This document shows, piece by piece, positions 1-64,000 of a DNA stretch of 64,000 bases. Positions within the stretch are counted from its first letter, which is position 1. Every line of letters begins with the position of its first letter. The DNA lies in NCBI GenBank assembly GCA_038087875.1, contig CM075989.1, positions 14,014,001 through 14,078,000 on the forward strand, in the 5' to 3' direction. The notes beneath the pieces were generated by a model, which saw nothing but the letters and a program-made list of their open reading frames with translations, did no database searches and had not been told where the DNA came from. Position numbers and translations under genes: made by a program. Source of the DNA: Malacoraja senta (Eukaryota).

Positions 1-126
1 CGTGGGACGCATCTGCGCGGCGCTCCCGCGGCATACGCGCGGCGCTCCCGCAGTAGCCGCGCGGTCCCCGCTTCCAGGGACGCCGCGCTTCACCGCCAGT
101 AACCGCCTGCCCGTGGGACAGAGCCA
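1..126. mobile_element. Right end of a GC-rich MITE-like element (possibly PIF/Harbinger-like), truncated by window start
   Basis: GC-rich, internally repetitive (CGCGGCGCTCCCGC twice), ending abruptly in GTGGGACAGAGCC before AT-rich DNA. The other terminus is outside the window. Confidence 0.35.
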
Positions 127-562
127 TGAAGAACACAACACATTCTGAACACAGTGCAAATGATAGAAATTAAATTTAAAGGAAAAGTATATTTTATATA
201 ATGAGGCCACTCAGCATGAACTATAACAAGAAACAGCAATTACATTAAAAACAATTAGATCTGAATGTGTATATTTTAATAACCCTGATTGAGTCATAAA
301 AAGCATATTTGCCCAATGCACGTGTTTTCTCAGCTGAATGTTGTCAAATTTACAATATGTTCATTTCTAGAAAGCAACTAAATAGTATGCAATGAAGCAG
401 TTCATGAGCTTTTACCAAAACTAGCGCTGCTGTTAATAGTGAAGATTTATCCTTATTTTTGGACCATTTCTTGTACAATGCTGCATACCTCAGAAATCTG
501 AAATAAAAAATAGTGGAAATGCTCTCTGCTGGGTTTCCTGTGTTTTCTGCATTCATTTTATT

Positions 563-1456
563 GTAAGTAGTAAGTAAGTAAGTAAGTAAGTTTTATTTAT
601 ATAGCACGTTTTAAATCAACTCGTGTTGAAACCAAAGTGCTTTACATAAAATAAATAATAAGTTTCCGTACATCCATAGAAAAAGATTAAAATAGAAAAA
701 TTGACACAACACATTATAGAATTCAACACAAATGTCCCCCCACAACAGAATCAAAATTTTCCACTGTGGGTAAAGGCACCAGAAAGTTTAGTCCTCTTCC
801 TCTGTGACCACTCGAGGTCGGGCCCTATTTGTGGCCTTGCAGCCAGTCCGATGTTTTCAGGCCCTCTTGCCGTGTAGCTGGAACTCCGGCGTCGGGTGGA
901 CATTCCTCAGCGGCTTGGAAATGTCTGGAGCGGCCGCTTCCTCCCTGGAGACTGCGGCACCCGAGGTCCCCAGGCCGCGCTGGTTGGAGCTCCGACTCTG
1001 GCGATCTCAGCAAGAGGTCCCAGGTTCCGCGGTGTTCTAAATCCAGCGCCGCCCGCCCGCAGCTGGGTGCTCCGCAGACCGCAGCTCCTCGATGTTGGAG
1101 TCGGCGGTCACCGCACTCCGGAGCTTACCGCTCGGCGACCCGGTAAGGCATTGCCCGCTCCGTGTTGGTGTCCCAGTGCAGTGCCACTGCCGAAGCTGTA
1201 GTCTCGGCTGGTCCCGACAGGAAACGCCGCTCCAGTCCGATGGTAGGCCGCGAGGAAGGGGCGAAGAAACAGCTCGGAGGGAAGCTGCCAATCCGACCAG
1301 AAGGGACTAGGAAATAAAGTTTCCCCCATTCCCCTCCCCCACCCACCACATAAAAGACCTCCAACTAACATTTTGTTTTTTAACAGGACTAAAAAATAAA
1401 ATAAAAAATGATGAAAGGGCGGACTGCAGGCAGAGCAGCCATATACAACGGCGCCC
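563..1456 (-). mobile_element. Non-autonomous GC-rich retroelement with an L2-like 3' tail
   Basis: Minus-strand 3' end TGTAAAGCACTTTGG...GTGCTATATAAATAAAAC followed by (TTAC)n. GC-rich body. 5' head GGCGCC...CTGCAGTCCG followed by a T-tract and G-run, like the elements at 18.3-19.1 kb and 42.1-42.3 kb. Confidence 0.6.
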
Positions 1457-1494
1457 TACTCCTGAACATCCGCCATCTTGGTTGGTAGCTTCTC

Positions 1495-1900
1495 CATGGA
1501 TTGTCACCTTGTCGTGGTGGAGAAGCTTGGTCCTGATATCCTGAGAACGATGCCATCTGGAGCTATGCTCCTGGTAGGACCACCCATGGCGATAAGGTCG
1601 AGCCGGAGGACTCTGACAAAGAGCAATCCAACCAAGACCACAACGGCGGAACAGGCGGAGGATGATGGCTGACCTTAGTGGAGCGTCACAGCGGCTGGGA
1701 AGGCAGATGAAGGATGCAGTAGAAAAGGGTCTCCGGTTGTTTTGGACTCCATGCCACTGGATCCTGACCCAGATCTGTCAAGGATGCTGTGGTGGCTGTC
1801 TGTGCACCAGACTCCCCATGTTAAGCAAAGTCACGCACTGGCGTCCTCCGACCATGGAGACACCCATGGTCAGCCATGAGCAAAGGGGGCCTAAGAAGGT
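1495..1900 (+). mobile_element. RTE-clade (Expander/Rex3-like) 5'-region-derived fragment
   Basis: CACCTTGTCGTGGTGGAG...GAGCTATGCTCCTGGTAGG..CACCCATGGC...CTGACAAAGAGCAATCC resembles RTE 5' UTRs as I recall them. Confidence 0.4.
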
Positions 1901-2104
1901 AGCTTCAAAGGTTGATTAGTGCATGTTAAAAATCCCACCTGAATCAATAACTAATTCTCCCTGGAAAAACAAGAAATGTGAACCGATGCTGATAAATTCT
2001 TTGTGCATAAACAGGGAGTTCCGGGAATATGATTAAACTAAGAAAATGAGCCAAAAACAATACAAGGAATAACAAAAAATCCTCTTCCTTGTCTGCAGTA
2101 TCTT

Positions 2105-3845
2105 ATAGATACATAGATACATAGAAAATAGGTGCAGGAGTAGGCCATTTGGCCCTTCGAGCCTGCACCGCCATTCAATATGATCATGGCTGATCATCCA
2201 ACTCAGTATCCCGTACCTGCCTTCTCTCCATACCCCCTGATCCCCTTAGCCACAAGGGCCACATCCAACTCCCTCTTAAATATAGCCAATGAACTGGCCT
2301 CAACTACCCTCTGTGGCAGAGAGTTCCAGAGATTCACCACTCTCTGTGTGAAAAAGTTTTTCCTCATCTCGGTCTTAAAGGATTTCCCCCTTATCCTTAA
2401 GCTGTGACCCCTTGTCCTGGACTTCCCCAACATCGGGAACAATCTTCCTGCATCTAGCCTGTCCAACCCCATAAGAATTTTGTACGTTTCTATAGGATCC
2501 CCTCTCAACCTCCTAAATTCTAGCGAGTATAAGCCAAGTCTATCCAGTCTTTCTTCATATGAAAGTCCTTACATCCCAGGAATCAGTCTGGTGAACCTTC
2601 TCTGCACTCCCTCTATGGCTATAATGTCCTTCCTCAGATTTGGAGACCAAAACTGTACGCAATACTCCAGGTGTGGTCTCACCAAGACCCTGTACAACTG
2701 CAGTAGAACCTCCCTGCTCCTATACTCAAATCCTTTTGCTATGAAAGCTAACATACCATTTGCTTTCTTCACTGCCTGCTGCACCTGCATGCCTACTTTC
2801 AATGACTGGTGTACCATGACACCTAGGTCTCGCTGCATCTCCCCATTTCCTAATCGGCCACCATTTAGATAATAGTCTGCTTTCCTGTTTTTGCCACCAA
2901 AGTGGATAACCTCACATTTATCCACATTATACTGCATCTGCCAAACATTTGCCCACTCACCCAGCCTATCCAAGTCACCTTGCAGTCTCCTAGCATCCTC
3001 CTCACAGCTAACACTGCCCCCCCAGCTTAGTGTCATCCGCAAACTTGGAGATGTTGCCTTCAATTCCCTCATCCAGCTCATTAATATAAATTGTAAATAG
3101 CCTGGGTTCCAGCACTGAGCCTTGCGGTACCCCACTAGTCACTGCGTGCCATTGTGAAAAGGACCCGTTTACTCCTACTCTTTGCTTCCTGTTTGCCAGC
3201 CAGTTCTCTATCCACATCAATACTGAACCCCCAATACCGTGTGCTTTAAGTTTGTACACTAATCTCTTATGTGGTACCTTGTCGAAAGCCTTCTGAAAGT
3301 CCAGATACAACACATCCACTGGTTCTCCCCTATCCACTCTACTAGTTACATCCTCGAAAAATTCTATAAGATTCGTCAGACATGATTTACCTTTCGTAAA
3401 TCCATGCTGAATTTGTCCAATGATTTCACCACTTTCCAAATGTGCTGCTATCCCATCTTTAATAAGTGATTCTAGCAGTTTCCCCACTACCAATGTTAGA
3501 CTAACTGGTCTGTAATTCCCCGTTTTCTCTCCCTCCCTTCTTAAAAAGTGGGGTTACGTTTGCTACCCTCCAATCCTCAGGAACTACTCCAGAATCTAAA
3601 GAGTTTTGAAAAATTATCACTAATGCATCCACTATTTTCTGGAGCTACTTCCTTAAGTACTCTGGGATGCAGCCTATCTGGCCCTGGTGATTTATCGGCC
3701 TTTAATCCATTCAATTTACCCAACACCACTTCCCGACTAACCTGGATTTCACTCAGTTCCTCCATCTCCTTTTAGAACTAATGGCCAGTCAATCTTGGCT
3801 AATTCACGTCTCATACCCTCAAAGTTACCTTTCTTTAAGTTCAGA
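2105..3845 (-). mobile_element. Young CR1-clade LINE, 5'-truncated ORF2 (RT) with frameshifts and an internal deletion
   Basis: ORFs 3008-3493, 2569-3135 and 2203-2508 carry [29 protein letters not shown] and [11 protein letters not shown]. 3' tail is (ATAGATAC)n at ~2105-2124. 3773-3845 encodes the more upstream piece LNLKKGNFEGMRRELAKIDW. Confidence 0.95.
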
Positions 3846-3889
3846 AGTACCTATCTGTACACCATATATTTTACTTACAATTTTTAATT

Positions 3890-4840
3890 GAGTCACAGAA
3901 TCATACAGCTTGGAAACAGCCCATTTGGCCTGACTTGTCTATGCCGACATGTGGGCAGCCTTCACGTCATCATCCTGCACTTGTTCATAGTCCTCCATGC
4001 CCAAGCAATTCAAGTGTTTATCTTAAATGCTGACCCAGTTCCATCAACTCCCTCAGCGAGTGCATTCCAGGTACTCTCCACTTTGGGTGAAGAAGATCCT
4101 TTCATATCCCCTTTAAATCTCTTCCCTCTGACCATAAACCATAAACCTATTTTCCCTCCAGTTTAATCCATCTCTGATAAGGGGAAAAGCTTCCTGCAGT
4201 CTACCTATCTGTACACCTCATAATTTTATATACCTCAATCATGTTCCCTCTTAATATCCTCCACTCTAAGAGAAAAGACATAGCTTCTACTGTCTCTCCT
4301 CATAACTGAACTGCCCTGTCCCAGGAAATATCCTGGTGAATCTTTTCTATACCTTCTCCAGTGATATCACATCTTTCCTGCACCTAGACCAGAACTTCAC
4401 ACAGAACACCCGCTGAGGTCTGACAAAAGATTTATAAAGTAGGAAATTAACCTCCCTACTTTATATTTCATGCTCCAATTAATGAAGTCCAATATCCCAA
4501 ATGCCTTCTTAACCCCATTGCTGCATTGCACCTAGGAGGATATTTGGACGTACTCTATAGTCCATCTGTTCCTCAGAGGTGTATATCCTGGCCTCAACAG
4601 TGCTGCCAAAATGCATCACATCTCATCTGTCTGGATCAAACTCCATCTGCCATTTTTCAAACCCATTTCACCAACACATCAATATCTCTCCACAGCCAAA
4701 GACTACTCTCCCCACTACCAAAAATTCTGCCAATCTCCATGTCATTTGTAAACTCACTGATTTTCCCACCCACATCCACACCCAAGTCATTCATGTATAT
4801 TATAAACAGCAAGTTTCCAGCACCAATCTTTGGAAACAGG
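3890..4840 (-). mobile_element. Old degenerate CR1-like LINE 3' fragment
   Basis: Diverged equivalents of the CR1 3' region (GGAAACAGCCCATTTGGCC, ATCCTGGTGAATCTT, CCAAATGCCTTCTTAACC). Confidence 0.65.
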
Positions 4841-5819
4841 CCATTGTATGTTGTTTGTGGGGTGAAAATTAGAAGTTAGTGCGACTTGGGTGGGGGAGGG
4901 ATAGAGAGTGAGGGAATGTTGGGGCTACCTGAAGTGAGAGAAATCAATATTTCATTCTGTCGGGAGAGGGGGTTCCCCTCTCCCATCATAGACGAGGCAC
5001 TCATGTATCCTCGGTAGCTCACAGCTCCGCCCTTGCTCCCCCTTCCCCTAATCGCAACATAGACAGAATCCCCCTAGTCCTTACCTTCCACCCCATCAGC
5101 CGTCGCACACAACACATAATCCTCCAAAATTTCCGCCACCTCCAACGGGATCCCATCACTAGCCACATTTTCCCATCTTCACCCTTTTCTGCCTTCCGCA
5201 GAGACTGTTCCCTCCGCAACTCCCTGGTTAACTCATCCCTACCCACTCAAACCACCCCTTCCAAAGGTACCTTCCCCTGCAACCGCAGAAGGATGCAACA
5301 CCTGTCGCTATACCTCCTCCCTCGACTCTGTCCAGGGACCCCGACAGTCCTTTCAGGTTAGGCTGAGGTTCACTTGCACCTCCTCCAATCTCATCTACTG
5401 TATCTGTAGATGTGGACTCTTATACATCGGCAAGATAAACGCAGACTGGGCGATTGTTTCGCAGAGCACCTGCACTCAGTCCGCGTGAACCAAACCTGAT
5501 CTCCCGGTTGCTGGACACTTTAATTCTCCTTTTCATTCCCACACAGACATTTTTGTTCTCGGTCTCCACCATTGTCAGAGTGAGGCTAAATGGAAATTGG
5601 AGGAACAATATATCATATTTCGCTTGGGCGGCTTACAGCCAAGTGGTATGATTATTGATTTCTCTCATTTCAGGTAACCCCGGCATTCCCTCACTCTCTA
5701 TCCCTCCTCCACCAAAGTTGCACTAGCTTCTCATTTTCACCCTACAAACAACTTACAATGGCCTGTTTCCTTTATCATCATTACTTTTTTGCATATTCAT
5801 TGTTCTTTATCTCTCCACA

Positions 5820-6890
5820 TCTATATAACTAAAAGTCTCATCTTGACCACTTCCTGTCTACATTGTTAATTGATTTTAGAAAAAACGCTACCCTATATCG
5901 CTATGTTTTTTGCCATCTTACTCACAGTCCTCCTCCGCTGCAGCAGCCCCAAGGGACTTTTCCGATCGCTGGGAAAAAAAAAGTATGAATGTTTAAAAAT
6001 CTTGAGATCAGCTGATTGGTCCTCTCGCCTGTCGATCACCAATGATAAAGGTAAAGCCCCATCCGGGGGGGGAGGGGGGCAGGAGTATAAAGCCCCAGAT
6101 GCCGGACGTCAGTCAGTCACTCTGGAAGATCGTGAGGGAGAGTCCACAACTGTGATTCTAAGCTGTGAGTCAACTGAACCGTGAGTCTGCAATATACTTG
6201 CAATAAATTATTTGTTAGCCCTAAATGAAAATGCAATGAGTAGTTTGGCCTGCCTTGTGCTTGAAACTGCAATGGAAATGGAAATTAAATGAAAATGCAA
6301 TGAGTTGTTTCGCCTGTCCTATGCTTTTGTTTTGCTTTGCCTTTGCTTTGCTTGACCTCACCTGAAATGAAAGCAAATGGATTGTATTGTTGGCTGGCCC
6401 CTGTGCTTGACTTGACTTGACTTGAAATGGATTGACTTGACTTAAAATGGATTGACTTGACTTGAAATCAATTGACTTGACTTGACTTCACTTGAAAGGG
6501 ATTGACTTGACTTAACTTGACTTGAAATGGATTGACTAGACTTGACTTGACTTGACTTGAAATGGATTGACTTGACTTGACTTGAAATGGATTGACTTGA
6601 CTTGAAATGGATTGACTTGACTTGACTTGTAATGGATTGACTTGACTTGAAATGGAATGACTTGACTTGAAATGGATTGACTTGACTTCAAATGGATTGA
6701 AATGGATTGTTGGCCCTGCACTCACTGTGCTTGACTTGACTTAACCCACAACACCCATGCTAGTGCTCCAGAACCCCCCCCCCCCTCCCACTGGCCACCA
6801 ATATTGGAATTGGTGGAGAGGTGGAATATTGCGTTGGGGGACCAGCCCTCCCGCGTGAACCTGGGACCCAACGGGTTCTACTTAGTCTAG
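5820..6890 (+). mobile_element. Non-autonomous Helitron
   Basis: Starts with TC (5820), ends with CTAG (6887-6890), has a subterminal hairpin GGGACCCAACGGGTTCT (~6863-6879), and sits between A5819 and T6891 with no TSD. The flanks rejoin as CTCCACA/TCACTGTCTATATC. Confidence 0.8.
6405..6705. repeat. Compound microsatellite (TTGAC)n interspersed with GAAATGGA, inside the Helitron
   Basis: Directly visible tandem array. Confidence 0.95.
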
Positions 6891-7055
6891 TCACTGTCTA
6901 TATCTCTCATTTCCCTTATCCCTAACCAGTCTGAAGAAGGATCTCAACCCGAAACGTCACCCATTCCTTCTCTCCAGAGATGCTGCCTGTCCCGCTGAGT
7001 TACTCCAGCTTTTTGTGTCTATCTTTGGTTTAAACCAGCATCTGCAGTTCCTTAT

Positions 7056-7545
7056 ACAACCTACAAATCTGTACATCTTTGGAGTGTGGGAGGAAACCGA
7101 AGATAGATACATAGATACATAGAAAATAGGTGCAGGAGTAGGCCATTCGGCCCTTCGAGTCTGCACCGCCATTCAATATGATCATGGCTGATCATCCAAC
7201 TCAGTATCCCGTACCTGCCTTCTCTCCATACCCCCTGATCCCCTTAGCCACAAGGGCCACATCTAACTCCCTCTTAAATATAGCCAATGAACTGGCCTCA
7301 ACTACCCTCTGTGGCAGAGAGTTCCAGAGATTCACCACTCTCTGTGTGAAAAAGTTTTTCCTCATCTCGGTCTTAAAGGATTTCCCCCTCTTAAAGGATT
7401 TCCCCCTTAAAGATGTCGGAGAAAACCCACGCGGTCACAGGAGAAACTCAGCACAGACAGCTACCATAGTCAGGATCATACCCGGATCTCTGGCGTGTAA
7501 GCGCTGTAAGGCAGCAACTCTACCACTGTGCGACCGTGCCACCTT
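7056..7545 (-). mobile_element. tRNA-derived (V-SINE/HE1-like) SINE interrupted by a short CR1 3' fragment (~7101-7410)
   Basis: SINE head reads GGCACGGTCGCACAGTGGTAGAGTTGCTGCCTTACAGCG on the minus strand. The CR1 piece is nearly identical to 2105-2400, with a possible AAGAT target duplication. Confidence 0.85.
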
Positions 7546-8379
7546 AACATTAGCAAAGGCACACCTTTGGGCTGAATGAAAACCTCTGAATCAAATACAA
7601 TTACACCCCAGTATTGTGCACCCATGACACAAGTTCACATCATCTTGTACAACAGTTGTGACCATCTGACTGCAGAGTTGATTTGTACTGTAAGTCATTT
7701 CGCACCAATACAACGTGTAGCTATGTATAATGCGTAACCCAAAAGACTAAGTGGTACAAAAATAGTCTGTCACATTTATCTTGTTTGATGTTTAATACTT
7801 TTGACAGAAAATATCTGTAGTAACTTTCTTGATGAAGCATATTCATCCCCAGAATGGAATTGATTGGAGCTGAATTGTGCAGATTGACAGGCTAGGTTAA
7901 TAACATGGGAGTTCAATTCCTTGGAAGAAGGTCAAAGTGACATTTTGGAAAATCATCTTTTTGTTTGGTCATTGCTGCAGTTTTTATGGTGCCAGTTGTT
8001 TTGTAAGAACTGTTTGCTTATTTTACTTAACCAAAGTGAGCCAAAAGGAAATGATCTATTCCAATCTGTCAGAGATGGAGTTTAGAAAAACACCCGAGGA
8101 TAAGAAGTACTTTCTATCAATCAGTGGATATTTTCTTAGCAGAACAGAACACAAATTAATTCAGCCATTTGATTTAAAGGCACATTAATTTCCCTTGCAG
8201 TTGCAATCTTGATTAAACAGGTTTGATATAATCAGCTCATTCCATGCTTCCATCTTTAGTGAGCTAGTAAGCAGCAAATGTTTACCACTAAATGCCAAAG
8301 ATGTAGATGATTCTTTGGGTGGGTTATTATCAAAGCCTTCATTATGGGAAACCAGATGGGTTGGAAAATTAATTCATGA

Positions 8380-9145
8380 TCATGGAGTCATACAAGATAG
8401 AAACCAGCCCCAGAATCTCCATTCTCACCATCAAGTAGCTATTTCCACTAAACCCATTTATCACCACTCGATCTATAGCCTATCATGCCTTTGCAATTTA
8501 AGTGCTTGACAAGATCCTTATTAAGTATTGTGAGAGTACCTTTCTCCCCACCTTTTCCGGCATTGTGTTTCAGACTTTAACCACCTTCTGTGTGAAAAGG
8601 TTATTCCTCATATCCCCTGTAGATCTCTTACTTCTCACCTTTCACCTATGCCCTCTGGTCCTGGGCATCTTTATCGCAAGGAAAAGTTTCTTCCCTCTTT
8701 ATGCCTGTCATCAATTTGTACACCCTATCGAGTCTCTCCTCAGCATCCTCTGCCCCATGGAATATAAATGGAGCATATCGAGTCTCTCCTCATAGCTGAA
8801 ATGTTCCATTCCAGGCAACTTCCTGGTGAATTTCCTGTGCACCCTTTCCAGTGGAATGATGTCCTTCCTATAGTTTGGTGACTATGATTGCACACAATAT
8901 TCTTGCTATGACCTAACTAATATTTTATACAGCTGTCCCAAGATTTGCCTGCTTTTATATTTGATGCCCCATCTAATGAAGCAAGCAACCCCTGTCTGCT
9001 TCTGCACCACCCTATTCAGGGGTGCTGCATCTTTCAGGGTCTATGGACTTGCACAACAAGGGACCTTTGTCCCTCACTACTACCTTGGATGCGACCATAC
9101 ATGGTATATATCCTCCCCTTGTTAGAACTCCCAAAATGCAAGGTT
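8380..9145 (-). mobile_element. Old CR1-like LINE fragment
   Basis: Degenerate CR1 3' motifs (ACCACCTTCTGTGTGAAAA, CCAGGCAACTTCCTGGTGAAT). Confidence 0.65.
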
Positions 9146-11329
9146 TCCAAAAGCATCACATATTTTTGAGGGAATGAGGGTCATAAATTTAAAAAAATCA
9201 AAAAGAGTACAGTTTATGTTGCAGAAACATAAACATTGCCTTAAAGTTGTTTTCTTAAAATGGACTGAATGCAACCAAAATCTAATTTCTGTGCAATTCC
9301 TATGACTTGGATTTTAATATAATGACATACTGTGTCCAATATTTCAACATTCAGATGTCACTTTTCATGTTAAATTTAATGATTCAAAAGTCTTAAGGGT
9401 GTGTTTAAGTGAGATCATTTGCAGGAACTATAAGGCAATTACTATCTGTGTGAAATAGAACAACATACCACAATAAAAGGTTTAACCATGATGTAAGTCA
9501 TTTTCAGAGGGAATTCCCTCAGGATCAAGGATAACTTACTTTTTGTGAGCTCTGGGGTTTATGAGCCCAATGTGGGAACCACAGACGCTTCCACAGAGGG
9601 AGAAGGAGGTGCATGGCTAGGAAAGCTTATGGGTAGTTTTTGAGACACAAGGAACTGCAGATACTGCAAAATACAAAGTGTTGGAGTAACCCAGCAGGCT
9701 AGGCAGTATATGTGGAGGAAATTATTGGGCGATGTTTTGGATCGGGATCCTTCTTCAAACAGATCATAGTGCGGGCGAGGGAGAAAGCTGGAAAAGAGGT
9801 GGGGGCCGGACCGAGCCTGGCAAATAATAATTGGATATGAGTAACAGGGAGGTTTAACCCCCCAATCTCTTTTCAAGCTTTCTTCCACCTACTACAATCA
9901 GTCTGAAGAAGGGTTATGACTCAAATGTTGTCTATCCATCCACTCCACTGTTGCTGCTTGACCTGCAGAAATATGCAGAAATGGGGTAACTTTTAAGATG
10001 GTGTGCTCCTTCTGCTATTTTACATGACTTCTGTGTGCTCCAAATATTTTCAATTGTGGTTCTCAACACCATCCTAAATGGTTCTTCTTGGTTGTGAGTG
10101 GTTAAGAGCCAGATATTCCCACGAATCACGGGGATATTGCATTTTTTTCAAGGTGACTTTGAGCACATCCCTATGTCTTTTCCACTTACAGCTTGGTAAT
10201 ATCTTCCCACGACAGAAGAGCGAATAGAGTGTGTTTCAGGTGTTAGGCATGTGAAAAAATGTGGTCTGCTTAATGAGAGAATCGAGTGTTACTAGGTTAT
10301 GTTGGTCTGGGAGACAAAACTGATGTTCAAAAATGATCATTCTGATGAATTTGGAGCGTTTTGTGGAAATAACATTGATATTACTTTATCTCAGATTCCA
10401 AAGCACTGTTGCAATTGCCAGTAAGTTAGTTGATGGAGACGGTAACTTTTCCGCCCAGAACATCTTTGAACTGTTAGCCTTGGCAGCGACACCCAGATCC
10501 TGTACATACCAATTTTAAAACAAACGAATTACGCAATGTTGTGTAACTAGGTGTTTTAATGTTGTAAACAGGTTTGAATTGGGCAATCAACATGAAGATG
10601 CAATGCAGCTCCTCCCCGGTTCACGACAGGGTTCCTATCTGAGAACTGTTCCCATCCCGAAAACTGTTCCTATCCCGAACAGTTCACAATTCAGAAAAGC
10701 GACCATCCTATAATATTTTTAAATAGAAACGTAGACGAACTGCGGGAAACCCATAGTTAAACTGGAAGAGGGGGGTTAAGTGAACCATTCAGAGTTCCCC
10801 GTAATGTCAGGCGTTGTAATCCGTGGAACACCTTTAAACGAATTTTCAGCATCAATTCGGTATGAACTTGTATGCTCAAGTAATATGGTGCGAGTTCCTC
10901 AGTCTTTGACAAAAACCCACAGCAACAATGTTTGAGCATACTAGTATTACTGAGGGAGCGCCATCAGAAAAGTTGCAACTAAATCTTGTCCGACCAGTCA
11001 CATTGTACCGATCAGTAAGTGGAAAAGACATAAGGATGTGCTCATTATTGAACCACACTACCTGATCTTCCCTTCTTTTAATTTGGCCGGTCATGGTTTA
11101 CTTACAGCAGAGACCAATTACAGGTGGAAGAGCGGTCGTTCGTGTTCAACAGAAAGATTCACGATTACACCTCATTTTAAGTGTTCTTTGAAAATAAGCC
11201 TCTTCTTACTCATTGCCTTGCATTTATTGAAACGTTTGGAGCTTCAGGAACACATTTCCCAGTTTAAAGGGTTGAAAGTTAACACAAGGCTCTTACTTGC
11301 CAGTGAGACGACAAGATCCCGAGGTCTCG

Positions 11330-11479
11330 GGGCCCCGCCTACAGATGGAGGTGATTGGTGAAGGGCGGCATAATCTGCCCAGAGAGACAAGGCTGATTGG
11401 CTACAGCGCCTGTCAATCACCGAGCGGTGACGCCCCCGCGGAGGGCGGACAGTTGAGCGCGCGCGGCGGGGTCGTGAAC
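11330..11479 (+). promoter_or_regulatory. CpG-rich promoter/5' UTR of the UNC13-like gene
   Basis: GC boxes (GGCCCCGCCT ~11331, GGGCGG ~11363 and ~11443), two inverted CCAAT boxes (GATTGG ~11353, ~11395) plus TCAATC ~11413, CpG-rich, directly upstream of the ATG at 11480. Confidence 0.7.
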
Positions 11480-11501
11480 ATGTCGCTGTTGTGCGTTAAA
11501 G
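11480..11501 (+). CDS. UNC13B-like: UNC13-like coding exon 1 (MSLLCVK/V)
   Basis: ATGTCGCTGTTGTGCGTTAAAG|gtaata; matches the Munc13 N-terminus MSLLCV. Confidence 0.92.
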
Positions 11502-11844
11502 GTAATACTTCAAAGTGCCGTCTTGTTATTTATCTATTTAAATGTGCCATGCAACATGTATTTGCTGAATTGTACTCGACACATCACAAGTTGCTGAACG
11601 AAACTTACTTTGGTTGTGAGGCGAGGTGGAATCGCTCGCAGTTTAAAATGTTCATGTTTAAAGGGGAGCAGCCGGGAGCGTCCCGCCCTCAGCTGTGGAC
11701 CAGTTTAAAGTTACCGGCAGCTGAGGCAATGCCAGGGTCCCGTCGCACTCACACCACGGACAGATAAGGGACCCCGGGGCACGGCCAGCGCGTCAAGCAC
11801 ACCTGGAATTACAATACAGAAAACAGGGTCTGTGTTATATCAGT

Positions 11845-14210
11845 CATAGAATTATCCAACATGGAAGCAAAGCTCTTCAGTCCAACTTGTCGTTGATGAT
11901 CAAAGTACCTTGAGCTCGTCCCAATTTCCTTTATTTGGCCAATATTCCGTTAAATCTTTCCTATTCATGTACCTGTCCAGATGACTTTTAAACATTGTAA
12001 TTGTTTCTGCTTCAATAACTTCCTTTGACAGGTCACTCATATATATCCATGTCCCTAGGTGCGAAAAAGTTGCCCATCAGATCCTTTCTAAACCTTTCCA
12101 TTCTCGCCTTAAATCTATGCCCTAGTTTTAGACTCCCCTACCCAGGGAAAAGACTGTGATCATTCAATTTATCTATGTACCTCATGATTTCATACATCTC
12201 TGTCATACATCATTCCCCAGCCTCCTATGCTCCAGGAAACCAGGGAAAAAAAGTATCTGTTCCAGTCTCTCTCCACTCAAGCCCTCCAGTACTGGCAACA
12301 CCCTCCTGAATATTTTCTGCATCCTTTCCAGATTAATGACATCCTTCCTATAGCTGGATGACCCGAACAGCATTCCCTCAACAAATCCCAGTGACAGAGA
12401 GCTCCACCTTCCTGTCAGTCTTATGAATTTTCAGTTGGATTTGTTGGGGATTATTTTATATAATTTTTTTTCTCCTTTACAAATGGAAAACATCTCAACT
12501 TTATTCTTATTAAAATCCTTACTAACATTTTAGATCGCACCATCTTCTGTTCTCAAGAGGAAAGAATGCTCATCTTATTCTGTGTTACTGTATGGTCCCA
12601 GCTAATCTGTTTTAATCTTTGGTGGCTCCATGTGCTTCAGACCACAATCTGTGCATGACACTAAGTGTGTTCTACATTCTAATTAATGTTTGAAACACAT
12701 TTAATGTAACTTTAAAAAACATATTTCCATTAAAAATACAATATATAAAGGGCCCTACTAGAGAGGACACAGCACTGGACATCCTCATTGGGAAAGAAGT
12801 AGGGCCAGTGACTGAAGTGTCAGTGGGGAAGCACCTTGGGACCAGCTATAATGCTTTAATAATTAGTTTTAAAGTAGTTTAGGAAGAACAATAACATTTG
12901 GCCCACAAGTTAAGGTCCTAAATTGGAGTGAGGCTGAATTTGGAGACATTAGCCAGGATCTTACAGAGATCGATCAGGTGAGTCTTTGTAGGTAATGAAT
13001 GGATTGCAATTGGGGTGCTTTCAAAAGTGAGTTGGAATGAATTCAGGTACAGTGTGTTTGTGTTCGGATAAAGGACAAGGCTGGCAGGTTAAGGGAATGC
13101 TGGTTGTAAAGTGATGTTGAGGCTATGGTCATGAAAAAGGAGGTTTAGCCAGTTGGGATCAAGTGAATTCCTCTGCGAGTATACCTAAGGCCATCAGGAT
13201 GGTTAAAAGATGTCAAGAAGTGGATCTGCCAAGCAAAGTAAAGGGAAATCCAAGAGATTCTACAAGTTTGTAGAACTTGTTTCCCTAGTACAAGGGTGCC
13301 TCGGGAAAGAATAGGTCCCCTTAAAGATCAGCATGGCTGTCTTTGTGTAAAGCCACAAGAAATGGGGGATATAATTATTTCTCATCTGTTTTTATGAAGG
13401 AGTTGTGCTCTCGTGGAACATTTATGAATTAACAAAGAGGAGGTATTGGCAGTTTTAAAGTGCCTTAAGGTTGATAAATCCCCAGAGCCTGATCAAATGC
13501 ATTCTTGGACCTTGTGCATTGGAAACATCTAGACAGGTACAGAAACATTTAGACAGGTACATGGAAAGGGCAGGTTTAGAGGAATATGGGCCAAATACAG
13601 GCAGGTGAAACTAGTGTAAATAGGACATGTTGGCCAGTATGCAAGTTGGGCCGAAGGGCCTCTTTCCAAGCTGTAAGACTCTATGACTCTGACTACACTT
13701 GGAGTATTGTATACAGTTCTGGTTGCTCAGCTACAGAAAATATGTCATTAAGGTTGGAAAGGGTACAGATTAGATTTACCCGGATGTTACTTGGATTTAC
13801 AGGCTTGAGTTATGGAGAGAGGCTGCACAGGTTGGGATTATTTATTTATTTATTTATTTTTGTTGCATTGAAGGCTGAATGGTGACCTTATTGAAGTAAA
13901 ATCATGAGGGTCATAGATAAAGTGAATTTTTTCCAGGGTAGAAGATTCTAAAGGGCGTAGGATTAAGGTGAGAGGGGAAAGATTAAAAACAGACCATGGG
14001 CAACTTTTTCAATGAAGAATAAGCTGCCAGAAGCTATAGAATTGCATACAATTAGGACTTTGAAAAGCTGTTAAGCACCCACACACCCCAGATATACAGA
14101 GATAAAGAGATTAAAGGGAAATGGGCCAAAGGCAGATAAATGTAGTAGTCCAGAATGCCAGCTTTGTGGTGTGGAGAAATGTGTTTGAAGGACCTGTTTC
14201 CATGCTGTAT
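11845..14210. mobile_element. Cluster of old CR1-like LINE fragments in both orientations
   Basis: Degenerate ORF2 remnants (e.g. KVDKSPEPDQ ~13467, HLEYCIQFW ~13697) and 3' tails GGGCCGAAGGGCC...TGT. Confidence 0.7.
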
Positions 14211-14852
14211 ACAGGCCCATACGAAGCTTTCCAAAAAGGGGGGTGGTATGACAGGATTACAAAAAATGTAATATGAAATAATGTGCGCGCTGCGCACATC
14301 ACGAGCGTGAAGCGTGAAGTCCCTCGATGCCAGGGTCTAGGGAAGCTCTGGGGTTTTAGATGCTCTCTGATGCATTCTGAGCCTTATTTTGGAGCATTTC
14401 TGCACCAAATTTATGACCAATATTTCAGAAATTAAGAGGAATCTGAGGTAGCTTTTTCACACAAAGGGTGGTGGGTGTATGGAACGAGTTGCCAGAAGAG
14501 GTAGTTAAGGCTGGGACTATCCTAATGTTTAAGAGAAATTTGGACAGATTTAGATGGATATGGGCCAAACGCGTGTGAGTGGGACTAGTTTAGATGGGAC
14601 ATGTTGGTCGGTGTGGGCAAGTTGGGCTGAAGGGCCTGTTTCCACACTGCCTCATTCTATGACTAAAAAGTTAAGAAGAAAAATGCATGTAGATAAGTAG
14701 AGCAGATTTGAAAGAGGAGTGAAATGTAAAGGCAGAGAGAGGTTTATGGGTGGAAAGGAACATAGGAAAGGAGAGGGGAGAGTGGGCTTGGGCAGATGGG
14801 TGAAGAGAAAATAGACACAATGTGCTGGAGTAACTCAATGTGCTGGAGTAAC

Positions 14853-16420
14853 CCAGATAGGCTGCATCCCAGAGTACTTAAGGAAGTAGCTCCAGAAATA
14901 GTGGATGCATTAGTGATAATTTTTCAAAACTCATTAGATTCTGGAGTAGTTCCTGAGGATTGAAGGGTAGCAAATGTAACCCCACTTTTTAAGAAGGGAG
15001 GGAGAGAGAAAACGGGGAATTACAGACCAGTTAGTCTAACATCGGTAGTGGGGAAACTGCTAGAGTCAGTTATTAAAGATGGGATAGCAGCACATTTGGA
15101 AAGTGGTGAAATCATTGGACAAAGTCAGCATGGATTTACGAAAGGTAAATCATGTCTGACGAATCTTATAGAATTTTTCGAGGATGTAACTAGTAGAGTG
15201 GATAGGGGAGAACCAGTGGATGTGTTGTATCTGGACTTTCAGAAGGCTTTCGACAAGGTACCACATAAGAGATTAGGATACAAACTTAAATCACACGGTA
15301 TTGGGGGTTCAGTATTGATGTGGATAGAGAACTGGCTGGCAAACAGGAAGCAAAGAGTAGGAGTAAACGGGTCCTTTTCACAATGGCAGGCAGTGACTAG
15401 TGGGGTACCGCAAGGCTCAGTGCTGGGACCCCAGCTATTTACAATTTATATTAATGACCTGGATGAGGGAATTGAAAGCAACATCTCCAAGTTTGCGGAT
15501 GACACTAAGCTGGGGGGCAGTGTTAGCTGTGAGGAGGATGCTAGGAGACTGCAAGGTGACTTGGATAGGCTGGGTGATTGGGCAAATGTTTGGCAGATGC
15601 AGTATAATGTGGATAAATGTGAGGTTATCCACTTTGGTGGCAAAAACGGGAAGGCAGACTATTATCTAAATGGTGGCCGATTAGGAAATGGGGAGATGCA
15701 GCGAGACCTGGGTGTCATGGTACACCAGTCATTGAAAGTAGGCATGCAGGTGCAGCAGGCAGTGAAGAAAGCGAATGGTATGTTGGCCTTCATAGCAAGA
15801 GGATTTGAGTATAGGAGCAGGGAGGTTCTACTGCAGTTGTACAGGGTCTTGGTGAGACCACACCTGGAGTATTGTGTACAGTTTTGGTCTCCAAATCTGA
15901 GGAAGGACATTATAGCCATAGAGGGAGTGCAGAGAAGGTTCACCAGACTGATTCCTGGGATGTCAGGACTTTCATATGAAGAAAGACTGAATAGACTTGG
16001 CTTATACTCGCTAGAATTTAGGAGATTGAGAGGGGATCTTATAGAAACGTACAAAATTCTTATGGGATTGGACAGGCTAGATGCAGGAAGATTGTTCCCG
16101 ATGTTGGGGAAGTCCAGGACAAGGGGTCACAGCTTAAGGATAAGGGGGAAATCCTTTAAGACCGAGACGAGGAAAAACTTTTTCACACAGAGAGTGGTGA
16201 ATCTCTGGAACTCTCTGCCACAGAGGGTAGTTGAGGCCAGTTCATTGGCTATATTTAAGAGGGAGTTAGATGTGGCCCTTGTGGCTAAGGGGATCAGGGG
16301 GTATGGAGAGAAGGCAGGTACGGGATACTGAGTTGGATGATCAGCCATGATCATATTGAATGGCGGTGCAGGCTCGAAGGGCCGAATGGCCTACTCCTGC
16401 ACCTATTTTCTATGTATCTA
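14853..16420 (+). mobile_element. Young CR1-clade LINE, 5'-truncated, RT domain open from 15048 to 16331
   Basis: 427-aa ORF with canonical CR1 RT motifs; upstream TGA at 14961 replaces the W of PEDWR. Inserted into a Penelope-tail-like element (TGCTGGAGTAACTCA...GGGTCAGGCAGCATCT). Confidence 0.97.
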
Positions 16421-16809
16421 TTTTCTAATGGGTCAGGCAGCATCTGTGGAGAATATGAATAGGCGATGTTTCACAGAATGCTGGAGTAACTCAGCGGGTC
16501 AGGCAGCATCTCTGGAGAACATGGATAGATGACATGTCACAGGGTGCTGGAATAACTCAGTGAGTCAGGCAGCATCTCTGGAGAAAAGGTATAGATTATA
16601 TTTCGGGTCAAGACCCTTCTTCAGTAATATTCATGATGTGACATGCATAGACATTCCTGAATGTTACCCAAACCATCGTGAGCTACTTTGTTACGGTGCT
16701 TGCCCTCTCCTATAACGTATCTGCTGCCTTGGGTGAAGCAGGACAGGACACAAGCTTTGGGACACGGTGTGAAGCTGTTGCCGTCTGTCCCAGCCTGGTA
16801 AAAACCTGG

Positions 16810-18040
16810 ATGGAGTGGATGTGGGGAGGATGTTTCCACTAGTGGGAGAGTACAGGACCAGTGGCCACAGCTTCGGAATTAAAAGACATTCCTTTAGGAA
16901 GGAGATGGGCAGGAATTTCTTAAGTCAGAGGGTGGTGAACTGTGGAATTCATTGCCACAGACAGCTGTGGAGGTCAAGTCAATGGACATTTTTCAGGAGG
17001 TGATAGATAGATTCTTGATTGATACGGGTGTTAGAGGTAATGGGGAGAAGGCAGGAGAATGGGTTTGAGAGGGAAAGATAGATAGAGTCATAGAGTGATA
17101 CAGTGTGGAAACAGGCCCTTTGGCCCAGCATGTCCCATCTGCACTAGTCCCACCTGCCCACGTTTGATCCATATCCCTCCGAACCTGTCCTATCCATGTA
17201 CCTGTCTAACTGTTTCTTAAATGTTGCGATAGTCCCCCACCTCGACTACCTCCTCTGGCAGCTTGTTCCATACACCTATCACCCTTTGTGTGAAAAACAT
17301 ACCCCTCAGATTCCTATTAAATCTTTTGCCCTTCACCTTAAACTTATGTCCTCTGTTCCTCGATTCACCTACTCTGGGCAAAAGACTCAACCGTATCTAT
17401 TCAAATCATGATTTTATACACCTCTATTAGATCATCCCTCATCCTCCTGTGTTCCATGAAATAAAGTCCCAGCCTACACAACCTCTCCCTATAGCTGTGG
17501 CCCTCTAGTCCTGGCAACATCCTTGTAAATCTTCACTGTACCCTTTCCAGTTTGATGACATCTTTCCTATAACATGGTGCCCAGAACTGAATACAATACT
17601 CTGAATGCAGCCTCACCACCTTCTTATGCAACTGCAACATGACCTCCCAACCTTTATACTCAGCCTGACCCGCTGAGTTACTCCAGCACTCTGTGAAACG
17701 TCACAGAACAGGGCAAGATTAGCAAGTTTGCTGATGATACAGAAGTGAGTGGTTTTGCAAATAGTGAAGATGGTTGTGAAAGATTGCAGCAGGATCTGGA
17801 TCAATTAGCCAGGTGGGCAGAGGAATGGTTGATGGTTGCATGGTTCCTTGAAGGTCGTGTCGCAGGTATATCAGGTGGTCAAAATGTATTTTGGCACTTT
17901 GGCCTTCATCAGTCAGAGTATTGAGTATAGGAGGTCATGTTGCAGTTGTATAAGACATTGGTGAGACCGCATTTAGAATATTGTGTTCAGTTCTGGGCAC
18001 CATGTTATAGGAAAGATGTCAAACTGAAAAGAGTACAGAG
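16810..18040. mobile_element. Mixed CR1-like fragments
   Basis: CR1 3' remnants on + (16810-17085, 17705-18040: [13 protein letters not shown]) and on - (17085-17660). Confidence 0.7.
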
Positions 18041-19875
18041 ATTCCCATCCTGGATCAGTCCAATCAGGGTTGTGTCACCTGCAAACTTGAGAAGCTTGAC
18101 AGAGGTGTCTGTGGAGGTGCAGTCATTGGTGTGGCGAGAGTAGAGGAGAGGGGAGAGTACGCATCTTGCGGTGCTCCTATGCTGAGCGTTTGCGGGTCCG
18201 AGATATGCTTTCCCGTCTCACATGCTGCTTCCTGTCTGTCAGAAAGCTGGTGATCCACCGACAGACGGGTTCAGGCACAGTCAACTCAGAAAGTTCGGAG
18301 CGTAGTAGATAGATAGATAGATATTTATTTGTTGTCATTTGAACCTAAGTTCAAACGAAATTTGGTTTCTGCAGTCATACAAACAAGTAAAAAGAACCAA
18401 GACACAACACAATTTACACAAACATCCATCACAGTGAATCTCCTCCTCACTGTGATGGAAGGCAAAGTCTTATCTCTCCCCTGCACTCCACATTCTCCTC
18501 CCGATGTCAAAGTCAAAGCCCCCGGCGGGCGATTGTAGATATGTCCCGTGGCCATTAAAGCTGCGCCAGGCGATGCAAGGCCACGCTCCGGGTCTTGATG
18601 TTGTAGCCCCCGGTAGCGCCAGCAAGTCCCACGGCCACCAATGCCGCGCCGGGCGATGTCAGACCCCGCTCCAGGTCATCTTCAACCTCGCAACTCAGGC
18701 GGGAGTAGCTGCCGTTGCGGGAGCCCCGAAAAGCGGTCTCCCACCATGGACCCGCGAGCTCCCGATGTTACCGTCCACCAGACCTGCGGCTGAAACCTCC
18801 GAATCTCCGGGGTCGGGTAGCAGCAGCGCGCCACCACAGCTCCTCCTGCTCCGAACTCGGCCAGCTCCACGATGGTGAGTAGTCCGCAGGCTCCGCGACT
18901 GGAGCACCAGGTCGTTCCGGTTGGAGGCCGCTCCACGGTGCTAGGCCCCAACGACAACGGAGACCCGACAGAGAAAGGTCGGGTCTCCCATGCAGGGAAA
19001 AGATTTTAAAGGTTTCCCCACCCCCTGCCCCCCCACACATACCCAGTCAAAAAAAAAAAAAAACTCTGTACGAAACTCAAACGAAAAAAATAAAATAAAA
19101 AAGACAGACGGACTGCAGAGGCCGCTGCAACATGAGTCGCGCCGCCCACCCACGACTGGTAGCTCTGGCACAATGGTGTTGAATGCAGAGCTAAAATCAA
19201 CAAACGAAATCCTCGCTTAGGTCCCATGGTGGTCTAGGTGCTGGAGGATGAAGTGCAGGCCCAGATTGACTACGTCATCCACAGATCTATTGGCCCAATA
19301 TGCAAAATGCAGAGGGTCCAGCAGAGGGATTGTGATATTTTTCAGCTTGGCCAGCACAAGCCTTTCAACAGTCTTCATGACTACAGAGGTCAGTGTGACA
19401 AGCCTGTAGTCATTAAGACCAGTAATCCTTACCTTTTTGGGTACAGGGACAATAGTGGAGACTTTGAAGCAGGCAGCGACAGTACATCTTTGCAGGGACT
19501 GGTTAAAAATGAGTAATTGGGTGTGAAGTGTTGGTTGGGGTGGGAAAGGGTCCACTCTTTTCATACTGGAGTCTTGCCTTAAGTAGGAGTGAAGTGGTGA
19601 ATGGGAAGGAGAGGGTGCAGGGTCCATTCTTTGCAGACTGGGGTCTGGCTGTGTTTGTTGGGGAGGGTTACGTTTCTGATTTTCAAACATGCCGTAAAAC
19701 TCATTCAGATTGTTCGTCAGCTGACGATTGTCCTAAGAGCGGGGGGCTTTCCTCTTATAGCTGGTGATTTCTTGCATGCCCTTTAAACTGAAGAAGAGTC
19801 ACTAGCTGAGAACTTGCTCCTCAACTTCTCAGAGTACCTTTCCTTGGCAGCTCTGATTCCTCTTCTCAGCTCTTT
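18040..19875 (-). mobile_element. Rex1/Babar-like LINE RT fragments, split by the 18306-19146 insertion
   Basis: ORF 19217-19690 has [30 protein letters not shown]; 18064-18258 has LSIGAPQ. The pieces flank the GC-rich element. Confidence 0.8.
18306..19146 (-). mobile_element. Non-autonomous GC-rich retroelement with a Rex-like 3' tail
   Basis: Minus-strand tail ATTTCGTTTGAACTTAGGTTCAAATGACAACAAATAAATA followed by (TCTA)n. Body similar to 28774-29455. Head GGCGGCGCGACTCATGTTGCAGCGGCCTCTGCAGTCCG. Confidence 0.75.
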
Positions 19876-19879
19876 ATCG

Positions 19880-20966
19880 ATTAGGCTATCGGCTTGACGC
19901 ATATTTGCCCCCACCCCCCCCTCCCCCGATCTCGAAATGGTAATGTCACATCTGTAATAATGATCCCATTAAAATGTATATTAATGTCACAAACTATGGA
20001 ATTCATATTTTTCAGTATTGTTATCAAGGAAAAGAAAGCAGTTCCAATTGTTTGATATTATTTGATATTGTTTAAAATTATTCATATGAAGGAGAAAATA
20101 TAATAGCTCTAAAACCTACCTTAATTTTGCAATCTCACTAAAGATAATCCCCATTTCCCTCTTCCCTCCCCCATCTCTCTCTCCCCTCCCTTCCCCTCTC
20201 TCTCTGTCCCTCCCACACCCCCCCTCTTTCTGGCGGGGGGGGCGAAGATGAAGGTGGCGCGGGCCCAGCAGGGGCCCAGCGGGCGGGGGGCAATGAAGGT
20301 GTGGCCCAGCGGGGGTGGCGTGGGCCCAGCGGGGGTGGCGTGGGCCCAGTGGGGGTCAGCGGGGGTGGTGTGGGGGGAAGATGGCTTGGGCCCCGGCGGC
20401 GAGGGGAGCGGGCCCCGCCGCAGCGGCGTCTGGTGTTGGGGTTACACCCGCTGGGTTCAGATTCAGCCACTCCCGCCCGGCGACGGGAGAACGGTCTCCT
20501 GGTCGCCCGGCTGGCCATTGGTGAGGCTCTGACACGATGGAGACGCTGGACCGGGCGGGCAGACACCGTACCCCCCCGGGCCCCCCTCATGGGTAGTTTG
20601 AACCGAGGATAAAAAACAGACTCCCCCTCCTGCAACGCAATATACTTACTTACCTGGAGTAGACGACACGAGGCATCGAGCTCAATGTGTGGAGTGCAAA
20701 TGGCAGTCTGATCCCGCCCGGGCCCACTGCGCACGTGCGGAGAGACGCCGTCATTTTGCGTCGCTTCCCCAACTGCGCAGGCGCGGATGGTTGCTTTTTT
20801 TCTCCCAAATCATCCAGCGGCCGGAACCAGAATTTCGGGCGCTTTCCCGACTAAGTGTAAATGCCGATTTTTTTCCCGATTTTTCCCCCCGGGATTTTTT
20901 CTTACTCTGGGGGGAAAAAGGAGGGTGCAGTCGCACCCAATGCACCCCCCCATTCGGACGGCCATG
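19880..20966. mobile_element. Putative DNA-transposon-derived (hAT-like) fragment with a GC-rich minisatellite
   Basis: Right end GGGTGCAGTCGCACCC...GGACGGCCATG; ~20-bp unit GTGGCGTGGGCCCAGCGGGG repeated at ~20255-20370. No matching left terminus found. Confidence 0.35.
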
Positions 20967-22809
20967 GTATAGCTCTAACTCTCTGACTACTTTGCAAAAG
21001 AGCTCTGTTCAATCTGCAAGAGTGCCCTTGAACTTCCAGTTTCCTATCAGTTTAATTGTCTGTTCCTTTGTCCCCTCTGTCCACTGTCGTTGACCACTCA
21101 CCAATTCCAACACCACCCAGTGAAAGTTTTAAGAGTTGCACCTCCTCTCAAGATGCATGTGGGATGACTTTTTTTTACCTTCACTTTGTTGTTGATCAGT
21201 TAGCTGTTATTTAGTTAAAGGTGCACTTTAAATATGATTTCATACTGGGGCATTTTAGAATCAACCTGTAGTTGGGATAATGGACTTGTGGGATGACTTG
21301 TTCTCCAGCTACTTTTTTAAATGGACATGCTGATCACTCACAAATTACCATATTTTAAAAATTCACTTTCACAACTTGTCTTGATGCTGTGGTCGTGTTT
21401 CAATACCAAAATCTTTTGTCTATTGTTTCCAAGCAGTGGCCAAATAGTAAGGGGCAGAGTGATGATAATGAAATAAAGATAAAGAGCAACATCCAAGATT
21501 GCTTGCTAACAAATCACTTTGAATCTACAAAATTAACCAGGCGGAAACATTTTGGAAATGAGAGCTAAACTTATAAGCATAGTATGCGGAAGAGCTGGAA
21601 GTTTTGTTAACTTTCTCAGGAGATAAAATAAATCAGTTGGCAGAATCTGTGGCTAGGAATGCGAAATTGGTAGTAAGATGCATGGTTTCCACTGACTTCC
21701 TTATCCCTCTGTTATTTGCTATGGAATCTTTGGTGCCTAGCAACAGTAATGTTTTTAGTAAGGCTGAACAACTATTCATATTGAAAAATTAACACAAAGC
21801 AAACCAGGAAGCTGAAGTGCATACTTCTGGAAAGTTAACCCGAAAACCTTTTATATTGAAAAGCATTGCCATGAAAGGAATTACTATGCATTGCCATACA
21901 TTTTAGTTTGTTTAGGGCCAAATAGTTTATTTGCCAGCAACAATTACTCTTTTTTTTACTGCCAACTTTGGAGGTTATTTGAATTTTTGTCAGCATTCAG
22001 ATGATCACCACGAGTCTCATTCTCTTACTTATTTCCCTGTAAACTCTTCGCTTGCGTGTCTAATAACTCTCCCAAAACTTCTGCCACCAATTTACAATGG
22101 GGAGAATTTACAGTTGCTCACTAAGTTATTGACACATCTTTGGGATGTGGGAGTTAAATTTCAGTACATGTAGGAAACTCACAAGTTGACAGAGAGATTA
22201 TACAACTACACAAGACCAAGATTGAACCCGGATTGGAGCTGTTTGGCAGCAGTACTAACTGCTGTGCTTCTGTGACGTAGTAACTCTATGGAAAAATACT
22301 TTGATATTTGGTAGTCAAATCATTTCCTGTAATTCTTTTGGAGAAAACTGTAAACAGATCAGCCAATAGTGAGAGGTTAGTAAAGTACTATAAATAACAA
22401 ACCAAAATACCTCCACTGTGGTTTTAGAGGAGATATTTATACAGAATGGAATGAAGAATAACTTGTTAAACTTTGAGACAGCCTTGCTCCACCTATCACG
22501 CTGATGCCCAAAATTATATCGTGCATGATATTTTTCATAGACTGAATTTATACTCTGAAGATTATACCCTCAAGAACGTGATTACCTGAAATCTTCAATA
22601 CTGCACTTTTATTTTGGTTGAAACAAATTGTTCCAAGGTTCTTGGGTTATGGTCATACAGAACAGAAATTGCTCCTTTGGCCTTGATTGGGTCACTTCAG
22701 CAAAACATCACCCATCCTTTATCTCCAGAGATGCTGCCTGACCCGCTGAGTTATGCAAGCACTTTGTGTCTATCTTTGGTATAAACCAGCATCTACAATT
22801 CTTGTTTCT

Positions 22810-24335
22810 ACATTTTGTTTGCATCACTGCGAAATCTCCTTGACGTATGCCTATTTTGAAGAAGCTCTCTTCCTCTCTCTGACGGTTCTGCAAGACCCTT
22901 TCTCATTGCTCCCACTCTGTGATTCCCACTGCTGTCCAGCTCTATGACCATGCTTTAACCCGGACTCACTACCATAGCCACTTGTGTTTCCTCGGCACTT
23001 GCCTGCTCCTCCATCTTGTACCAGGTGACGTCCAACTCTGGTTCCAGATCTCCCAGTTTGGACCCAATCCGGATTTCGGATACTAACAGTCAATCCATTG
23101 CTTCTCACAACAGTTCTTCTTACGTGCCCTGCGTTCTACATTGGCCGCCATGTGCCAGCACTAGCAGGCCCTTGCTTTGACTTTCCCGCAGTGCCAGGCC
23201 TCATTCACACAAACTTGCAAAGGACCCCAACTTTACTTCATTCCACACCAGATCCATACCTTCAATAAACACTACCTTGCCTACCTGGACCCTACTAAGG
23301 ATCACAAACTTGCCCGCCTCCTGACCAGGCCCTCCACTCTCACTCCTCGACTCAACCACCCGCAGTCCTGGGGTTCACCAATGGATCGGGTTGCCCGCCC
23401 AGGGCCACCGGAGCTTCTACCGCCGACAATCCTCACTGCCTCCCCAGCCGATCCAGTCTGAGACCATCGAAACTGATGCCGTTGCCGACCCTCACTGCTT
23501 CCCTGAGCGATCCCAGGTTGGAGCCACTTAATCCACCACCAACCCTCAGCCGATACTTGGCTCTCTCCAGCTCACCAGCAGTCCAGAGCTGTCGACTCAG
23601 CTGAGTTGCAGGCTCAGTTCCAGGCCAAGAGCCTCCACGCTGCTGTTCTCAACATCATGTGGTCTGACTCCTGCTGGATATCCTATGTCCTACTGCTCCC
23701 CCCCTTCTCCAACAGGTAGCCTTGATAATGGTGCAAAGGGGTCCTGCTGCCCTTCGTCCTCTTTCAACCACGTCACCCCTACCACCCCTCACCCGTATAC
23801 CACTCCTCACATCCTCCTCCTCCTCCTCTCTGAACTCCTATCATCACCCCATTATACTTCACCCAAGCCTCCTGCCACACCTTTACCCCCCTCTGATCCC
23901 AGCCCTCACCCCTGTCGTGTTTTCACTATCCCCCCTGACCTTTTCCAATACAGAATGGTCTGTCTTCAACAGAGGCTTTACCTTTGTACCCCTCAATCCC
24001 CACCTCAACGAGTTCAGCGTTCGCCATGATGTAAAGCTTTTCTTCCATTGTCTCCGTCTCCATGCCTTTTTTTTAATGGGAAGCAGTCCTCACCGCCCAG
24101 TGCTAACTCCTACTCCTATATCCAACATTCCTCCTCTTTTTGGACTCCCCGGGATGACCATCTACCTTCTCTGGAGTGTTTTATCTCTAACTACCAGTCA
24201 GAAGAAGGGTCCCAACTTGAAACGTCACCTATGTTTGTTTTCTCCAAAGATGCTACCTGACTCGCTGAGTTATGCCAGCACTTTATGTTTATTTTTGGTA
24301 TAAACGAGCATCTGCAGTTCTTTGTTTCTACATTC
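22810..24335 (+). mobile_element. Penelope-like element N-terminal region remnant
   Basis: VFTIPPD...NRGFTFVPLNPHLNEFSVRHDVKLFF..LRLHAFF at ~23915-24075, followed by the PLE-type tail (GAAGAAGGGTCC...GAAACGTC...GATGCT). Confidence 0.7.
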
Positions 24336-24609
24336 TTCAGCCTCCTTTGTTTCAGGAAAACAAACCCAACATACCCTAGCTCTTCTTATAACTAAGGTTT
24401 AGTCATTAATCTGGCCATAATGCTCTGGTATTGGCTTCACTGAAAATTTTCAGGACCCGAGAAACCTGCTCATCAGCATTAATTTCATAAAATAGTGGTA
24501 TAATACACTCTAGTTATTATAAAGTTAGTTGCTTGTATCAACACGTCAATCACTGTGCATTGTTAGGAAACCCATTGGCTCTCAGGATTAGCATCAATAT
24601 CCTTAAATG

Positions 24610-27600
24610 CTTTGAGCCCATGATTTTCTGGCAACAGACTGGAAGGGTCTGTTTCCATGCTGTAAAGCTGTGTGACCCTATCACTTCCACTGTCTTTATC
24701 TCACTGGTTTGTACTGGTAATGGTTGGAGCTGCAAAAAGACATCTGAAGGTAGAAACATAAGTGATTAGAGTGGGAAAGAAGGTGTATGGTATACTTCCC
24801 TTTGATATGGGCTTTAAGTACAAGAGTCAGGAAATCATGATGCAGCTTGATAAACTTTTGTAGGTTAGGATGTAATGGAGTATTATGAGCCATTTTAGGT
24901 TGCCCATTACAGGAAGGGCGGGGAGGCTTTGGAGAGGATACCGAAGATGTTTACCTGGATTAGAGTACATTCGCATTAAGGATGGTTGGACAAATATAGA
25001 TTGTTTTCTCGGGATCGTGAGATGTTGAGGGGAGACCTGATAGACGTTTATAAAATTATGAAAGGCATAGATAGGGTCGACAGTCAGAACCTTTTTTTCT
25101 CAGGGTGGAAATGTCAAGTACAATAGGGCATAGCTTTAATATGAAAGTTTAAAGGCGATGTGCAGAACAAGACCATTACACAGTGAGTGATAGGTGCCAG
25201 TGGTGGTGGAAGCAGATTTGACAGTTGCATTTAAGAGGCTTTTAGATATGCATATGAATATGCAGGGAATGGAGGCAAATGCATCTGATGCAAGCAGAAG
25301 AGATATGTTTAATTTGGTATCATATTCAGCACCTATATTTTTGATGCTATATAACATATGAAAGAGAATTGGGATCACCCAGAATAATGAGATGTCCATG
25401 AATTTCATTCTGAACCCTTCTTGCAACTTATGTGTAATTCATGAAAATCCCTGGACATAGGCAACAACATCTAATGATGTGCGACGCACAGCCAGGTATC
25501 TCTTCTGACTTGCTCCTGCTTGACTTAAAGGGGATCTTTGTTTATTTGTTACATTTGTCCTTGTGTAGGAAGTATAAATTCAGTTGTGAGGTCAATCATG
25601 GATTAAATGCCAATTAAAAAAAATCAAGATAAATACTGATGATCTTTTTCAGTGTTCAAGGTAATTAAGCCAGACATTGCGACATTTTCAAATAATAATC
25701 CTGTTAGTTTTTAACTGGACACTTATTCTGTATCTACAGTTGAAGAATACAGTTTAAAATATATGTTTGTGGAATTCTAGTTGCTTTCCTTCAAAATTAT
25801 AATTTTAAAATATTCTAATGTTCCTAGATCAATCTATTAAAACTGAATGTATTGGAATAAAATACTGTGGCATTACAAACCTTATTTCCACACTTGCTTT
25901 CTGTTAAATGAAATGAGTGCTAATTCATTCATTTGTTTATTTAAGATTTATGGAGAGAGAGTGTACGGATTTTGATGTATTGTGAGAAAGGGCAAGTAGC
26001 TGAGTGCACCTTGATTTAATTAAGATGTCATAAATATATATTCTTGTTATTGTGATTGAAAGTGCATTTTCAAAGAACACAATCAATAATGTTCCACAAA
26101 AAAGAAAATATATATCCGTAGCCATGGTGTGCATTATTTCATCCAGTGTACTATGGACAATAGTACAGTACATTTAATGTTTAAGAAATTTGAGATTATA
26201 AATCTAGAGACAAACCTTTCCATATTTTGGGACTGATTATCCTTGAGAGTAATTAATTGGGACTAGAACAAGTGAATGTCTATGGTGGAGTGTTGAAAGG
26301 GGAGAGGGCGGGTGGGGCAGGTTGGGAGGTTGCAGTTTTATCCCATGAAAGAATTCAAATTTTATTAGAAATTTGGTAGCTGAGACATACTGAAGTAATG
26401 TATGTTTGTTGTGATTGCATCACTGCAAATGGAGCAGTAACCAAGGATGTACTGTAAGTTAGGAAAAGAATAGGTTACATATAAAACATCGTATGTAACT
26501 CCATGAAGATGAATAGCCACAGAAAACTCTCCCAATAATTATGAGTAATCCATGTTAATTTATGAGATTGGGTTAATTCAATTTCATTAAATTGAAATGC
26601 TATCTCTGCCAACATAAACTGTAAGTTCAAGGCTTGGACTGAGACTTATGGTAACCGGGAAATTTTATCAAATGAGCAAGACCCTGGAATCAGCAATTGT
26701 TAGGACCAAGGATAGAAGCGCATGAAAATGTGATTGTCATGTTAAAAGGGCCATCGCTGGATGTGGTTTATTTGTCTGTTTTTGAAGGTTTTCAATAAGG
26801 TCTCACTCAGCAGGTTAGTCAGCTAGGTTAGAGTACATGGAATTTAGAGGGGAAACACTGATGTGGATTGAGAGTTTGTTATTGGATAGAAAGCAGAGTG
26901 GGAATAAGTGAGGGAACCAGTATGAAGAAGGATCCCGGCCTGAAATATTGCCTATCTATGTTCTTTTCAGATGCTGCTTGGCCTGCTGAGTTGCTCCAGC
27001 ACTTTGACTTTTTTTGTAAACCAGCACCTACAGTTTGTTGTGTCCAGTGGAAATAAGTGGATCACTCACTCTCAGATTATCAGGCTGTGATGAGTCGGGT
27101 ACCAAAGGGATTGAGGGATTGGTGCTTGGGCCCCAGCTATACACAGTCCTTATCAACAATGTGGCTGATTACATTTGGGATTGATTAAACAACATATTTC
27201 CAAATTTGATTATATTAAACAAGATGGTGTTTTAATATAGAGACGGAGGTGAGGTGAATACGGACAAGTTAAGTGAGTGGAAGAAAATGTGGCAAATGGA
27301 ATATAATAAGTTATGATTTTGTTTCTATTGCCTAAGATAGATGCACTTAGCGAAGAGGGAATGCAGTGAATATTTGCATACAACTTCCATGGTTGGAAAG
27401 ATTGCTATATGAGGAGAGAGTGGACCAGTTCTGCATTCTGTTGAGTTCAGGGAATGAGAGGACAGCTGATTGAAACTTATAACATTCTTAAAGGTGTTGA
27501 TATGCTGGATGAAGAGAGCATGTTTCCTCAGCTGAGAAATTTAGGACTAGGTGTCTCAGAATAAAGGATAGACTGAGATGAGGTGAAATTTCTTCATGCA

Positions 27601-28773
27601 GAAAGTGCTGAGTATTTTGAATAGAACGGTGGCGCAGCGATAAAGTTGCTGCCTTACTGCGCCAGAGACCCGGGTTCGATCCTGACTACAGGTGCTGTCT
27701 GTATGGAGTTAGTATGTTCTCCCCGTGATCACGTGGGGTTTCCTTAGTTGCTCCGGTCTCCTCCCACACACCAAAGATGTATAGGTTTGTAGGTTAATTG
27801 GCTTCTGTAAAAATTATAAATTTTCCACAGTGTGTAGGATAGTGCTCGTGTACGGGGATCGCTGGGGCATATCGACTCGGTGAGCCGAAGGGTCTGTTTC
27901 CACTCTGTATCTCTGAACTAAACTAAATTGGTTACTAAACTGGTGGGCTGTGGATGCTCAGACATTTAGTTCATTCAAAACAAAGATTGATGTAGTGGAT
28001 AACAAGGAAGGTTGTCAAAGGTTGCTGTAAGATATAGATCTGGCGGGAAGTTGGATAGAGCATGAGACAATGGAAATTAATCCTGACAACTGTGAGGTGA
28101 TGCATTTTTGGAAGTCATACAAAGGAAGGACATGTACAGTAAATGATAGGATGCTACGTTACGTGATAAACCTAGGGACCTTGGAGATGGAGTTTGTCCA
28201 TTGTTCCCTGAAAATGGCCTCACAGGTAAATAGAATGGTGAAGAAGGCATGTGGTATATTGCTGTCATGATCCAAGCGAAGTAACGTTAAAGTTGGAGCA
28301 TTATGATGCAACGTTACAAAATACTGGTTTGGCCACATTTGGAATATTGTATGCAGTTCTGGTCATTCCACCCAGGAAGGAGAAGATTGCTCCGGAGAGA
28401 GTGCAGAGGAGATTCGCCAGCATGTTACCAGGAGTGCAGGACTTTAGTTATGGGAAAGATTGGATTGACTGGACATTTCCCATGGAGTGAAGGTGGCTGA
28501 GGGGTGATCTGATAAGTAGAAAATATTATAAGAGGCACAGATAGGGTAGATAGTCAAAATCTTTTTTTCTGTGGTAGGATTATCAAAAGTAAGAGGGCAC
28601 AGGTGAGAGGAAGGCGTCAAAGTGGTTCTGTCAGGAAGGTTTTAATGCACAGGGAATGATTGATATTAGGGTTAGGTTGAGGTGGCAGAGTCTGGTACAA
28701 TGACCATGTTTGAGGTATTTAGACAGACATTTAAAATAAGCAAACATAGAAGGATACAGACTTAATGCAGGCA
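24610..28773 (+). mobile_element. Several old CR1-like fragments separated by unique AT-rich intron sequence
   Basis: Degenerate RT remnants (e.g. ILVWPHLEYCMQFW at ~28320, NCEVMHF at ~28088). Confidence 0.6.
27626..27927 (+). mobile_element. tRNA-derived V-SINE/HE1-like SINE, near full length
   Basis: A-box-like TGGCGCAGCGAT, B-box GGTTCGATCC, central GTTCTCCCCGTG..CGTGGG, LINE-like tail GAGCCGAAGGGTCTGTTTCC...(AACTA)n. Confidence 0.9.
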
Positions 28774-29455
28774 AATACAATACAATACAATACAATACAA
28801 TTTATTTGTAATTTGGACTCCGTTGAGGTCCAAACGAAATGTCGTTTCTGCAGCCATACATTACAAAACGAAGAAGACCCGAGACACAACACAATTTACA
28901 CATACATCCATCACAGCGCTGTGATGGAAGGCAAAAAAACGTATCTCTCCACTGCACTCCCCCCCCCGATGTCAGAGTCAAAGTCAAAGTCAAAAGCCCC
29001 CGGCGGGCGATGGTGATTGTCCGGCGGCCATTAAGCCACGCCGGGTGATGCAAGGTCGCGCACCGGGTCTTGGTGTTAGAGCCCCGGCGTGCGCTCGCAA
29101 AGTCCCGCGGCCATTCCAAGCCGCGCGGGGCGGTGATGTAAAGCCCCGCTCCAGGTGCTCTTCAACCCCGCAGCTCGGCCGGGAGAAGTCGCCGCTGCGG
29201 AAGCCCCGAAAAGCGGTCTCCCACCAGGGACCCGCGGGCTTCCGGTGTTGCCGTCCGCCAGACCCGCGGTTGTAGCCTCCGAATCTCCGGGGGTCGGGTC
29301 GCAGCAGCGCTCCACCACAGCTCCACCCGCTCCGGACTCGGCCAGCCCCGCGACGGTGAGTAGTCCGCAGCTCCGCAACTGGAGCCCCAGGTCGTTCCTG
29401 CTGGAGGCCGCTCCACGTTGCCCAGCCCCAACGACAACGGAGACCCGACAAAGAA
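28774..29455 (-). mobile_element. 5'-truncated copy related to the 18306-19146 GC-rich non-autonomous retroelement
   Basis: (AATAC)n tail and high similarity to 18330-18975. Inserted in a CR1 3' tail (GCAGGCAAAT...TAGATTAGT). Confidence 0.8.
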
Positions 29456-30589
29456 AATTAGATTAGTATGGATGCGCAAAACTGTCACCATGGAGGGGTG
29501 GGCTGAAAGTCCTGTTTCTGTGTGGTGTCACTCTATGATAGCGTTCTGCTTATTAAAAGAGATGGGATATTTGCAGGAAAATTTGGTTGAGATTGGCTAT
29601 GATCTTTAGGAAAGGCAGAGCAGGTTTGAAGGATGAATGTCCAACTGCTCTTATTTTTTAAATATTGTTATAGATTGGAATTACAGCTAAGTGATTGTTC
29701 ATTAAAAGCCTGATCGCCTAAATAACTGTGGTGATTTAAGCTCTGGAGTTCACTGGAGAATTATCGTTTTCGTCCACAGAAAATTATTTGTCCACAGAAA
29801 GTTTATTTTGGAGCTGTAGGCAACTACATTGAATCTTGTGTTTGTTGACCTGCCTTATGATAGTGTAGTCAACTACATTGTGGTTTGGAAAAATAAATGT
29901 GAAATATGTCTGGTGACTTGTGGCAAAACACAATGATGTACAGTGATTTTATAAAATACTAATCAGAACTTCTGGTTAAGGATGCCGCTGAGCACACAGG
30001 CACTATAATGGTGGATAGTGGTCTTACTTAATTATTTTGTCTTCATTTGATTTTGAATCAATGAAATGAAAAGAGTTGTGGATGTAGCCCATGTGGCAGG
30101 GGGCAGACGCTGGGTCTACAATGACTACATCGACATACTCGTGGTAGGATGAACTCGCGTGAAAAGGTTTATTTATAGTGAAGAGTTAAGGGGACAATAG
30201 TGACAAGAAAATAATGCCAATTTGATTAGTATGGGTGTCAGGGGTTATGGGAGGAGAATAGGGTTAGGAGGGAGAGATGGATAAGCCATGATTGAAGTAG
30301 ACTTGATGGGCCAAATGGCCTAATTCTGCTTCTCCCCCTTATTTGGGATGATCTGCTAGACTTGTTCTATTCACTTACTGGTGACCCCAAATCTTTTCAC
30401 TTTCTGTAAGTCAACAGGTCAGAAGTTTGTCATTTGTAATAGATTTCATGCAAGTGTACTGCACCACAGACATGCTATATGTTATAGGTATGAGTTCTTC
30501 ACAATGAATCAAAGGCAGCTGAAGTTTTTACTTTCTTTCCACTAAAGGTGAAATCAAAAGCATTTATATTTTATCTGTACATGGTGCCG

Positions 30590-31130
30590 GCGTTTTCAGG
30601 CAGGCGCTGTCCATGGTGCTGGTCTTCCACTCCACCTGACATGTCTGCCCTTAATGGGATCAGAGCAACATTTAGGGAGGAGGCATTGTTACACCCATTT
30701 CATCACATAGTCCAGACTCCCCACTATTGAGTTCATCCACACTTCTTACTGCCTTGGGAAAGCAGCCGACATAATCAAAGATCTTTCCTGATCGCAGTCA
30801 TTCCTCCTGCTTCTTGTTCCCGTTGGGCAGAAGCTTGAAAGCGTGCATCACCAGACTTAGAAACAGCTGTTCCCCTCTCTTAACAGGCTTCTGAACGGTC
30901 CTTCCATAAGCTGGGGAGCAGTCTGATTCTCCTCTACTTCTTTGCGAAGTGGTCTTTGTTTCTGGAACTGGTGTGAAAACTATATTCTGCACTCTGTATA
31001 TTTCTGTTCATTCTACCTATGGTACTTGAGTTTGGCTTGATTGCATTCATGTTCAGTATCTGATTTGATTGGAAGGTGTGTAAAACAATGCTTTTCACTG
31101 AACCTCTGTAGATGTGACCATTATGAACCA
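30590..31130 (+). mobile_element. Old Rex1/Babar-like 3' fragment
   Basis: GCAGCCGACATAATCAAAGA...ACCAGACTTAGAAACAGC... and tail TTTTCACTG...GTGACCATTAT. Confidence 0.55.
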
Positions 31131-31677
31131 TACACCAAATCTGTGTGCTCAGTGATCTTTAAAAGTGACCTTAAATCATGATCTTGAATGTGGAAATGAC
31201 AAGATTATAGCAATCACAACTACCTTCATTTTTTGAGTGCCTTCAACTTGCGGACATCAATAATCCATTTCATCTTTTCTTTTTTATACTTCTGATTTGA
31301 ATTCAGCTATTAGAGTTTTCTTTTATTTAGAATTAACATTTAAAATAACTGACATATTTTTGGAATATCTTTTGCAATTGTATTACACTTGAGGCCAACT
31401 AGAAATGAATTTTGTATGTGATGTTCCAAGCTAGGGATGGTGTGTTGAATACCTATACCTATAAAACTGGGCAAAAACGGAATTCCATTCTAATTTAACA
31501 AAAAGCTTACCAATTTTGTAAATTACTTTATCCTATCAATATGCAATTTCTAACAAAATTATAATGGAAAACTATGACTTATGGAAATTGCAGCATTTTG
31601 TTTCATTGGAATGAATAAATCAGCATGTATATTATGCGCATTTTTAAATGCTAACATTTCTGTTTACTTTTGTCTAG

Positions 31678-31707
31678 TTAAACAAGGAAAACTGCATGGA
31701 GCATCAG
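31678..31707 (+). CDS. UNC13B-like: UNC13-like coding exon 2 (VKQGKLHGAS/D)
   Basis: Branch-like CTAAC at 31651, tttgtctag| 30 bp |gtaaga; phase 1 to 1. Confidence 0.88.
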
Positions 31708-33439
31708 GTAAGATGTTTCTTTTGTCAAATGTCACTTTCTATTTAAATACAGCACATTACCAGTTTTATCAAATATATTGATTTTTAATCAAGATTAGTT
31801 TAAAGAACTACTACTGACATGTGGCAAGCCTGGGCTTAGGAAAAAGAGACTAAAATATGGAAACCAAAAATTAAATGACTGAAAGTTTAATGAATTTGTC
31901 TAGAAAACATGTGCAAAGCACTTTGCATCTTTGGCTTGAATTTACCAATATTGGCCATGCCGCAGGAGGAATTGTTAAAGTTCATTTCTTAAAATAGACA
32001 ACTCACAATAAGTTAGGTAAAACCAACAAGCTTTATTGATCATTGAGCCGGCGAGAGCGTTAGGAGATACAAAGCCAAGTATGCAGCCGATACTTGGCTC
32101 TCCCTGGGCTAACACTCTAATGAATGAAGACATACAGCTTCTTTTATATTATTTTGGAAACATAGTCACATGTTCATACAGAATGGCAGCAATGATGTTT
32201 AATACAAATCAATCACAGCTCTACCCATTCAAAGTATGCTTGTCACTGATACAATAGTCTTGCCATCCTGTGCTTCTTTCAATCATAAAACTGTTGATCC
32301 CAAACATTCGAAAGCAGGATGTTAGTCAAGAAACACAACCATTACAATTCTGTCTTAACAATATAATCTCTGAATGTCAGCTACCCACAGAAATTCATGT
32401 TAGCAGAGAATACCAATTTCTCAGGAAGCTCATCCTCTCTCAACCTTCCCAGGAAGTATATCCCCTCTCACCATTGTGAATGGTGTTCTACTTGGCACAT
32501 AACAGGAACCAGCTTGAACGGCAGTTTGAAAGCTGGCCTCCAATTTCCTGATTCCCACATTTCTGCAAACTTCAGCTTATTTCAGCACCCAGAAAAAGCT
32601 GGGTTATACTCAGGCTATACTCAAGCTTATATTTTACTTAATCCATTCTAATTATAAAATATTTCATTATTAACTAGGATATTATCAGTATACAAGCTGA
32701 TTTGATTTTTTTTTTTTAGCCAAGACCTGTTTGAAGCCATAACACACAGTATATAATCTGTTTTTCTTCTTGGCTTTATTTTGTCACTTGTCTGTGCTAA
32801 TATGGTGATTGAGAAATATCTAATGTAACTTCCAGCATCCTATTTTCAGGATTAGGTTTGCTGTATTGATAATGCTCAAGATTTATAGCAATAATTTTTT
32901 GAAAAATTAGATCTTTGTTTTAGAACTGGCAGATCCACTCAGAGCAACAAACAATATGCTGGAGGAACTGAATGGTTATCTCTAGATTGACTTACAGTTG
33001 ATGTGCTGACCCTTAAACACCAAGTGAAAGTCGAGAACTCTCCCTCTCTCTGTAGACTTGTGAAAACGATAAAGTCTCTTGAGTTTGCACCACTCCCTAA
33101 TGCAAAAGTGAACAGTAAACCATGAGGTGTGACAAAGTTAGGTCATCACGTGTAGTCAGCAAGTTGATCGTGACTCTTATCTCCATGGCTAAAGTAGTCC
33201 AGATCTAAAAGTCAGCGTGCATTGGAGACACAAGACGGCAAATGAAAATAGATAATGCAGTTTCAATGTTGGCCCATAAACAGCACAATTTCAGAGGAAA
33301 ACAGAAGTTAGTAAAAAAATAGTGTATTTGTGGGTGAGTTAGAACAAATATTTTTCACGACATTGGCAATCACATTGCAGGTGAACTATGCATGTTGCAA
33401 TAAAAAAGATATAATTTAAGTGTGGGGATGACATGCGAA

Positions 33440-33675
33440 GGAAATAGGCGACGTTTCGGGTTGAGACCCTTCTTCAGACTGATGTGGGGGGGGTGGGACT
33501 GATGTGTGGGTGGGGGGGGGGCGGACTAATGTGAGGATGGGGGGGGGGGGGCGAACAACATCACATCAGTCCCCCACATCAGTCTGAAGAAGGGTCTCGA
33601 CCCGAAACATCGCCTATTTCCTTTGCTCCATAGATGCTACCTCACCCGTTGACTTTTTCCAGCATTTTTGTTTAC
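33440..33675. repeat. Inverted-repeat element made of two Penelope-type tails around a G-rich spacer
   Basis: ~50-bp arms GAAATAGGCGACGTTTCGGGTTGAGACCCTTCTTCAGACTGATGTGGGGG and CCCCCACATCAGTCTGAAGAAGGGTCTCGACCCGAAACATCGCCTATTTC. Confidence 0.85.
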
Positions 33676-33789
33676 CATGGAGTTGATATACTACATTAAC
33701 AATTTCTAATCCTCATTGCTGGATTAAATTGTTTGATTATGATGTTTGAATTCATGATATGCCTTATTTTTCATTCAAATAAGATAAAA

Positions 33790-34695
33790 CAGAATCATAC
33801 AGCACAGAAACAGACCCTTTGGCCTACAATGTATTTGCCAAACATGGTACCAAGTTATTCTCATCTGCCTGCACATGATCCATCTCCCTCCATTCCCTGC
33901 ATATCTGTGTGTCTGTCACTGCAGAAAAATTAATGCAAGTTTATCCAACCTCTCCTAGCTAATAGTGGATAATCCAGGCAGAATTCTGGTAAACCTCTCC
34001 AAAGTCTGTACATCCTTTAATATGGTGACCATAACTACACACAATACACCAAACGTGTCCTATCAATGTTTTGTAAAGCTGTATCAAGACCTCTTGACTC
34101 TTATGCTCTGTGGCCCGACCAGTGAAGACAAGCATACCATATGCCTTCTTTACCATTCTACATGTGTTACCACTTTCCATGAGCTATGAACTTGGACCCC
34201 AAGGTTCCTCTGTCTACTGTTCTTACCATTAATGATATACTTTGTCTTTGCTTTCATCCTTCCAAAATGCAGCGTTCACACTTGCTTGGATTAAACTCCG
34301 TCTATCATTTCTCTGGCCTTATCTGTAACTGATCCTGCTATATCCTTTGACAGCCTTCCTCACTGTCCACAGCTCCATCAATTTTGGTATTGTCTACAAA
34401 CTTACTGACCAATTCATTTACATTCATGTCATGTATTTATATTTATATATATATTATACAGCAGAGGTTCCAGCTCAGATTCCTATGGAACACCACTGAT
34501 CACAGACCTCCAGCCAGAATAAAACACTTGGACCACTAGAATCTGTTTTCTATGGGTAAGCTAGTTCTGAATCCAAACTACCAAGTCATTGTACATTCTG
34601 TGCATCCCAATCTTCTGGATGAGTCTACCATGAAGGACTTTATCAAATTCTCCTCTAGAATCTAGATAGATAACATCCACTGCCTTACCCACATC
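33790..34695 (-). mobile_element. Old CR1-like fragment just upstream of exon 3
   Basis: Minus-strand VKKAYGMLVF...QEVLIQLYKTL. Confidence 0.7.
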
Positions 34696-34787
34696 AGGAA
34701 GTTTGATATTTTTTAAACATCATGCAATATCATACTTGAGAATATTTTTTGCAATAAGCTGCAGCTAACTTTTTTTTAATTTTGCAG

Positions 34788-34887
34788 ATAAATTGAATAC
34801 ATATGTAACTCTAAAAGTTCAAAATGTAAGAAGTACCACAGTGACAAGACGAGGAAATGAGCCCAGTTGGGAACAAGATTATATGTT
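34788..34887 (+). CDS. UNC13B-like: UNC13-like coding exon 3 ([18 protein letters not shown]...WEQDYM/F)
   Basis: ttttgcag| 100 bp |gtaagt; carries the hallmark [14 protein letters not shown] and PSWEQD. Confidence 0.96.
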
Positions 34888-37090
34888 GTAAGTTTAAAAT
34901 GTTTGTGGTTGTTGTTCTTTATATCAGAATGTAGCATAGACGCAGCTATACCATGCATATAGTAATTGACCAGTGCGAATACAACAGATGAGCCTGTGAT
35001 GATATAACGTGCTGCACATTGCATTATGTCTTCAAGAGGTTGCTCTCTTGTAGCATTTTATTTCATCTTATAAGTTGAGAATTGGTCTGTCAGACCTTGG
35101 TGACCAGACCAATTTGTAACTGGCTCCTTGGCTTTTTGCCAGCCAACATTGCTATATCACAGTGGCTATGCTGGATCTGAACATAGTTATAAAGGTAAGT
35201 GCGGCAAAACTTGTATCAAGTTTTCAATTAAATGCACAGTGGTTTAACATGTAACTTTTTAAACCTAAATTATTTAAATGGATTCCAGCTTTTTTTTTCT
35301 CCTATTATCTTTTGATGAATTATTAGTTTCTGGGAGCAGTTTTAGGAGTGAGATGATTGTATAAATGAGGCCTCAAGGTTGTTGGTTGCCAAGAGTGTGC
35401 AGCCTGGAGATGGGGTGAAAGTTAACAGGTGGTGCCAGGATGGATCTAGTGTGATTTGATATGTTGAGTTCAATTAAGTGAAAAGATCATCCCAAAATGT
35501 ATGAAGACCTTCAGTAACACTATTACACTGAATCTAATAAGCTAAAGATATATGATATGTCTCCACATTTTTGAACCCCACTTGGCATTAATGTATAATG
35601 GAATTATATTGGGAGAGGTTCCTGAGTTCGATTTACATTTGAAACATTTAATTTGTACACAAATATTTAAAATAGTAGTTGCATGGTAGGCTGGAAAGTT
35701 AGATCACATGGGATGTAGCGAGAGCTAGCCGACTGGATAGAGAATTGGCTTCAAGATAAGAAGCAGAAGGTAATGATGGAAGGTTGCATTTTGGACTGGA
35801 GGCCTGTGATTAGTGGTGTACCTCAGAGATTTGTGCTGGGCCCTTGCTGTTTGTGGTTTATATCAATGATTTGAGTGAAAATATAGAAGGCATGATTGGT
35901 AAATTTGCTGATGACACTAAAGTGGGAGGCATTGTAGATAGCGAAAATGGTTGTCAAAAATAAGAGCAGGATCTTGATCAGTTGGGCAAGTGCATTGAGG
36001 AATGGTTAATGGAGTTTAATGCAGATAGGTACAAGGTTTGCATTTCACAGGACCTTCATAGTGAATGGGAATGTTGTAGAGCAGAGGGATCTTGAAAGAG
36101 GCGTCACAGTTCTCGAAAGAGGCGTCACAGGTAGATAGATTATTTAAAGTATGTTGAAGTGTGAATTTATATCCAGCGTAGAAGGATGTGCGCTGTGATC
36201 TGTGTCGATGCACTAGTGATAAATGTGGTTGGTGAATTTAAACAAGGGTCTGAAAATGCACTTTGTAGATCAGAGATGTCTTGACACCTTGCTTTCATGG
36301 GATAAGTTGCCTTTGAATTAAAAACCCAGCAAAGAGAAAACTTCAGAATAATTATGGAAAAGGAAAGATCAGCTCTATTTCAGGAAATCCTGTCAACTTA
36401 ACACTTGACATTCTTAAAGAAGGGTACCTGCCCTTGAAATGCAACTAGAGTATCATTAATTTGTTCAACCAGCTAATGATAGGTGACAGCAGATATCAGC
36501 CTTTTGGGAGATTTTGTTAAGACCTTGTCATGTGTGAAATATTTTTACCAATAATGGAGAGGGGAATTGGAAAGATGGGTTGATTAGGGATAGTCAGCAA
36601 AGTTTTGGACATGGAAGATTGTCTCATTAATTCGCTAATGGAGTTTAATGTAGATAAGTGTGAGGTGTTGCATTTTGGGATGTTAAAGACCTTCACAGTG
36701 AATGGCAGGACCCTGGGGAATGTCGCAGATGGATCTAGGAGTGCAGATACATTGTTCACTGAAAGTGGCACCATAAGTAGATAGAGTGGTTAAGAAGGCT
36801 CTCTGTATATTAGCCTTCATCAGTCTGGGTATTCAGTATAAAAGTTGAGATGTTATATTACAGCTATACAGGACATTGGTGAGGCTGCATTTGGAGTATT
36901 GTGTTCCTTTTTAGTCACCCTGCTTTAGGAAGGATGTTGTTAAGCATATTGTTGAGAGTGCAGAGAAGATTTGCAAAGATGTTGTAGTTTGGCCAGCCAG
37001 GAGTTTATTTCTTAGAGTGCAGGGCAATAGATAAGGTAAATACACAAAATCTTTTATCCAGAGTAGGGGAATCAAGAACCAGGGGACATA

Positions 37091-37676
37091 CAGTGCCCTC
37101 CATAATGTTTGGGACAAAGACCCATCATTTATTTATTTGCCTCTGTACTCCACAATTTGAGATATGTAATAGAAAAAATCACATGTGGTTGAAGTGCACA
37201 TTGTCAGATTTTAATAAAAGGTATTTTTATACATTTTGGTTTCACCATGTAGAAATTACAGCAGTGTTTATACATTTCAGGGCACCATAATGTTTGGGAC
37301 ACAGCAATGTCATGTAAATGAAAGTAGTTATGTTTAGTATTTGTTGCATATCCATTGCATGCAATGACTGCATGAAGTCTGCGATTCATGGACATCACCA
37401 GTTGCTGGATGTCTTCTCTGGTGATGCTCTGCCAGGCCTGTATTGCAGCCATCTTTAGCTTATGCTTGTTTCGGGGGCTAGTCCCCTTCAGTTTTCTCTT
37501 CAGCATATAAAAGGCATGCTCAATTGGGTTCAGATCGGGTGATTGACTTGGCCACTCAAGAATTGACCTTTTTTAACTTTGAAAAACTCCTTTGTTGCTT
37601 TAACAGTATGTTTGGGATCATTGTCTTGCCGTAGAATGAACTGCCGGTCTTTGTCCCAAACATTATCGAGGGCGCT
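37091..37676 (-). mobile_element. Internally deleted Tc1-like DNA transposon nested in a CR1 fragment
   Basis: TIRs CAGTGCCCTCCATAATGTTTGGGACAAAGACC (37091) and its degenerate reverse complement (~37646-37676), TA target, inner direct repeat at ~37280. Transposase C-terminal remnants QDNDPKHT and WPSQSPDLNPIEH..MLKRKLK lie on the minus strand. Confidence 0.88.
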
Positions 37677-40600
37677 AGATTTAAGCTGACAGGAAAAAGA
37701 TTTAATAGCAACCTGAGGGGTAGCTTTTTCACCCAGAGGGTGGTAGGTATATGGAACAAATTGCCAGAGGGGATACTTGACGTAGTTATTATCACAACAT
37801 TTAAACGGCACTTGGATAGGAAAGGTTTAGAGCAATCTGATCCTAATGCAGGCAGGAGGGACGAGTGTAGATAGGGCATATTAGTTGGCATGGCTGTTGA
37901 GCCCAAGGGCCTGTTTCCTTGCTGTATAACTCTAGGACTCTCGTGAAGCTTGAAGAATAAGTGCCTTAAATTGCTTTGGTGATATTATAAATGTGTTCCA
38001 ATAGAATTTTACCTGATAATGTTTACCAAGAGAATAGCTGAAGCTTAGTTTTAAAAATTCATTTGGGGTACATTTTCTATTCTATTTTTGTTAATCTAAG
38101 TTTCATTGTGTCTTTGGTTTGCAGAAAACATATCCATGCTGCAAAAGTTTGGTCCAGCTATCTTTATTGGGTTTTAGCTGAGAGAACTATAAATGAACTT
38201 TGATTAGTTAGGACCCATGGATATTCCACATTTCATTGGCATTGTTCACCATCTCTGAGCCTGGGAGACAGTAAAGTCATAAAAGATAAGAACCACCACC
38301 CATTAAAGAGATTTTGTGGTGGTGCAATAGGAGATGATTGGAATCTTTTTGTGGATCATTTTATGCAAAGGTAGTTTGCGTTTGTGTAGTTGGTGCTCTG
38401 TTCATTGGGTTACAGGATCTAGTGTTAAAACCTGTGGAATGCAGAGTAGGCTGTTGCCAGAATTTTGGGTTTGTGGATTTTAAGCTCTGACAAGGTTTCA
38501 GTTGACTTGTTTTTTAAGATGGTTTATAATTAATGTCATCCCTGGGAGCCTTCAGAAAACCAGGAAATGTCTCCTGGAATCATATCGGAGATGATTCACA
38601 ATAATCTAGTTTGTACCTAAAAATGTATTTTCCACCTTTTTCAATGGTGAGACTGGCAGAATGAATGAGAACAATTCTGGAAACAGAATACTGACTCCAG
38701 TTGTATCTTTGAGATAAGGAGTTTGATGTGATAATGTGAGTTCGCAGAGCTGTCTTATCTGAATAGCATGTAACATCCAGAAAAAAACAGATACATTCTC
38801 GCATTATATACCTAATTGATTTGAAGAAAGAAAAAGAGTAAATAAATAATAATGGAGTTTGTAAACTATTTTGCAAAGTAATGAATTGCACAAAAAAGAT
38901 AACATACTTGGGAAAAAAGCCTTTAAAAGTGTGATTTCTTAAATATGGCCACTTCTGGTAATCCTGTTTTAATTTATAATTTACTGAACCAGAATGTTTA
39001 ACTATGAACTAGTCCTGATTATTAGGCACTTGCAGCATCTTGTTGAATTTGCAACTGCACAACACAAACTAAATAACATTTCTTCTTACTAAGCTGAGGA
39101 AGATCATTATATGGTCGTGGTTTAACTGGTTAGATGCTACCTGCCAAGAAATTATTCAATCTGAAGAAGATTCTCGTCCTGAAATGTCACCCATTCCTTC
39201 TCTCCAGAGATGCTGCCTGTCCCGCTGAGTTACTCCAGCAGTTTGTGTCTACCTTCAATTTAAACCAGCATCTGCAGTTCTTTCCTACACAAGAAACTAT
39301 TGAGGATTTTTGCAAGTTTCAGCTCTGCAATTGCAGTCCTTGAGAACAGAGTAGATATATAAAATTGTATCGCATGGAAACAGGCTTTTCGGTACAACTC
39401 ATTCATGCTATCCAAGGTATCTACCTCAGCTGGTCCTATTTGCTAGGGTTTGGCCCAAATCTCTCAAAAGCTTCCTAAATGTTATAATTGTATCTGTCTC
39501 TGTCACCTCCTCTGACAGCTTATTCCATACCCCCATCACAGATTAAATAGACATAAATTTGCCTTTTAGGCCCCCTTTAAATCTATCCACTCTCACTTTA
39601 AACCCATGTACTCTAGTTTTAGATTCCTCTTCCTTGGGAAAAGACTGTGATCATCAATCATCTCCATTTGCCACATTATTTTATGTACATCTATTAGGTC
39701 ATATGTCAATTTCCTTTATTTGAGGAAAAACAGACCCAGACTATGTAATCTCTTCTTTTAACCCAAACTCTCTGATCCCAGCGACATCCTTGTGAATTTC
39801 TTCTGCATCCTCTCTATGGGCAAACAGAACTAAACTCGGTACTCCAAGTGCAGCCTCACCAATATCTTGTACTGCTATAACATGAACATTCCAGCTCTTG
39901 CAATCAATGCCCTGACCATTCAAGGTGGTGTGCCACACACCTTCTTCAACACTGAACTACTCACAGCATAGTTGTGGTACTGAGGCCTGATAAGATCTCA
40001 GGGTGCTGTGTGGTGACAAAAGGTTAGCCCAGAAGTCATGAGATTAAGTATAGGTGACAAGTCAGATAAATACAAACTCCCTCATTCTCTTGGGCATAAG
40101 ATACCATAAATAATCTATTTAGATCCTTCAATCCAATACATTAATACAGGTCGCAGAAAGGATGAATGCATATTTCAGTTCATCGCAGTCCCCATCTATT
40201 TTTAGTTTTAAAGAAAATTACCTGGAGTCATGCCTCCACACTGTATGGTAGTTGAATGTGAAATTGTATATCCTGATGAAATTGTCTGTTTTTGGTGGGA
40301 TAATATATAGTGCTGGCAATGTAATCTGAAGTATCAGTACCTCGGCCAACTGATGCAGGACTTCAGAAAATAACTCTTTAAAATGAAAGCCACACCCAAA
40401 AGCACCCAAAAGCAACCAGCAGCTAATCTAAAACCACATTGACCCTGCGTGCTTAAAAAATGTTAATACCTGACCGTTCTAAAGGTGGTATTCTTGTTTG
40501 ACGATACAAAGTAGTGAGTCAAAGTGCGTGGCATGACTTGCTTGTCTGGTGCCTGATACCAACCTGAGCTGAACTAAACACACAAAGTGGGATCTTTTTG

Positions 40601-41121
40601 GGATGGGGAAGTGACTCCTCCCATTCAGAAAAATCAAAGGACCTGTTTTTTTCTATTTAAAATTTTGAAATTGCCTGATTGTAGTTGGAATGTTAATAAG
40701 CTTTTTGACTATAATTTATTTATTTAAATTTTCTGAGAAAAGATATGAGCAAGTCTTCTGTAGATCTTTGTTGTCAAATGGGGGAAATGGTGGATTATTT
40801 TTGTCTGTGCTTTTTGCAACAATTATAAACATCAAAGGTGTTGGTGTATTGTAGTGGAGAAGAAAGCAGATATAGAAGGCAATGTACTAGTGGATCAATT
40901 TGTGATGCTGACTTCAGTGGAACCAAATATTCACGAGGCGAGCCAATTCGACAGCTAATATCTTTGCATGTATTTGGTTGGTAGATGAATGAAAAACTGA
41001 ACCAAAGACAAATTTCTTCCCCGAGGTATTCCAAAGGAATGTGGTCAATTAGTACTTGATAATTACAAATGTGATTTGCTGATGTGCTCAATATATGTAA
41101 AAACTAATATTTCTCTTACAG

Positions 41122-41239
41122 TGAAATTAATGATTTAGGAATGGGTCTTGTTGTTGAAGTGTGGAACAAAGGCTTGCTATGGGATGATCTTCTGGGCACT
41201 GTGTGGATTCCTCTTAGAACAGTTGAACATGCAACTGAG
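41122..41239 (+). CDS. UNC13B-like: UNC13-like coding exon 4 ([22 protein letters not shown]...TE)
   Basis: ctcttacag| 118 bp |gtaagt; EVWNKGL.WD..GTVWIPL motif. Confidence 0.96.
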
Positions 41240-41871
41240 GTAAGTGACTAAAATCTAAGTGAGAAATGTATTATTTGAATTTTGAAACAAGACATTACTA
41301 CTTTAACCATTGTCGGAAGTGTTTGGCAAAGCTGCTAATTTGTAAAGGAATTTGGTAATTTATTCAGAAATTTACAATTTAAGTAAAAGGATCACAATTT
41401 TACTATCACAACCAATTTTACACTTTCTATAAGATGAACCTGGCATTAATATACTGTATTGCAAAAGATTCTAAGCTGTTTTTACTGTGGTACCATGCAG
41501 TAGTTGGGAAACTTCAAGACAAATTTCATACTTAATTCTAACTGTGTGCTAACCATTGTTATGTGTAAAAATCATCAGAATATTTTTCCACGTGTGCATC
41601 TATTTATAAAAACCCAAATTTTCATTTAGATGAAACCCCATATTCTTCAATGACATCTCTCTCTCTCCTTCTCTCTTTTTGTCTCCTTCAGGGTTTTGTT
41701 TGTTTCCACTGTAATCCCTAATGTAAATGAATCAGATTCAGATTTGTTTATTTTCATAGATATTAGGTGGCAATTAAATTTCTACTTTGCATGAAGCTCA
41801 TCGAATAAACAGTCAATGCAATAAGTACACTATGAATACAAGGACAAATCTAAAAACAGTAGAATGAATGG

Positions 41872-42105
41872 GGACGCCAGCGGTAGCGTTGCTGCCTTAA
41901 CAGCGTTAGAGACCCGGGTTTGATCTTGACTATGGTTGCTGTCTATACAGAGTTTGTACGTTCTCCCTGTGACCGTGTGGGGGTTTCCCAGTGACCAAGT
42001 GGTTTTTTTCTGGGTGCTTTGGTTTCCTCCCACATTCCAAAGACGTGCAGGTTTGTAGGTTAATTGGCTTCTGGAAAAAAAATGTCCCTGGTGTGTAGGA
42101 TAGAA
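41872..42105 (+). mobile_element. tRNA-derived V-SINE/HE1-like SINE (3'-truncated)
   Basis: CGCCAGCGGTAGCGTTGCTGCC...GGGTTTGATCTTGAC...GTTCTCCCTGTGACCGTGTGGG. Confidence 0.8.
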
Positions 42106-42106
42106 C

Positions 42107-42342
42107 GGTCTCCAGGAAAGGCCGCCAACTCCACGATGTTAGGCTGCAGTGGGGACAGAGATACGATATGGAAAAAAATCACGTCTCCATCGAGGTAAGA
42201 GATTGAAAAAATGGTTCCCCCCAACCTCCCCCCCCCCCTTCCCCATAAAACAAACCAAGGAACACTAAAACATTTTTTAGCACATATTAAAAAATAACAA
42301 AAAGAAGAAAGGACAGACAGACTACTGGCGAGGTGGCGCCAC
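42107..42342 (-). mobile_element. Head fragment of a third GC-rich non-autonomous retroelement subfamily
   Basis: Minus-strand GGCGCCACCTCGCCAGTAGTCTGTCTGTCC + T-tract + G-run + GGGGGAACC, same architecture as 563-1456 and 18306-19146. Confidence 0.5.
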
Positions 42343-42359
42343 CCGGTGTTGTTTAAACT

Positions 42360-43780
42360 AAAGAAATATTGTGAACAGGTGATTGATGGAATGCAAACAC
42401 AGCAAGTTCAATAATGGAATAACTGAATGAGGCAGAGTTAATTGGGAAGTGTTTATTCCCTGTTTCCTTAATTCAGCAACCGGCTTTTCCATCTTGCTGA
42501 CATTAAGAGCTAGGTTGTTATTCTGGCACCATGACTCAAGATGGTTAATCACTTTGCTGTACTCTGTTTCATTGTTGTTGTTAATCCGGCCGACAACAGT
42601 GGTATCATTGACGAACATAAAGATTGAGTTGGTGCTGTGCTTAGTGATACAGTCATTGGTGTACAGGGAGAAGAGCAAGGGATTAAGCACACAACCCTGA
42701 AGAGTACCTGTATTGAGGATAAAGCTGGAGAAAACATTATGACCAATTCTAAATGCCTGAGGTACACCAGTCAACTCTGGTCAAGAAGGCTCACCAGCGT
42801 CTCTTCTTCCTGAGGAGACTAAAGAAGGTCCATCTGTCTCCTCGGATTCTGGTGAACTTCTACCGCTGCACCATCGAGAGCATCCTTACCAACTGCATCA
42901 CAGTATGGTATGGCAACTGCTCTGTCTCCGACCGGAAAGCACTGCAGAGGGTGGTGAAAATTGCCCAACGCATCACCGGTTCCTCACTCCCCTCCATTGA
43001 GTCTGTCCAAAGCAAGCGTTGTCTGCGAAGGGCGCTCAGCATCGCCAAGGACTGCTCTCACCCCAACCACAGACTGTTTACCCTCCTACCATCCGGGAGG
43101 CGCTACAGGTCTCTCCGTTGCCGGACCAGCAGGTCCAGGAACAGCTTCTTCCCTGCGGCGGTTACACTACTCAACACTGTACCTTGGTGACTGCCAATCA
43201 CACCCCCCCCCCCCGGACACTCCTCCCACCAGGAGTTATTAGATTTATTTATTTACTGCTCATATTTATGTCGCTCTTCTAGGGAGATGCTAACTGCATT
43301 TCGTTGTCTCTGTACTGTACACTGCACAATGACAATAAAGTTGAATCTGAATCTGAGAAGCACAGAAGCCAGTTGCACGTGAAGGCCCAAAAATCAAGGT
43401 CCAGAAATTTAGTCATAAGCATATTTGGTATTATCGTGTTGCAGGCTGAGCTGTAGTCAGTGAAAAACAACCTGACATAGGTGATTTTATTTTGTCAAGG
43501 TGATCTACAGATCAATGTAATGCATGGGAGATGGTGTCCTCAGTAAATCTATTTTTTCTTGTATGCAAATTGCAAGGGGTCTAGATTGTCTGGAAGGACA
43601 GTGGCGATGTGGGCCATAACCAGTCTTTTAAACATTTTATTATGGTTGATGTTAGAGCTATTGAGTGGTCGCCATTGTAAAAGGTCACTTCATTTTTCTC
43701 GGGGACTGGAATGATGGAGGCTTCCTGCTTGGACTGATGAAAAATATGACATGGCAATACTTTTCCTATATATTTGTAAA
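42360..43780 (-). mobile_element. Old Rex1/Babar-like RT fragments, split by a younger opposite-strand copy
   Basis: NTGTLQGCVLNPLLFSLYTNDC..FVNDTTVVG (42358-42774); FTDYSSACNTI and ASIIPVPEK (43279-43787). Confidence 0.8.
42745..43353 (+). mobile_element. Young Rex1/Babar-like LINE 3' end
   Basis: ORF KKAHQRLFFLRRLKK..FYRCTIESILT.CITVWYG..LLPSGRRYRS; tail ATTTCGTTG...ATGACAATAAAG followed by (TGAATC)n. Confidence 0.9.
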
Positions 43781-43980
43781 GATGCATTTATAACTTCTAG
43801 ACTGACATAAAATTTATATTTGTGGATTTGTACTATTGGGATAATGTGTATAGATGGTATTTTGTGTACTTGCAGCATTGTACCATATGTCTGGTTTCTT
43901 GTGCTCTTGATGAAATATCTTGTTTTATTAAAACACTTGCCAATTGATTTGTCTAGTTGATGTGTGTACATTTTTATTAG

Positions 43981-44104
43981 GAAGGCGCTGGAATTTGGTG
44001 GAACTTAAATTCTGAAGTTCTGACAAATGGGAATGAAATTTGTGGTGCTAAAAATCCCACGATTCATGAAATTTTATTGGATACCTACTTTGAACTACCT
44101 GCTG
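43981..44104 (+). CDS. UNC13B-like: UNC13-like coding exon 5 (EGAGIWWNL...[11 protein letters not shown])
   Basis: tttttattag| 124 bp |gtaagt; EICG.K.PT.H.ILLD..FELP motif. Confidence 0.95.
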
Positions 44105-45149
44105 GTAAGTGAACATGTTTGTGTTTCATTCGTTATGAAATAACTTTTATGCTGAGTGCTTACACAAAATGCACAAGAGGGCAACAAGGGGGCAAGGTAT
44201 GCTGGGTGGGAGAATTCAATACCATTGCAGTGAGTGACAGCAGATGCAATGGTTTCAAGTGCTTTAATGCATAGTGACAATGTTCTAATCCACAATATTG
44301 CCAAATTGGGCTTGCAGCAAGTGTTGAGGAGGCTAATATGGGTAAAGTTTACTAAATGTTATCCTCACCTGTCAAAGATTAATGAAAGCATTGGGAACAA
44401 TGTTAACTGCACAATCCTTGTCCCAAGATCTATCAAAATGTCCACTGTTCTAATAACAATGTAACTGTATTAAATGGGATAAATGTGGAACCCGAACATG
44501 CTAATGATACCTTTCTCCAGTCTACAGCTTTATTTCTTGCAGTTACCTTCATTGTTTTGTTTTGTATCATTATTCAAAGCTTCTTGATTACCTGTGATTA
44601 TCTGGTGTGCTACATTGCTGAGAACTGGATTCTGTACTCAGTATCTTTCCATTTGCTCTACTTATTACATTTGAGTTTGACTAGATTGTATTTATGTATA
44701 ATATCTGATCTGAATGAATAGCATGCTAAACAAAACTTTTAACTGTACTTCGATACACATGACAATAATAAACCTATACCTAAGCCAAATCTCTTGGTAA
44801 GGCTGATGTTCCTCAGTAACATAGATACATTCAACTACTAATTGTGCAGTAGTGCATTTTCCACATTTTAATACTATGCATCATGGATTTATTTAATTGG
44901 GTGTGACTTTATCTAACCTAGGTAGTTGCTGATACTATTTGTTACAGATTAATTGTATTTTTAAATGGTTATAGAAATTAAGTTCTACGCAATGACTAAC
45001 TTCCTCCATGTTGGAGTGAAAATCAATCGGTTCAAGAAATTAATTCCAGGTGAAGCAGTCTAAACTACTTGTTCGATTTCCATTTTCTTGGGGGCAACAT
45101 TACCCATAAATCATCTGAAAAACACGTATTTAAACATCGGTTGAATAAT

Positions 45150-45660
45150 AATCAAACTGTGATAAATGCTTATCTGAGAATGCCACTATAACACACTCTT
45201 GTCTCCTGTATAAAACTTCATAAATTCTGGAATGAAATTTTTGAAATTTTTACAAAACTATTTAATAGAAGAATTAAACCTAATACAGAAAGGATTATCT
45301 TTGGATCAATGGAAGATGGGAACAAGCTAAATACGTTTCAAAAATCTCTACTTAATTACGGTTTAATAACGGCAAAAAAACTCATACTTAAATTTTGGAA
45401 AAATGCGCCAACACCAACGCACAAAATGTGGATTTCAAATTTGTCGGAAACGGCATATCTTGAAGAAATGCGACTCCTTCTAGCAGGTAAAGTAGACCAA
45501 TTCTTATTGATTTGGTCTCCTTTTATCGACTTCTTACAAGCATATGGTGCAACACAACCATAGAAATAAAATGGTTCAGAATCAGGTGAAGGGTGGCCAG
45601 GAACATTAAATAGATATATCGCTTTCAATCACCTTTCTCCCCCTTTTTTTTCTCCAGATT
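45150..45660 (+). mobile_element. L1/Tx1-clade LINE ORF2 C-terminal fragment
   Basis: CDKC..ATITH...C..L.KFW zinc-knuckle-like motif, then AKKLILKFWK.APTPT..MW...IWSPF. Confidence 0.75.
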
Positions 45661-45738
45661 TACCTCAATGGCTTTTAAATACTAATTTAGCAGTTTGTGA
45701 TTTTCCCATAAATAAATGATTTATGTTTTATTTTGCAG

Positions 45739-45806
45739 AAATACCAGAAGATGAGGCGCAGTACTTAATAGAACATCTTCACAGTATAAATGCTCAACTT
45801 GAACAG
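45739..45806 (+). CDS. UNC13B-like: UNC13-like coding exon 6 (EIPEDEAQYLIEHLHSINAQLEQ)
   Basis: ttttgcag| 68 bp |gtatat; matches DIPEEEARYW of Munc13 as recalled. Confidence 0.88.
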
Positions 45807-48800
45807 GTATATATCGTCTACTACAGTATATATGGCAATTCCATTATTTAGAATGCAGAATTTGAATTTATATATTTCCTAACATCCATGTTTGCAGATG
45901 TTGTTATGTTATATTTACTTATATTAGTACTGGGGATTTTGTAAAATTGAAAATCTGCATTACATTAAAGTCTCAGACAAATGTATAGCTGTATTTGTAT
46001 ATGACTGTCCACATGAAGTACTTGGTTGCACTTTTGAAAATTTGATTGCAGGACTTTTTGCCAGGGTGGAGGAAAGTTTGTAAATGGGAATCTCTCCTTC
46101 CAGTGCTATTTACACAAAAACATAGAAAAAAAGGTGCAGGAGTAGACCATTCGGTCCTTCGAACCAGCACCACCATTCAATATGATCATGGCTGTTCATC
46201 TAAAATCAGTACCCCGTTCCTGCTTTTGGTAAAATATCATTAATATAGTAAAATTACAATAATCCTGCCTGCCTGGGACTTTGGCTGCAAGTGGGTTTTC
46301 CAGACCTTTTAAAAATGCCTCCATACACTTATTTCCATTTCTTTAGATGCAGTCCGATAATAAATTGTCCAGTGAAACTAGTAAGATGACAAGGGGTGCA
46401 GGCGCAGGGGTTTTAGCAAGTGAGAAGGGAGCATGGGAACTGGGGGCTCCGTGAGTAGTAAGGAGAATAGTTAGTGGATTATCAGTTTTACTGCACCTTC
46501 GAAGGTCATGTAAGAAGGACTCTGTAAGTGGGTCTTGAAGTGTTAGCAATGTCAACGGTTCTCCCTCTGTGATCTGGGTTGCAACAGTAAGCCCGCATTG
46601 CAATGCAAAGGTGACTTCAATGTCTAATAAGAATCTGTTTTTAAAATCTTTCAGCAGAATAATTTAGTTGTTGATTTCCAGCCTGTCGGTGAGCATAACA
46701 TTTAGCATAAATACATCATGAAGAATTTCCTTTTATTTGGCAACGTGTTGTGATAATTACACCAAAAGCTGTGAGAAAATAAAATTAAATTGTAGCTTCT
46801 GTTTGCCATTCCTCGCCCTAAGCCTGTTTTTTTTTTGCAAGGACTGTGATTTTTGTAATAATGTTTTTACTTTTTCACTATCACAACCTGAATTTGACCA
46901 TTTTCCCGCTGTGTCGTGAGCATTGGCATTTAGTGTCCAACTTCAATATTTTTTCTTTCATTACTTGCCACAAGCATGAAATGTCCAATGAAATAATCTG
47001 AAAATAAGCCAAGGCGATTAGTGCAAAATAATCAATGTTGTGAGCAAAGCACATTTGTTAACTTTTCCACAGTAGGTATTTTAGTTATTATTGTTTATTC
47101 TGTGTGCTGATGTAGCACCTGACTAGGAAGAATTGTGGAGTATGCCAGTATTTTAGCATACAGTTGATCTGTGCAATCTGGTTCGAATAATTTGCCATTT
47201 AATATATGTGTATTGACTTGCTGTGTTCCAGAACATCCCAATGTGGGGTAGATTTTGACCATTCACAGTTAAGTATAAATAATTACCAAAAGCAAAAATA
47301 GAAGAAAATATTAGATGTTATGCAATACATAAGGAGTGATAAATGTTCATGGCTGGGTGACCTCTATGCCAGGTTGCTATAAGAAGCAAGGGAGGAGATA
47401 GCTAGGACTGGTGATGGAGGTTTTTCATCTACATTAGTTACAGGTGAGGTATCAGAAGACTGAGGAATAGCTAATGATGTCCCCTAGTTAAAAATGGACT
47501 GAAGAGACAACTACAGACTGGTGTCCTGTGTCAATGACAAAGAAATGATAGGAGCCATTTCTGATGGATAGAATTTGGGATTTGGGAAAGACAAGGACTG
47601 ATTAGGAGATTAACTTTGTGCGAGGGAAATCCTTACAAGTGTGAGGTGCTGCATTTGGAAAGATTATAGGAACAACATATACAGTAAATGGTTCAGCCCA
47701 AGGGAGTGTTGATGAACAGACATAACTAAAGGCCCAAGTTAATAGTTCTCTGATAGTGGCAACTAAGATAGATAACGTAGTGAAGAAGGCATAGAATATA
47801 AAAGTTGGTTCCCACATTGCAGGATGGATGTGACTGTGCTGGAGAGGGTGCAGAAGAGATGTTGCACACATTGAAATAATTTTATTATGAGGAGAGATAA
47901 GCTCAGCTTGTTTTCCTTGGAATGAAGATGGCCTTCCTTGCGAATGACTTTGAGAGGGTTCTGGATTTGCACCAGGTAAATTGGTGAGAATGAAGTGGAG
48001 CAAGTTATTCCTTGTGCCGGTATTCTCACCACCTGTCACAAGCCAAATTCGCAGCTATCTTTTTCAGGGCATAACCAGAATGGTTAATTACTGTTATGCT
48101 AACCGTTGTGGGTGACAGACAGTGAAGAACCCTGTCTATAGTATTTATCATGCTTTGCGGAGCAGGACATCAAATTCCTTCCAAGTATGATTGAACGTGG
48201 AGAGAAACTAATCCAGTTGCTAAGTGAATGATAATCATAACGTTTCTTTGCCCATGAGCCCATAGATACACATTCAAGCTGGTATCACTCGGGCTGTCCC
48301 TACTGCTGTTCAGTCTGTCCACTTGGTGGGACAGGTTATGTTTGGGGATGTCTGTGTTACTAGTGGAAAAAATACTGCTCCTAGTTTTGTATAAGTCCAT
48401 AAATACTTATGAGGAGGAATGTACCTTTGTCTTAATTAATTTTAATACATAACAGTGTTTGTAATGATTCGATGTATTGAGTGGCATGCTGGAGAGCTGT
48501 TAATGGTAAGCATGTTGTATGATGGCCATTATGTGAGGAAAGTAACATTGTATTTGTTCAAGAACAGAAAGCCATATTTGGATATTTCAGTATTCCTCTG
48601 ATCAGTTAAACTAATACCTGCTTTTTGTTCCAGACTTATTTGTTTAATTGAATTTATGTTTCTCACCTCAATTCTGGGATTTGATCTCCTGTTGGTATAT
48701 TAATGGTCTTTAATTTACTAACCTGCTGAGATAACCACTATGCTTCCTTGTGTGTAATCAGTGATGATATGCTTCCCTGACATCTTTCTAATTATGCATT

Positions 48801-51800
48801 TCTGTTATTCCTGGTCTCATAGAGATTCAGTGATGCCATGATCATGAGCAAATGACTGTGGCTTTAACAACATTTTAAATATTTATTGAACTGTTTCAGA
48901 ATGGCAATTGGAAATCTTTGGATGCAGAGTCTTTAGCGTTTGACAGACGTCATTTAGTATTGCATAGTCGTATTTCTCATTTAACTGATGGGTATTGGTT
49001 TATGCTTATGGTCCAGAGGCAATTGCCTACAGGTTCTTCAGGATATTTAAATTTGTTTGTTTCGGATTGTGACTTGTTCAAAACCAACAATTTTCATTAT
49101 CAGTCTGTGACTTTGTTATAAGAAGGTTTCAGCATTTATTTTGTATTGGACTGCATTCTCAGTTGTTTTTACTTGTTATCCCAAACTACTGATTGCACAA
49201 CCAACAATGCAAGATCAGATATTTAATGAGATATCATATTCTTGATTCCTCTTCAAGTATTAGGATATAGTGAATATTTCACTCTTCTATATGTGTAATA
49301 TAACTGATGGAAATATATATATATATAAGAAACTAGCTTGATAATAAGGATCAATCTTGCAAAGTACGGTTCATAATATCATTCTGTCATCTTGTGACCG
49401 TTGTTATGTTGCCTTCTTAAAGATATTTCCATTCCCCATAGTTGTAAGTGACAAGGCTGACATACTTAAGGACATCAGAAAATGAGAGACTTTCACACAT
49501 TCCATTTCTTTAAACATCTCCATTAGATATTTGCAATCTTAGCACATTTGAAAGCTATTCTAACTCAATATGCACTGATCCCATGGGCTGAACTGGATGT
49601 TGAAGTTCTTAGCTAATGCAGAATCTCATTTCCAAAGGTACAAAATATGAATCCATGTTTGCAATGAGTATGTTTTTTTTACACTAATAAATGACTGTTT
49701 TATGTTTTATTTATGCAATGATAAATTATATTTTGTTGCAAAAACATTTATCTTGTTTGCTCTGCTTCATGGCATTATAATCAATGATTGCAGTGGTATA
49801 TGATAAATTAGTTTGTATTTGCAATGAAAGTGTGTGTGAATGAACAGATTAGGAGTATGTTACAACATTTATTTTGTTCAGTGTTGCACTGCTTTCTCAT
49901 TTAGTTTTGTCTTGTTACCCTAACAACTGACTGCACATGTAGGCAATTGGATCATACCTTTATTGCAACATCATTTCTTGACTCTTATACATGTGTTACT
50001 ACACTGACTCTTTCACCCATGATATATTATCGGGCTGTGCATATTTCTTGTACTATTATCATAACTGTAGTTACTGATTACGTTTCAGCAATTCCAGTCA
50101 ATCATAGTTATGCAGCAGGGGAAAAGCTCTTTAGTCCAATTCATCCATGTCGACCAAGGTGTTCTCTTGAGGTAACGCTATTTGCCTGCATTTGGACCAT
50201 AGCCCTCTAAAATATATTCAGTCATAAACAATCTAATGTCGTTTACAAATTTGTGTTTGTATTTGCCTCCACTACTTCTTCTGGCAGCTCGTTTCATATA
50301 CACACCACTGTCAAAATGAAAACCTGCTCCTCAGGTCGCCTTTCAATCTTTCACCCCTCACCTCAAACCCAATGCCTTTCGTTTAGACTCCTCTACCCTG
50401 GGGGAAAAGACTGTGGCCATCCATGTTATGTATTCTTATTTTAGAAACCTTTGTATAGTCACTCCTTAACATCCAACGTTGCAGGGGAAACAGTCCCATC
50501 CTATCCAGTGTTTCTTTATAATTCAAGCTGTCCACGCCCAGCAACATACTTGTGAATCTTTTGTGAACCCTCTCAAGTTTAATCACATCTTTCCCATAGT
50601 ATGGTGATGAGAACTGCACACAGTTTTCCCAGTGTGGCATCATCAACATATCTTGTACAGCTGTAACACGCTTTCCTTTTCTTTGTACTCTGTATTTTAT
50701 TTGATAAAGGCAAGCATGCGATACACCTTCTTGACCATCTTGTTTACCTCCCTCACCACTCTCAGAGAACTGTGCTTTTACCCCTTGGTCCCACTGTTTT
50801 TCAACACTCCCCAAGCCCTGTCATTCACTGAATAAATCCTAGCCAAGCATTAAACAACGGAGAAATGTATTTTATTCATTCCAGTACTGAAAGATGGTTT
50901 AACCAGTCAGTGAAACAAAATATGTAGCTGCTATTCTTTGAATGGATGGCATATCAATAAAGCAGTCGTGTGTGTACCAGCTAGTTCTGGAATAAAGCTG
51001 AGTTGTGAATGGAAAGGGGATGTGGCTTGCATTTCACAGACGAGGAAATCAGAAATAGAACAATAGAGTCAGAGAGACAAAGAGCTACGCAGCATGGAAA
51101 TAGGACCTTTGGCCATTCTTGTCTAAGCTGACCAAATTGGCATTCAGAGCTAGTCCTATTTGCCCGCATTTGGCCCATATCCCTCTGAACCCATCCTATC
51201 CATATATCTGACCAAATATCTAGGTTTAGATTTACTTTTGGGTTTATGTATTTTGATAGTTGTAATAGTGTCCTGCTTCTATACTTTCCTTTGGCATCTC
51301 ATTCTAGATATGGACTATACTATGAGTGTAAATGTTACCCCTAAGGTCCCTGTTAAATCTCCACACTCTCACCTTAAGCCTATGCCTTCTAGTTTTGGAA
51401 TCCTCTACTCTGGAAAAAGACTGTGGGCGTTCATTTTAACCATACACCACAATAAGGTCACCCAGTTTAGTTTATTGTCACGTTTTACCGAGGTACAGTG
51501 AAAAGCTTTTTGTTCCGCCTCCTATGCTCCAAAGAGGAAGGTCCCTGCCTATCAAGCCTGCAAAGTAACATCCTGATGAAACTTTTCTACACTGCTTCTA
51601 ACTTAATGACATACCTCCTATAGCTGGGTGACCAAAATTGCACACATTACTCCAAATGTGGTCTCACCAGTGACTTAGACAGCTGCACCATGATATGCCA
51701 TTAGAGGCCCTGATCTCCACCTCGTCATTACCCCGCCTACTTTGGATTTGGATAATTTGGATAAAGTGTAGGACACTTCTTATAAAAACTAATGTTATGC

Positions 51801-52311
51801 AAAAATTTTAGTGCAGTCCATTCCATTTTCCGGACTATCAAGACATTTCAGTCACACACACCAAAGGAGATGATTCAATAACTGTTATGTTACAGCCTCC
51901 ACAGCTATGAATGTTAGCCTACCTGCATGAATTTATCCAATTTGTTTGAATACTCTGTGAGTTTAATAATACATTTCTCAGCTTGTTTGACGGTTATAGT
52001 TGACAAAGGAAAACCTTGCTATGAAAGACCTGCCTAAGTTCTCATCAGCCTTGAAATTACATTGAGACCAGACATGCTTTAACAACATTCTGAAATTAAC
52101 GTATTTATTATTAAAGAGAAGATGGTCAAAAATAGCTTGAGGAATTTAAGATAAATGCATTATGTACACAACATTGTGTCATTCCATCCACAAGGCAATT
52201 CACATCAGAGCACATGTACATTGAAAGAAGGTTAAGTTTAATTTATGGTTTGTGTGTGTATGGAGATAGTTGAACTGAGGATATTTTTTATTTGCTCTTT
52301 TCCATTTCCAG

Positions 52312-52387
52312 GAGGCCAATGAAGATGTAATGCATTCGAAAAGTTATCCGAACCAGGTTGAATCATCGTTGTCTGTTCTACAAAATT
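52312..52387 (+). CDS. UNC13B-like: Probable UNC13-like coding exon 7 (EANEDVMHSKSYPNQVESSLSVLQN)
   Basis: Strong polypyrimidine tract ...ttttccatttccag|, open in phase 0, |gtaagt donor. Lies in a poorly conserved linker, so no motif support. Confidence 0.6.
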
Positions 52388-52679
52388 GTAAGTATACTCT
52401 GGTTACTTCAATCAATTTGCTACCAAGTTTCTCTAAATAACCATAGTGTAGAAATTGTGGCAGAAAGTCTCACTCTCATAAAATTTCAGTTTTTCTATAT
52501 ATATTGAAATCCGAAACTGAAATGTTTATTAGTGTCTTGGAAGCTTTATTGACCCAGACCACGTGATCAGTGTCAAGTCATTTAACTCAAGATAACCTAC
52601 ATAACTTGTAGTATGCGTTTCTCTGAGTGTCAATATGCTGGAAGAAGATGGAGCAAGGAAAAAAAATATTTTTAGCTAG

Positions 52680-52945
52680 TTAAGAGAAACAGTGCGGAGT
52701 CCGCACCGACCAGCGATCCCCGCACATTAACACTATTCCACACACACACACGGGACAATTTACATTGATACCTAGCCAATTAACCTGCAAACCTGTACGA
52801 CTTTGGAGTGTGGAAGGAAACCAAAGATCTCAGAGAAAACCCACACAGGTCACGGGGAGAATGTATAAACTCCGAACAGATAACACCCGTAGTCAGGATC
52901 GAACCCGGGTCTCTGCCACTGTAAGGCAGCAACTCTACTGCCACC
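52680..52945 (-). mobile_element. tRNA-derived V-SINE/HE1-like SINE
   Basis: Reverse complement of the 27626-type SINE (CAGGATCGAACCCGGGTCTCTG...GGCAGCAACTCTAC). Confidence 0.85.
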
Positions 52946-53057
52946 CTAGAGCAAGGAAATTATTCTTGAATAAAGCATCCTAATTTTCTCATATATTGAG
53001 TATATGTTAAACATGATAAGTAAAGAAAGAGTAACATTTATAATGTTTTTTTCAAGA

Positions 53058-53870
53058 AAGAACTGCAGATCCTGGAAAAATCGAAGGTAGACAAAAATGC
53101 TGGAGAAACTCAGCGGGTGAGGCAGCATCTATGGAGAGAAGGAATAGGCGACTCTATGGAGAGAAAGAATAGGAGACTTGTTACTACTCGTAACCAGGAC
53201 AGAGTCCTCACCTTCCACCCTACCAGCCGTCGCATACAACATATAATCCTCTGACATGTTCGCCACCTCCAACGGGATCCCACCACTGGCCACATCTTCC
53301 CATCTCCTCCCTTGTCTGCTTTCTGCAGAGACCGCTCCCTCCATAACTCCCTGGTCAATTCGTCCCTTCCCACCCAAACCACTCCCTCCCTTGGTACTTT
53401 CCCTTGCAACCGCAGGAAATGCTAAACTCTACATTGGTGAGACCAGGTGTCAACTCTCTACATTGGTGAGACCAAGCGCAGACTTGACGATCGCTTCGCC
53501 CAACACCTCCGCTCAGTTCGCAATAACCAACCTGATCTCCCAGTGGTTCAGCACTTCACCTCCCCCTCTCCCTCCCATTCCAAATCCGACCGTTCTGTCC
53601 TGGGCCTCTGCCATTGCCAGTGTGAGGCCCAGCACAAATTAGAGGAACAGCACCTCATATTTCGCATGGGTAGTCCTTGCTTTCTCCCTAATTCCCCTCC
53701 CCTTCCCAGCTCTCCCACAAGCCTACTGTCTCTGCCTCTTCCTTTCTTTTTCCCGCCCCCCCACCCGACATCAGTCTGAAGAATGGTGTCATCCCGAAAC
53801 GTCGCCTATTCCTTCTCTCCATAGATGCTGCCTCACCAGCTGAGTTTCTTCAGCATTTTTGTCTACCTTT
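53058..53870 (+). mobile_element. Penelope-like GIY-YIG fragment flanked by inverted tails
   Basis: ORF 53447-53779 LYIGETKRRLDDRFAQHLRSV...KLEEQHLIFR; inverted tail copies at 53058-53150 and 53770-53870. Confidence 0.85.
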
Positions 53871-54052
53871 TTATAATGTTTTTCATATCCCATGAGCTGT
53901 GAACATACAAATGGAGCAGGAGTAGACCACTTGTTCCCTCAAAACTCCTCTGCCATTTAACAACATCATGGCTGATCTGATTATAATCTCCACTCTGCAT
54001 TCCTCTCTGTCAACAGTAAATCCCTAGTTATTGATACTTCACAAGAGGATAC

Positions 54053-55289
54053 TGTAGATTGATGATGCATGTGAATCAATCACACTTAGCCAGCATCACT
54101 AACTCCACCCCATTATAACATTTATACTAACGCCCATTCCCAGCACCGTTAGTTGAAGCAGCCAGGATGAACTGACAACACCTCGTTTTGTAATGCTGCC
54201 AAGTTAATGTGCTGATTAAAGATGTGTGTAAATCTTATACAGTTTGAAGTGATTTACATGGTGTCAGAAGTGGGATTAATGCACAGGTGGATTTCATCCT
54301 TTCCCTTCTTGACTGTGGCAATCATGGTTGAGACCCAGTCGGTGGGGTCGCTGACTGCTTCAATTATGCCTTTGGAGACCATGTCCTTCAGCATAGAGTG
54401 AACCCTGTCAGTCATGGCAAATGACAATCTGTGCGGGTTTCAGACTACGGGTGTCACATCGGGGTCAATAATAATCTTGTAGGACACAGGCAACTTGCCT
54501 AGGTTGTTGAAGCCCGCCACTATCCAGCAACGTCTCCAAGAGAAGCACGACATCCAGAAACGGTCATACGACAGTTCCAGCAGACCACTCCAGCCTCTAC
54601 TGCCGGGCCAGGTCATCCGTCTACGAACTCCAACTGGACATTCTCGTCTGGGCGTTGTTGTACGCCCGACTGATGAGCCGCGATCGTACCTTGTGGACTG
54701 TGAGGGAGCGGTTTACCGGAGAAGTCGACAACACCTGCTTGCTGTGAAGGAGCCCCGACCACCACCTGCTGATCCCTATGCTCCGCCGCTCCAGTTCCAG
54801 CCGCCTTCCGCAATGTCTCCCGCCCGTCCACGCATGCCTGGCACCCCCCACGTCCCTCTGTCTCCACTAACCACGGGGTTACACCCACCGCATGTTTCCC
54901 CCCTCGGTCACCACAATCCTCTCCCGTGCGATTTTCACCTTCAGCCTCTCCGCCTAATCCTTCAGTTGAGGGAGGGGATGGTTGGGTCCGCACGCGCTCG
55001 GGCCGTGTTAGTAGACCACCAGACAGGTATGGCAAGTATGTTTAATACACTTCCTTTCCACATTTAATCTTTAGGGGGAAGGATGTAGATTGATGATGCA
55101 TGTGAATCAATCACACTTAGCCAGCATCACTAACTCCACCCCATTATAACATTTATACTAACGCCCATTCCCAGCACCGTTAGTTGAAGCAGCTAGGATG
55201 AACTGACAACACCTCGTTTTGTAATGCTGCCAAGTTAATGTGCTGATTAAAGATGTGTGTAAATCTTATACAGTTTGAAGTGATTTACA
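54053..55289 (+). mobile_element. Miniature gypsy (Mag-like) LTR retrotransposon: two 206-bp LTRs, PBS-Leu, inverted RT fragment, integrase 3' end, PPT, 5-bp TSD
   Basis: LTRs 54053-54258 and 55084-55289 (TGTA...TACA; one mismatch seen by eye). PBS TGGTGTCAGAAGTGGGAT 54259-54276, complementary to the tRNA-Leu(CAA) 3' end as recalled. PPT AGGGGGAAGGA 55073-55083. TSD GATAC at 54048-54052 and 55290-55294. ORF 54495-55067 has L.PGQVIR...PRSYLV...YRRSRQHL. Confidence 0.95.
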
Positions 55290-56135
55290 GATACATTCTC
55301 TCCACATCCGAGTAGACCCTTAAGGGTCACAAATGCGTTCCCCCCCCGCCCCCCCAATCCTGGTTACCTCCTTCCTACACGTTTTAGCCACTGGATTCCA
55401 CCCACCACTGGTTCTGGTTCCATCTGCCCTTCACTTCTACCTTAACGTTTTCCATTATCACTTTTCTTATCAGATTCCAGCACTGGTCGCTTTTGCGCTG
55501 ATCACCCGCTTATCACTCTCCAGCAACTGTCTCCATATTTATCCTCACCTAGCTCCATCTGCCTCTTTTGGTTTCCTTCACATGCCTCTGTCTCCCAATT
55601 CTACCTCTCTCCCTCCTCCTCCTTTGCTCCATCTGCTCTCCTCAGTTACCAATCATCTACTGGAAACTGCCTCACCATTCCCCCGCTTCTCTTTATATTG
55701 GCTATCTTCCTTCTCCGCTCTCAGTTCTGATGCAGAGTTTTTAGTTTTAACTAGAAACGTCAACAAGTCTTTACCATCCCTACGGATGTAGTTTGATTCG
55801 TTGAGTTGCTCTGGCAGTTTGTTTGTTTCAGCATCTGTGGTCTCTCATGTCTCACTGTGAAGCTCACATCCCTTAAATGAATAATGAAAAAATATAAAAT
55901 TGAAGCCTCAACACCAGTCCCTTTCACACACCACTCATACCTTTCCAACCAGATAAAGAGCTGTTTATATCTACTTTGTTTGCTGTTAGCCAGACAATCT
56001 TCTATTCCATACCGATATGTTGCTTTCTTCTCATGCATGCTCTTTTTTTTCTTGAATCTACATTGTGTTTACTTGTCTCCTACTATTACTCTTCCCCACT
56101 CTGTGCTCTCTTGTGTCTATTGATACTAATTAAGG

Positions 56136-56325
56136 CAAGGGTTCCCAACCTGGGGTAAATTTCGCCTACCCAGGGGGTAAATTTGTTGATTCTGGATTTG
56201 TACATTTTTTCTCATTGACTGACTGTGTTTGGTTCTGGTACACCAGTATCTGTTCATCATTAGTTGTTCATAAATAAGTGAAATAACATTGGTATGTGCT
56301 ATTAAAGTTGTCAGGGGTAAACGGG
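56136..56325. mobile_element. hAT-like MITE left end, truncated near the CR1 insertion
   Basis: Starts CAAGGGTTCCCAACCTGGGG, resembling hAT termini; other end not found. Confidence 0.4.
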
Positions 56326-56375
56326 AGGCTGGGATCCCCTGAATTAAGGTATTAATTTTTGTTATTTCGTTAAAT

Positions 56376-57380
56376 ACCCCAGCTATTTACAATATATATT
56401 AATGATTTGGACGAGGGAATTGAATGCAACATCTCCAAGTTTGCGGATGACACAAAGCTGGGGGGCAGTGTTAGCTGTGAGGAGGATGCTAGGAGGCTGC
56501 AAGGTGACTTGGATAGGCTGGGTGAGTGGGAAAATGCATGGCAGATGCAGTATAATGTGGTTAAATGTGAGGTTATCCACTTTGGTGGCAAAAACAGGAA
56601 AGTAGACTATTATCTGAATGGTGGCCGATTAGGAAAAGGGGAGATGCAACGAGACCTGGGTGTCATGGTACACCAGTCATTGAAAGTAGGCATGCAGGTG
56701 CATCAGGCAGTGAAGAAAGCGAATGGTATGTTAGCATTCATAGCAAAAGGATTTGAGTATAGGAGCAGGGAGGTTCTACTGCAGTTGTACAGGGTCTTGG
56801 TGAGACCACACCTGGAGTATTGCGTACAGTTTTTGTCTCCTAATCTGAGGAAAGACATTCTTGCCATAGAGGGAGTACAGAGAAGGTTCACCAGACTGAT
56901 TCCTGGGATGTCAGGACTTTCATATGAAGAAAGACTGGATAGACTTGGCTTGTACTCGCTAGAATTTAGAAGATTGAGGGGGGATCTTATAGAAACTTAC
57001 AAAATTCTTAAGGGGTTGGACAGGCTAGATGCAGGAAGATTGTTCCCGATGTTGGGGAAGTCCAGAACAAGGGGTCACAGTTTAAGGATAAGGGGGAAAT
57101 CTTTTAGGACTGAGATGAGAAAAACATTTTTCACACAGAGAGTGGTGAATCTCTGGAATTCTCTGCCACAGAAGGTAGTTGAGGCCAGTTCATTGGCTAT
57201 ATTTAAGAGGGAATTAGATGTGGCCCTTGTGGCTAAAGGTATCAGGGGGTATGGAGAGAAGGCAGGTACAGGATACTGAGTTGGATGATCAGCCATGATC
57301 ATATTGAATGGCGGTGCAGGCTCGAAGGGCCGAATGGCCTACTCCTGCACCTATTTTCTATGTTTCTATGTTTCTATGTT
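56376..57380 (+). mobile_element. Young CR1-clade LINE 3' portion (second subfamily)
   Basis: ORF 56407-57279 RT C-terminal half. Tail is (TTTCTATG)n, versus the ATAGATAC-type tail of the other young copies. Confidence 0.95.
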
Positions 57381-57574
57381 TTACACAGCTGGCATAATAT
57401 TGTTCTGTGGCTTGGTTGTCATAATGGTGTGGTCTTTATGAAGGCAATTGTCACATGATATTCATTTCAAATAGTTTCACCTACAGGAATTAAAGACTTT
57501 AAGTACCACCATGTAATTATCTGATGTTTTGTAAGACAGTAAACCCCCGTTATATAGGATCATAGGGGGGAGGG

Positions 57575-58137
57575 TGAAAGAGCTAATAGTCAAATCTAAT
57601 AGTCAAATCTAATAGTCAAATCTAAAATTGAGTCGTTCTTCTACAAAAGCATGGTCCAGTAAAACAAAAGAATGGCTCGGTGCCAAGTCTGAATGACATT
57701 GTAAATTATATGGAACACAATATGGAGGACAGGTTGTCTTTTCAATAAAGACGTTAAGATGGCAGCCTGCGTAATAACATGCGCTTTTCAATGCCATAAA
57801 GAAGCCAAGATTGAAAAAAATAGCTGACGCTCCAGAGATAAGTAATAACTTGTTATTGGATGAGCTTGATTTGGACCCAGCTTTCATATATTCTGAAAGG
57901 CTGCAGAATCTTTCAGTCATGCCATATTCAGACTTGGTAGGAGTGTTTTACTGATAAGAAAAATGTATAATTGTGCGAACTGCCCTTTGTTCTGTGAGTG
58001 GGAGCCCGAGAAGCACTGAGCAACATTTGTGCTCATTGTAGATCGCCACTCCCGTCTGACAAATCAATTAAAGATTGCTATGGTTTTACCTTTAACAGTT
58101 TTTGTTGCTATCTGCTTTTAAGAAATGAACTTTGACA
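57575..58137 (+). repeat. 5' LTR
   Basis: TG...CA (ends AACTTTGACA). TATA-like TGTATAA ~57964 and poly(A)-signal-like ATTAAA ~58067. The 13-bp unit CTAATAGTCAAAT is tripled relative to the 3' LTR. About 20 substitutions in ~400 aligned bases versus the 3' LTR, counted by eye. Confidence 0.9.
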
Positions 58138-58139
58138 TT

Positions 58140-58159
58140 TGGCTGTAGTCGGCAGGGAT
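58140..58159 (+). promoter_or_regulatory. Primer-binding site, tRNA-Ser-like
   Basis: TGGCTGTAGTCGGCAGGGAT, 2 nt after the LTR end. It matches the complement of the tRNA-Ser 3' end (TGGCGTAGTCGGCAGGAT, recalled) with two single-base insertions. Confidence 0.8.
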
Positions 58160-58718
58160 CTAGCTGGGACCAGCAACAGATGACTGAGTAAGAGGGTGCA
58201 GTTGACCGGGATCTGAAAGGGAGAAAACTGAGCTCTAGTCGGACCCTTTGAGTCTGGCCTCCCGAAGAAGCTCCCGGTAAAAAAAAACCTACGGTCCCTC
58301 AGTCTGTGGTTGGCCAGGTTCCAGACAAGATCCTTAGAAGCAGACAGCAAGGGTAAGACCACTTGTATAAAGGATTGGCTTGTGTATTGGAAATGAATAA
58401 AGGATTGGGCACGGCAGACTAAAGAGGTTTTGTCACAATTAAAGGATTGGACACGGGAGACTTCAAAGTTTTTGTCACTAAGTGTATTGGAAAGACAAGA
58501 TGTGTTGAAAAGAAGTGTATTGAAAAGACAATGTGTCTTGAGGAGACAGTGTTTTGACAAGACTTGTGAATTTGCTACCAGGGAGAGTAGCCAGATTGGG
58601 CTTTATAGACTGCAAAGGTTTGTTACAAATAAAGGATTGGGCTTAACAGGCTGAAAAAGTTTGTTACAATTTGTGTACTAAGTTGTGTACTAAGAAGTGA
58701 TTTGGAGATTCGATAAAC

Positions 58719-58990
58719 ATGGAAATAATTTGGATAAGAGTGACGGAAAGACAGCTGTACAACACATGTGTTATTTGAATCCTCAGAACAACAAGGATTA
58801 TAGAATATTGAATTATAAATTGACCAACGTTTGAGTAATGTGTCTTGACCAGTGGGAGGCATATGAAATGTGGAGACTATTGAAGGCAGAGAGAGAGAGA
58901 GAGAAAGAGGCAGAAAATAAGTGGGTGGGGACGCGAGATAGTAGTTAGATGGATTATGCTTTTTAAAGAGGTATTGAATTGTGGAATAAA
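58719..58990 (+). pseudogene. gag: gag matrix remnant
   Basis: Restoring one G after the ATG gives MGNNLDKSDGKTAVQHMCYLNPQNNKDYRILNYKL; after a further frameshift, RLSNVS*PVGGI*NVETIE. That is an MG start plus a WPxxG-like class-I matrix motif with W codons mutated to TGA. Confidence 0.55.
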
Positions 58991-60240
58991 TACAGAACTA
59001 TTAAAAGAATGGAAAGTACTTCAGACGGAATGCCAGTGGGCAGAGGAATAGGAGATGGGCTAAGGCAGAGAAAGAAAGCGCTGATAAGAGTTCGCAGAAC
59101 AAAGCCGGTACCAATAAGTCTTCTCGAGGTCCACTCGAGACCCTATGTCTGGCAATGGCGACCCTGTCTATAGAAGAAGGGGGAGGTGGCCAATCACAAT
59201 CTGGATCACTGTCCAATCACAGCTCAGACCACTCCCATTTTGAACATTAGCGCGCCCACCATTACATTAAACTACTATCTTTGTTCATTTTAAATTCTCA
59301 CTCCAACAAAAAAGACGACTTTTGCAAACCTCCCAGTCCTAGTTCACAAATTCTGCAAATTGGTTCCCATAGAAACAAAGATTTTTTTAAACCGAACGAC
59401 TTTTGTCAGATAAGGGAGGAGAATGTAAAATTAACACGGAGAGACGTCTCTAATGTTTTGCACGATTTTTTTGGAAACGAGGGGGTTGCGCCACTTTGGC
59501 TAATTCTCAGATAAATTTGTGTAATTGATGTATATTTTGCCTGTTTTTTGTATTACTTTTCTTTCAATGTTCGAAGGGTAGTATGTGTTCAAAACCAAAA
59601 CCAAAAGCTCTCTAAAAAGGTATTTTAAAAAGCTCTTTCAAGTTGTCACCCATCCAAGTTCTGGCTCTTATTTGATTACTTGAATCTCCATTTTCTTTCG
59701 AGTTGTCACTCATCCAAGTTCTGTTTCTTATCTAACTCAAGTGCTCAGTGTTCTTTTCAAGGCATTGCTACCAAGATACTAGCAGCTTCATTTTCCTGTG
59801 TTCAGGATTTCACTGTCTTTTTAATTTCTCCCAAAACCTATCGGGATACTTGACATCCAGGGCCAGGCTATATTCATCTATATACCCCTTTTGATGAAAT
59901 GGTCCATGTCAGATGAAATGGGATGTCATTGAATGAGTTTGCAATCGATGAAAATTAATTGTTTATTCTTTGTTTTCTCTTAACTTTAATTTTTTTTCCC
60001 TATTTCATACCTTTTGAATTGAGTTCAAATAGAGACCTGAATTCCACGATGGCCATGTAGCATTCAGGTAGATGTGTTAGATGAGATTGGAGATGCCTTT
60101 ATCTCAGAACAAAATCTGTTAATTTGAAATTGTAAATTTGGGGAGATAGATTGGAACAATTGGGAATATTTTTAAATTGTTTTTTTAATAATTATCTATT
60201 TTTTAAAGGGTCTGCCTTATAGGTAGTTAATTAGTGATGT

Positions 60241-60555
60241 CACATCCCCCACAACCAGTAGAATTCTGGATTAATGGAGGGAATGAATAGGACACTAAAG
60301 AGCGTGGAAGTTAGTTATGACCTACAGGCCCACAGCAATGAATTAATTACATACACACAGCAATTAAGCACAACCTTGTCAGTCTTGCATTCACAGGGGT
60401 TGAAAACGCAGAAGCCACTGCCAGTTGAACACAGACACCGTCCATACTACTAGGATCGGACAAAATTTGGACTGTGTTGGAGGGGACTGTACCAGGTGTG
60501 ACTATGACACCAACCACCGTGAAGATTGAAGATTACCCCAGTTGGAGACATCTGA
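60241..60555 (+). pseudogene. pol: Retroviral integrase remnants (core fragment and C-terminal domain)
   Basis: HIP...SGLMEGMNRTLK (60241-60300) resembles PQSSGQVERMNRTLK. Then ELITYTQQLSTTLSVLHSQ and, with frameshifts, W.G.YQV..MTPTTVKIEDYPSWRH, resembling gammaretroviral WKGPYTVLLTTPTALKV...WIH. Confidence 0.8.
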
Positions 60556-60570
60556 TAAGATTGACTGTAA

Positions 60571-60681
60571 ATGGAGGAGAACCAAGAAAGGACAATGGGG
60601 CTATTGACCCTACTTTTTATCCTGAGGTTGGCCCAGATGGGCTGGGCTTCGGGAAACAACTGCTGCACCAAGACGTCCTGA
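60571..60681 (+). pseudogene. env: Putative env signal peptide remnant
   Basis: MEENQERTMGLLTLLFILRLAQMGWASGNNCCTKTS*, immediately after the integrase end. Hydrophobic core with a G-W-A cleavage-like site. The frame stops a few codons into the cargo. Confidence 0.6.
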
Positions 60682-60722
60682 ATAAGGCTGACAACTGTCC
60701 TTATGTTTATAACACTGACCAA
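60672..60722 (+). pseudogene. THBS2: Captured thrombospondin type-3 repeat fragment
   Basis: [17 protein letters not shown] resembles THBS2 [17 protein letters not shown] as recalled. Confidence 0.7.
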
Positions 60723-60780
60723 GATGGATCCATTACCACAGGTTCTTGAAGTAACCAGAAAAAGGTGGCAGCTTATCCCG

Positions 60781-61058
60781 GAGCTACAGATCGAGCTGAA
60801 ACAGATGAGAAATGTGCTCACCAATGCCCAGTCTGAAAATGACCATCTCGCTTCCATCACACAGCAGCTGAAGGAGAGCAATCAGGTTGTGGAGTTGAAA
60901 AGCCTTGATTTTGGAGTGCAATTCAGTTACAGAACTGGATTGAGGTAAATCCCAGCCGGGATCAAAGTGAGGAGCTGAGTTGGGATGGATCAGACAGCCA
61001 GTTGGCATTGATGGAGAAGGAAGAAGAATGCTGGTTTCACACACTGATGGACAACTTG
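60781..61058 (+). pseudogene. Captured, scrambled fragments of a CRACR2A/CRACR2B/RAB44-family (EF-hand coiled-coil Rab) mRNA
   Basis: [32 protein letters not shown] and [18 protein letters not shown] resemble CRACR2A segments (recalled: TKAENTKL, LTRIISQLQEA, GEDEEAQFRMLMDRL). Confidence 0.6.
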
Positions 61059-61084
61059 GAAGAAAGAACGTCTCGATTTGTGAA

Positions 61085-61412
61085 AAGAAACTACATTTGT
61101 GATGAATGTGGACAGACTTTCAAACAGCGGAAACAACTGTCAGTTCACCAACTGCGCCATACTGGAGCAAAACCTTTGCAGTGTGAAGTTTGTGGTTTCT
61201 AGTGCAGGCAAAGAGCATCCTTGAAATACCATATGACCAAGCACAAGCCAGAAGCTGAACTTGAATTTGCTTGTGACCAATGTGAGAAGCGATTTGAGAA
61301 GGCTCACAATTTGAATGTTCATATGTCCATGGTTCATCCCTCGACCCAGAGTACAGATAAAAACAAACCTATTGAAATTGAATCATCAGCTAAGTTTGGA
61401 AACATTAATTAA
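61085..61412 (+). pseudogene. ZNF276: Captured ZNF276 C2H2 fingers 3-5 and C-terminus
   Basis: [84 protein letters not shown], nearly identical to ZNF276 as recalled. Premature TAG at 61200-61202; no introns. Confidence 0.92.
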
Positions 61413-61479
61413 ACAGGAACCCAGTTAATAGTTATTCAACAGCTAAATAATGAGTCTAAAGGATCTTGCACCCCTTTTC

Positions 61480-61735
61480 AATGTTAGCAAGACACAAAGG
61501 ATTAACATGAATAAATGCAATCAAGCCAGGCTCACCTATAATAGGTAGAGCAAAGGAAAGGTTATTGTGGAGAACATAGTTCTGAGCATTATAGCACACC
61601 AGTTCCAGAGACAAAGTCCAATGTCTGCAATGGGGTAGAGGTGCATCAGGCAGAATACTAGCAATTGGAAGGACTGTTCAGAACACTGATAACAGAGGGG
61701 AAGAAGCTAATTTGTGTTGTAGTGAGGCAGGGTTC
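61480..61735 (-). mobile_element. Antisense Rex/L2-like 3' fragment inside the cargo
   Basis: Reverse-complement similarity to 30850-31100 (CTTGATTGCATT.ATGTT, TTTGT.TCTGGAACTGGTGTG, TTCTGAAC.GTCC). Confidence 0.6.
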
Positions 61736-61742
61736 AAGTTTG

Positions 61743-62521
61743 CCACAGTTACATCCTGGACATGCATTCAAATCGCAGTGTTGTTTTGAATGAGGGACAG
61801 TGCCCATCCAGTATAAATAAGGACTCAATGGAGGAAGTTCTGGATGGTTCAATAACCCTTTCACCTCGGAATGGAACAGTGACTGAAAATGGTGAGGGTG
61901 ATAATGTTGCGAAGCATCAACCTGCCCCAGTGTTAGCAGACTTTCAGCCTTGTACATATAGTGGAACCACTTCGGCGGATGTGGACAACTGGGAATCCCC
62001 ATTGAAGGATATGTTCTTGCGCTCAGATCCTGAATATACAGAGTGCTCTTGGGAAAAAGTTCAGGTACAAGATGCAACTCAACCATTAAATGTGAAAAAA
62101 AAACAGTTAACTGCAATGAAGCATCTTGTTCTATAAGAAATGATGTTGTGGATGGATTGGAGTCCAGTGATCTTTCTGAAAGGTATTTATCAAGTGAAGA
62201 TAACAGAGAAACAAAAGTTAAGAATGGCTCTTCAGATGAGTCTTTTCAACCATATTGGAAGAAGAAGAGTAAGTTACCAGTTAAACGTGGCCGGAAACCA
62301 AAGTCAAACTTGGAAAGGGAAGATTTCCCCACCATGTATCGATGTCAGTATAAGGGTTGCTGTGCTGTTTACAGAGGAGTTGATGAACTTAAGAAACATA
62401 TAAAAGAGCAGCATGAAGAGGTACGTGAAAGACCTTGCCCCCACCCAGGAGGTAACAAGGTGTTTCTGATTGATCGCTACCAGCAGCACCATGTAAAGCT
62501 GATCCATACAGAAGAAAGAAC
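61743..62521 (+). pseudogene. ZNF276: Captured ZNF276 central region and fingers 1-2
   Basis: HSYILDM..., SSDLSE..LSSEDN...SSDESFQPY, EREDFPTMYRCQYKGCCAVYRGVDELKKHIKEQHEEVRERPCPHPGGNKVFLIDRYQQHHVKLIHTEER. Probable frameshift at the A-run ~62095-62103, second-finger C to G, intronless. Confidence 0.9.
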
Positions 62522-62687
62522 ATCTTTACAGATCAGGAGGAAGTGCAAAGCCTTTGGTCACAACTTCGGGAAGACAAACCACATTTGATCAACAATCTTG
62601 AAGCATTTTGAGCTCTATCGTATGACCAAGGGTCTAGAGAGAGAGAAGCTGAACATTTTGAAACAGATGGAGCTCTTGAAAGAGATT
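62522..62687 (+). pseudogene. Captured CRACR2A/CRACR2B/RAB44-family fragments
   Basis: [29 protein letters not shown] (too short for the ORF track), then [25 protein letters not shown]. These resemble recalled CRACR2A [23 protein letters not shown] and [25 protein letters not shown]. Confidence 0.75.
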
Positions 62688-63375
62688 ATGCATAACCCTA
62701 TCCAGGAAGACAATGACTCTGACCTGGTGGGTAATCAGTGTGATGACAATCAGGACATTGATGAGGATGGCAATGATGGCGTTTCTGATGAGAAGGACAA
62801 TTGCCGTTTTGTTCCCAACCCTGACCAGATCGATGCCGATGGTGACAGCAGAGGAGACAACTGCAAAGACGACTTTGACAACAACATCCCAGATATCTAT
62901 GACATGTGCCCCGAGAACAGTGCCATCAGTGAGGCTGACCTGAGGAAGTTCCAAAGGGGACGATGCAGATTGTTCCTAAGTGGGTAGTGCACAACAAGGG
63001 CAGGTAGTGCACAACAATGTTACCTTCTACGTCAACAGAGACCACAATCTATGCTGGCTTTGTCTTTGGCTTGCAGTCCAGCAGCCGCTTCTACGTGGTG
63101 ATGTGGAAGCAGGCCATCCAAACCTACTGGGAGGAGAAGCTGTCCAAACCCATGGATACGCTAGCGTCTAGACCAAGGTGATGAACCCCACCACAGGATA
63201 AGAGGGGGGAGCACCTCACCTGTGCAACGATCTACGAAGAGACTGGCAACACCCTCGGACAGGTGCGAACTTTATGGCACAACCCCAATATCGGCTGAAA
63301 GGATTACACCGCCTACAGGTGGCACCTGATCCATTGACCCTAAACAAGCTTCATCAGGATGGTTGTCAATGGTTG
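62688..63375 (+). pseudogene. THBS2: Captured thrombospondin (subgroup A, THBS2-like) type-3 repeats and C-terminal lectin domain, internally deleted
   Basis: [87 protein letters not shown], then [55 protein letters not shown] with stops and frameshifts. Intronless. Confidence 0.9.
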
Positions 63376-63399
63376 TCAATGAAGAGAGTGAGAACTGGT

Positions 63400-63557
63400 T
63401 GCCAGTTGGTTTGATGGACTTTGGGGTAGTATTGAACTGGTAGCCATACCTTTTGTTTGATGGACTTTGGGGTACTGTGATATATTATGGCTCTATCATT
63501 CTGCTAATCATTGCTCTAATACTTGCGACCATTGTGTATACCTACCGAGGACTGTGA
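63400..63557 (+). pseudogene. env: env transmembrane-anchor remnant
   Basis: ASWFDGLWG, and after a 20-bp duplication (GTTTGATGGACTTTGGGGTA twice) FDGLWGTVIYYGSIILLIIALILATIVYTYRGL*. This is a Trp-containing membrane-proximal stretch plus a hydrophobic anchor directly before the PPT. Confidence 0.7.
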
Positions 63558-63574
63558 ATGTTATCACATTTGAT

Positions 63575-63587
63575 AAAAAGCAGGGAA
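63575..63587 (+). promoter_or_regulatory. Polypurine tract
   Basis: AAAAAGCAGGGAA immediately before TGAAAGA of the 3' LTR (MLV-like junction). Confidence 0.85.
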
Positions 63588-64000
63588 TGAAAGAGCTAAT
63601 AGTCAAATCTAAATTGGAGTCATTCTTCTACAAAAGCATGGCCTAGAAAAACAAAAGAATGACATTGTAAATTATATGGAACACAATATGGAGGACAGAT
63701 TGTCTTTTCAATAAAGACATTAAGATGGTAGCCTGCGTAATAACATGTGCTTCTTTTCAAGGCCATAAAGATGCCAAGATTGAAAAAAATAGCTGATGCT
63801 CCAGAGATAAGTAATAACTTGTTATTGGATGAGCTTGATTTGGACCCAGCTTTCTTATATTCTGAAAGGCTGCAGAATATTTCAGTCATGCCATATTCAG
63901 ACTTGGTAGGAGTGTTATACTGATAAGAAAAATGTATAATTATGCTAATTGTCCTTTGTTCTGTGAGTGGGAGCCCGAGAAGCACTGAGCAACGTTTGTG
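63588..64000 (+). repeat. 3' LTR (runs off the window end)
   Basis: Direct repeat of 57575-58030 with a 21-bp deletion and a 3-bp insertion. Confidence 0.92.

What the first reader, a model, noticed from the sequence alone, without database searches (positions are those of the whole stretch)
57575..64000. Endogenous retrovirus whose env ectodomain is replaced by a mosaic of three captured cellular mRNAs
Seen in sequence: proviral order LTR, PBS(Ser), a leader with a donor-like AGG|GTAAGA (58353), gag remnant, integrase remnant, signal peptide, ~2.7-kb cargo, TM anchor, PPT, LTR. The cargo (60672-63375) is intronless ZNF276, THBS2-like and CRACR2/RAB44-family coding pieces, all sense to the provirus. 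Established: retroviruses transduce host mRNAs by co-packaging and RT template switching (acutely transforming viruses; LTR-mediated retroposition), and the resulting defective genomes keep only cis elements. Inference: this is a germline, helper-dependent transducing ERV in a cartilaginous fish that shuffled three unrelated genes. It may belong to a multicopy non-autonomous family acting as an mRNA capture/shuffling vector. I do not know of a description of this in chondrichthyans.
Basis: partly seen in the sequence, partly recalled or inferred. Interest (0 to 1): 0.95.

Follow-up and report, generated by a model that had tools for sequence, protein, structure and literature searches.

The report
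Gutted skate retrovirus carrying host genes
This is one copy of an old, many-copy family of gutted endogenous retroviruses in a skate-like fish whose envelope gene was replaced by a scrambled patchwork of intron-free pieces of four host genes, a rare but already known kind of event.

Summary
A 6.5-kb LTR element lies at 57575-64104, so its 3' LTR runs 104 bases past the window. It has a tRNA-Ser primer site, a polypurine tract and a 4-base target duplication.

Comparison with a complete gamma-type ERV of the same genome confirms several remnants:
- the leader and splice donor;
- the gag N-terminus;
- the integrase C-terminus;
- the env signal peptide and membrane anchor.

The cargo comes from four host genes, not three: THBS2-like, CRACR2A (EFCAB4B), BICD2-like and ZNF276. 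All pieces are sense and nested. ZNF276 is circularly permuted and flanked by the same 11-base word. Cargo identity to the parental ZNF276 gene stops exactly at exon borders, which shows a cDNA origin.

Every cargo junction recurs in 26-31 other genomic copies, so this is not an assembly chimera. It is a family of at least about 100 copies that took up the mosaic once and then amplified. LTR pairs differ by 6-7%.

No frame spans the cargo. No helper and no alternative cargo were found.

Precedents exist: crocodilian ERVs carrying nectin3 or KITLG, and maize Bs1. I class it as a new member of a known kind, of moderate interest.

The parts
57575..58137 (+). 5' LTR (563 bp, TG...CA), with a 13-bp unit repeated 3.3 times near its start
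   Evidence: more than 40 other copies at 92-95% identity
58140..58160 (+). primer binding site, complementary to the 3' end of tRNA-Ser (one extra base in this copy)
   Evidence: (L028 form)
58160..58365 (+). leader with splice-donor-like AAGGGTAAGACCA at 58351-58363
   Evidence: 70-73% DNA identity to the leader of a complete related ERV; donor word conserved there
58719..59042 (+). gag N-terminal remnant, broken by stops
   Evidence: tblastn with the relative's Gag, aa 38-161, E 4e-14
59043..60300 (+). internal stretch of unresolved origin, A+T-rich, conserved across the family
   Evidence: none of the ORFs scanned from this stretch hit a Pfam family
60307..60554 (+). integrase C-terminal remnant, split over two reading frames
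   Evidence: tblastn with the relative's IN C-terminus (MLVIN_C): E 4e-10 here, down to 3.6e-10 in other copies
60595..60654 (+). env signal-peptide remnant; in most copies the frame ends a few codons into the cargo
   Evidence: by eye it resembles the N-terminus of the relative's Env
60655..60722 (+). THBS2-like piece a (end of a type 3 repeat)
   Evidence: Pfam TSP_3, weak; lies about 15 residues before piece b in the THBS2 alignment
60723..60753 (+). tentative CRACR2A piece (about aa 466-475 of shark EFCAB4B)
   Evidence: tblastn E 0.03 only; not recovered at E <= 0.1 in the larger set
60754..60901 (+). BICD2-like piece (aa 74-80 by eye, then aa 103-143)
   Evidence: Pfam BicD E 7e-11; skate BICD2-like at 88-90%; its ends are marked by loose ends of contigs in X15 and X17 that run on beyond both ends and read, by eye, as BICD2 coding sequence
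60915..61069 (+). CRACR2A pieces: about aa 477-497 (tentative), then about aa 140-160
   Evidence: E 0.6, and by eye; contigs of X1 and X2 join 61059/61070 directly to 62515/62523
61084..61412 (+). ZNF276 aa 519-631 with its own stop codon
   Evidence: tblastn, 83%
61413..61597 (+). ZNF276 3' UTR
   Evidence: a ZNF276-order contig in run X17 runs on to 61473
61598..61708 (+). fragment of a very abundant dispersed repeat
   Evidence: summed depth 20-70 times that of neighbouring bins in four runs, with loose ends at 61600, 61643 and 61708
61690..62519 (+). ZNF276 about aa 104-121 (by eye), then aa 244-519; lacks aa 427-440; crosses the parental exon border at aa 365/366
62520..62690 (+). CRACR2A aa 161-193, then aa 338-366, joined out of frame
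   Evidence: 28 loci each
62691..63375 (+). THBS2-like piece b: last type 3 repeats and C-terminal domain up to profile position 158 of 198, with several frame breaks
   Evidence: Pfam TSP_3 and TSP_C; PDB THBS2 E 1.5e-44
63376..63559 (+). env membrane-proximal stretch, membrane anchor and short tail with stop; holds a 23-bp duplication
   Evidence: tblastx and tblastn to the C-terminus of a TLV_coat Env; (repeat D8)
63574..63587 (+). polypurine tract
63588..64000 (+). 3' LTR; runs on to window position 64104, beyond the window

Best explanation
The element is one copy of a non-autonomous family derived from a class I (gamma/epsilon-like) endogenous retrovirus of a skate-like cartilaginous fish.

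It keeps only:
- the cis parts: LTRs, tRNA-Ser PBS, leader with splice donor, PPT;
- short relics of gag, integrase and env (signal peptide, membrane anchor).

Most of gag, all of pol except the integrase tail, and the env ectodomain are gone. In place of the env ectodomain sits a 2.7-kb non-coding patchwork of spliced host mRNA pieces.

Inferred order of events: a THBS2-like fragment entered env. A CRACR2A fragment, itself interrupted by a BICD2-like piece, entered the THBS2 fragment. A ZNF276 fragment entered the CRACR2A fragment at a shared 11-base word.

The most likely mechanism is copy-choice during reverse transcription. Reverse transcriptase switched between the viral RNA and co-packaged host mRNAs at short homologies, in one or a few replication cycles.

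The finished mosaic was then copied at least about 100 times. Integrase inserted the copies (4-bp target duplications), and a helper retrovirus must have supplied the proteins. The burst is dated by LTR pairs that differ by 6-7%.

Shown: anatomy, gene identities, lack of introns for ZNF276, single origin, multicopy state.
Inferred: template switching, order of insertions, helper dependence, age in years.

The confidence given (0.75) is for the whole statement. It is about 0.9 for the identity of the element and its cargo, and about 0.55 for template switching as the mechanism.
For: Retroviral frame:
- LTR pair, PPT, TG...CA termini.
- PBS matches tRNA-Ser.
- 4-bp TSD exact in 8 of 12 solo LTRs and in 1 of 3 full copies, with 3 of 4 in two.
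- Homology to a complete ERV of the same genome carrying MLVIN_C, a TLV_coat Env and a CCHC Gag: leader 70-73% DNA identity, gag E 4e-14, integrase E 4e-10, Env anchor.

Non-autonomous: only host-type families scored strongly (zf-C2H2 and related zinc fingers, TSP_3, BicD). None of the 105 ORFs from family copies matched a retroviral family.

Cargo identity:
- ZNF276: skate proteins, E 1e-75.
- THBS2: 155 bits, against 115 for THBS1.
- CRACR2A/EFCAB4B: E 2.7e-8, with names and EF-hand plus Ras architecture.
- BICD2-like: 88-90%.

cDNA origin:
- The parental ZNF276 gene lies on contig C2, with introns of about 8 and 6 kb.
- Cargo identity (93.7% here, 96.1% in copy L062) stops exactly at the AG and GT borders of the exon for aa 183-365, while the cargo runs on into neighbouring exons.
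- A THBS paralogue has introns where the cargo is continuous.

Single origin: each of 12 cargo junctions is spanned in 26-31 other loci. All 12 3' LTRs with internal sequence have the THBS/anchor stretch upstream. Only 4 of 366 sites separate the parent from at least 90% of 27 copies.

Microhomology: GAAGAAAGAAC stands at both ends of the ZNF276 insert. Contigs in two other organisms join the two CRACR2A sides directly.

Age: LTR K2P is 0.063, 0.067 and 0.074 in three copies.
Against: - No helper with the same LTR was found. The closest complete ERV shares leader and protein relics but not the LTR. Five other env-bearing ERV groups share nothing.
- The parental THBS2-like gene was not found in this genome. 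The best true genes are only 72-81% identical.
- Intron loss was not tested for BICD2 or CRACR2A.
- Two small CRACR2A pieces rest on weak matches (E 0.03 and 0.6; not recovered).
- The TSD of this copy matches in only 3 of 4 bases.
- Template switching cannot be told from DNA-level insertion of cDNA pieces by sequence alone.
- At most 40-150 of hundreds to thousands of candidate places were scored in each genome search. Rarer subfamilies could have been missed.
Confidence: 0.75

Rival explanations
1. The host pieces are processed pseudogenes that a LINE machinery inserted one after another into a single ERV copy, which was amplified afterwards.
For: The nesting looks like insert-within-insert. 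An 11-base direct repeat flanks the ZNF276 insert like a target duplication. A LINE-type RT fragment lies just upstream, at 56374-57276.
Against: No piece ends in poly(A). BICD2, CRACR2A and THBS2 are short internal fragments without mRNA 3' ends. ZNF276 is permuted, with its 3' UTR in the middle of the insert. The 11-base word is itself part of both ZNF276 and the CRACR2A side, which fits homology-guided switching better than a target duplication.
Confidence: 0.08
2. cDNA or RNA fragments were patched into a chromosomal ERV copy during double-strand-break repair (templated insertions). Reverse transcription inside a virus particle was not involved.
For: Microhomology and a 14-base filler at the ZNF276 junction fit end joining as well as copy choice. 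Several very short pieces (30-150 bases) are typical of templated insertions.
Against: All pieces are in the sense orientation of the provirus, which co-packaged RNA templates predict and random repair does not. Four genes would have to enter at one site in one progenitor. The precise replacement of env between signal peptide and anchor resembles known transductions (PMC4299795, passages read).
Confidence: 0.12
3. The mosaic is an assembly artefact: a chimera of ERV, pseudogene and gene sequences.
For: Repeats are hard to assemble. No run holds more than 0.41 of the sampled words, and no long read of this locus could be laid.
Against: Every junction recurs in 26-31 other loci on many contigs. 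Full copies have their own 4-bp target duplications. Contigs from two other coded organisms cover all 30 bins of the internal region.
Confidence: 0.01

Closest known systems
CrocERV31 lineage with captured nectin3, and CrocERV29 with KIT-ligand (Chong et al. 2014, PMC4299795; abstract and passages read)
   Same: A germline ERV that took up spliced host mRNA. In the nectin3 case the cargo stands in place of env, and several genomic copies exist.
   Different: There, one gene is captured nearly whole, with an open frame under purifying selection and only a few copies. Here there are fragments of four genes, scrambled and non-coding, gag and pol are also lost, and there are at least about 100 copies. 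The host is a cartilaginous fish.
Maize Bs1 LTR retroelement (review PMC13317346, passages read)
   Same: A non-autonomous LTR element carrying segments of three different host genes, none full length, taken up by transduction.
   Different: Bs1 is a plant retrotransposon with no env, is low in copy number, and its pieces form a hybrid open frame that is expressed. No sequence relationship.
Acutely transforming (oncogene-transducing) retroviruses (recalled, no call)
   Same: Defective, helper-dependent genomes in which viral genes are replaced by intron-free host sequence through read-through, co-packaging and non-homologous RT recombination.
   Different: Those are exogenous and somatic, carry one functional oncogene and are not fixed in the germline. 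Here the cargo has no intact frame and the element is a fixed multicopy germline family.
Non-autonomous ERV families moved in trans, such as mouse ETn/MusD and VL30 (recalled, no call)
   Same: LTR, PBS, leader and PPT are kept, coding capacity is lost, and copy number is high through a helper's proteins.
   Different: Their inner sequence is not a recognisable patchwork of host coding exons.

Membership tests
Endogenous retrovirus, class I (gamma/epsilon-like) | Two LTRs in direct orientation with TG...CA ends | tested here: met
Endogenous retrovirus, class I (gamma/epsilon-like) | PBS complementary to a host tRNA 3' end, next to the 5' LTR | tested here: met
   4 of 5 genomic matches to the PBS-derived motif are tRNA-Ser genes; this copy has one extra base
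Endogenous retrovirus, class I (gamma/epsilon-like) | Polypurine tract before the 3' LTR | tested here: met
   read in sequence
Endogenous retrovirus, class I (gamma/epsilon-like) | 4-bp target site duplication (that this size is typical of the class is recalled) | tested here: met
   exact in 8 of 12 solo LTRs; full copies 4/4, 3/4 and 3/4
Endogenous retrovirus, class I (gamma/epsilon-like) | gag, pol and env homologous to retroviral genes | tested here: met
   relics only: gag E 4e-14, IN E 4e-10, Env anchor, against an ERV with MLVIN_C, TLV_coat and zf-CCHC
Endogenous retrovirus, class I (gamma/epsilon-like) | Own coding capacity (autonomous) | tested here: not met
   0 of 105 ORFs of family copies hit a retroviral Pfam family, so the element is a non-autonomous derivative
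Host-mRNA-transducing retroelement | Cargo homologous to host genes, in sense orientation, inside the transcription unit | tested here: met
Host-mRNA-transducing retroelement | Cargo lacks the introns of the parental genes | tested here: met
   ZNF276: direct. THBS: only through a paralogue's exon structure. BICD2 and CRACR2A: not tested
Host-mRNA-transducing retroelement | Cargo replaces viral genes | tested here: met
   cargo lies between the env signal peptide and the membrane anchor
Host-mRNA-transducing retroelement | Helper virus with matching cis elements | tested here: inconclusive
   a related complete ERV was found but its LTR is unlike; five other groups show no match
LINE-mediated processed pseudogene | mRNA 3' end with poly(A), flanked by a long target duplication | tested here: not met
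   no poly(A) at any piece; the 11-base repeat at the ZNF276 insert is part of both partners

The most novel reading that the evidence does not exclude
The family may be only the most abundant branch of a wider set of env-less ERV shuttles in skates and rays that repeatedly picked up and reshuffled different host mRNAs. That would be a vertebrate, retroviral counterpart of plant Pack-type elements, and a source of exon shuffling. Only 40-150 of 784-3756 first-look candidates were scored in each search, so subfamilies with other cargo are not excluded.
Probability: 0.1. Interest if true: 0.75.

Novelty: new member of a known kind. Interest (0 to 1): 0.45.

Why it matters
- It is a well-preserved fossil of multi-step retroviral recombination with host mRNAs. 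Four genes are nested like Russian dolls, and the ZNF276 insert is bounded by the same 11-base word on both sides. The path of the polymerase can almost be read off the sequence.
- It shows that a defective, cargo-bearing ERV can still become a high-copy family in a vertebrate germline.
- It scatters about 100 or more copies of zinc-finger, thrombospondin and adaptor-protein exons over the genome. These will mislead gene annotation ("ZNF276-like", "thrombospondin-like" models) and could feed exon shuffling.
- My searches found no description in cartilaginous fish. The kind of event is known from crocodilians and maize.

Tried and rejected
- PDB sequence searches found nothing for the BICD piece, the CRACR2A piece or the integrase relic. 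One search gave only a designed repeat protein.
- The word-index protein search with the CRACR2A piece found nothing. The full HMMER search then did.
- Pfam found no retroviral family in the window's ORFs or in 105 ORFs of other copies. The relics were shown only by direct comparison with a complete ERV.
- Helper search: MLVIN_C gave 1746 candidates and TLV_coat 853. Five env-bearing groups (L070-L074) share nothing with the element. Of six integrase tails, only the L075 group matched, and its LTR is unlike ours.
- THBS parent: the TSP_C search gave true genes at C2:44.77 Mb and C1:218.15 Mb, only 72-81% identical. Three other candidates were element copies.
- ARAGORN found no tRNA gene in the window.
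- Earlier findings of this scan: none.
- Sequencing runs: no RNA holder listed. Runs X15 and X17 are only guessed to be RNA. Their contigs mostly show what look like the parental ZNF276, THBS and BICD2 messages. X15 also has thin cover of the leader, which I do not read as expression. No piece spans the whole stretch, so long-read contiguity of this locus could not be tested.
- The 5' LTR of the C11 copy was not in the stretch fetched (L089).
- Pseudo-envelope idea (signal peptide fused in frame to THBS2 and the anchor): of 23 copies with a readable start, 20 stop within a few codons of the junction. Only 3 read into THBS piece a (two of them identical in sequence), and those copies show small indels at the junction.


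Full report
**What is there**

The window lies on contig C13 of a 1.94-Gb eukaryotic genome.

- **LTRs.** A direct repeat of about 560 bases stands at 57575-58137 and at 63588 onwards. Reading past the window end (L031) shows the second copy ending at window position 64104 with the same TTTGACA. The two LTRs differ at 31 of 513 aligned bases plus 5 indel runs (K2P 0.063). One indel is a 13-base unit present 3.3 times in the 5' LTR.
- **PBS.** Two bases after the 5' LTR comes TGGCTGTAGTCGGCAGG. A cleaner form stands in copy L028. A motif built on that word hits 5 places in the genome and none in the reversed control. ARAGORN of the 5 tRNA-Ser genes, with their 3' ends at the motif. The PBS(Ser) reading is therefore tested and met.
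- **PPT.** A purine run (AAAAAGCAGGGAA) abuts the 3' LTR.
- **Target duplication.** The flanks of this copy are AGGG and AAGG. Across the family the duplication is 4 bases:
  - exact in 8 of 12 solo LTRs;
  - 3 of 4 in one;
  - a 17-base repeat in one;
  - none in one;
  - unreadable in one;
  - GGTG/GGTG and CCCC/CCCG in two other full copies.

**Is it a retrovirus?**

Pfam alone does not say so. No retroviral family was found in the window's ORFs or in 105 ORFs from other copies. PDB searches with the supposed integrase relic were empty.

I therefore looked for real ERVs in the same genome. MLVIN_C gave 1746 first-look candidates and TLV_coat 853.

- Five env-bearing groups share nothing with the element.
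- Of six integrase tails fetched, one group (L075) aligns with the family over about 90 residues in two adjacent frames. E is down to 3.6e-10 in other copies and 4e-10 in the window, at 60307-60554.

I fetched more of that provirus.

- Its leader is 70-73% identical in DNA to 58160-58365.
- Its Gag residues 38-161 match 58721-59042 (E 4e-14).
- The C-terminal membrane anchor of its Env matches 63438-63521.
- A splice-donor-like word, AAGGTAAGACCA, stands at the same leader place as the window's AAGGGTAAGACCA.
- It has a TLV_coat Env, an MLVIN_C integrase and a CCHC Gag.

The element is thus a stripped derivative of a class I, gamma/epsilon-like ERV. That provirus is not the same family, because its 768-base LTR is unlike ours. 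A helper with matching LTRs was not found.

**The cargo**

All pieces read on the + strand.

- **ZNF276.** The best matches are skate proteins (E 1e-75, 75% identity). The protein maps in permuted order:
  - residues 519-631, the stop codon and 3' UTR at 61084 to about 61600;
  - then, after a repeat fragment, residues about 104-121 (by eye) and 244-519 at 61690-62519.

  Copy L062 keeps residues 98-500 in one run.
- **THBS2-like.**
  - Type 3 repeats and the C-terminal domain lie at 62691-63375 (Pfam).
  - PDB scores: THBS2 155 bits, THBS1 115, COMP 113.
  - A short piece at 60655-60722 lies only about 15 residues upstream in the THBS2 alignment.
- **CRACR2A.**
  - The word-index search failed.
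  - The full HMMER search found EF-hand-plus-Ras proteins of 650-760 residues, each matched in two stretches. Their sources name them EF-hand calcium-binding domain-containing protein 4B, or ras and EF-hand domain-containing protein.
  - tBLASTn places shark residues 161-193 at 62516-62614 and residues 338-366 at 62601-62690. Both recur in 28 loci.
- **BICD2-like.** It is:
  - Pfam BicD, E 7e-11;
  - a skate protein at 88% identity;
  - residues 103-143 at 90% identity.
- **Weaker CRACR2A pieces.** Matches flank the BICD2 piece (E 0.03 and 0.6; not recovered). A stretch at about 61000-61069 precedes ZNF276. Contigs of two other organisms join 61059/61070 directly to 62515/62523. The two sides of the ZNF276 insert are therefore contiguous somewhere, as expected for CRACR2A.

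The layout is nested:

THBS2a [ CRACR2A' BICD2 CRACR2A' CRACR2A(~140-160) [ ZNF276(519-end, UTR) repeat ZNF276(~104-519) ] CRACR2A(161-193, 338-366) ] THBS2b

**Spliced origin**

The parental ZNF276 gene is on contig C2:

- exon for residues 1-54 at 152,630,676;
- exon for residues 53-96 at 152,638,812;
- exon for residues 183-365 at 152,645,222, 96% identical to the skate protein and free of stops.

The fetched exon (L063) is bounded by ...TTTGTAG| and |GTAAGA. Cargo identity runs exactly from border to border: 96.1% in L062 and 93.7% in the window copy. Both copies then continue into the neighbouring exons' coding sequence without an intron.

A THBS paralogue (L064) has introns at three places where the cargo is continuous, but it is only 72-78% identical. 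The true parent was not found.

In run X17 (guessed RNA), one contig carries the ZNF276 sequence in natural order across the point where the cargo is permuted. Another carries a THBS message about 92-93% like the cargo. Contigs of X15 and X17 run beyond both ends of the BICD2 piece and read, by eye, as BICD2 coding sequence.

**A family, not a one-off**

| Query | First-look candidates | Scored |
|---|---|---|
| LTR | 784 | 40 (92-95% identity) |
| Cargo | 3756 | 40 |
| Inner part | 1019 | 40 |
| TSP_C profile | 251 | 150 |

- Nine other places cover cargo positions 1-2405 or more at 89-91% identity.
- The TSP_C search gave 158 matches. Most end at profile position 158, the cargo's cut point.
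- These counts are lower bounds by the tool's own statement. I read them as at least about 100 copies.
- Of the 29 other LTR loci:
  - 12 are 3' LTRs, all with the THBS/anchor stretch upstream;
  - 4 are 5' LTRs with leader;
  - 12 are solo LTRs;
  - 1 is complex.
- Each of 12 cargo junctions is spanned in 26-31 other loci.
- In the 366-base ZNF276 exon segment:
  - 27 copies differ from the parent by 3.6-7.4%;
  - they differ from each other by 6.3% on average;
  - only 4 sites separate the parent from at least 90% of copies.

  The mosaic was therefore finished shortly before the burst.
- LTR pairs of three copies give K2P 0.063, 0.067 and 0.074. At an assumed 1e-9 per site per year (not measured for this host), that is roughly 30-37 million years.
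- Twenty runs from 13 studies and nine coded organisms hold 8-41% of the sampled words. Eight of those organisms hold 36% or more. Contigs of organisms A and B cover all 30 bins of the inner region.

**Mechanism**

- GAAGAAAGAAC stands at 61059-61069 and at 62511-62521, the two borders of the ZNF276 insert. The word is part of the ZNF276 coding sequence at residue 519 and of the CRACR2A side.
- An insert that starts and ends at the same point of its own message, flanked by a word shared with the recipient, is what two template switches at one microhomology would give. A single crossover with a circular cDNA would give the same result.
- The repeat-to-ZNF276 junction at 61708 also sits at a shared AGAAGCT-like word.
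- Sense orientation of all pieces, absence of poly(A), and internal fragments without message ends favour copy choice among co-packaged RNAs. LINE-type insertions fit these features less well.
- DNA-level patching during break repair cannot be excluded.

**Coding state**

- The signal-peptide frame stops a few codons into the cargo in 20 of 23 copies with a readable start.
- The two CRACR2A pieces are joined out of frame in nearly all copies.
- ZNF276 keeps its own stop codon, and THBS2b has several frame breaks.
- No frame spans the cargo.

**Standing**

The searches for gene capture by ERVs, for ERVs in sharks and skates, for captured gene fragments in LTR elements, and for the four gene names together with retrovirus found no description of this element.

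The kind of event is in print:

- crocodilian ERVs with captured KIT-ligand and nectin3, the latter replacing env (PMC4299795; abstract and passages);
- maize Bs1, with segments of three host genes (PMC13317346; passages).

I class this as a new member of a known kind. What is notable is the four-gene nesting, the readable switch points and the high copy number.

Noticed in passing
window 56374-57385: A 301-aa open frame with a weak RVT_1 match (E 4e-4, below cut-off). It ends in an 8-bp microsatellite (CTATGTTT x4) just upstream of the ERV. It looks like the 3' end of a non-LTR retrotransposon.
   Followed up: partly
window 61598-61708: In all four runs laid, summed contig depth is 20-70 times that of neighbouring bins, with loose ends at 61600, 61643 and 61708. 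This is a fragment of a very abundant dispersed repeat, sitting between the ZNF276 3' UTR and the ZNF276 5' piece. It meets the ZNF276 piece at a shared AGAAGCT-like word.
   Followed up: partly
window 64182-64255 (in L031/L032, beyond the window): A short dispersed repeat just downstream of the element. It also matches an intron of a THBS paralogue (L064), the flank of a solo LTR (L018) and the flank of the related ERV (L081).
   Followed up: no
L082, L075, L081 (contig C1, about 135.717-135.727 Mb): A related gamma-type ERV with LTRs identical over 768 bases and long open gag (621 aa), pol (1335-aa frame) and env (432 aa) frames. Eight other places show the same 1335-aa frame. Observed only.
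   Followed up: partly
L025 (contig C26): A solo LTR flanked by a 17-base direct repeat instead of the usual 4 bases.
   Followed up: no
L062 (contig C8, 29.90 Mb): An older-looking subfamily copy that keeps ZNF276 aa 98-500 uninterrupted, whereas most copies lack aa 122-243. It lacks about 30 bases of THBS piece a and is interrupted by an inverted solo LTR of the same family.
   Followed up: partly
contigs C385, C124, C2402, C4468, C4083, C3064, C2106: Many short TSP_C matches (profile positions 47-101) carrying the same TAG stop, on small contigs. This suggests tandem or segmental amplification of a partial element.
   Followed up: no
L043:3740-4264 (-): A 175-aa open frame in a 750-base segment that does not match the window copy. 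It has no Pfam family, and it is unknown whether it is a nested repeat or other cargo.
   Followed up: no
window 62283/62284: The cargo lacks a 37-40-base stretch (ZNF276 aa 427-440) that is present in a ZNF276-order contig of run X17 and in some DNA contigs of X2. This may reflect an alternative splice form of the captured message.
   Followed up: no

Follow-up and report, generated by a model that had tools for sequence, protein, structure and literature searches.

How did pieces of several host genes come to lie between what look like the two ends of a retroviral env gene in the skate Malacoraja senta, and did they ever encode a protein? We analysed a window of 64,000 nucleotides around this locus (the whole stretch of DNA examined). 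From 57575 to the end of the window lies a defective, non-autonomous LTR retroelement. Its frame comprises the following features.

57575..58137, forward strand: 5' LTR, bounded by TG...CA, with 390 of 409 aligned bases matching the 3' LTR
58140..58159, forward strand: primer binding site, starting with TGG two bases past the LTR end
58160..60234, forward strand: leader and decayed internal region, without intact gag or pol and with no retroviral Pfam match
63575..63587, forward strand: polypurine tract
63588..64000, forward strand: 3' LTR, truncated by the end of the window

Pairwise alignment of the two LTRs gave a K2P distance of 0.048 (4.8%; 390/409 aligned bases identical) with 4 gap events. 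TG..CA LTRs, a primer binding site (which we take to be tRNA-Ser-like) and a polypurine tract are all present, as in class I (gamma/epsilon-like) endogenous retroviruses (ERVs), and are found in other LTR elements too. The internal region contains donor-like GT dinucleotides at 58188 and 58353 and an acceptor-like AG at 60208. No gag or pol open reading frame is left in the element, Pfam was blank for retroviral domains, and reverse transcriptase (RT) is absent. A stretch at 58719-58830, presumably a decayed gag-like start that resembles class I matrix N-termini, had no Pfam match. The LTR pattern had no match in the viral and metagenome collections, and an Rfam search gave none. A match to L001, 25 residues long, was rejected as chance. 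At 57575-57625 and 57670-57690, the 5' LTR carries a tandem triplication of short units as well as a 21-base stretch absent from the 3' LTR.

Other repeats lie upstream in the window. A near-intact 3' piece of a LINE RT (56374-57340) carries a 301-codon ORF; further copies, at 2105-3531 and 15004-16421, match it at 94-98%, and the LINE family is a young one. The small element at 54053-55289 has identical 206-base terminal repeats (at 54053 and 55084); it is a very young miniature LTR element, and its interior is presumably a Gypsy-like integrase end. An array of a 10-base unit, ~450 bases long, occupies 6326-6770.

Three short stretches inside the LTR element flank the host-derived cargo.

60235..60565, forward strand: integrase-like remnant in two frames, assigned from motifs
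60571..60672, forward strand: env-like start with a signal-peptide-like core, assigned by position; its last bases, AAG, fit the exon half of a splice-donor consensus
63385..63557, forward strand: env-like end, with a Trp-containing stretch present twice, a hydrophobic anchor and a stop at 63555

We take the integrase-like remnant to be the end of the integrase core followed by C-terminal motifs. Downstream of it, a frame of 36 codons that encodes a hydrophobic core starts at the ATG at 60571 and is terminated by the TGA at 60679. At the other end, the anchor is a 19-residue hydrophobic stretch within 63444-63554 (KD 2.63), 20 bases upstream of the purine tract and then the 3' LTR. A preliminary description of this DNA had named these two stubs as the retained parts of env. 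The layout, the hydrophobic cores and the position agree with that, but no database search matched either stub to env. The anchor stub had no match among 1.84 billion representatives, and none of the 48 candidates for a read of the integrase-like remnant plus signal peptide matched env or integrase. The stubs and the integrase-like remnant were blank against PDB and Pfam, the stubs giving only an unrelated hydrophobic Pfam match under the cut-off. These blank searches are weak, because the queries are short and decayed.

Hydrophobic pieces of this kind also arise by chance. Of the 239 ATG-started, stop-free 36-mers on the forward strand of the window, 12 (5%) equal the signal-like stub in hydrophobicity, and the hydropathy of the anchor is reached by 6 stop-free pieces in the six frames of the 64 kb. 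Given this frequency, both stubs are env-like mainly by position. The 5% figure and the blank searches would fit the notion that the stubs are chance sequences or further host scraps and not env. However, they occupy exactly the positions of the env start and end in class I ERVs, past the integrase-like motifs and ahead of the polypurine tract, and we regard this notion as very improbable.

Between the stubs lie pieces of host genes and one repeat.

60672..60722, forward strand: THBS2 piece 1, aa 810-826, in the integrase frame; the signal-peptide frame differs
60723..60897, forward strand: BICD1/2 coiled-coil piece (Pfam BicD, E 6.8e-11 and 3.2e-10), the first ~28 bases without assigned parent and the borders approximate
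60898..61059, forward strand: CRACR2-like piece 1, which contigs of two runs connect to 62515
61060..61599, forward strand: 3' part of ZNF276, aa ~516-631, with its stop at 61426-61428 and a probable 3' UTR
61600..61708, unstranded: fragment of a high-copy repeat, recognised by contig depth, with loose ends at both borders
61740..62522, forward strand: middle part of ZNF276, aa 244-518
62515..62684, forward strand: CRACR2-like piece 2, part of its interior lost
62685..63384, forward strand: THBS2 piece 2, covering type 3 repeats and a truncated lectin domain (aa 843 to ~1132 of 1175)

The order is thus THBS2, BICD, CRACR2-like, ZNF276 3' part, repeat, ZNF276 middle, CRACR2-like, THBS2. The first and last pieces come from thrombospondin, as described before: both best match skate THBS2 (aa 810-826 and 843-1131). 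ZNF276 is confirmed as well, at 83% to Leucoraja and Amblyraja; the nearest relatives of the cargo are skates. The earlier list, right on thrombospondin and ZNF276, had overlooked BICD (Pfam BicD, E 3e-10) and the high-copy repeat at 61600-61708, which has a summed depth of 175,000-309,000 in three DNA-type runs. The BICD piece had no match in PDB. Two further pieces had been called CRACR2. Both are present in the cargo (60898..61059 and 62515..62684), and we keep the name as a presumed one, from resemblance; the protein atlas, PDB and Pfam were blank for them. Both are intronless copies: the ZNF276 piece is contiguous over aa 244-518, and in THBS2 no intron interrupts the exon boundary at aa 850/851. 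The integrase-like frame is open from 60429 to 60749. It crosses the start of env and enters THBS2 piece 1, and THBS2 there is in phase with pol and not with env.

We found that the host pieces are nested like dolls, with THBS2 outermost, BICD and the CRACR2-like pieces next and ZNF276 innermost. In the parent protein, only 16 residues separate the two THBS2 pieces, which end and begin at aa 826 and 843 and here enclose all other cargo. Among 15 joints listed of 180, one contig connects 60721 to 62686, and contigs of two runs connect 61059 to 62515 with four bases between; the source of either joint may be the parent gene or a simpler element. Whichever it is, the cargo is nested, because the outer pieces are natural neighbours.

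Drift of the proteins gives a relative age. We compared the THBS2 pieces with 25 homologues and ZNF276 with 17, and scored changes at invariant and variable positions (one copy, at the protein level, CpG effects ignored, a few changes beside frame breaks included). In THBS2, 18 of 141 invariant positions had changed, compared with 15 of 79 variable ones (p=0.24); for ZNF276 the counts were 8 of 140 and 15 of 220. Invariant residues had therefore changed about twice as often in THBS2 as in ZNF276 (18/141 vs 8/140, p=0.06). From half the LTR divergence, 5.3% change is expected; ZNF276 is consistent with this (p=0.85) and THBS2 lies above it (p=0.0005). Because the load of THBS2 exceeds the LTR expectation while that of ZNF276 fits, we conclude that THBS2 was captured earlier and was drifting before this copy inserted. 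The claim that thrombospondin came first and the other genes later is thus borne out by the neighbouring THBS2 pieces, the 60721-62686 joint and the roughly twofold change at invariant residues.

The composite has been amplified as a multi-copy family. We looked at siblings through public contigs of other runs (32 contig pieces listed of 28,177; run X15 is RNA only by guess). Among the listed contigs, five internal junctions are bridged in runs of three organisms: BICD/CRACR2 (X2), CRACR2/ZNF276 (X15), ZNF276/CRACR2 (X1, X13, X15), CRACR2/THBS2 (X1, X15) and THBS2/anchor (X13, X15). Some of the bridging contigs are ~91% alike and therefore come from other copies, and most junctions are common to contigs of other runs, as in an amplified family. 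The summed depth of the cargo was 950-15,000 in three DNA-type runs, compared to 26-46 for left-flank contigs, although depth is no copy number. The border between flank and LTR is bridged by contigs of X2 and X13 (two organisms), and the data suggest that the nested-cargo insertion is common to both. The junction of signal peptide and THBS2 was bridged by none of the 32 contig pieces listed (of 28,177). Contigs of X2 and X13 also skip 490 bases (62638-63129), from CRACR2-like sequence to the THBS2 lectin domain, indicating more deleted subfamilies.

Was the THBS2 cargo once displayed? The preliminary description had proposed an ancestor that encoded signal peptide, thrombospondin and membrane anchor as one protein. 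That is, a skate retrovirus would have taken the RGD-bearing end of THBS2 between the env signal peptide and anchor, and a THBS2-only ancestor would have made an in-frame protein from the env mRNA, displaying an adhesion ligand on virions or cells, until later nested captures overwrote and ruined this RGD surface adhesin. There are real points in favour. The junctions are tightly placed: the cargo begins ~8 codons past the likely cleavage site and ends shortly upstream of the anchor. The RGD motif is retained in THBS2 piece 2 (62850-62858), THBS2 is the oldest cargo, and in v-sis a host gene is already known to lie within env (PMC13297096). Sibling contigs also vary in length at the THBS2/anchor end. 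Phase therefore differs among copies, and an in-phase 3' junction is possible in part of the family. In the present copy the end of THBS2 and the anchor do not share a phase, and local duplications lie in this zone.

The 5' junction speaks against such a protein. THBS2 homology begins with codon 810 (60672-60674), one base off the signal-peptide frame. The TGA at 60679-60681 lies inside THBS2-derived DNA (homology from 60672/3), and the env frame stops after 3 codons. Because the homology begins at codon 810 in the integrase frame, this TGA is off-frame THBS2 sequence and not a later nonsense change. The earlier view that the frames are broken and not coding now is correct in that nothing is coding; it erred in taking this TGA for decay. 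In the siblings, no length variant lies between the ATG and the THBS2 start among 12 variants listed of 115, and no substitution affects the TGA at 60679 among 40 listed of 739, both weak negatives.

The state of the cargo adds to this. The lectin domain ends ~43 residues early (Pfam position 154 of 198; residue 581 of 634 in PDB 1yo8), and of the 366 THBS2 residues between 810 and the C-terminus ~229 remain. Piece 2 has internal losses at ~871-902, 967-971 and ~990-1015, five frame changes and in-frame stops. Internal losses are common to sibling contigs, which also span the one at ~871-902. We saw no sign of purifying selection on the THBS2 cargo in this one copy; invariant residues are unprotected, having changed about as often as variable ones. 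The drift data may be compatible with a brief early functional phase. A single in-phase junction, such as the 3' one may be in some siblings, has a 1-in-3 chance. Given an off-phase 5' junction at an exon start, a truncated lectin domain and no purifying selection, we consider a displayed ancestor improbable. If true, it would be a natural replacement of env by a host matrix protein, and a natural precedent for ligand-displaying envelopes.

The position of the 5' junction points to a different origin. A catshark gene model (one of 39 proteins compared) lacks exactly aa 810-850, indicating an exon that starts at codon 810, and human THBS1 exon 16 presumably begins at the matching codon with a phase-1 intron there. 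These two lines fix the exon start to the codon level, and the 5' cargo junction falls on it at that level. The last viral bases before THBS2 codon 810 are AAG, favouring a splice. A junction at a host exon start is what the read-through capture model predicts (PMC4997597, PMC4276931).

We think it probable that THBS2 was captured by a splice plus a template switch, that serial template switches in a helper-dependent element followed, and then amplification, the env ends being leftovers. The carrier would be a non-autonomous class I-like skate ERV family that collected host RNA in rounds. We infer that the provirus sat in an intron of THBS2 and that its transcription read through into the host gene. 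A cryptic donor close to the start of env would have been spliced to the THBS2 exon, and RT would have returned onto viral RNA shortly before the anchor, regaining the polypurine tract and 3' LTR. The env start would yield only a 36-residue peptide because the splice joined differing phases. A helper virus would have supported later rounds of replication, in which RT switched templates to co-packaged mRNAs and so brought BICD and CRACR2-like sequence into THBS2 and next ZNF276 into CRACR2; the order is that of the nesting, and the switches are the presumed mechanism. The composite was then amplified. The env stubs would be what any internal replacement leaves behind, and the cargo neutral filler. 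This origin has to accept as a coincidence that both junctions lie within ~10-15 codons of the signal peptide and the anchor.

It is also possible, though unlikely, that every junction, including env/THBS2, came from template switching on co-packaged mRNA and that the exon-start position is chance. Switching is the usual route of LTR-mediated retrocopies (PMC5131818), and among ~ten junctions it would not be unusual for one to fall close to an exon start (roughly 10% by our estimate). But the coincidence would fall at the one junction that read-through predicts, and there the element apparently shares one base with the THBS2 parent (by protein-level inference). An 11-base repeat at the two ends of ZNF276 (61059 and 62511) is a candidate for microsimilarity at switch points.

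ZNF276 itself is circularly permuted, and the permutation starts and ends at the same codons. Rather than a circular RNA, we favour a single mRNA that was cut where RT entered it and on which RT switched twice. RT would have begun in the middle of the ZNF276 message and copied what lay upstream. It would then have moved to the downstream fragment, still uncopied, and run off at its own entry cut, which we propose as the reason for the permutation. The element resembles circRNA-derived pseudogenes, which are described (PMC4897178) as non-colinear in gene order, associated with LTR elements, present in many copies and defined by a back-splice exon-exon junction. Unlike in these, the ZNF276 join goes from the last exon and probable 3' UTR through the repeat to mid-coding sequence, stop codon included. 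A circular RNA is disfavoured because a join that takes in the last exon and a repeat is unlike back-splice junctions.

The oncogene v-sis is reportedly an env-frame fusion. Maize Bs1 and human FAM8A1 are said to carry host gene pieces amplified by an LTR element, and Bs1 to be protein-coding, unlike the skate element, in which nothing is coding. In v-sis of simian sarcoma virus the host gene lies in env and lacks its first exon (PMC13297096). The skate element is similar in having host sequence within what looks like env, upstream exons missing, and a presumed dependence on a helper. Its 5' junction likewise falls at an exon start, at the codon level. Unlike v-sis, with its translated and selected product, the skate junction is out of frame with the signal peptide in the present copy, and the cargo is truncated, drifting and neither intact nor selected.

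The closest likeness is to LTR-mediated chimeric retrocopies (Tan et al. 2016, PMC5131818), in which the ORFs inside an LTR element give way to partial mRNA copies that lack introns. That paper names Bs1 and FAM8A1 among retrocopies, and describes a mouse four-gene locus in MERVL, 'Super', with a repeat, 8 switch points and further amplification. The skate element has host pieces flanked by LTRs, replaced ORFs, partial intronless copies and amplification with shared junctions, and so belongs with these retrocopies. Like 'Super', it combines several parents with a repeat and was secondarily amplified as a non-autonomous element. It differs in its single-point permutation, in its divergence gradient from piece to piece and in being multi-copy in several organisms; its nesting may or may not be shared by 'Super'. 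Nesting, permutation and spread make it a notable example of these retrocopies. A literature search, with most subscription papers outside its scope, found no report of this nested-cargo ERV family, nor of thrombospondin together with endogenous retrovirus, retrocopy and env.

On this reading, the locus clearly preserves how a single retroviral lineage of a cartilaginous fish took up host RNA again and again, and the order of events can be read from the nesting and the divergence. Splicing seems to have made the first junction and template switching those that followed, and ZNF276, permuted at a single point, would show RT back at its own entry cut. Such families also call for a warning, as they seed many false gene models for THBS2, ZNF276, BICD and CRACR2 and cause reads to be mis-mapped. 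Because there are many copies and intermediates may survive, models of how oncogenic retroviruses capture host genes would be testable on a germ-line series.

Follow-up and report, generated by a model that had tools for sequence, protein, structure and literature searches.

The closest described systems to the locus presented here are those in which LTR elements capture host mRNA. In the accessible text of Tan et al. 2016, LTR-mediated retroposition captures partial mRNAs at a median microsimilarity of 6 bp, and the mouse four-gene 'Super' retrocopy lies in MERVL; multi-gene LTR capture at ~6-bp microsimilarity is already established (PMC5131818). The class of circRNA-derived pseudogenes presented by Dong et al. 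2016 is defined by back-splice exon-exon junctions, and non-colinear junctions, according to the same source, could alternatively arise when a linear RNA with closely placed 5' and 3' ends is reverse-transcribed across them (PMC4897178). It is standard in retroviruses that RNA breaks force copy choice and that RNase H cleaves behind the polymerase (PMC3187697), and tertiary host templates are a known source of patch insertions (PMC4997597). Captures usually show two unrelated junctions, and little record of the fate of the RNA in between.

Here we describe a 64,000-nt stretch of the genome of the skate Malacoraja senta (the window) in which an LTR element carries nested pieces of four host genes, a cargo that keeps a record of its mechanism that is unusually informative. 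In the open literature searched, a scope outside which the classical retroviral transduction work lies, we found no account of this skate family, nor any LTR element that holds a permuted capture together with its two reciprocal junctions.

The LTR element and its nested cargo

Interspersed repeats are abundant across the window, and the element at 57575–64000 is a defective, non-autonomous LTR retroelement, with all of its features on the plus strand. The 5' LTR (57575–58137) starts with TGAAAG and ends with CA, and the 3' LTR (63588–64000) has the same TGAAAG start but is cut by the window end, with its own 3' end outside. The two are identical in 389 of 410 aligned columns, with 12 transitions and 9 transversions (p 5.1%, K2P 5.3%). 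A PBS-like site with TGG (58140–58158), which we take to resemble tRNA-Ser, lies two bases past the end of the 5' LTR, and a PPT-like purine-rich run (63575–63587) directly precedes the 3' LTR. Between them are a degenerate and weak integrase-core-like remnant (60232–60312), for which PDB 1bi4_B is the sole match (E 1.5) when 60202–60651 is translated with X at stops, and an env-TM-like hydrophobic remnant (63381–63554) recognized by eye, which has no retroviral family match in Pfam and no informative database match. Apart from this integrase match, searches for retroviral proteins in the element against Pfam, PDB, representatives (chance matches) and the Atlas were uninformative. ERV status is plausible, with the internal coding remnants too decayed to classify.

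Short tandem or near-tandem duplications with 10–46 nt spacing occur inside the element at 57584–57624, 62983–63017, 63359–63379 and 63406–63474, in keeping with a slippage-prone copying history. At 60583–60620 there is a match to a contig of run X18 that then diverges on both flanks, and which is perhaps from a related element without the four-gene cargo. Elsewhere in the window, a direct repeat of 206 nt, its two copies identical and spaced 1031 nt apart (54053–55289), surrounds a 194-aa frame (54483–55067) that by eye resembles a Gypsy-type integrase tail, and this is possibly a very young miniature LTR element. LINE-like RT fragments are found on both strands (56374–57380, 2105–3637, 7100–7389 and 14896–16421), 91–99% alike in their matched parts and with a weak Pfam RVT_1 match; there is also a degenerate tandem array of ~10-nt period (6326–6770) and a GC-rich dispersed repeat pair (18652–18976 and 29132–29456).

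The cargo was mapped by tblastn with ZNF276, CRACR2A-like and thrombospondin proteins together with Pfam, and by comparison with contigs from four of 23 listed runs (X16, X17, X18 and X1; all Logan contigs, 82% likeness, matches listed only). The captured genes are nested, with THBS2-like sequence enclosing CRACR2A-like sequence, which in turn encloses both BICD and ZNF276. All pieces are in the sense orientation of the element and are colinear with the proteins and with host-like contigs, and intron-sized inserts are absent. As judged from these alignments, the cargo is made of intronless partial mRNAs that replace element sequence inside the LTR element.

From left to right, the cargo begins with a THBS2-like 5' piece (60672–60722; aa ~810–826 of P0126), followed by aa 450–457 of a CRACR2A-like protein (60727–60750; six of eight residues identical to P0121), a piece of BICD (60750–60902; Pfam BicD, E 6.8e-11), and CRACR2A-like aa 460–471 (60913–60951; 10 of 12 residues by tblastn). 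These two short CRACR2A-like pieces are from a downstream part of the gene and are out of order; the assignment of aa 450–471 is based on 16 of 20 residues across the two adjoining pieces, the longer of which alone has E 0.2. The BICD piece within them is colinear with an internal deletion, differs from X18 record 21 at six positions over 60780–60902, is flanked by X17 loose ends at 60753 and 60902, and has no PDB match. CRACR2A-like aa 110–~150 follow (60948–61070; tblastn 78% over 37 aa, E 2e-12), and then the back half of ZNF276 (61084–61473), identified by tblastn, X17 record 17 and X16 record 10, with aa 518–631, fingers 3–5, the stop codon and the start of the 3' UTR; in the window copy it has one premature stop and one frameshift.

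A fragment of a high-copy interspersed repeat (61511–61708) separates the two parts of ZNF276, with loose ends at 61708 and a summed depth of 250,000–371,000, compared to 3,000–24,000 elsewhere (X1); two further copies are in the window (30870–31050 and 44602–44695). The front part of ZNF276 (61704–62520) contains aa 106–120 deletion-joined to aa 244–518, with fingers 1–2 and with 14 aa absent at 62283. CRACR2A-like aa 149–179, deletion-joined to aa 328–~351, come next (62515–62684; tblastn and contigs, with 0 matches in both PDB and Pfam), and the cargo ends with a THBS2-like 3' piece (62685–63369; aa 843–1130 of P0124), which has several internal deletions and is also covered by X17 record 18 and X18 record 26. 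The cargo looks decayed and is probably functionless.

The gene identities given in the preliminary description hold. For a 140-aa piece of ZNF276 (62100–62519) the 17 best matches are all chondrichthyan, with skates first at 81–83%, and a 50-aa CRACR2A-like piece (60909–61058) matches two proteins among five candidates, the EFCAB4B-like Rhinoraja protein P0121 (E 3e-11) and the Logan protein P0122, which is itself a left-junction chimera. The four-gene nest was absent from that description, as was the permutation of the CRACR2A-like gene, in which aa 450–471 precede aa 110–351 (P0121 numbering) and the outer ends are ~98 aa apart (351 vs 450). On alignment, therefore, two of the cargo genes, ZNF276 and the CRACR2A-like gene, are circularly permuted, and two of the four captures, THBS2-like and BICD, are colinear. 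A THBS2-like permutation was considered on the basis of GKQ at ~60653, residues that would take up the protein just past the end of the 3' piece, and was not adopted, as only these three residues match P0124 aa 1133–35 and aa 988–993 fits equally well; permutation of BICD was ruled out by the colinear loose ends.

Junctions, parents and family copies

The parental order of ZNF276 is seen in X17 record 17 (922 nt), which runs through window positions 62026–62284, 40 extra letters, 62283–62514, and then 61084–61473, passing from 62514 to 61084 with zero letters between (record positions 394|393) and differing from the window at 37 of 881 letters. It is a host-like ZNF276 contig, since it keeps the 14-aa segment and two letters at 61385 that are both absent from the window. 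For the CRACR2A-like gene, an X16 contig passes from 61059 to 62515 with four letters between, giving LGAKN, which fits the LGAKNVF of P0121; THBS2-like sequence is in its normal order (60721 to 62686) in three of the four runs (X16, X17 and X18). The two halves of ZNF276 are thus adjacent in the parent, as are those of the CRACR2A-like gene, just as had been proposed for the source mRNAs. The host-like ZNF276 contigs end at 61473, short of the repeat fragment.

The preliminary description reported an identical 11-nt microhomology at the two ZNF276 junctions. The word, GAAGAAAGAAC, is indeed at 61059–61069 and 62511–62521, with no third site in the window and with the match extendable to 14/15 nt, but it is present in neither parent; the natural word that the parents share is six nucleotides, AAAGAA (61063–68, 61084–89 and 62515–20), which occurs a single time in each retained parent piece. 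Part of the 11-mer identity is likely a later change in the window copy, because at its left start the Logan proteins P0122 and P0123 have Gly, like the host, where the window has Glu. Exact 11-mer repeats are also common in the 2.7-kb cargo, with six observed (two tandem, four dispersed) and 1.7 expected, and 80% of 300 cargo resamples have at least one; such a repeat by itself is at chance level here, and the low chance expectation for GAAGAAAGAAC holds for a word picked after the fact. The signal is instead the common reopening point of both parents, for which the chance is roughly estimated at 1e-3.

Only the right junction is a clean crossover, within AAAGAA (62515–62520). The left junction is a patchwork, in which CRACR2A-like sequence minus one letter is followed by the shared word, 15 letters, the word again, and then ZNF276. 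The segment at 61063–61083 is a degenerate copy of 61084–61102, a garbled re-copy of the start of the ZNF276 piece of ~19 nt, with 16 aligned positions matching, the final eight of them exactly, and with ATTTGTGA repeated 19 nt apart. Related copies differ here, with another letter at 61071 in 3030 of 3130 depth units (X1), and P0122 and P0123 also differ in their left-junction residues.

The insert is flanked on both sides by 8–11 nt of duplicated CRACR2A-like target, and it has no poly(A). Its right end falls inside codon 519 and includes no mRNA 3' end, which separates it from L1-type processed pseudogenes. The loop-closing junction (~61702–08), as read from protein, is repeat-to-coding with a shared word of 5–7 nt. 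Overlaps at the junctions are only a few letters; the microsimilarity at the ZNF276/CRACR2A-like switch points is 6 nt from contigs, and the values for the other junctions are derived from proteins only.

Fourteen runs (DNA or of unstated kind), representing seven organisms and nine studies, contain 35–41% of the sampled words, a share that can come partly from host exons and the repeat. X16 record 9 and X1 record 3 span the left ZNF276 junction, which P0122 and P0123 also encode; X16 record 11 spans the right one, and the CRACR2A-THBS junction is found in X16 record 12 and in the Leucoraja models P0134 and P0138. With these chimeric junctions recurring in other runs, and with this share of words held by seven organisms, the element is a shared multi-species family that is multi-copy and structurally variable. 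Both reciprocal junctions are present in one element, as the preliminary description had it; each is bridged by contigs, their linkage comes from the window, and no contig among the matches listed spans the two. The right-junction pattern has 0 loci in metagenome and viral contigs. Related contigs retain the 14-aa ZNF276 segment and P0138 retains a THBS segment, both missing from the window copy; since copies differ by such deletions, the cargo was eroded during spread. One X1 contig (depth 179.5) joins 61070 to 62523 in register, and could represent a copy that lacks ZNF276, the product of an excision, or a host exon.

Some of these copies have coding potential or gene annotations. P0122 and P0123 (window 61011–61409) have an open 133-aa frame with CRACR2A-like residues fused to ZNF276 fingers 3–5, and the window copy of this frame contains a stop. 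The Leucoraja erinacea models P0134 and P0138 are labelled 'thrombospondin-2-like', begin with CRACR2A-like residues and share the THBS deletion of the window; these are likely element copies annotated as genes.

Routes to a permuted insert

A shared reopening point limits the mechanism to a single lap around a molecule of RNA or DNA, with a rare double event as the other option. Such a lap yields a permuted insert that opens at a word common to it and its target. With partly deleted variants in a family that spans several species, the choice of mechanism is testable. We tentatively favor a single lap by the element's reverse transcriptase around one co-packaged linear ZNF276 mRNA, a reading to which we give slightly less than an even chance, and we infer the enzyme, the single molecule, and the following order of steps.

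Minus-strand synthesis would have read right to left across the cargo, with the enzyme leaving CRACR2A-like sequence at AAAGAA for the same word in the ZNF276 mRNA (the right junction, 62515–20). Copying would have continued toward the ZNF276 5' end until aa ~106, and RNase H would meanwhile have cut the RNA already copied, leaving a 3' ZNF276 fragment beginning at the landing site. A switch onto the 3' UTR of this remaining fragment at a short shared word (~61702–08) would carry copying back to the landing site, where the enzyme would reach the end of the template, stutter (the ~19-nt re-copy) and go back to element RNA at its point of departure. This return would be forced, as RNase H has ended the template at the landing site, and no second virus genome would be needed for both parents to reopen at a single point. 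The CRACR2A-like capture would be earlier, likely by the same route, with its outer junction later eroded by deletion.

In favor of a lap around one mRNA are the contiguity of both parents at the same word (chance roughly 1e-3), the position of the re-copy at what would be the final junction of minus-strand synthesis, where we read it as the mark of a stalled return, the second permuted capture inside the same element, and the sense orientation of all four cargo genes with no intron-sized inserts; in the captures of THBS and BICD, target sequence is replaced and poly(A) is lacking, as in ordinary LTR template switches. On the other side, only one junction pair is demonstrably reciprocal, the outer CRACR2A-like ends are ~98 aa apart, two of the four captures are colinear, the linkage of the two ZNF276 junctions comes from the window, the closing junction crosses a repeat fragment while host-like contigs tie the ZNF276 3' UTR only to 61473, and the 8–11 nt of duplicated target and the A-rich word fit target-primed insertion too. 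A return of reverse transcriptase to the 3' fragment of the same mRNA was not found described in the literature searched.

The preliminary description was correct in that a single template switch is insufficient, with at least three being needed, and besides repeated switches it proposed recombination between sibling genomes, taken here as two element genomes that carried one chimeric junction apiece. Such recombination is possible in a family that is multi-copy and structurally variable, and with a shared word that occurs once per retained parent piece and is reusable, but it is not required; it calls for a third join on top of two rare switches that occurred independently, in opposite directions, at one and the same 6-nt word, where one pass around one molecule needs fewer independent events. 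A full element with a single junction, which the contigs are too short to reveal, was not seen, and we regard sibling recombination as improbable. A lap around DNA could also be invoked, if a circular ZNF276 cDNA, with its 3' UTR end-joined to aa ~106, was integrated by one microhomology crossover at AAAGAA. A single crossover into a circle yields exactly the observed order, and the short insert at 61063–61083 resembles the templated short insertions typical of microhomology-mediated end joining; it is nonetheless unlikely, as six nucleotides are a poor substrate for a reciprocal DNA crossover, a separate circular cDNA is required, and the second permuted capture and the all-sense cargo are left without a reason.

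The duplicated target (8–11 nt) would be a target-site duplication if a LINE reverse transcriptase had inserted ZNF276 by TPRT into an element copy residing in the genome, with internal priming at the A-rich word, a jump to the 3' UTR and a stop at its own first hybrid. LINE-like RT fragments are present in the window (56374–57276), and the in-register X1 contig (61070 to 62523, depth 179.5) is as an empty site would be, although every model predicts a copy with an empty site, and this one may be an excision product or a host exon; the absence of poly(A), the right end in mid-codon within coding sequence, and the deletion of target sequence by the other three captures make this route rather improbable. 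The non-colinear order would also follow from one round of copying on a circular ZNF276 RNA made by back-splicing, and LTR sequence is enriched in the flanks of mouse circRFWD2 pseudogenes (PMC4897178). We consider this route quite improbable, given that stop codon and 3' UTR sequence belong to the back half (X17 record 17), that the visible junctions look joined by microhomology, and that the closing junction is repeat-to-coding with a 5–7 nt shared word and no recognizable exon end, although later deletion could have erased a splice junction. A chance repeat or assembly error, suggested by how common exact 11-mer repeats are in the cargo, is extremely improbable, with the left junction recurring in X16 record 9, X1 record 3, P0122 and P0123, and the right in X16 record 11.

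If the single lap around an mRNA is correct for ZNF276, LTR reverse transcriptases may have a recurrent 'one-lap' capture mode, used at least twice by this skate family (ZNF276 and CRACR2A-like), although we hold this broader proposal to be somewhat doubtful. The question bears on the origin of circularly permuted gene copies and on the reading of non-colinear pseudogenes; if the mode were general, genes could become circularly permuted and domains reordered in this way, and no circRNA would have to be invoked for some of the 'circRNA-derived' pseudogenes that lie in LTR elements.

Comparison with known captures

The skate element is like the products of LTR-mediated retroposition, as described in the accessible text, in that mRNA pieces replace internal element sequence with short junction microsimilarity, and in the occasional de novo inserts, the several parental genes, and the non-autonomous onward copying; it is unlike them in having a permuted piece with both reciprocal junctions and in its nested captures (PMC5131818). 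The layout of the 'Super' retrocopy may be similar to that of the skate cargo, and the main text of PMC5131818 has 0 occurrences of 'circular' or 'rearrange'. The crocodilian CrocERV29 KIT-ligand and CrocERV31 nectin3 captures similarly have host mRNA in the pol-env region and are multi-copy in several species, but they are described as single near-complete ORFs under purifying selection, whereas the skate cargo is fragmentary, multi-gene and scrambled, and broken in the window copy (PMC4299795).

Retroviral non-homologous recombination shares with the skate element fortuitous-microhomology switches to co-packaged host RNA, forced copy choice, and junction insertions and duplications, with the events in the portions of these sources available being patches and deletions rather than a full permuted lap returning to its exit point (PMC4997597, PMC3187697). 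The circRNA-derived pseudogenes are alike in the non-colinear arrangement of one gene's parts and in their LTR association, and the ZNF276 capture differs from them in that its closing junction has no recognizable splice, the 3' UTR is included, and the lap is complete and opened within another captured gene (PMC4897178).
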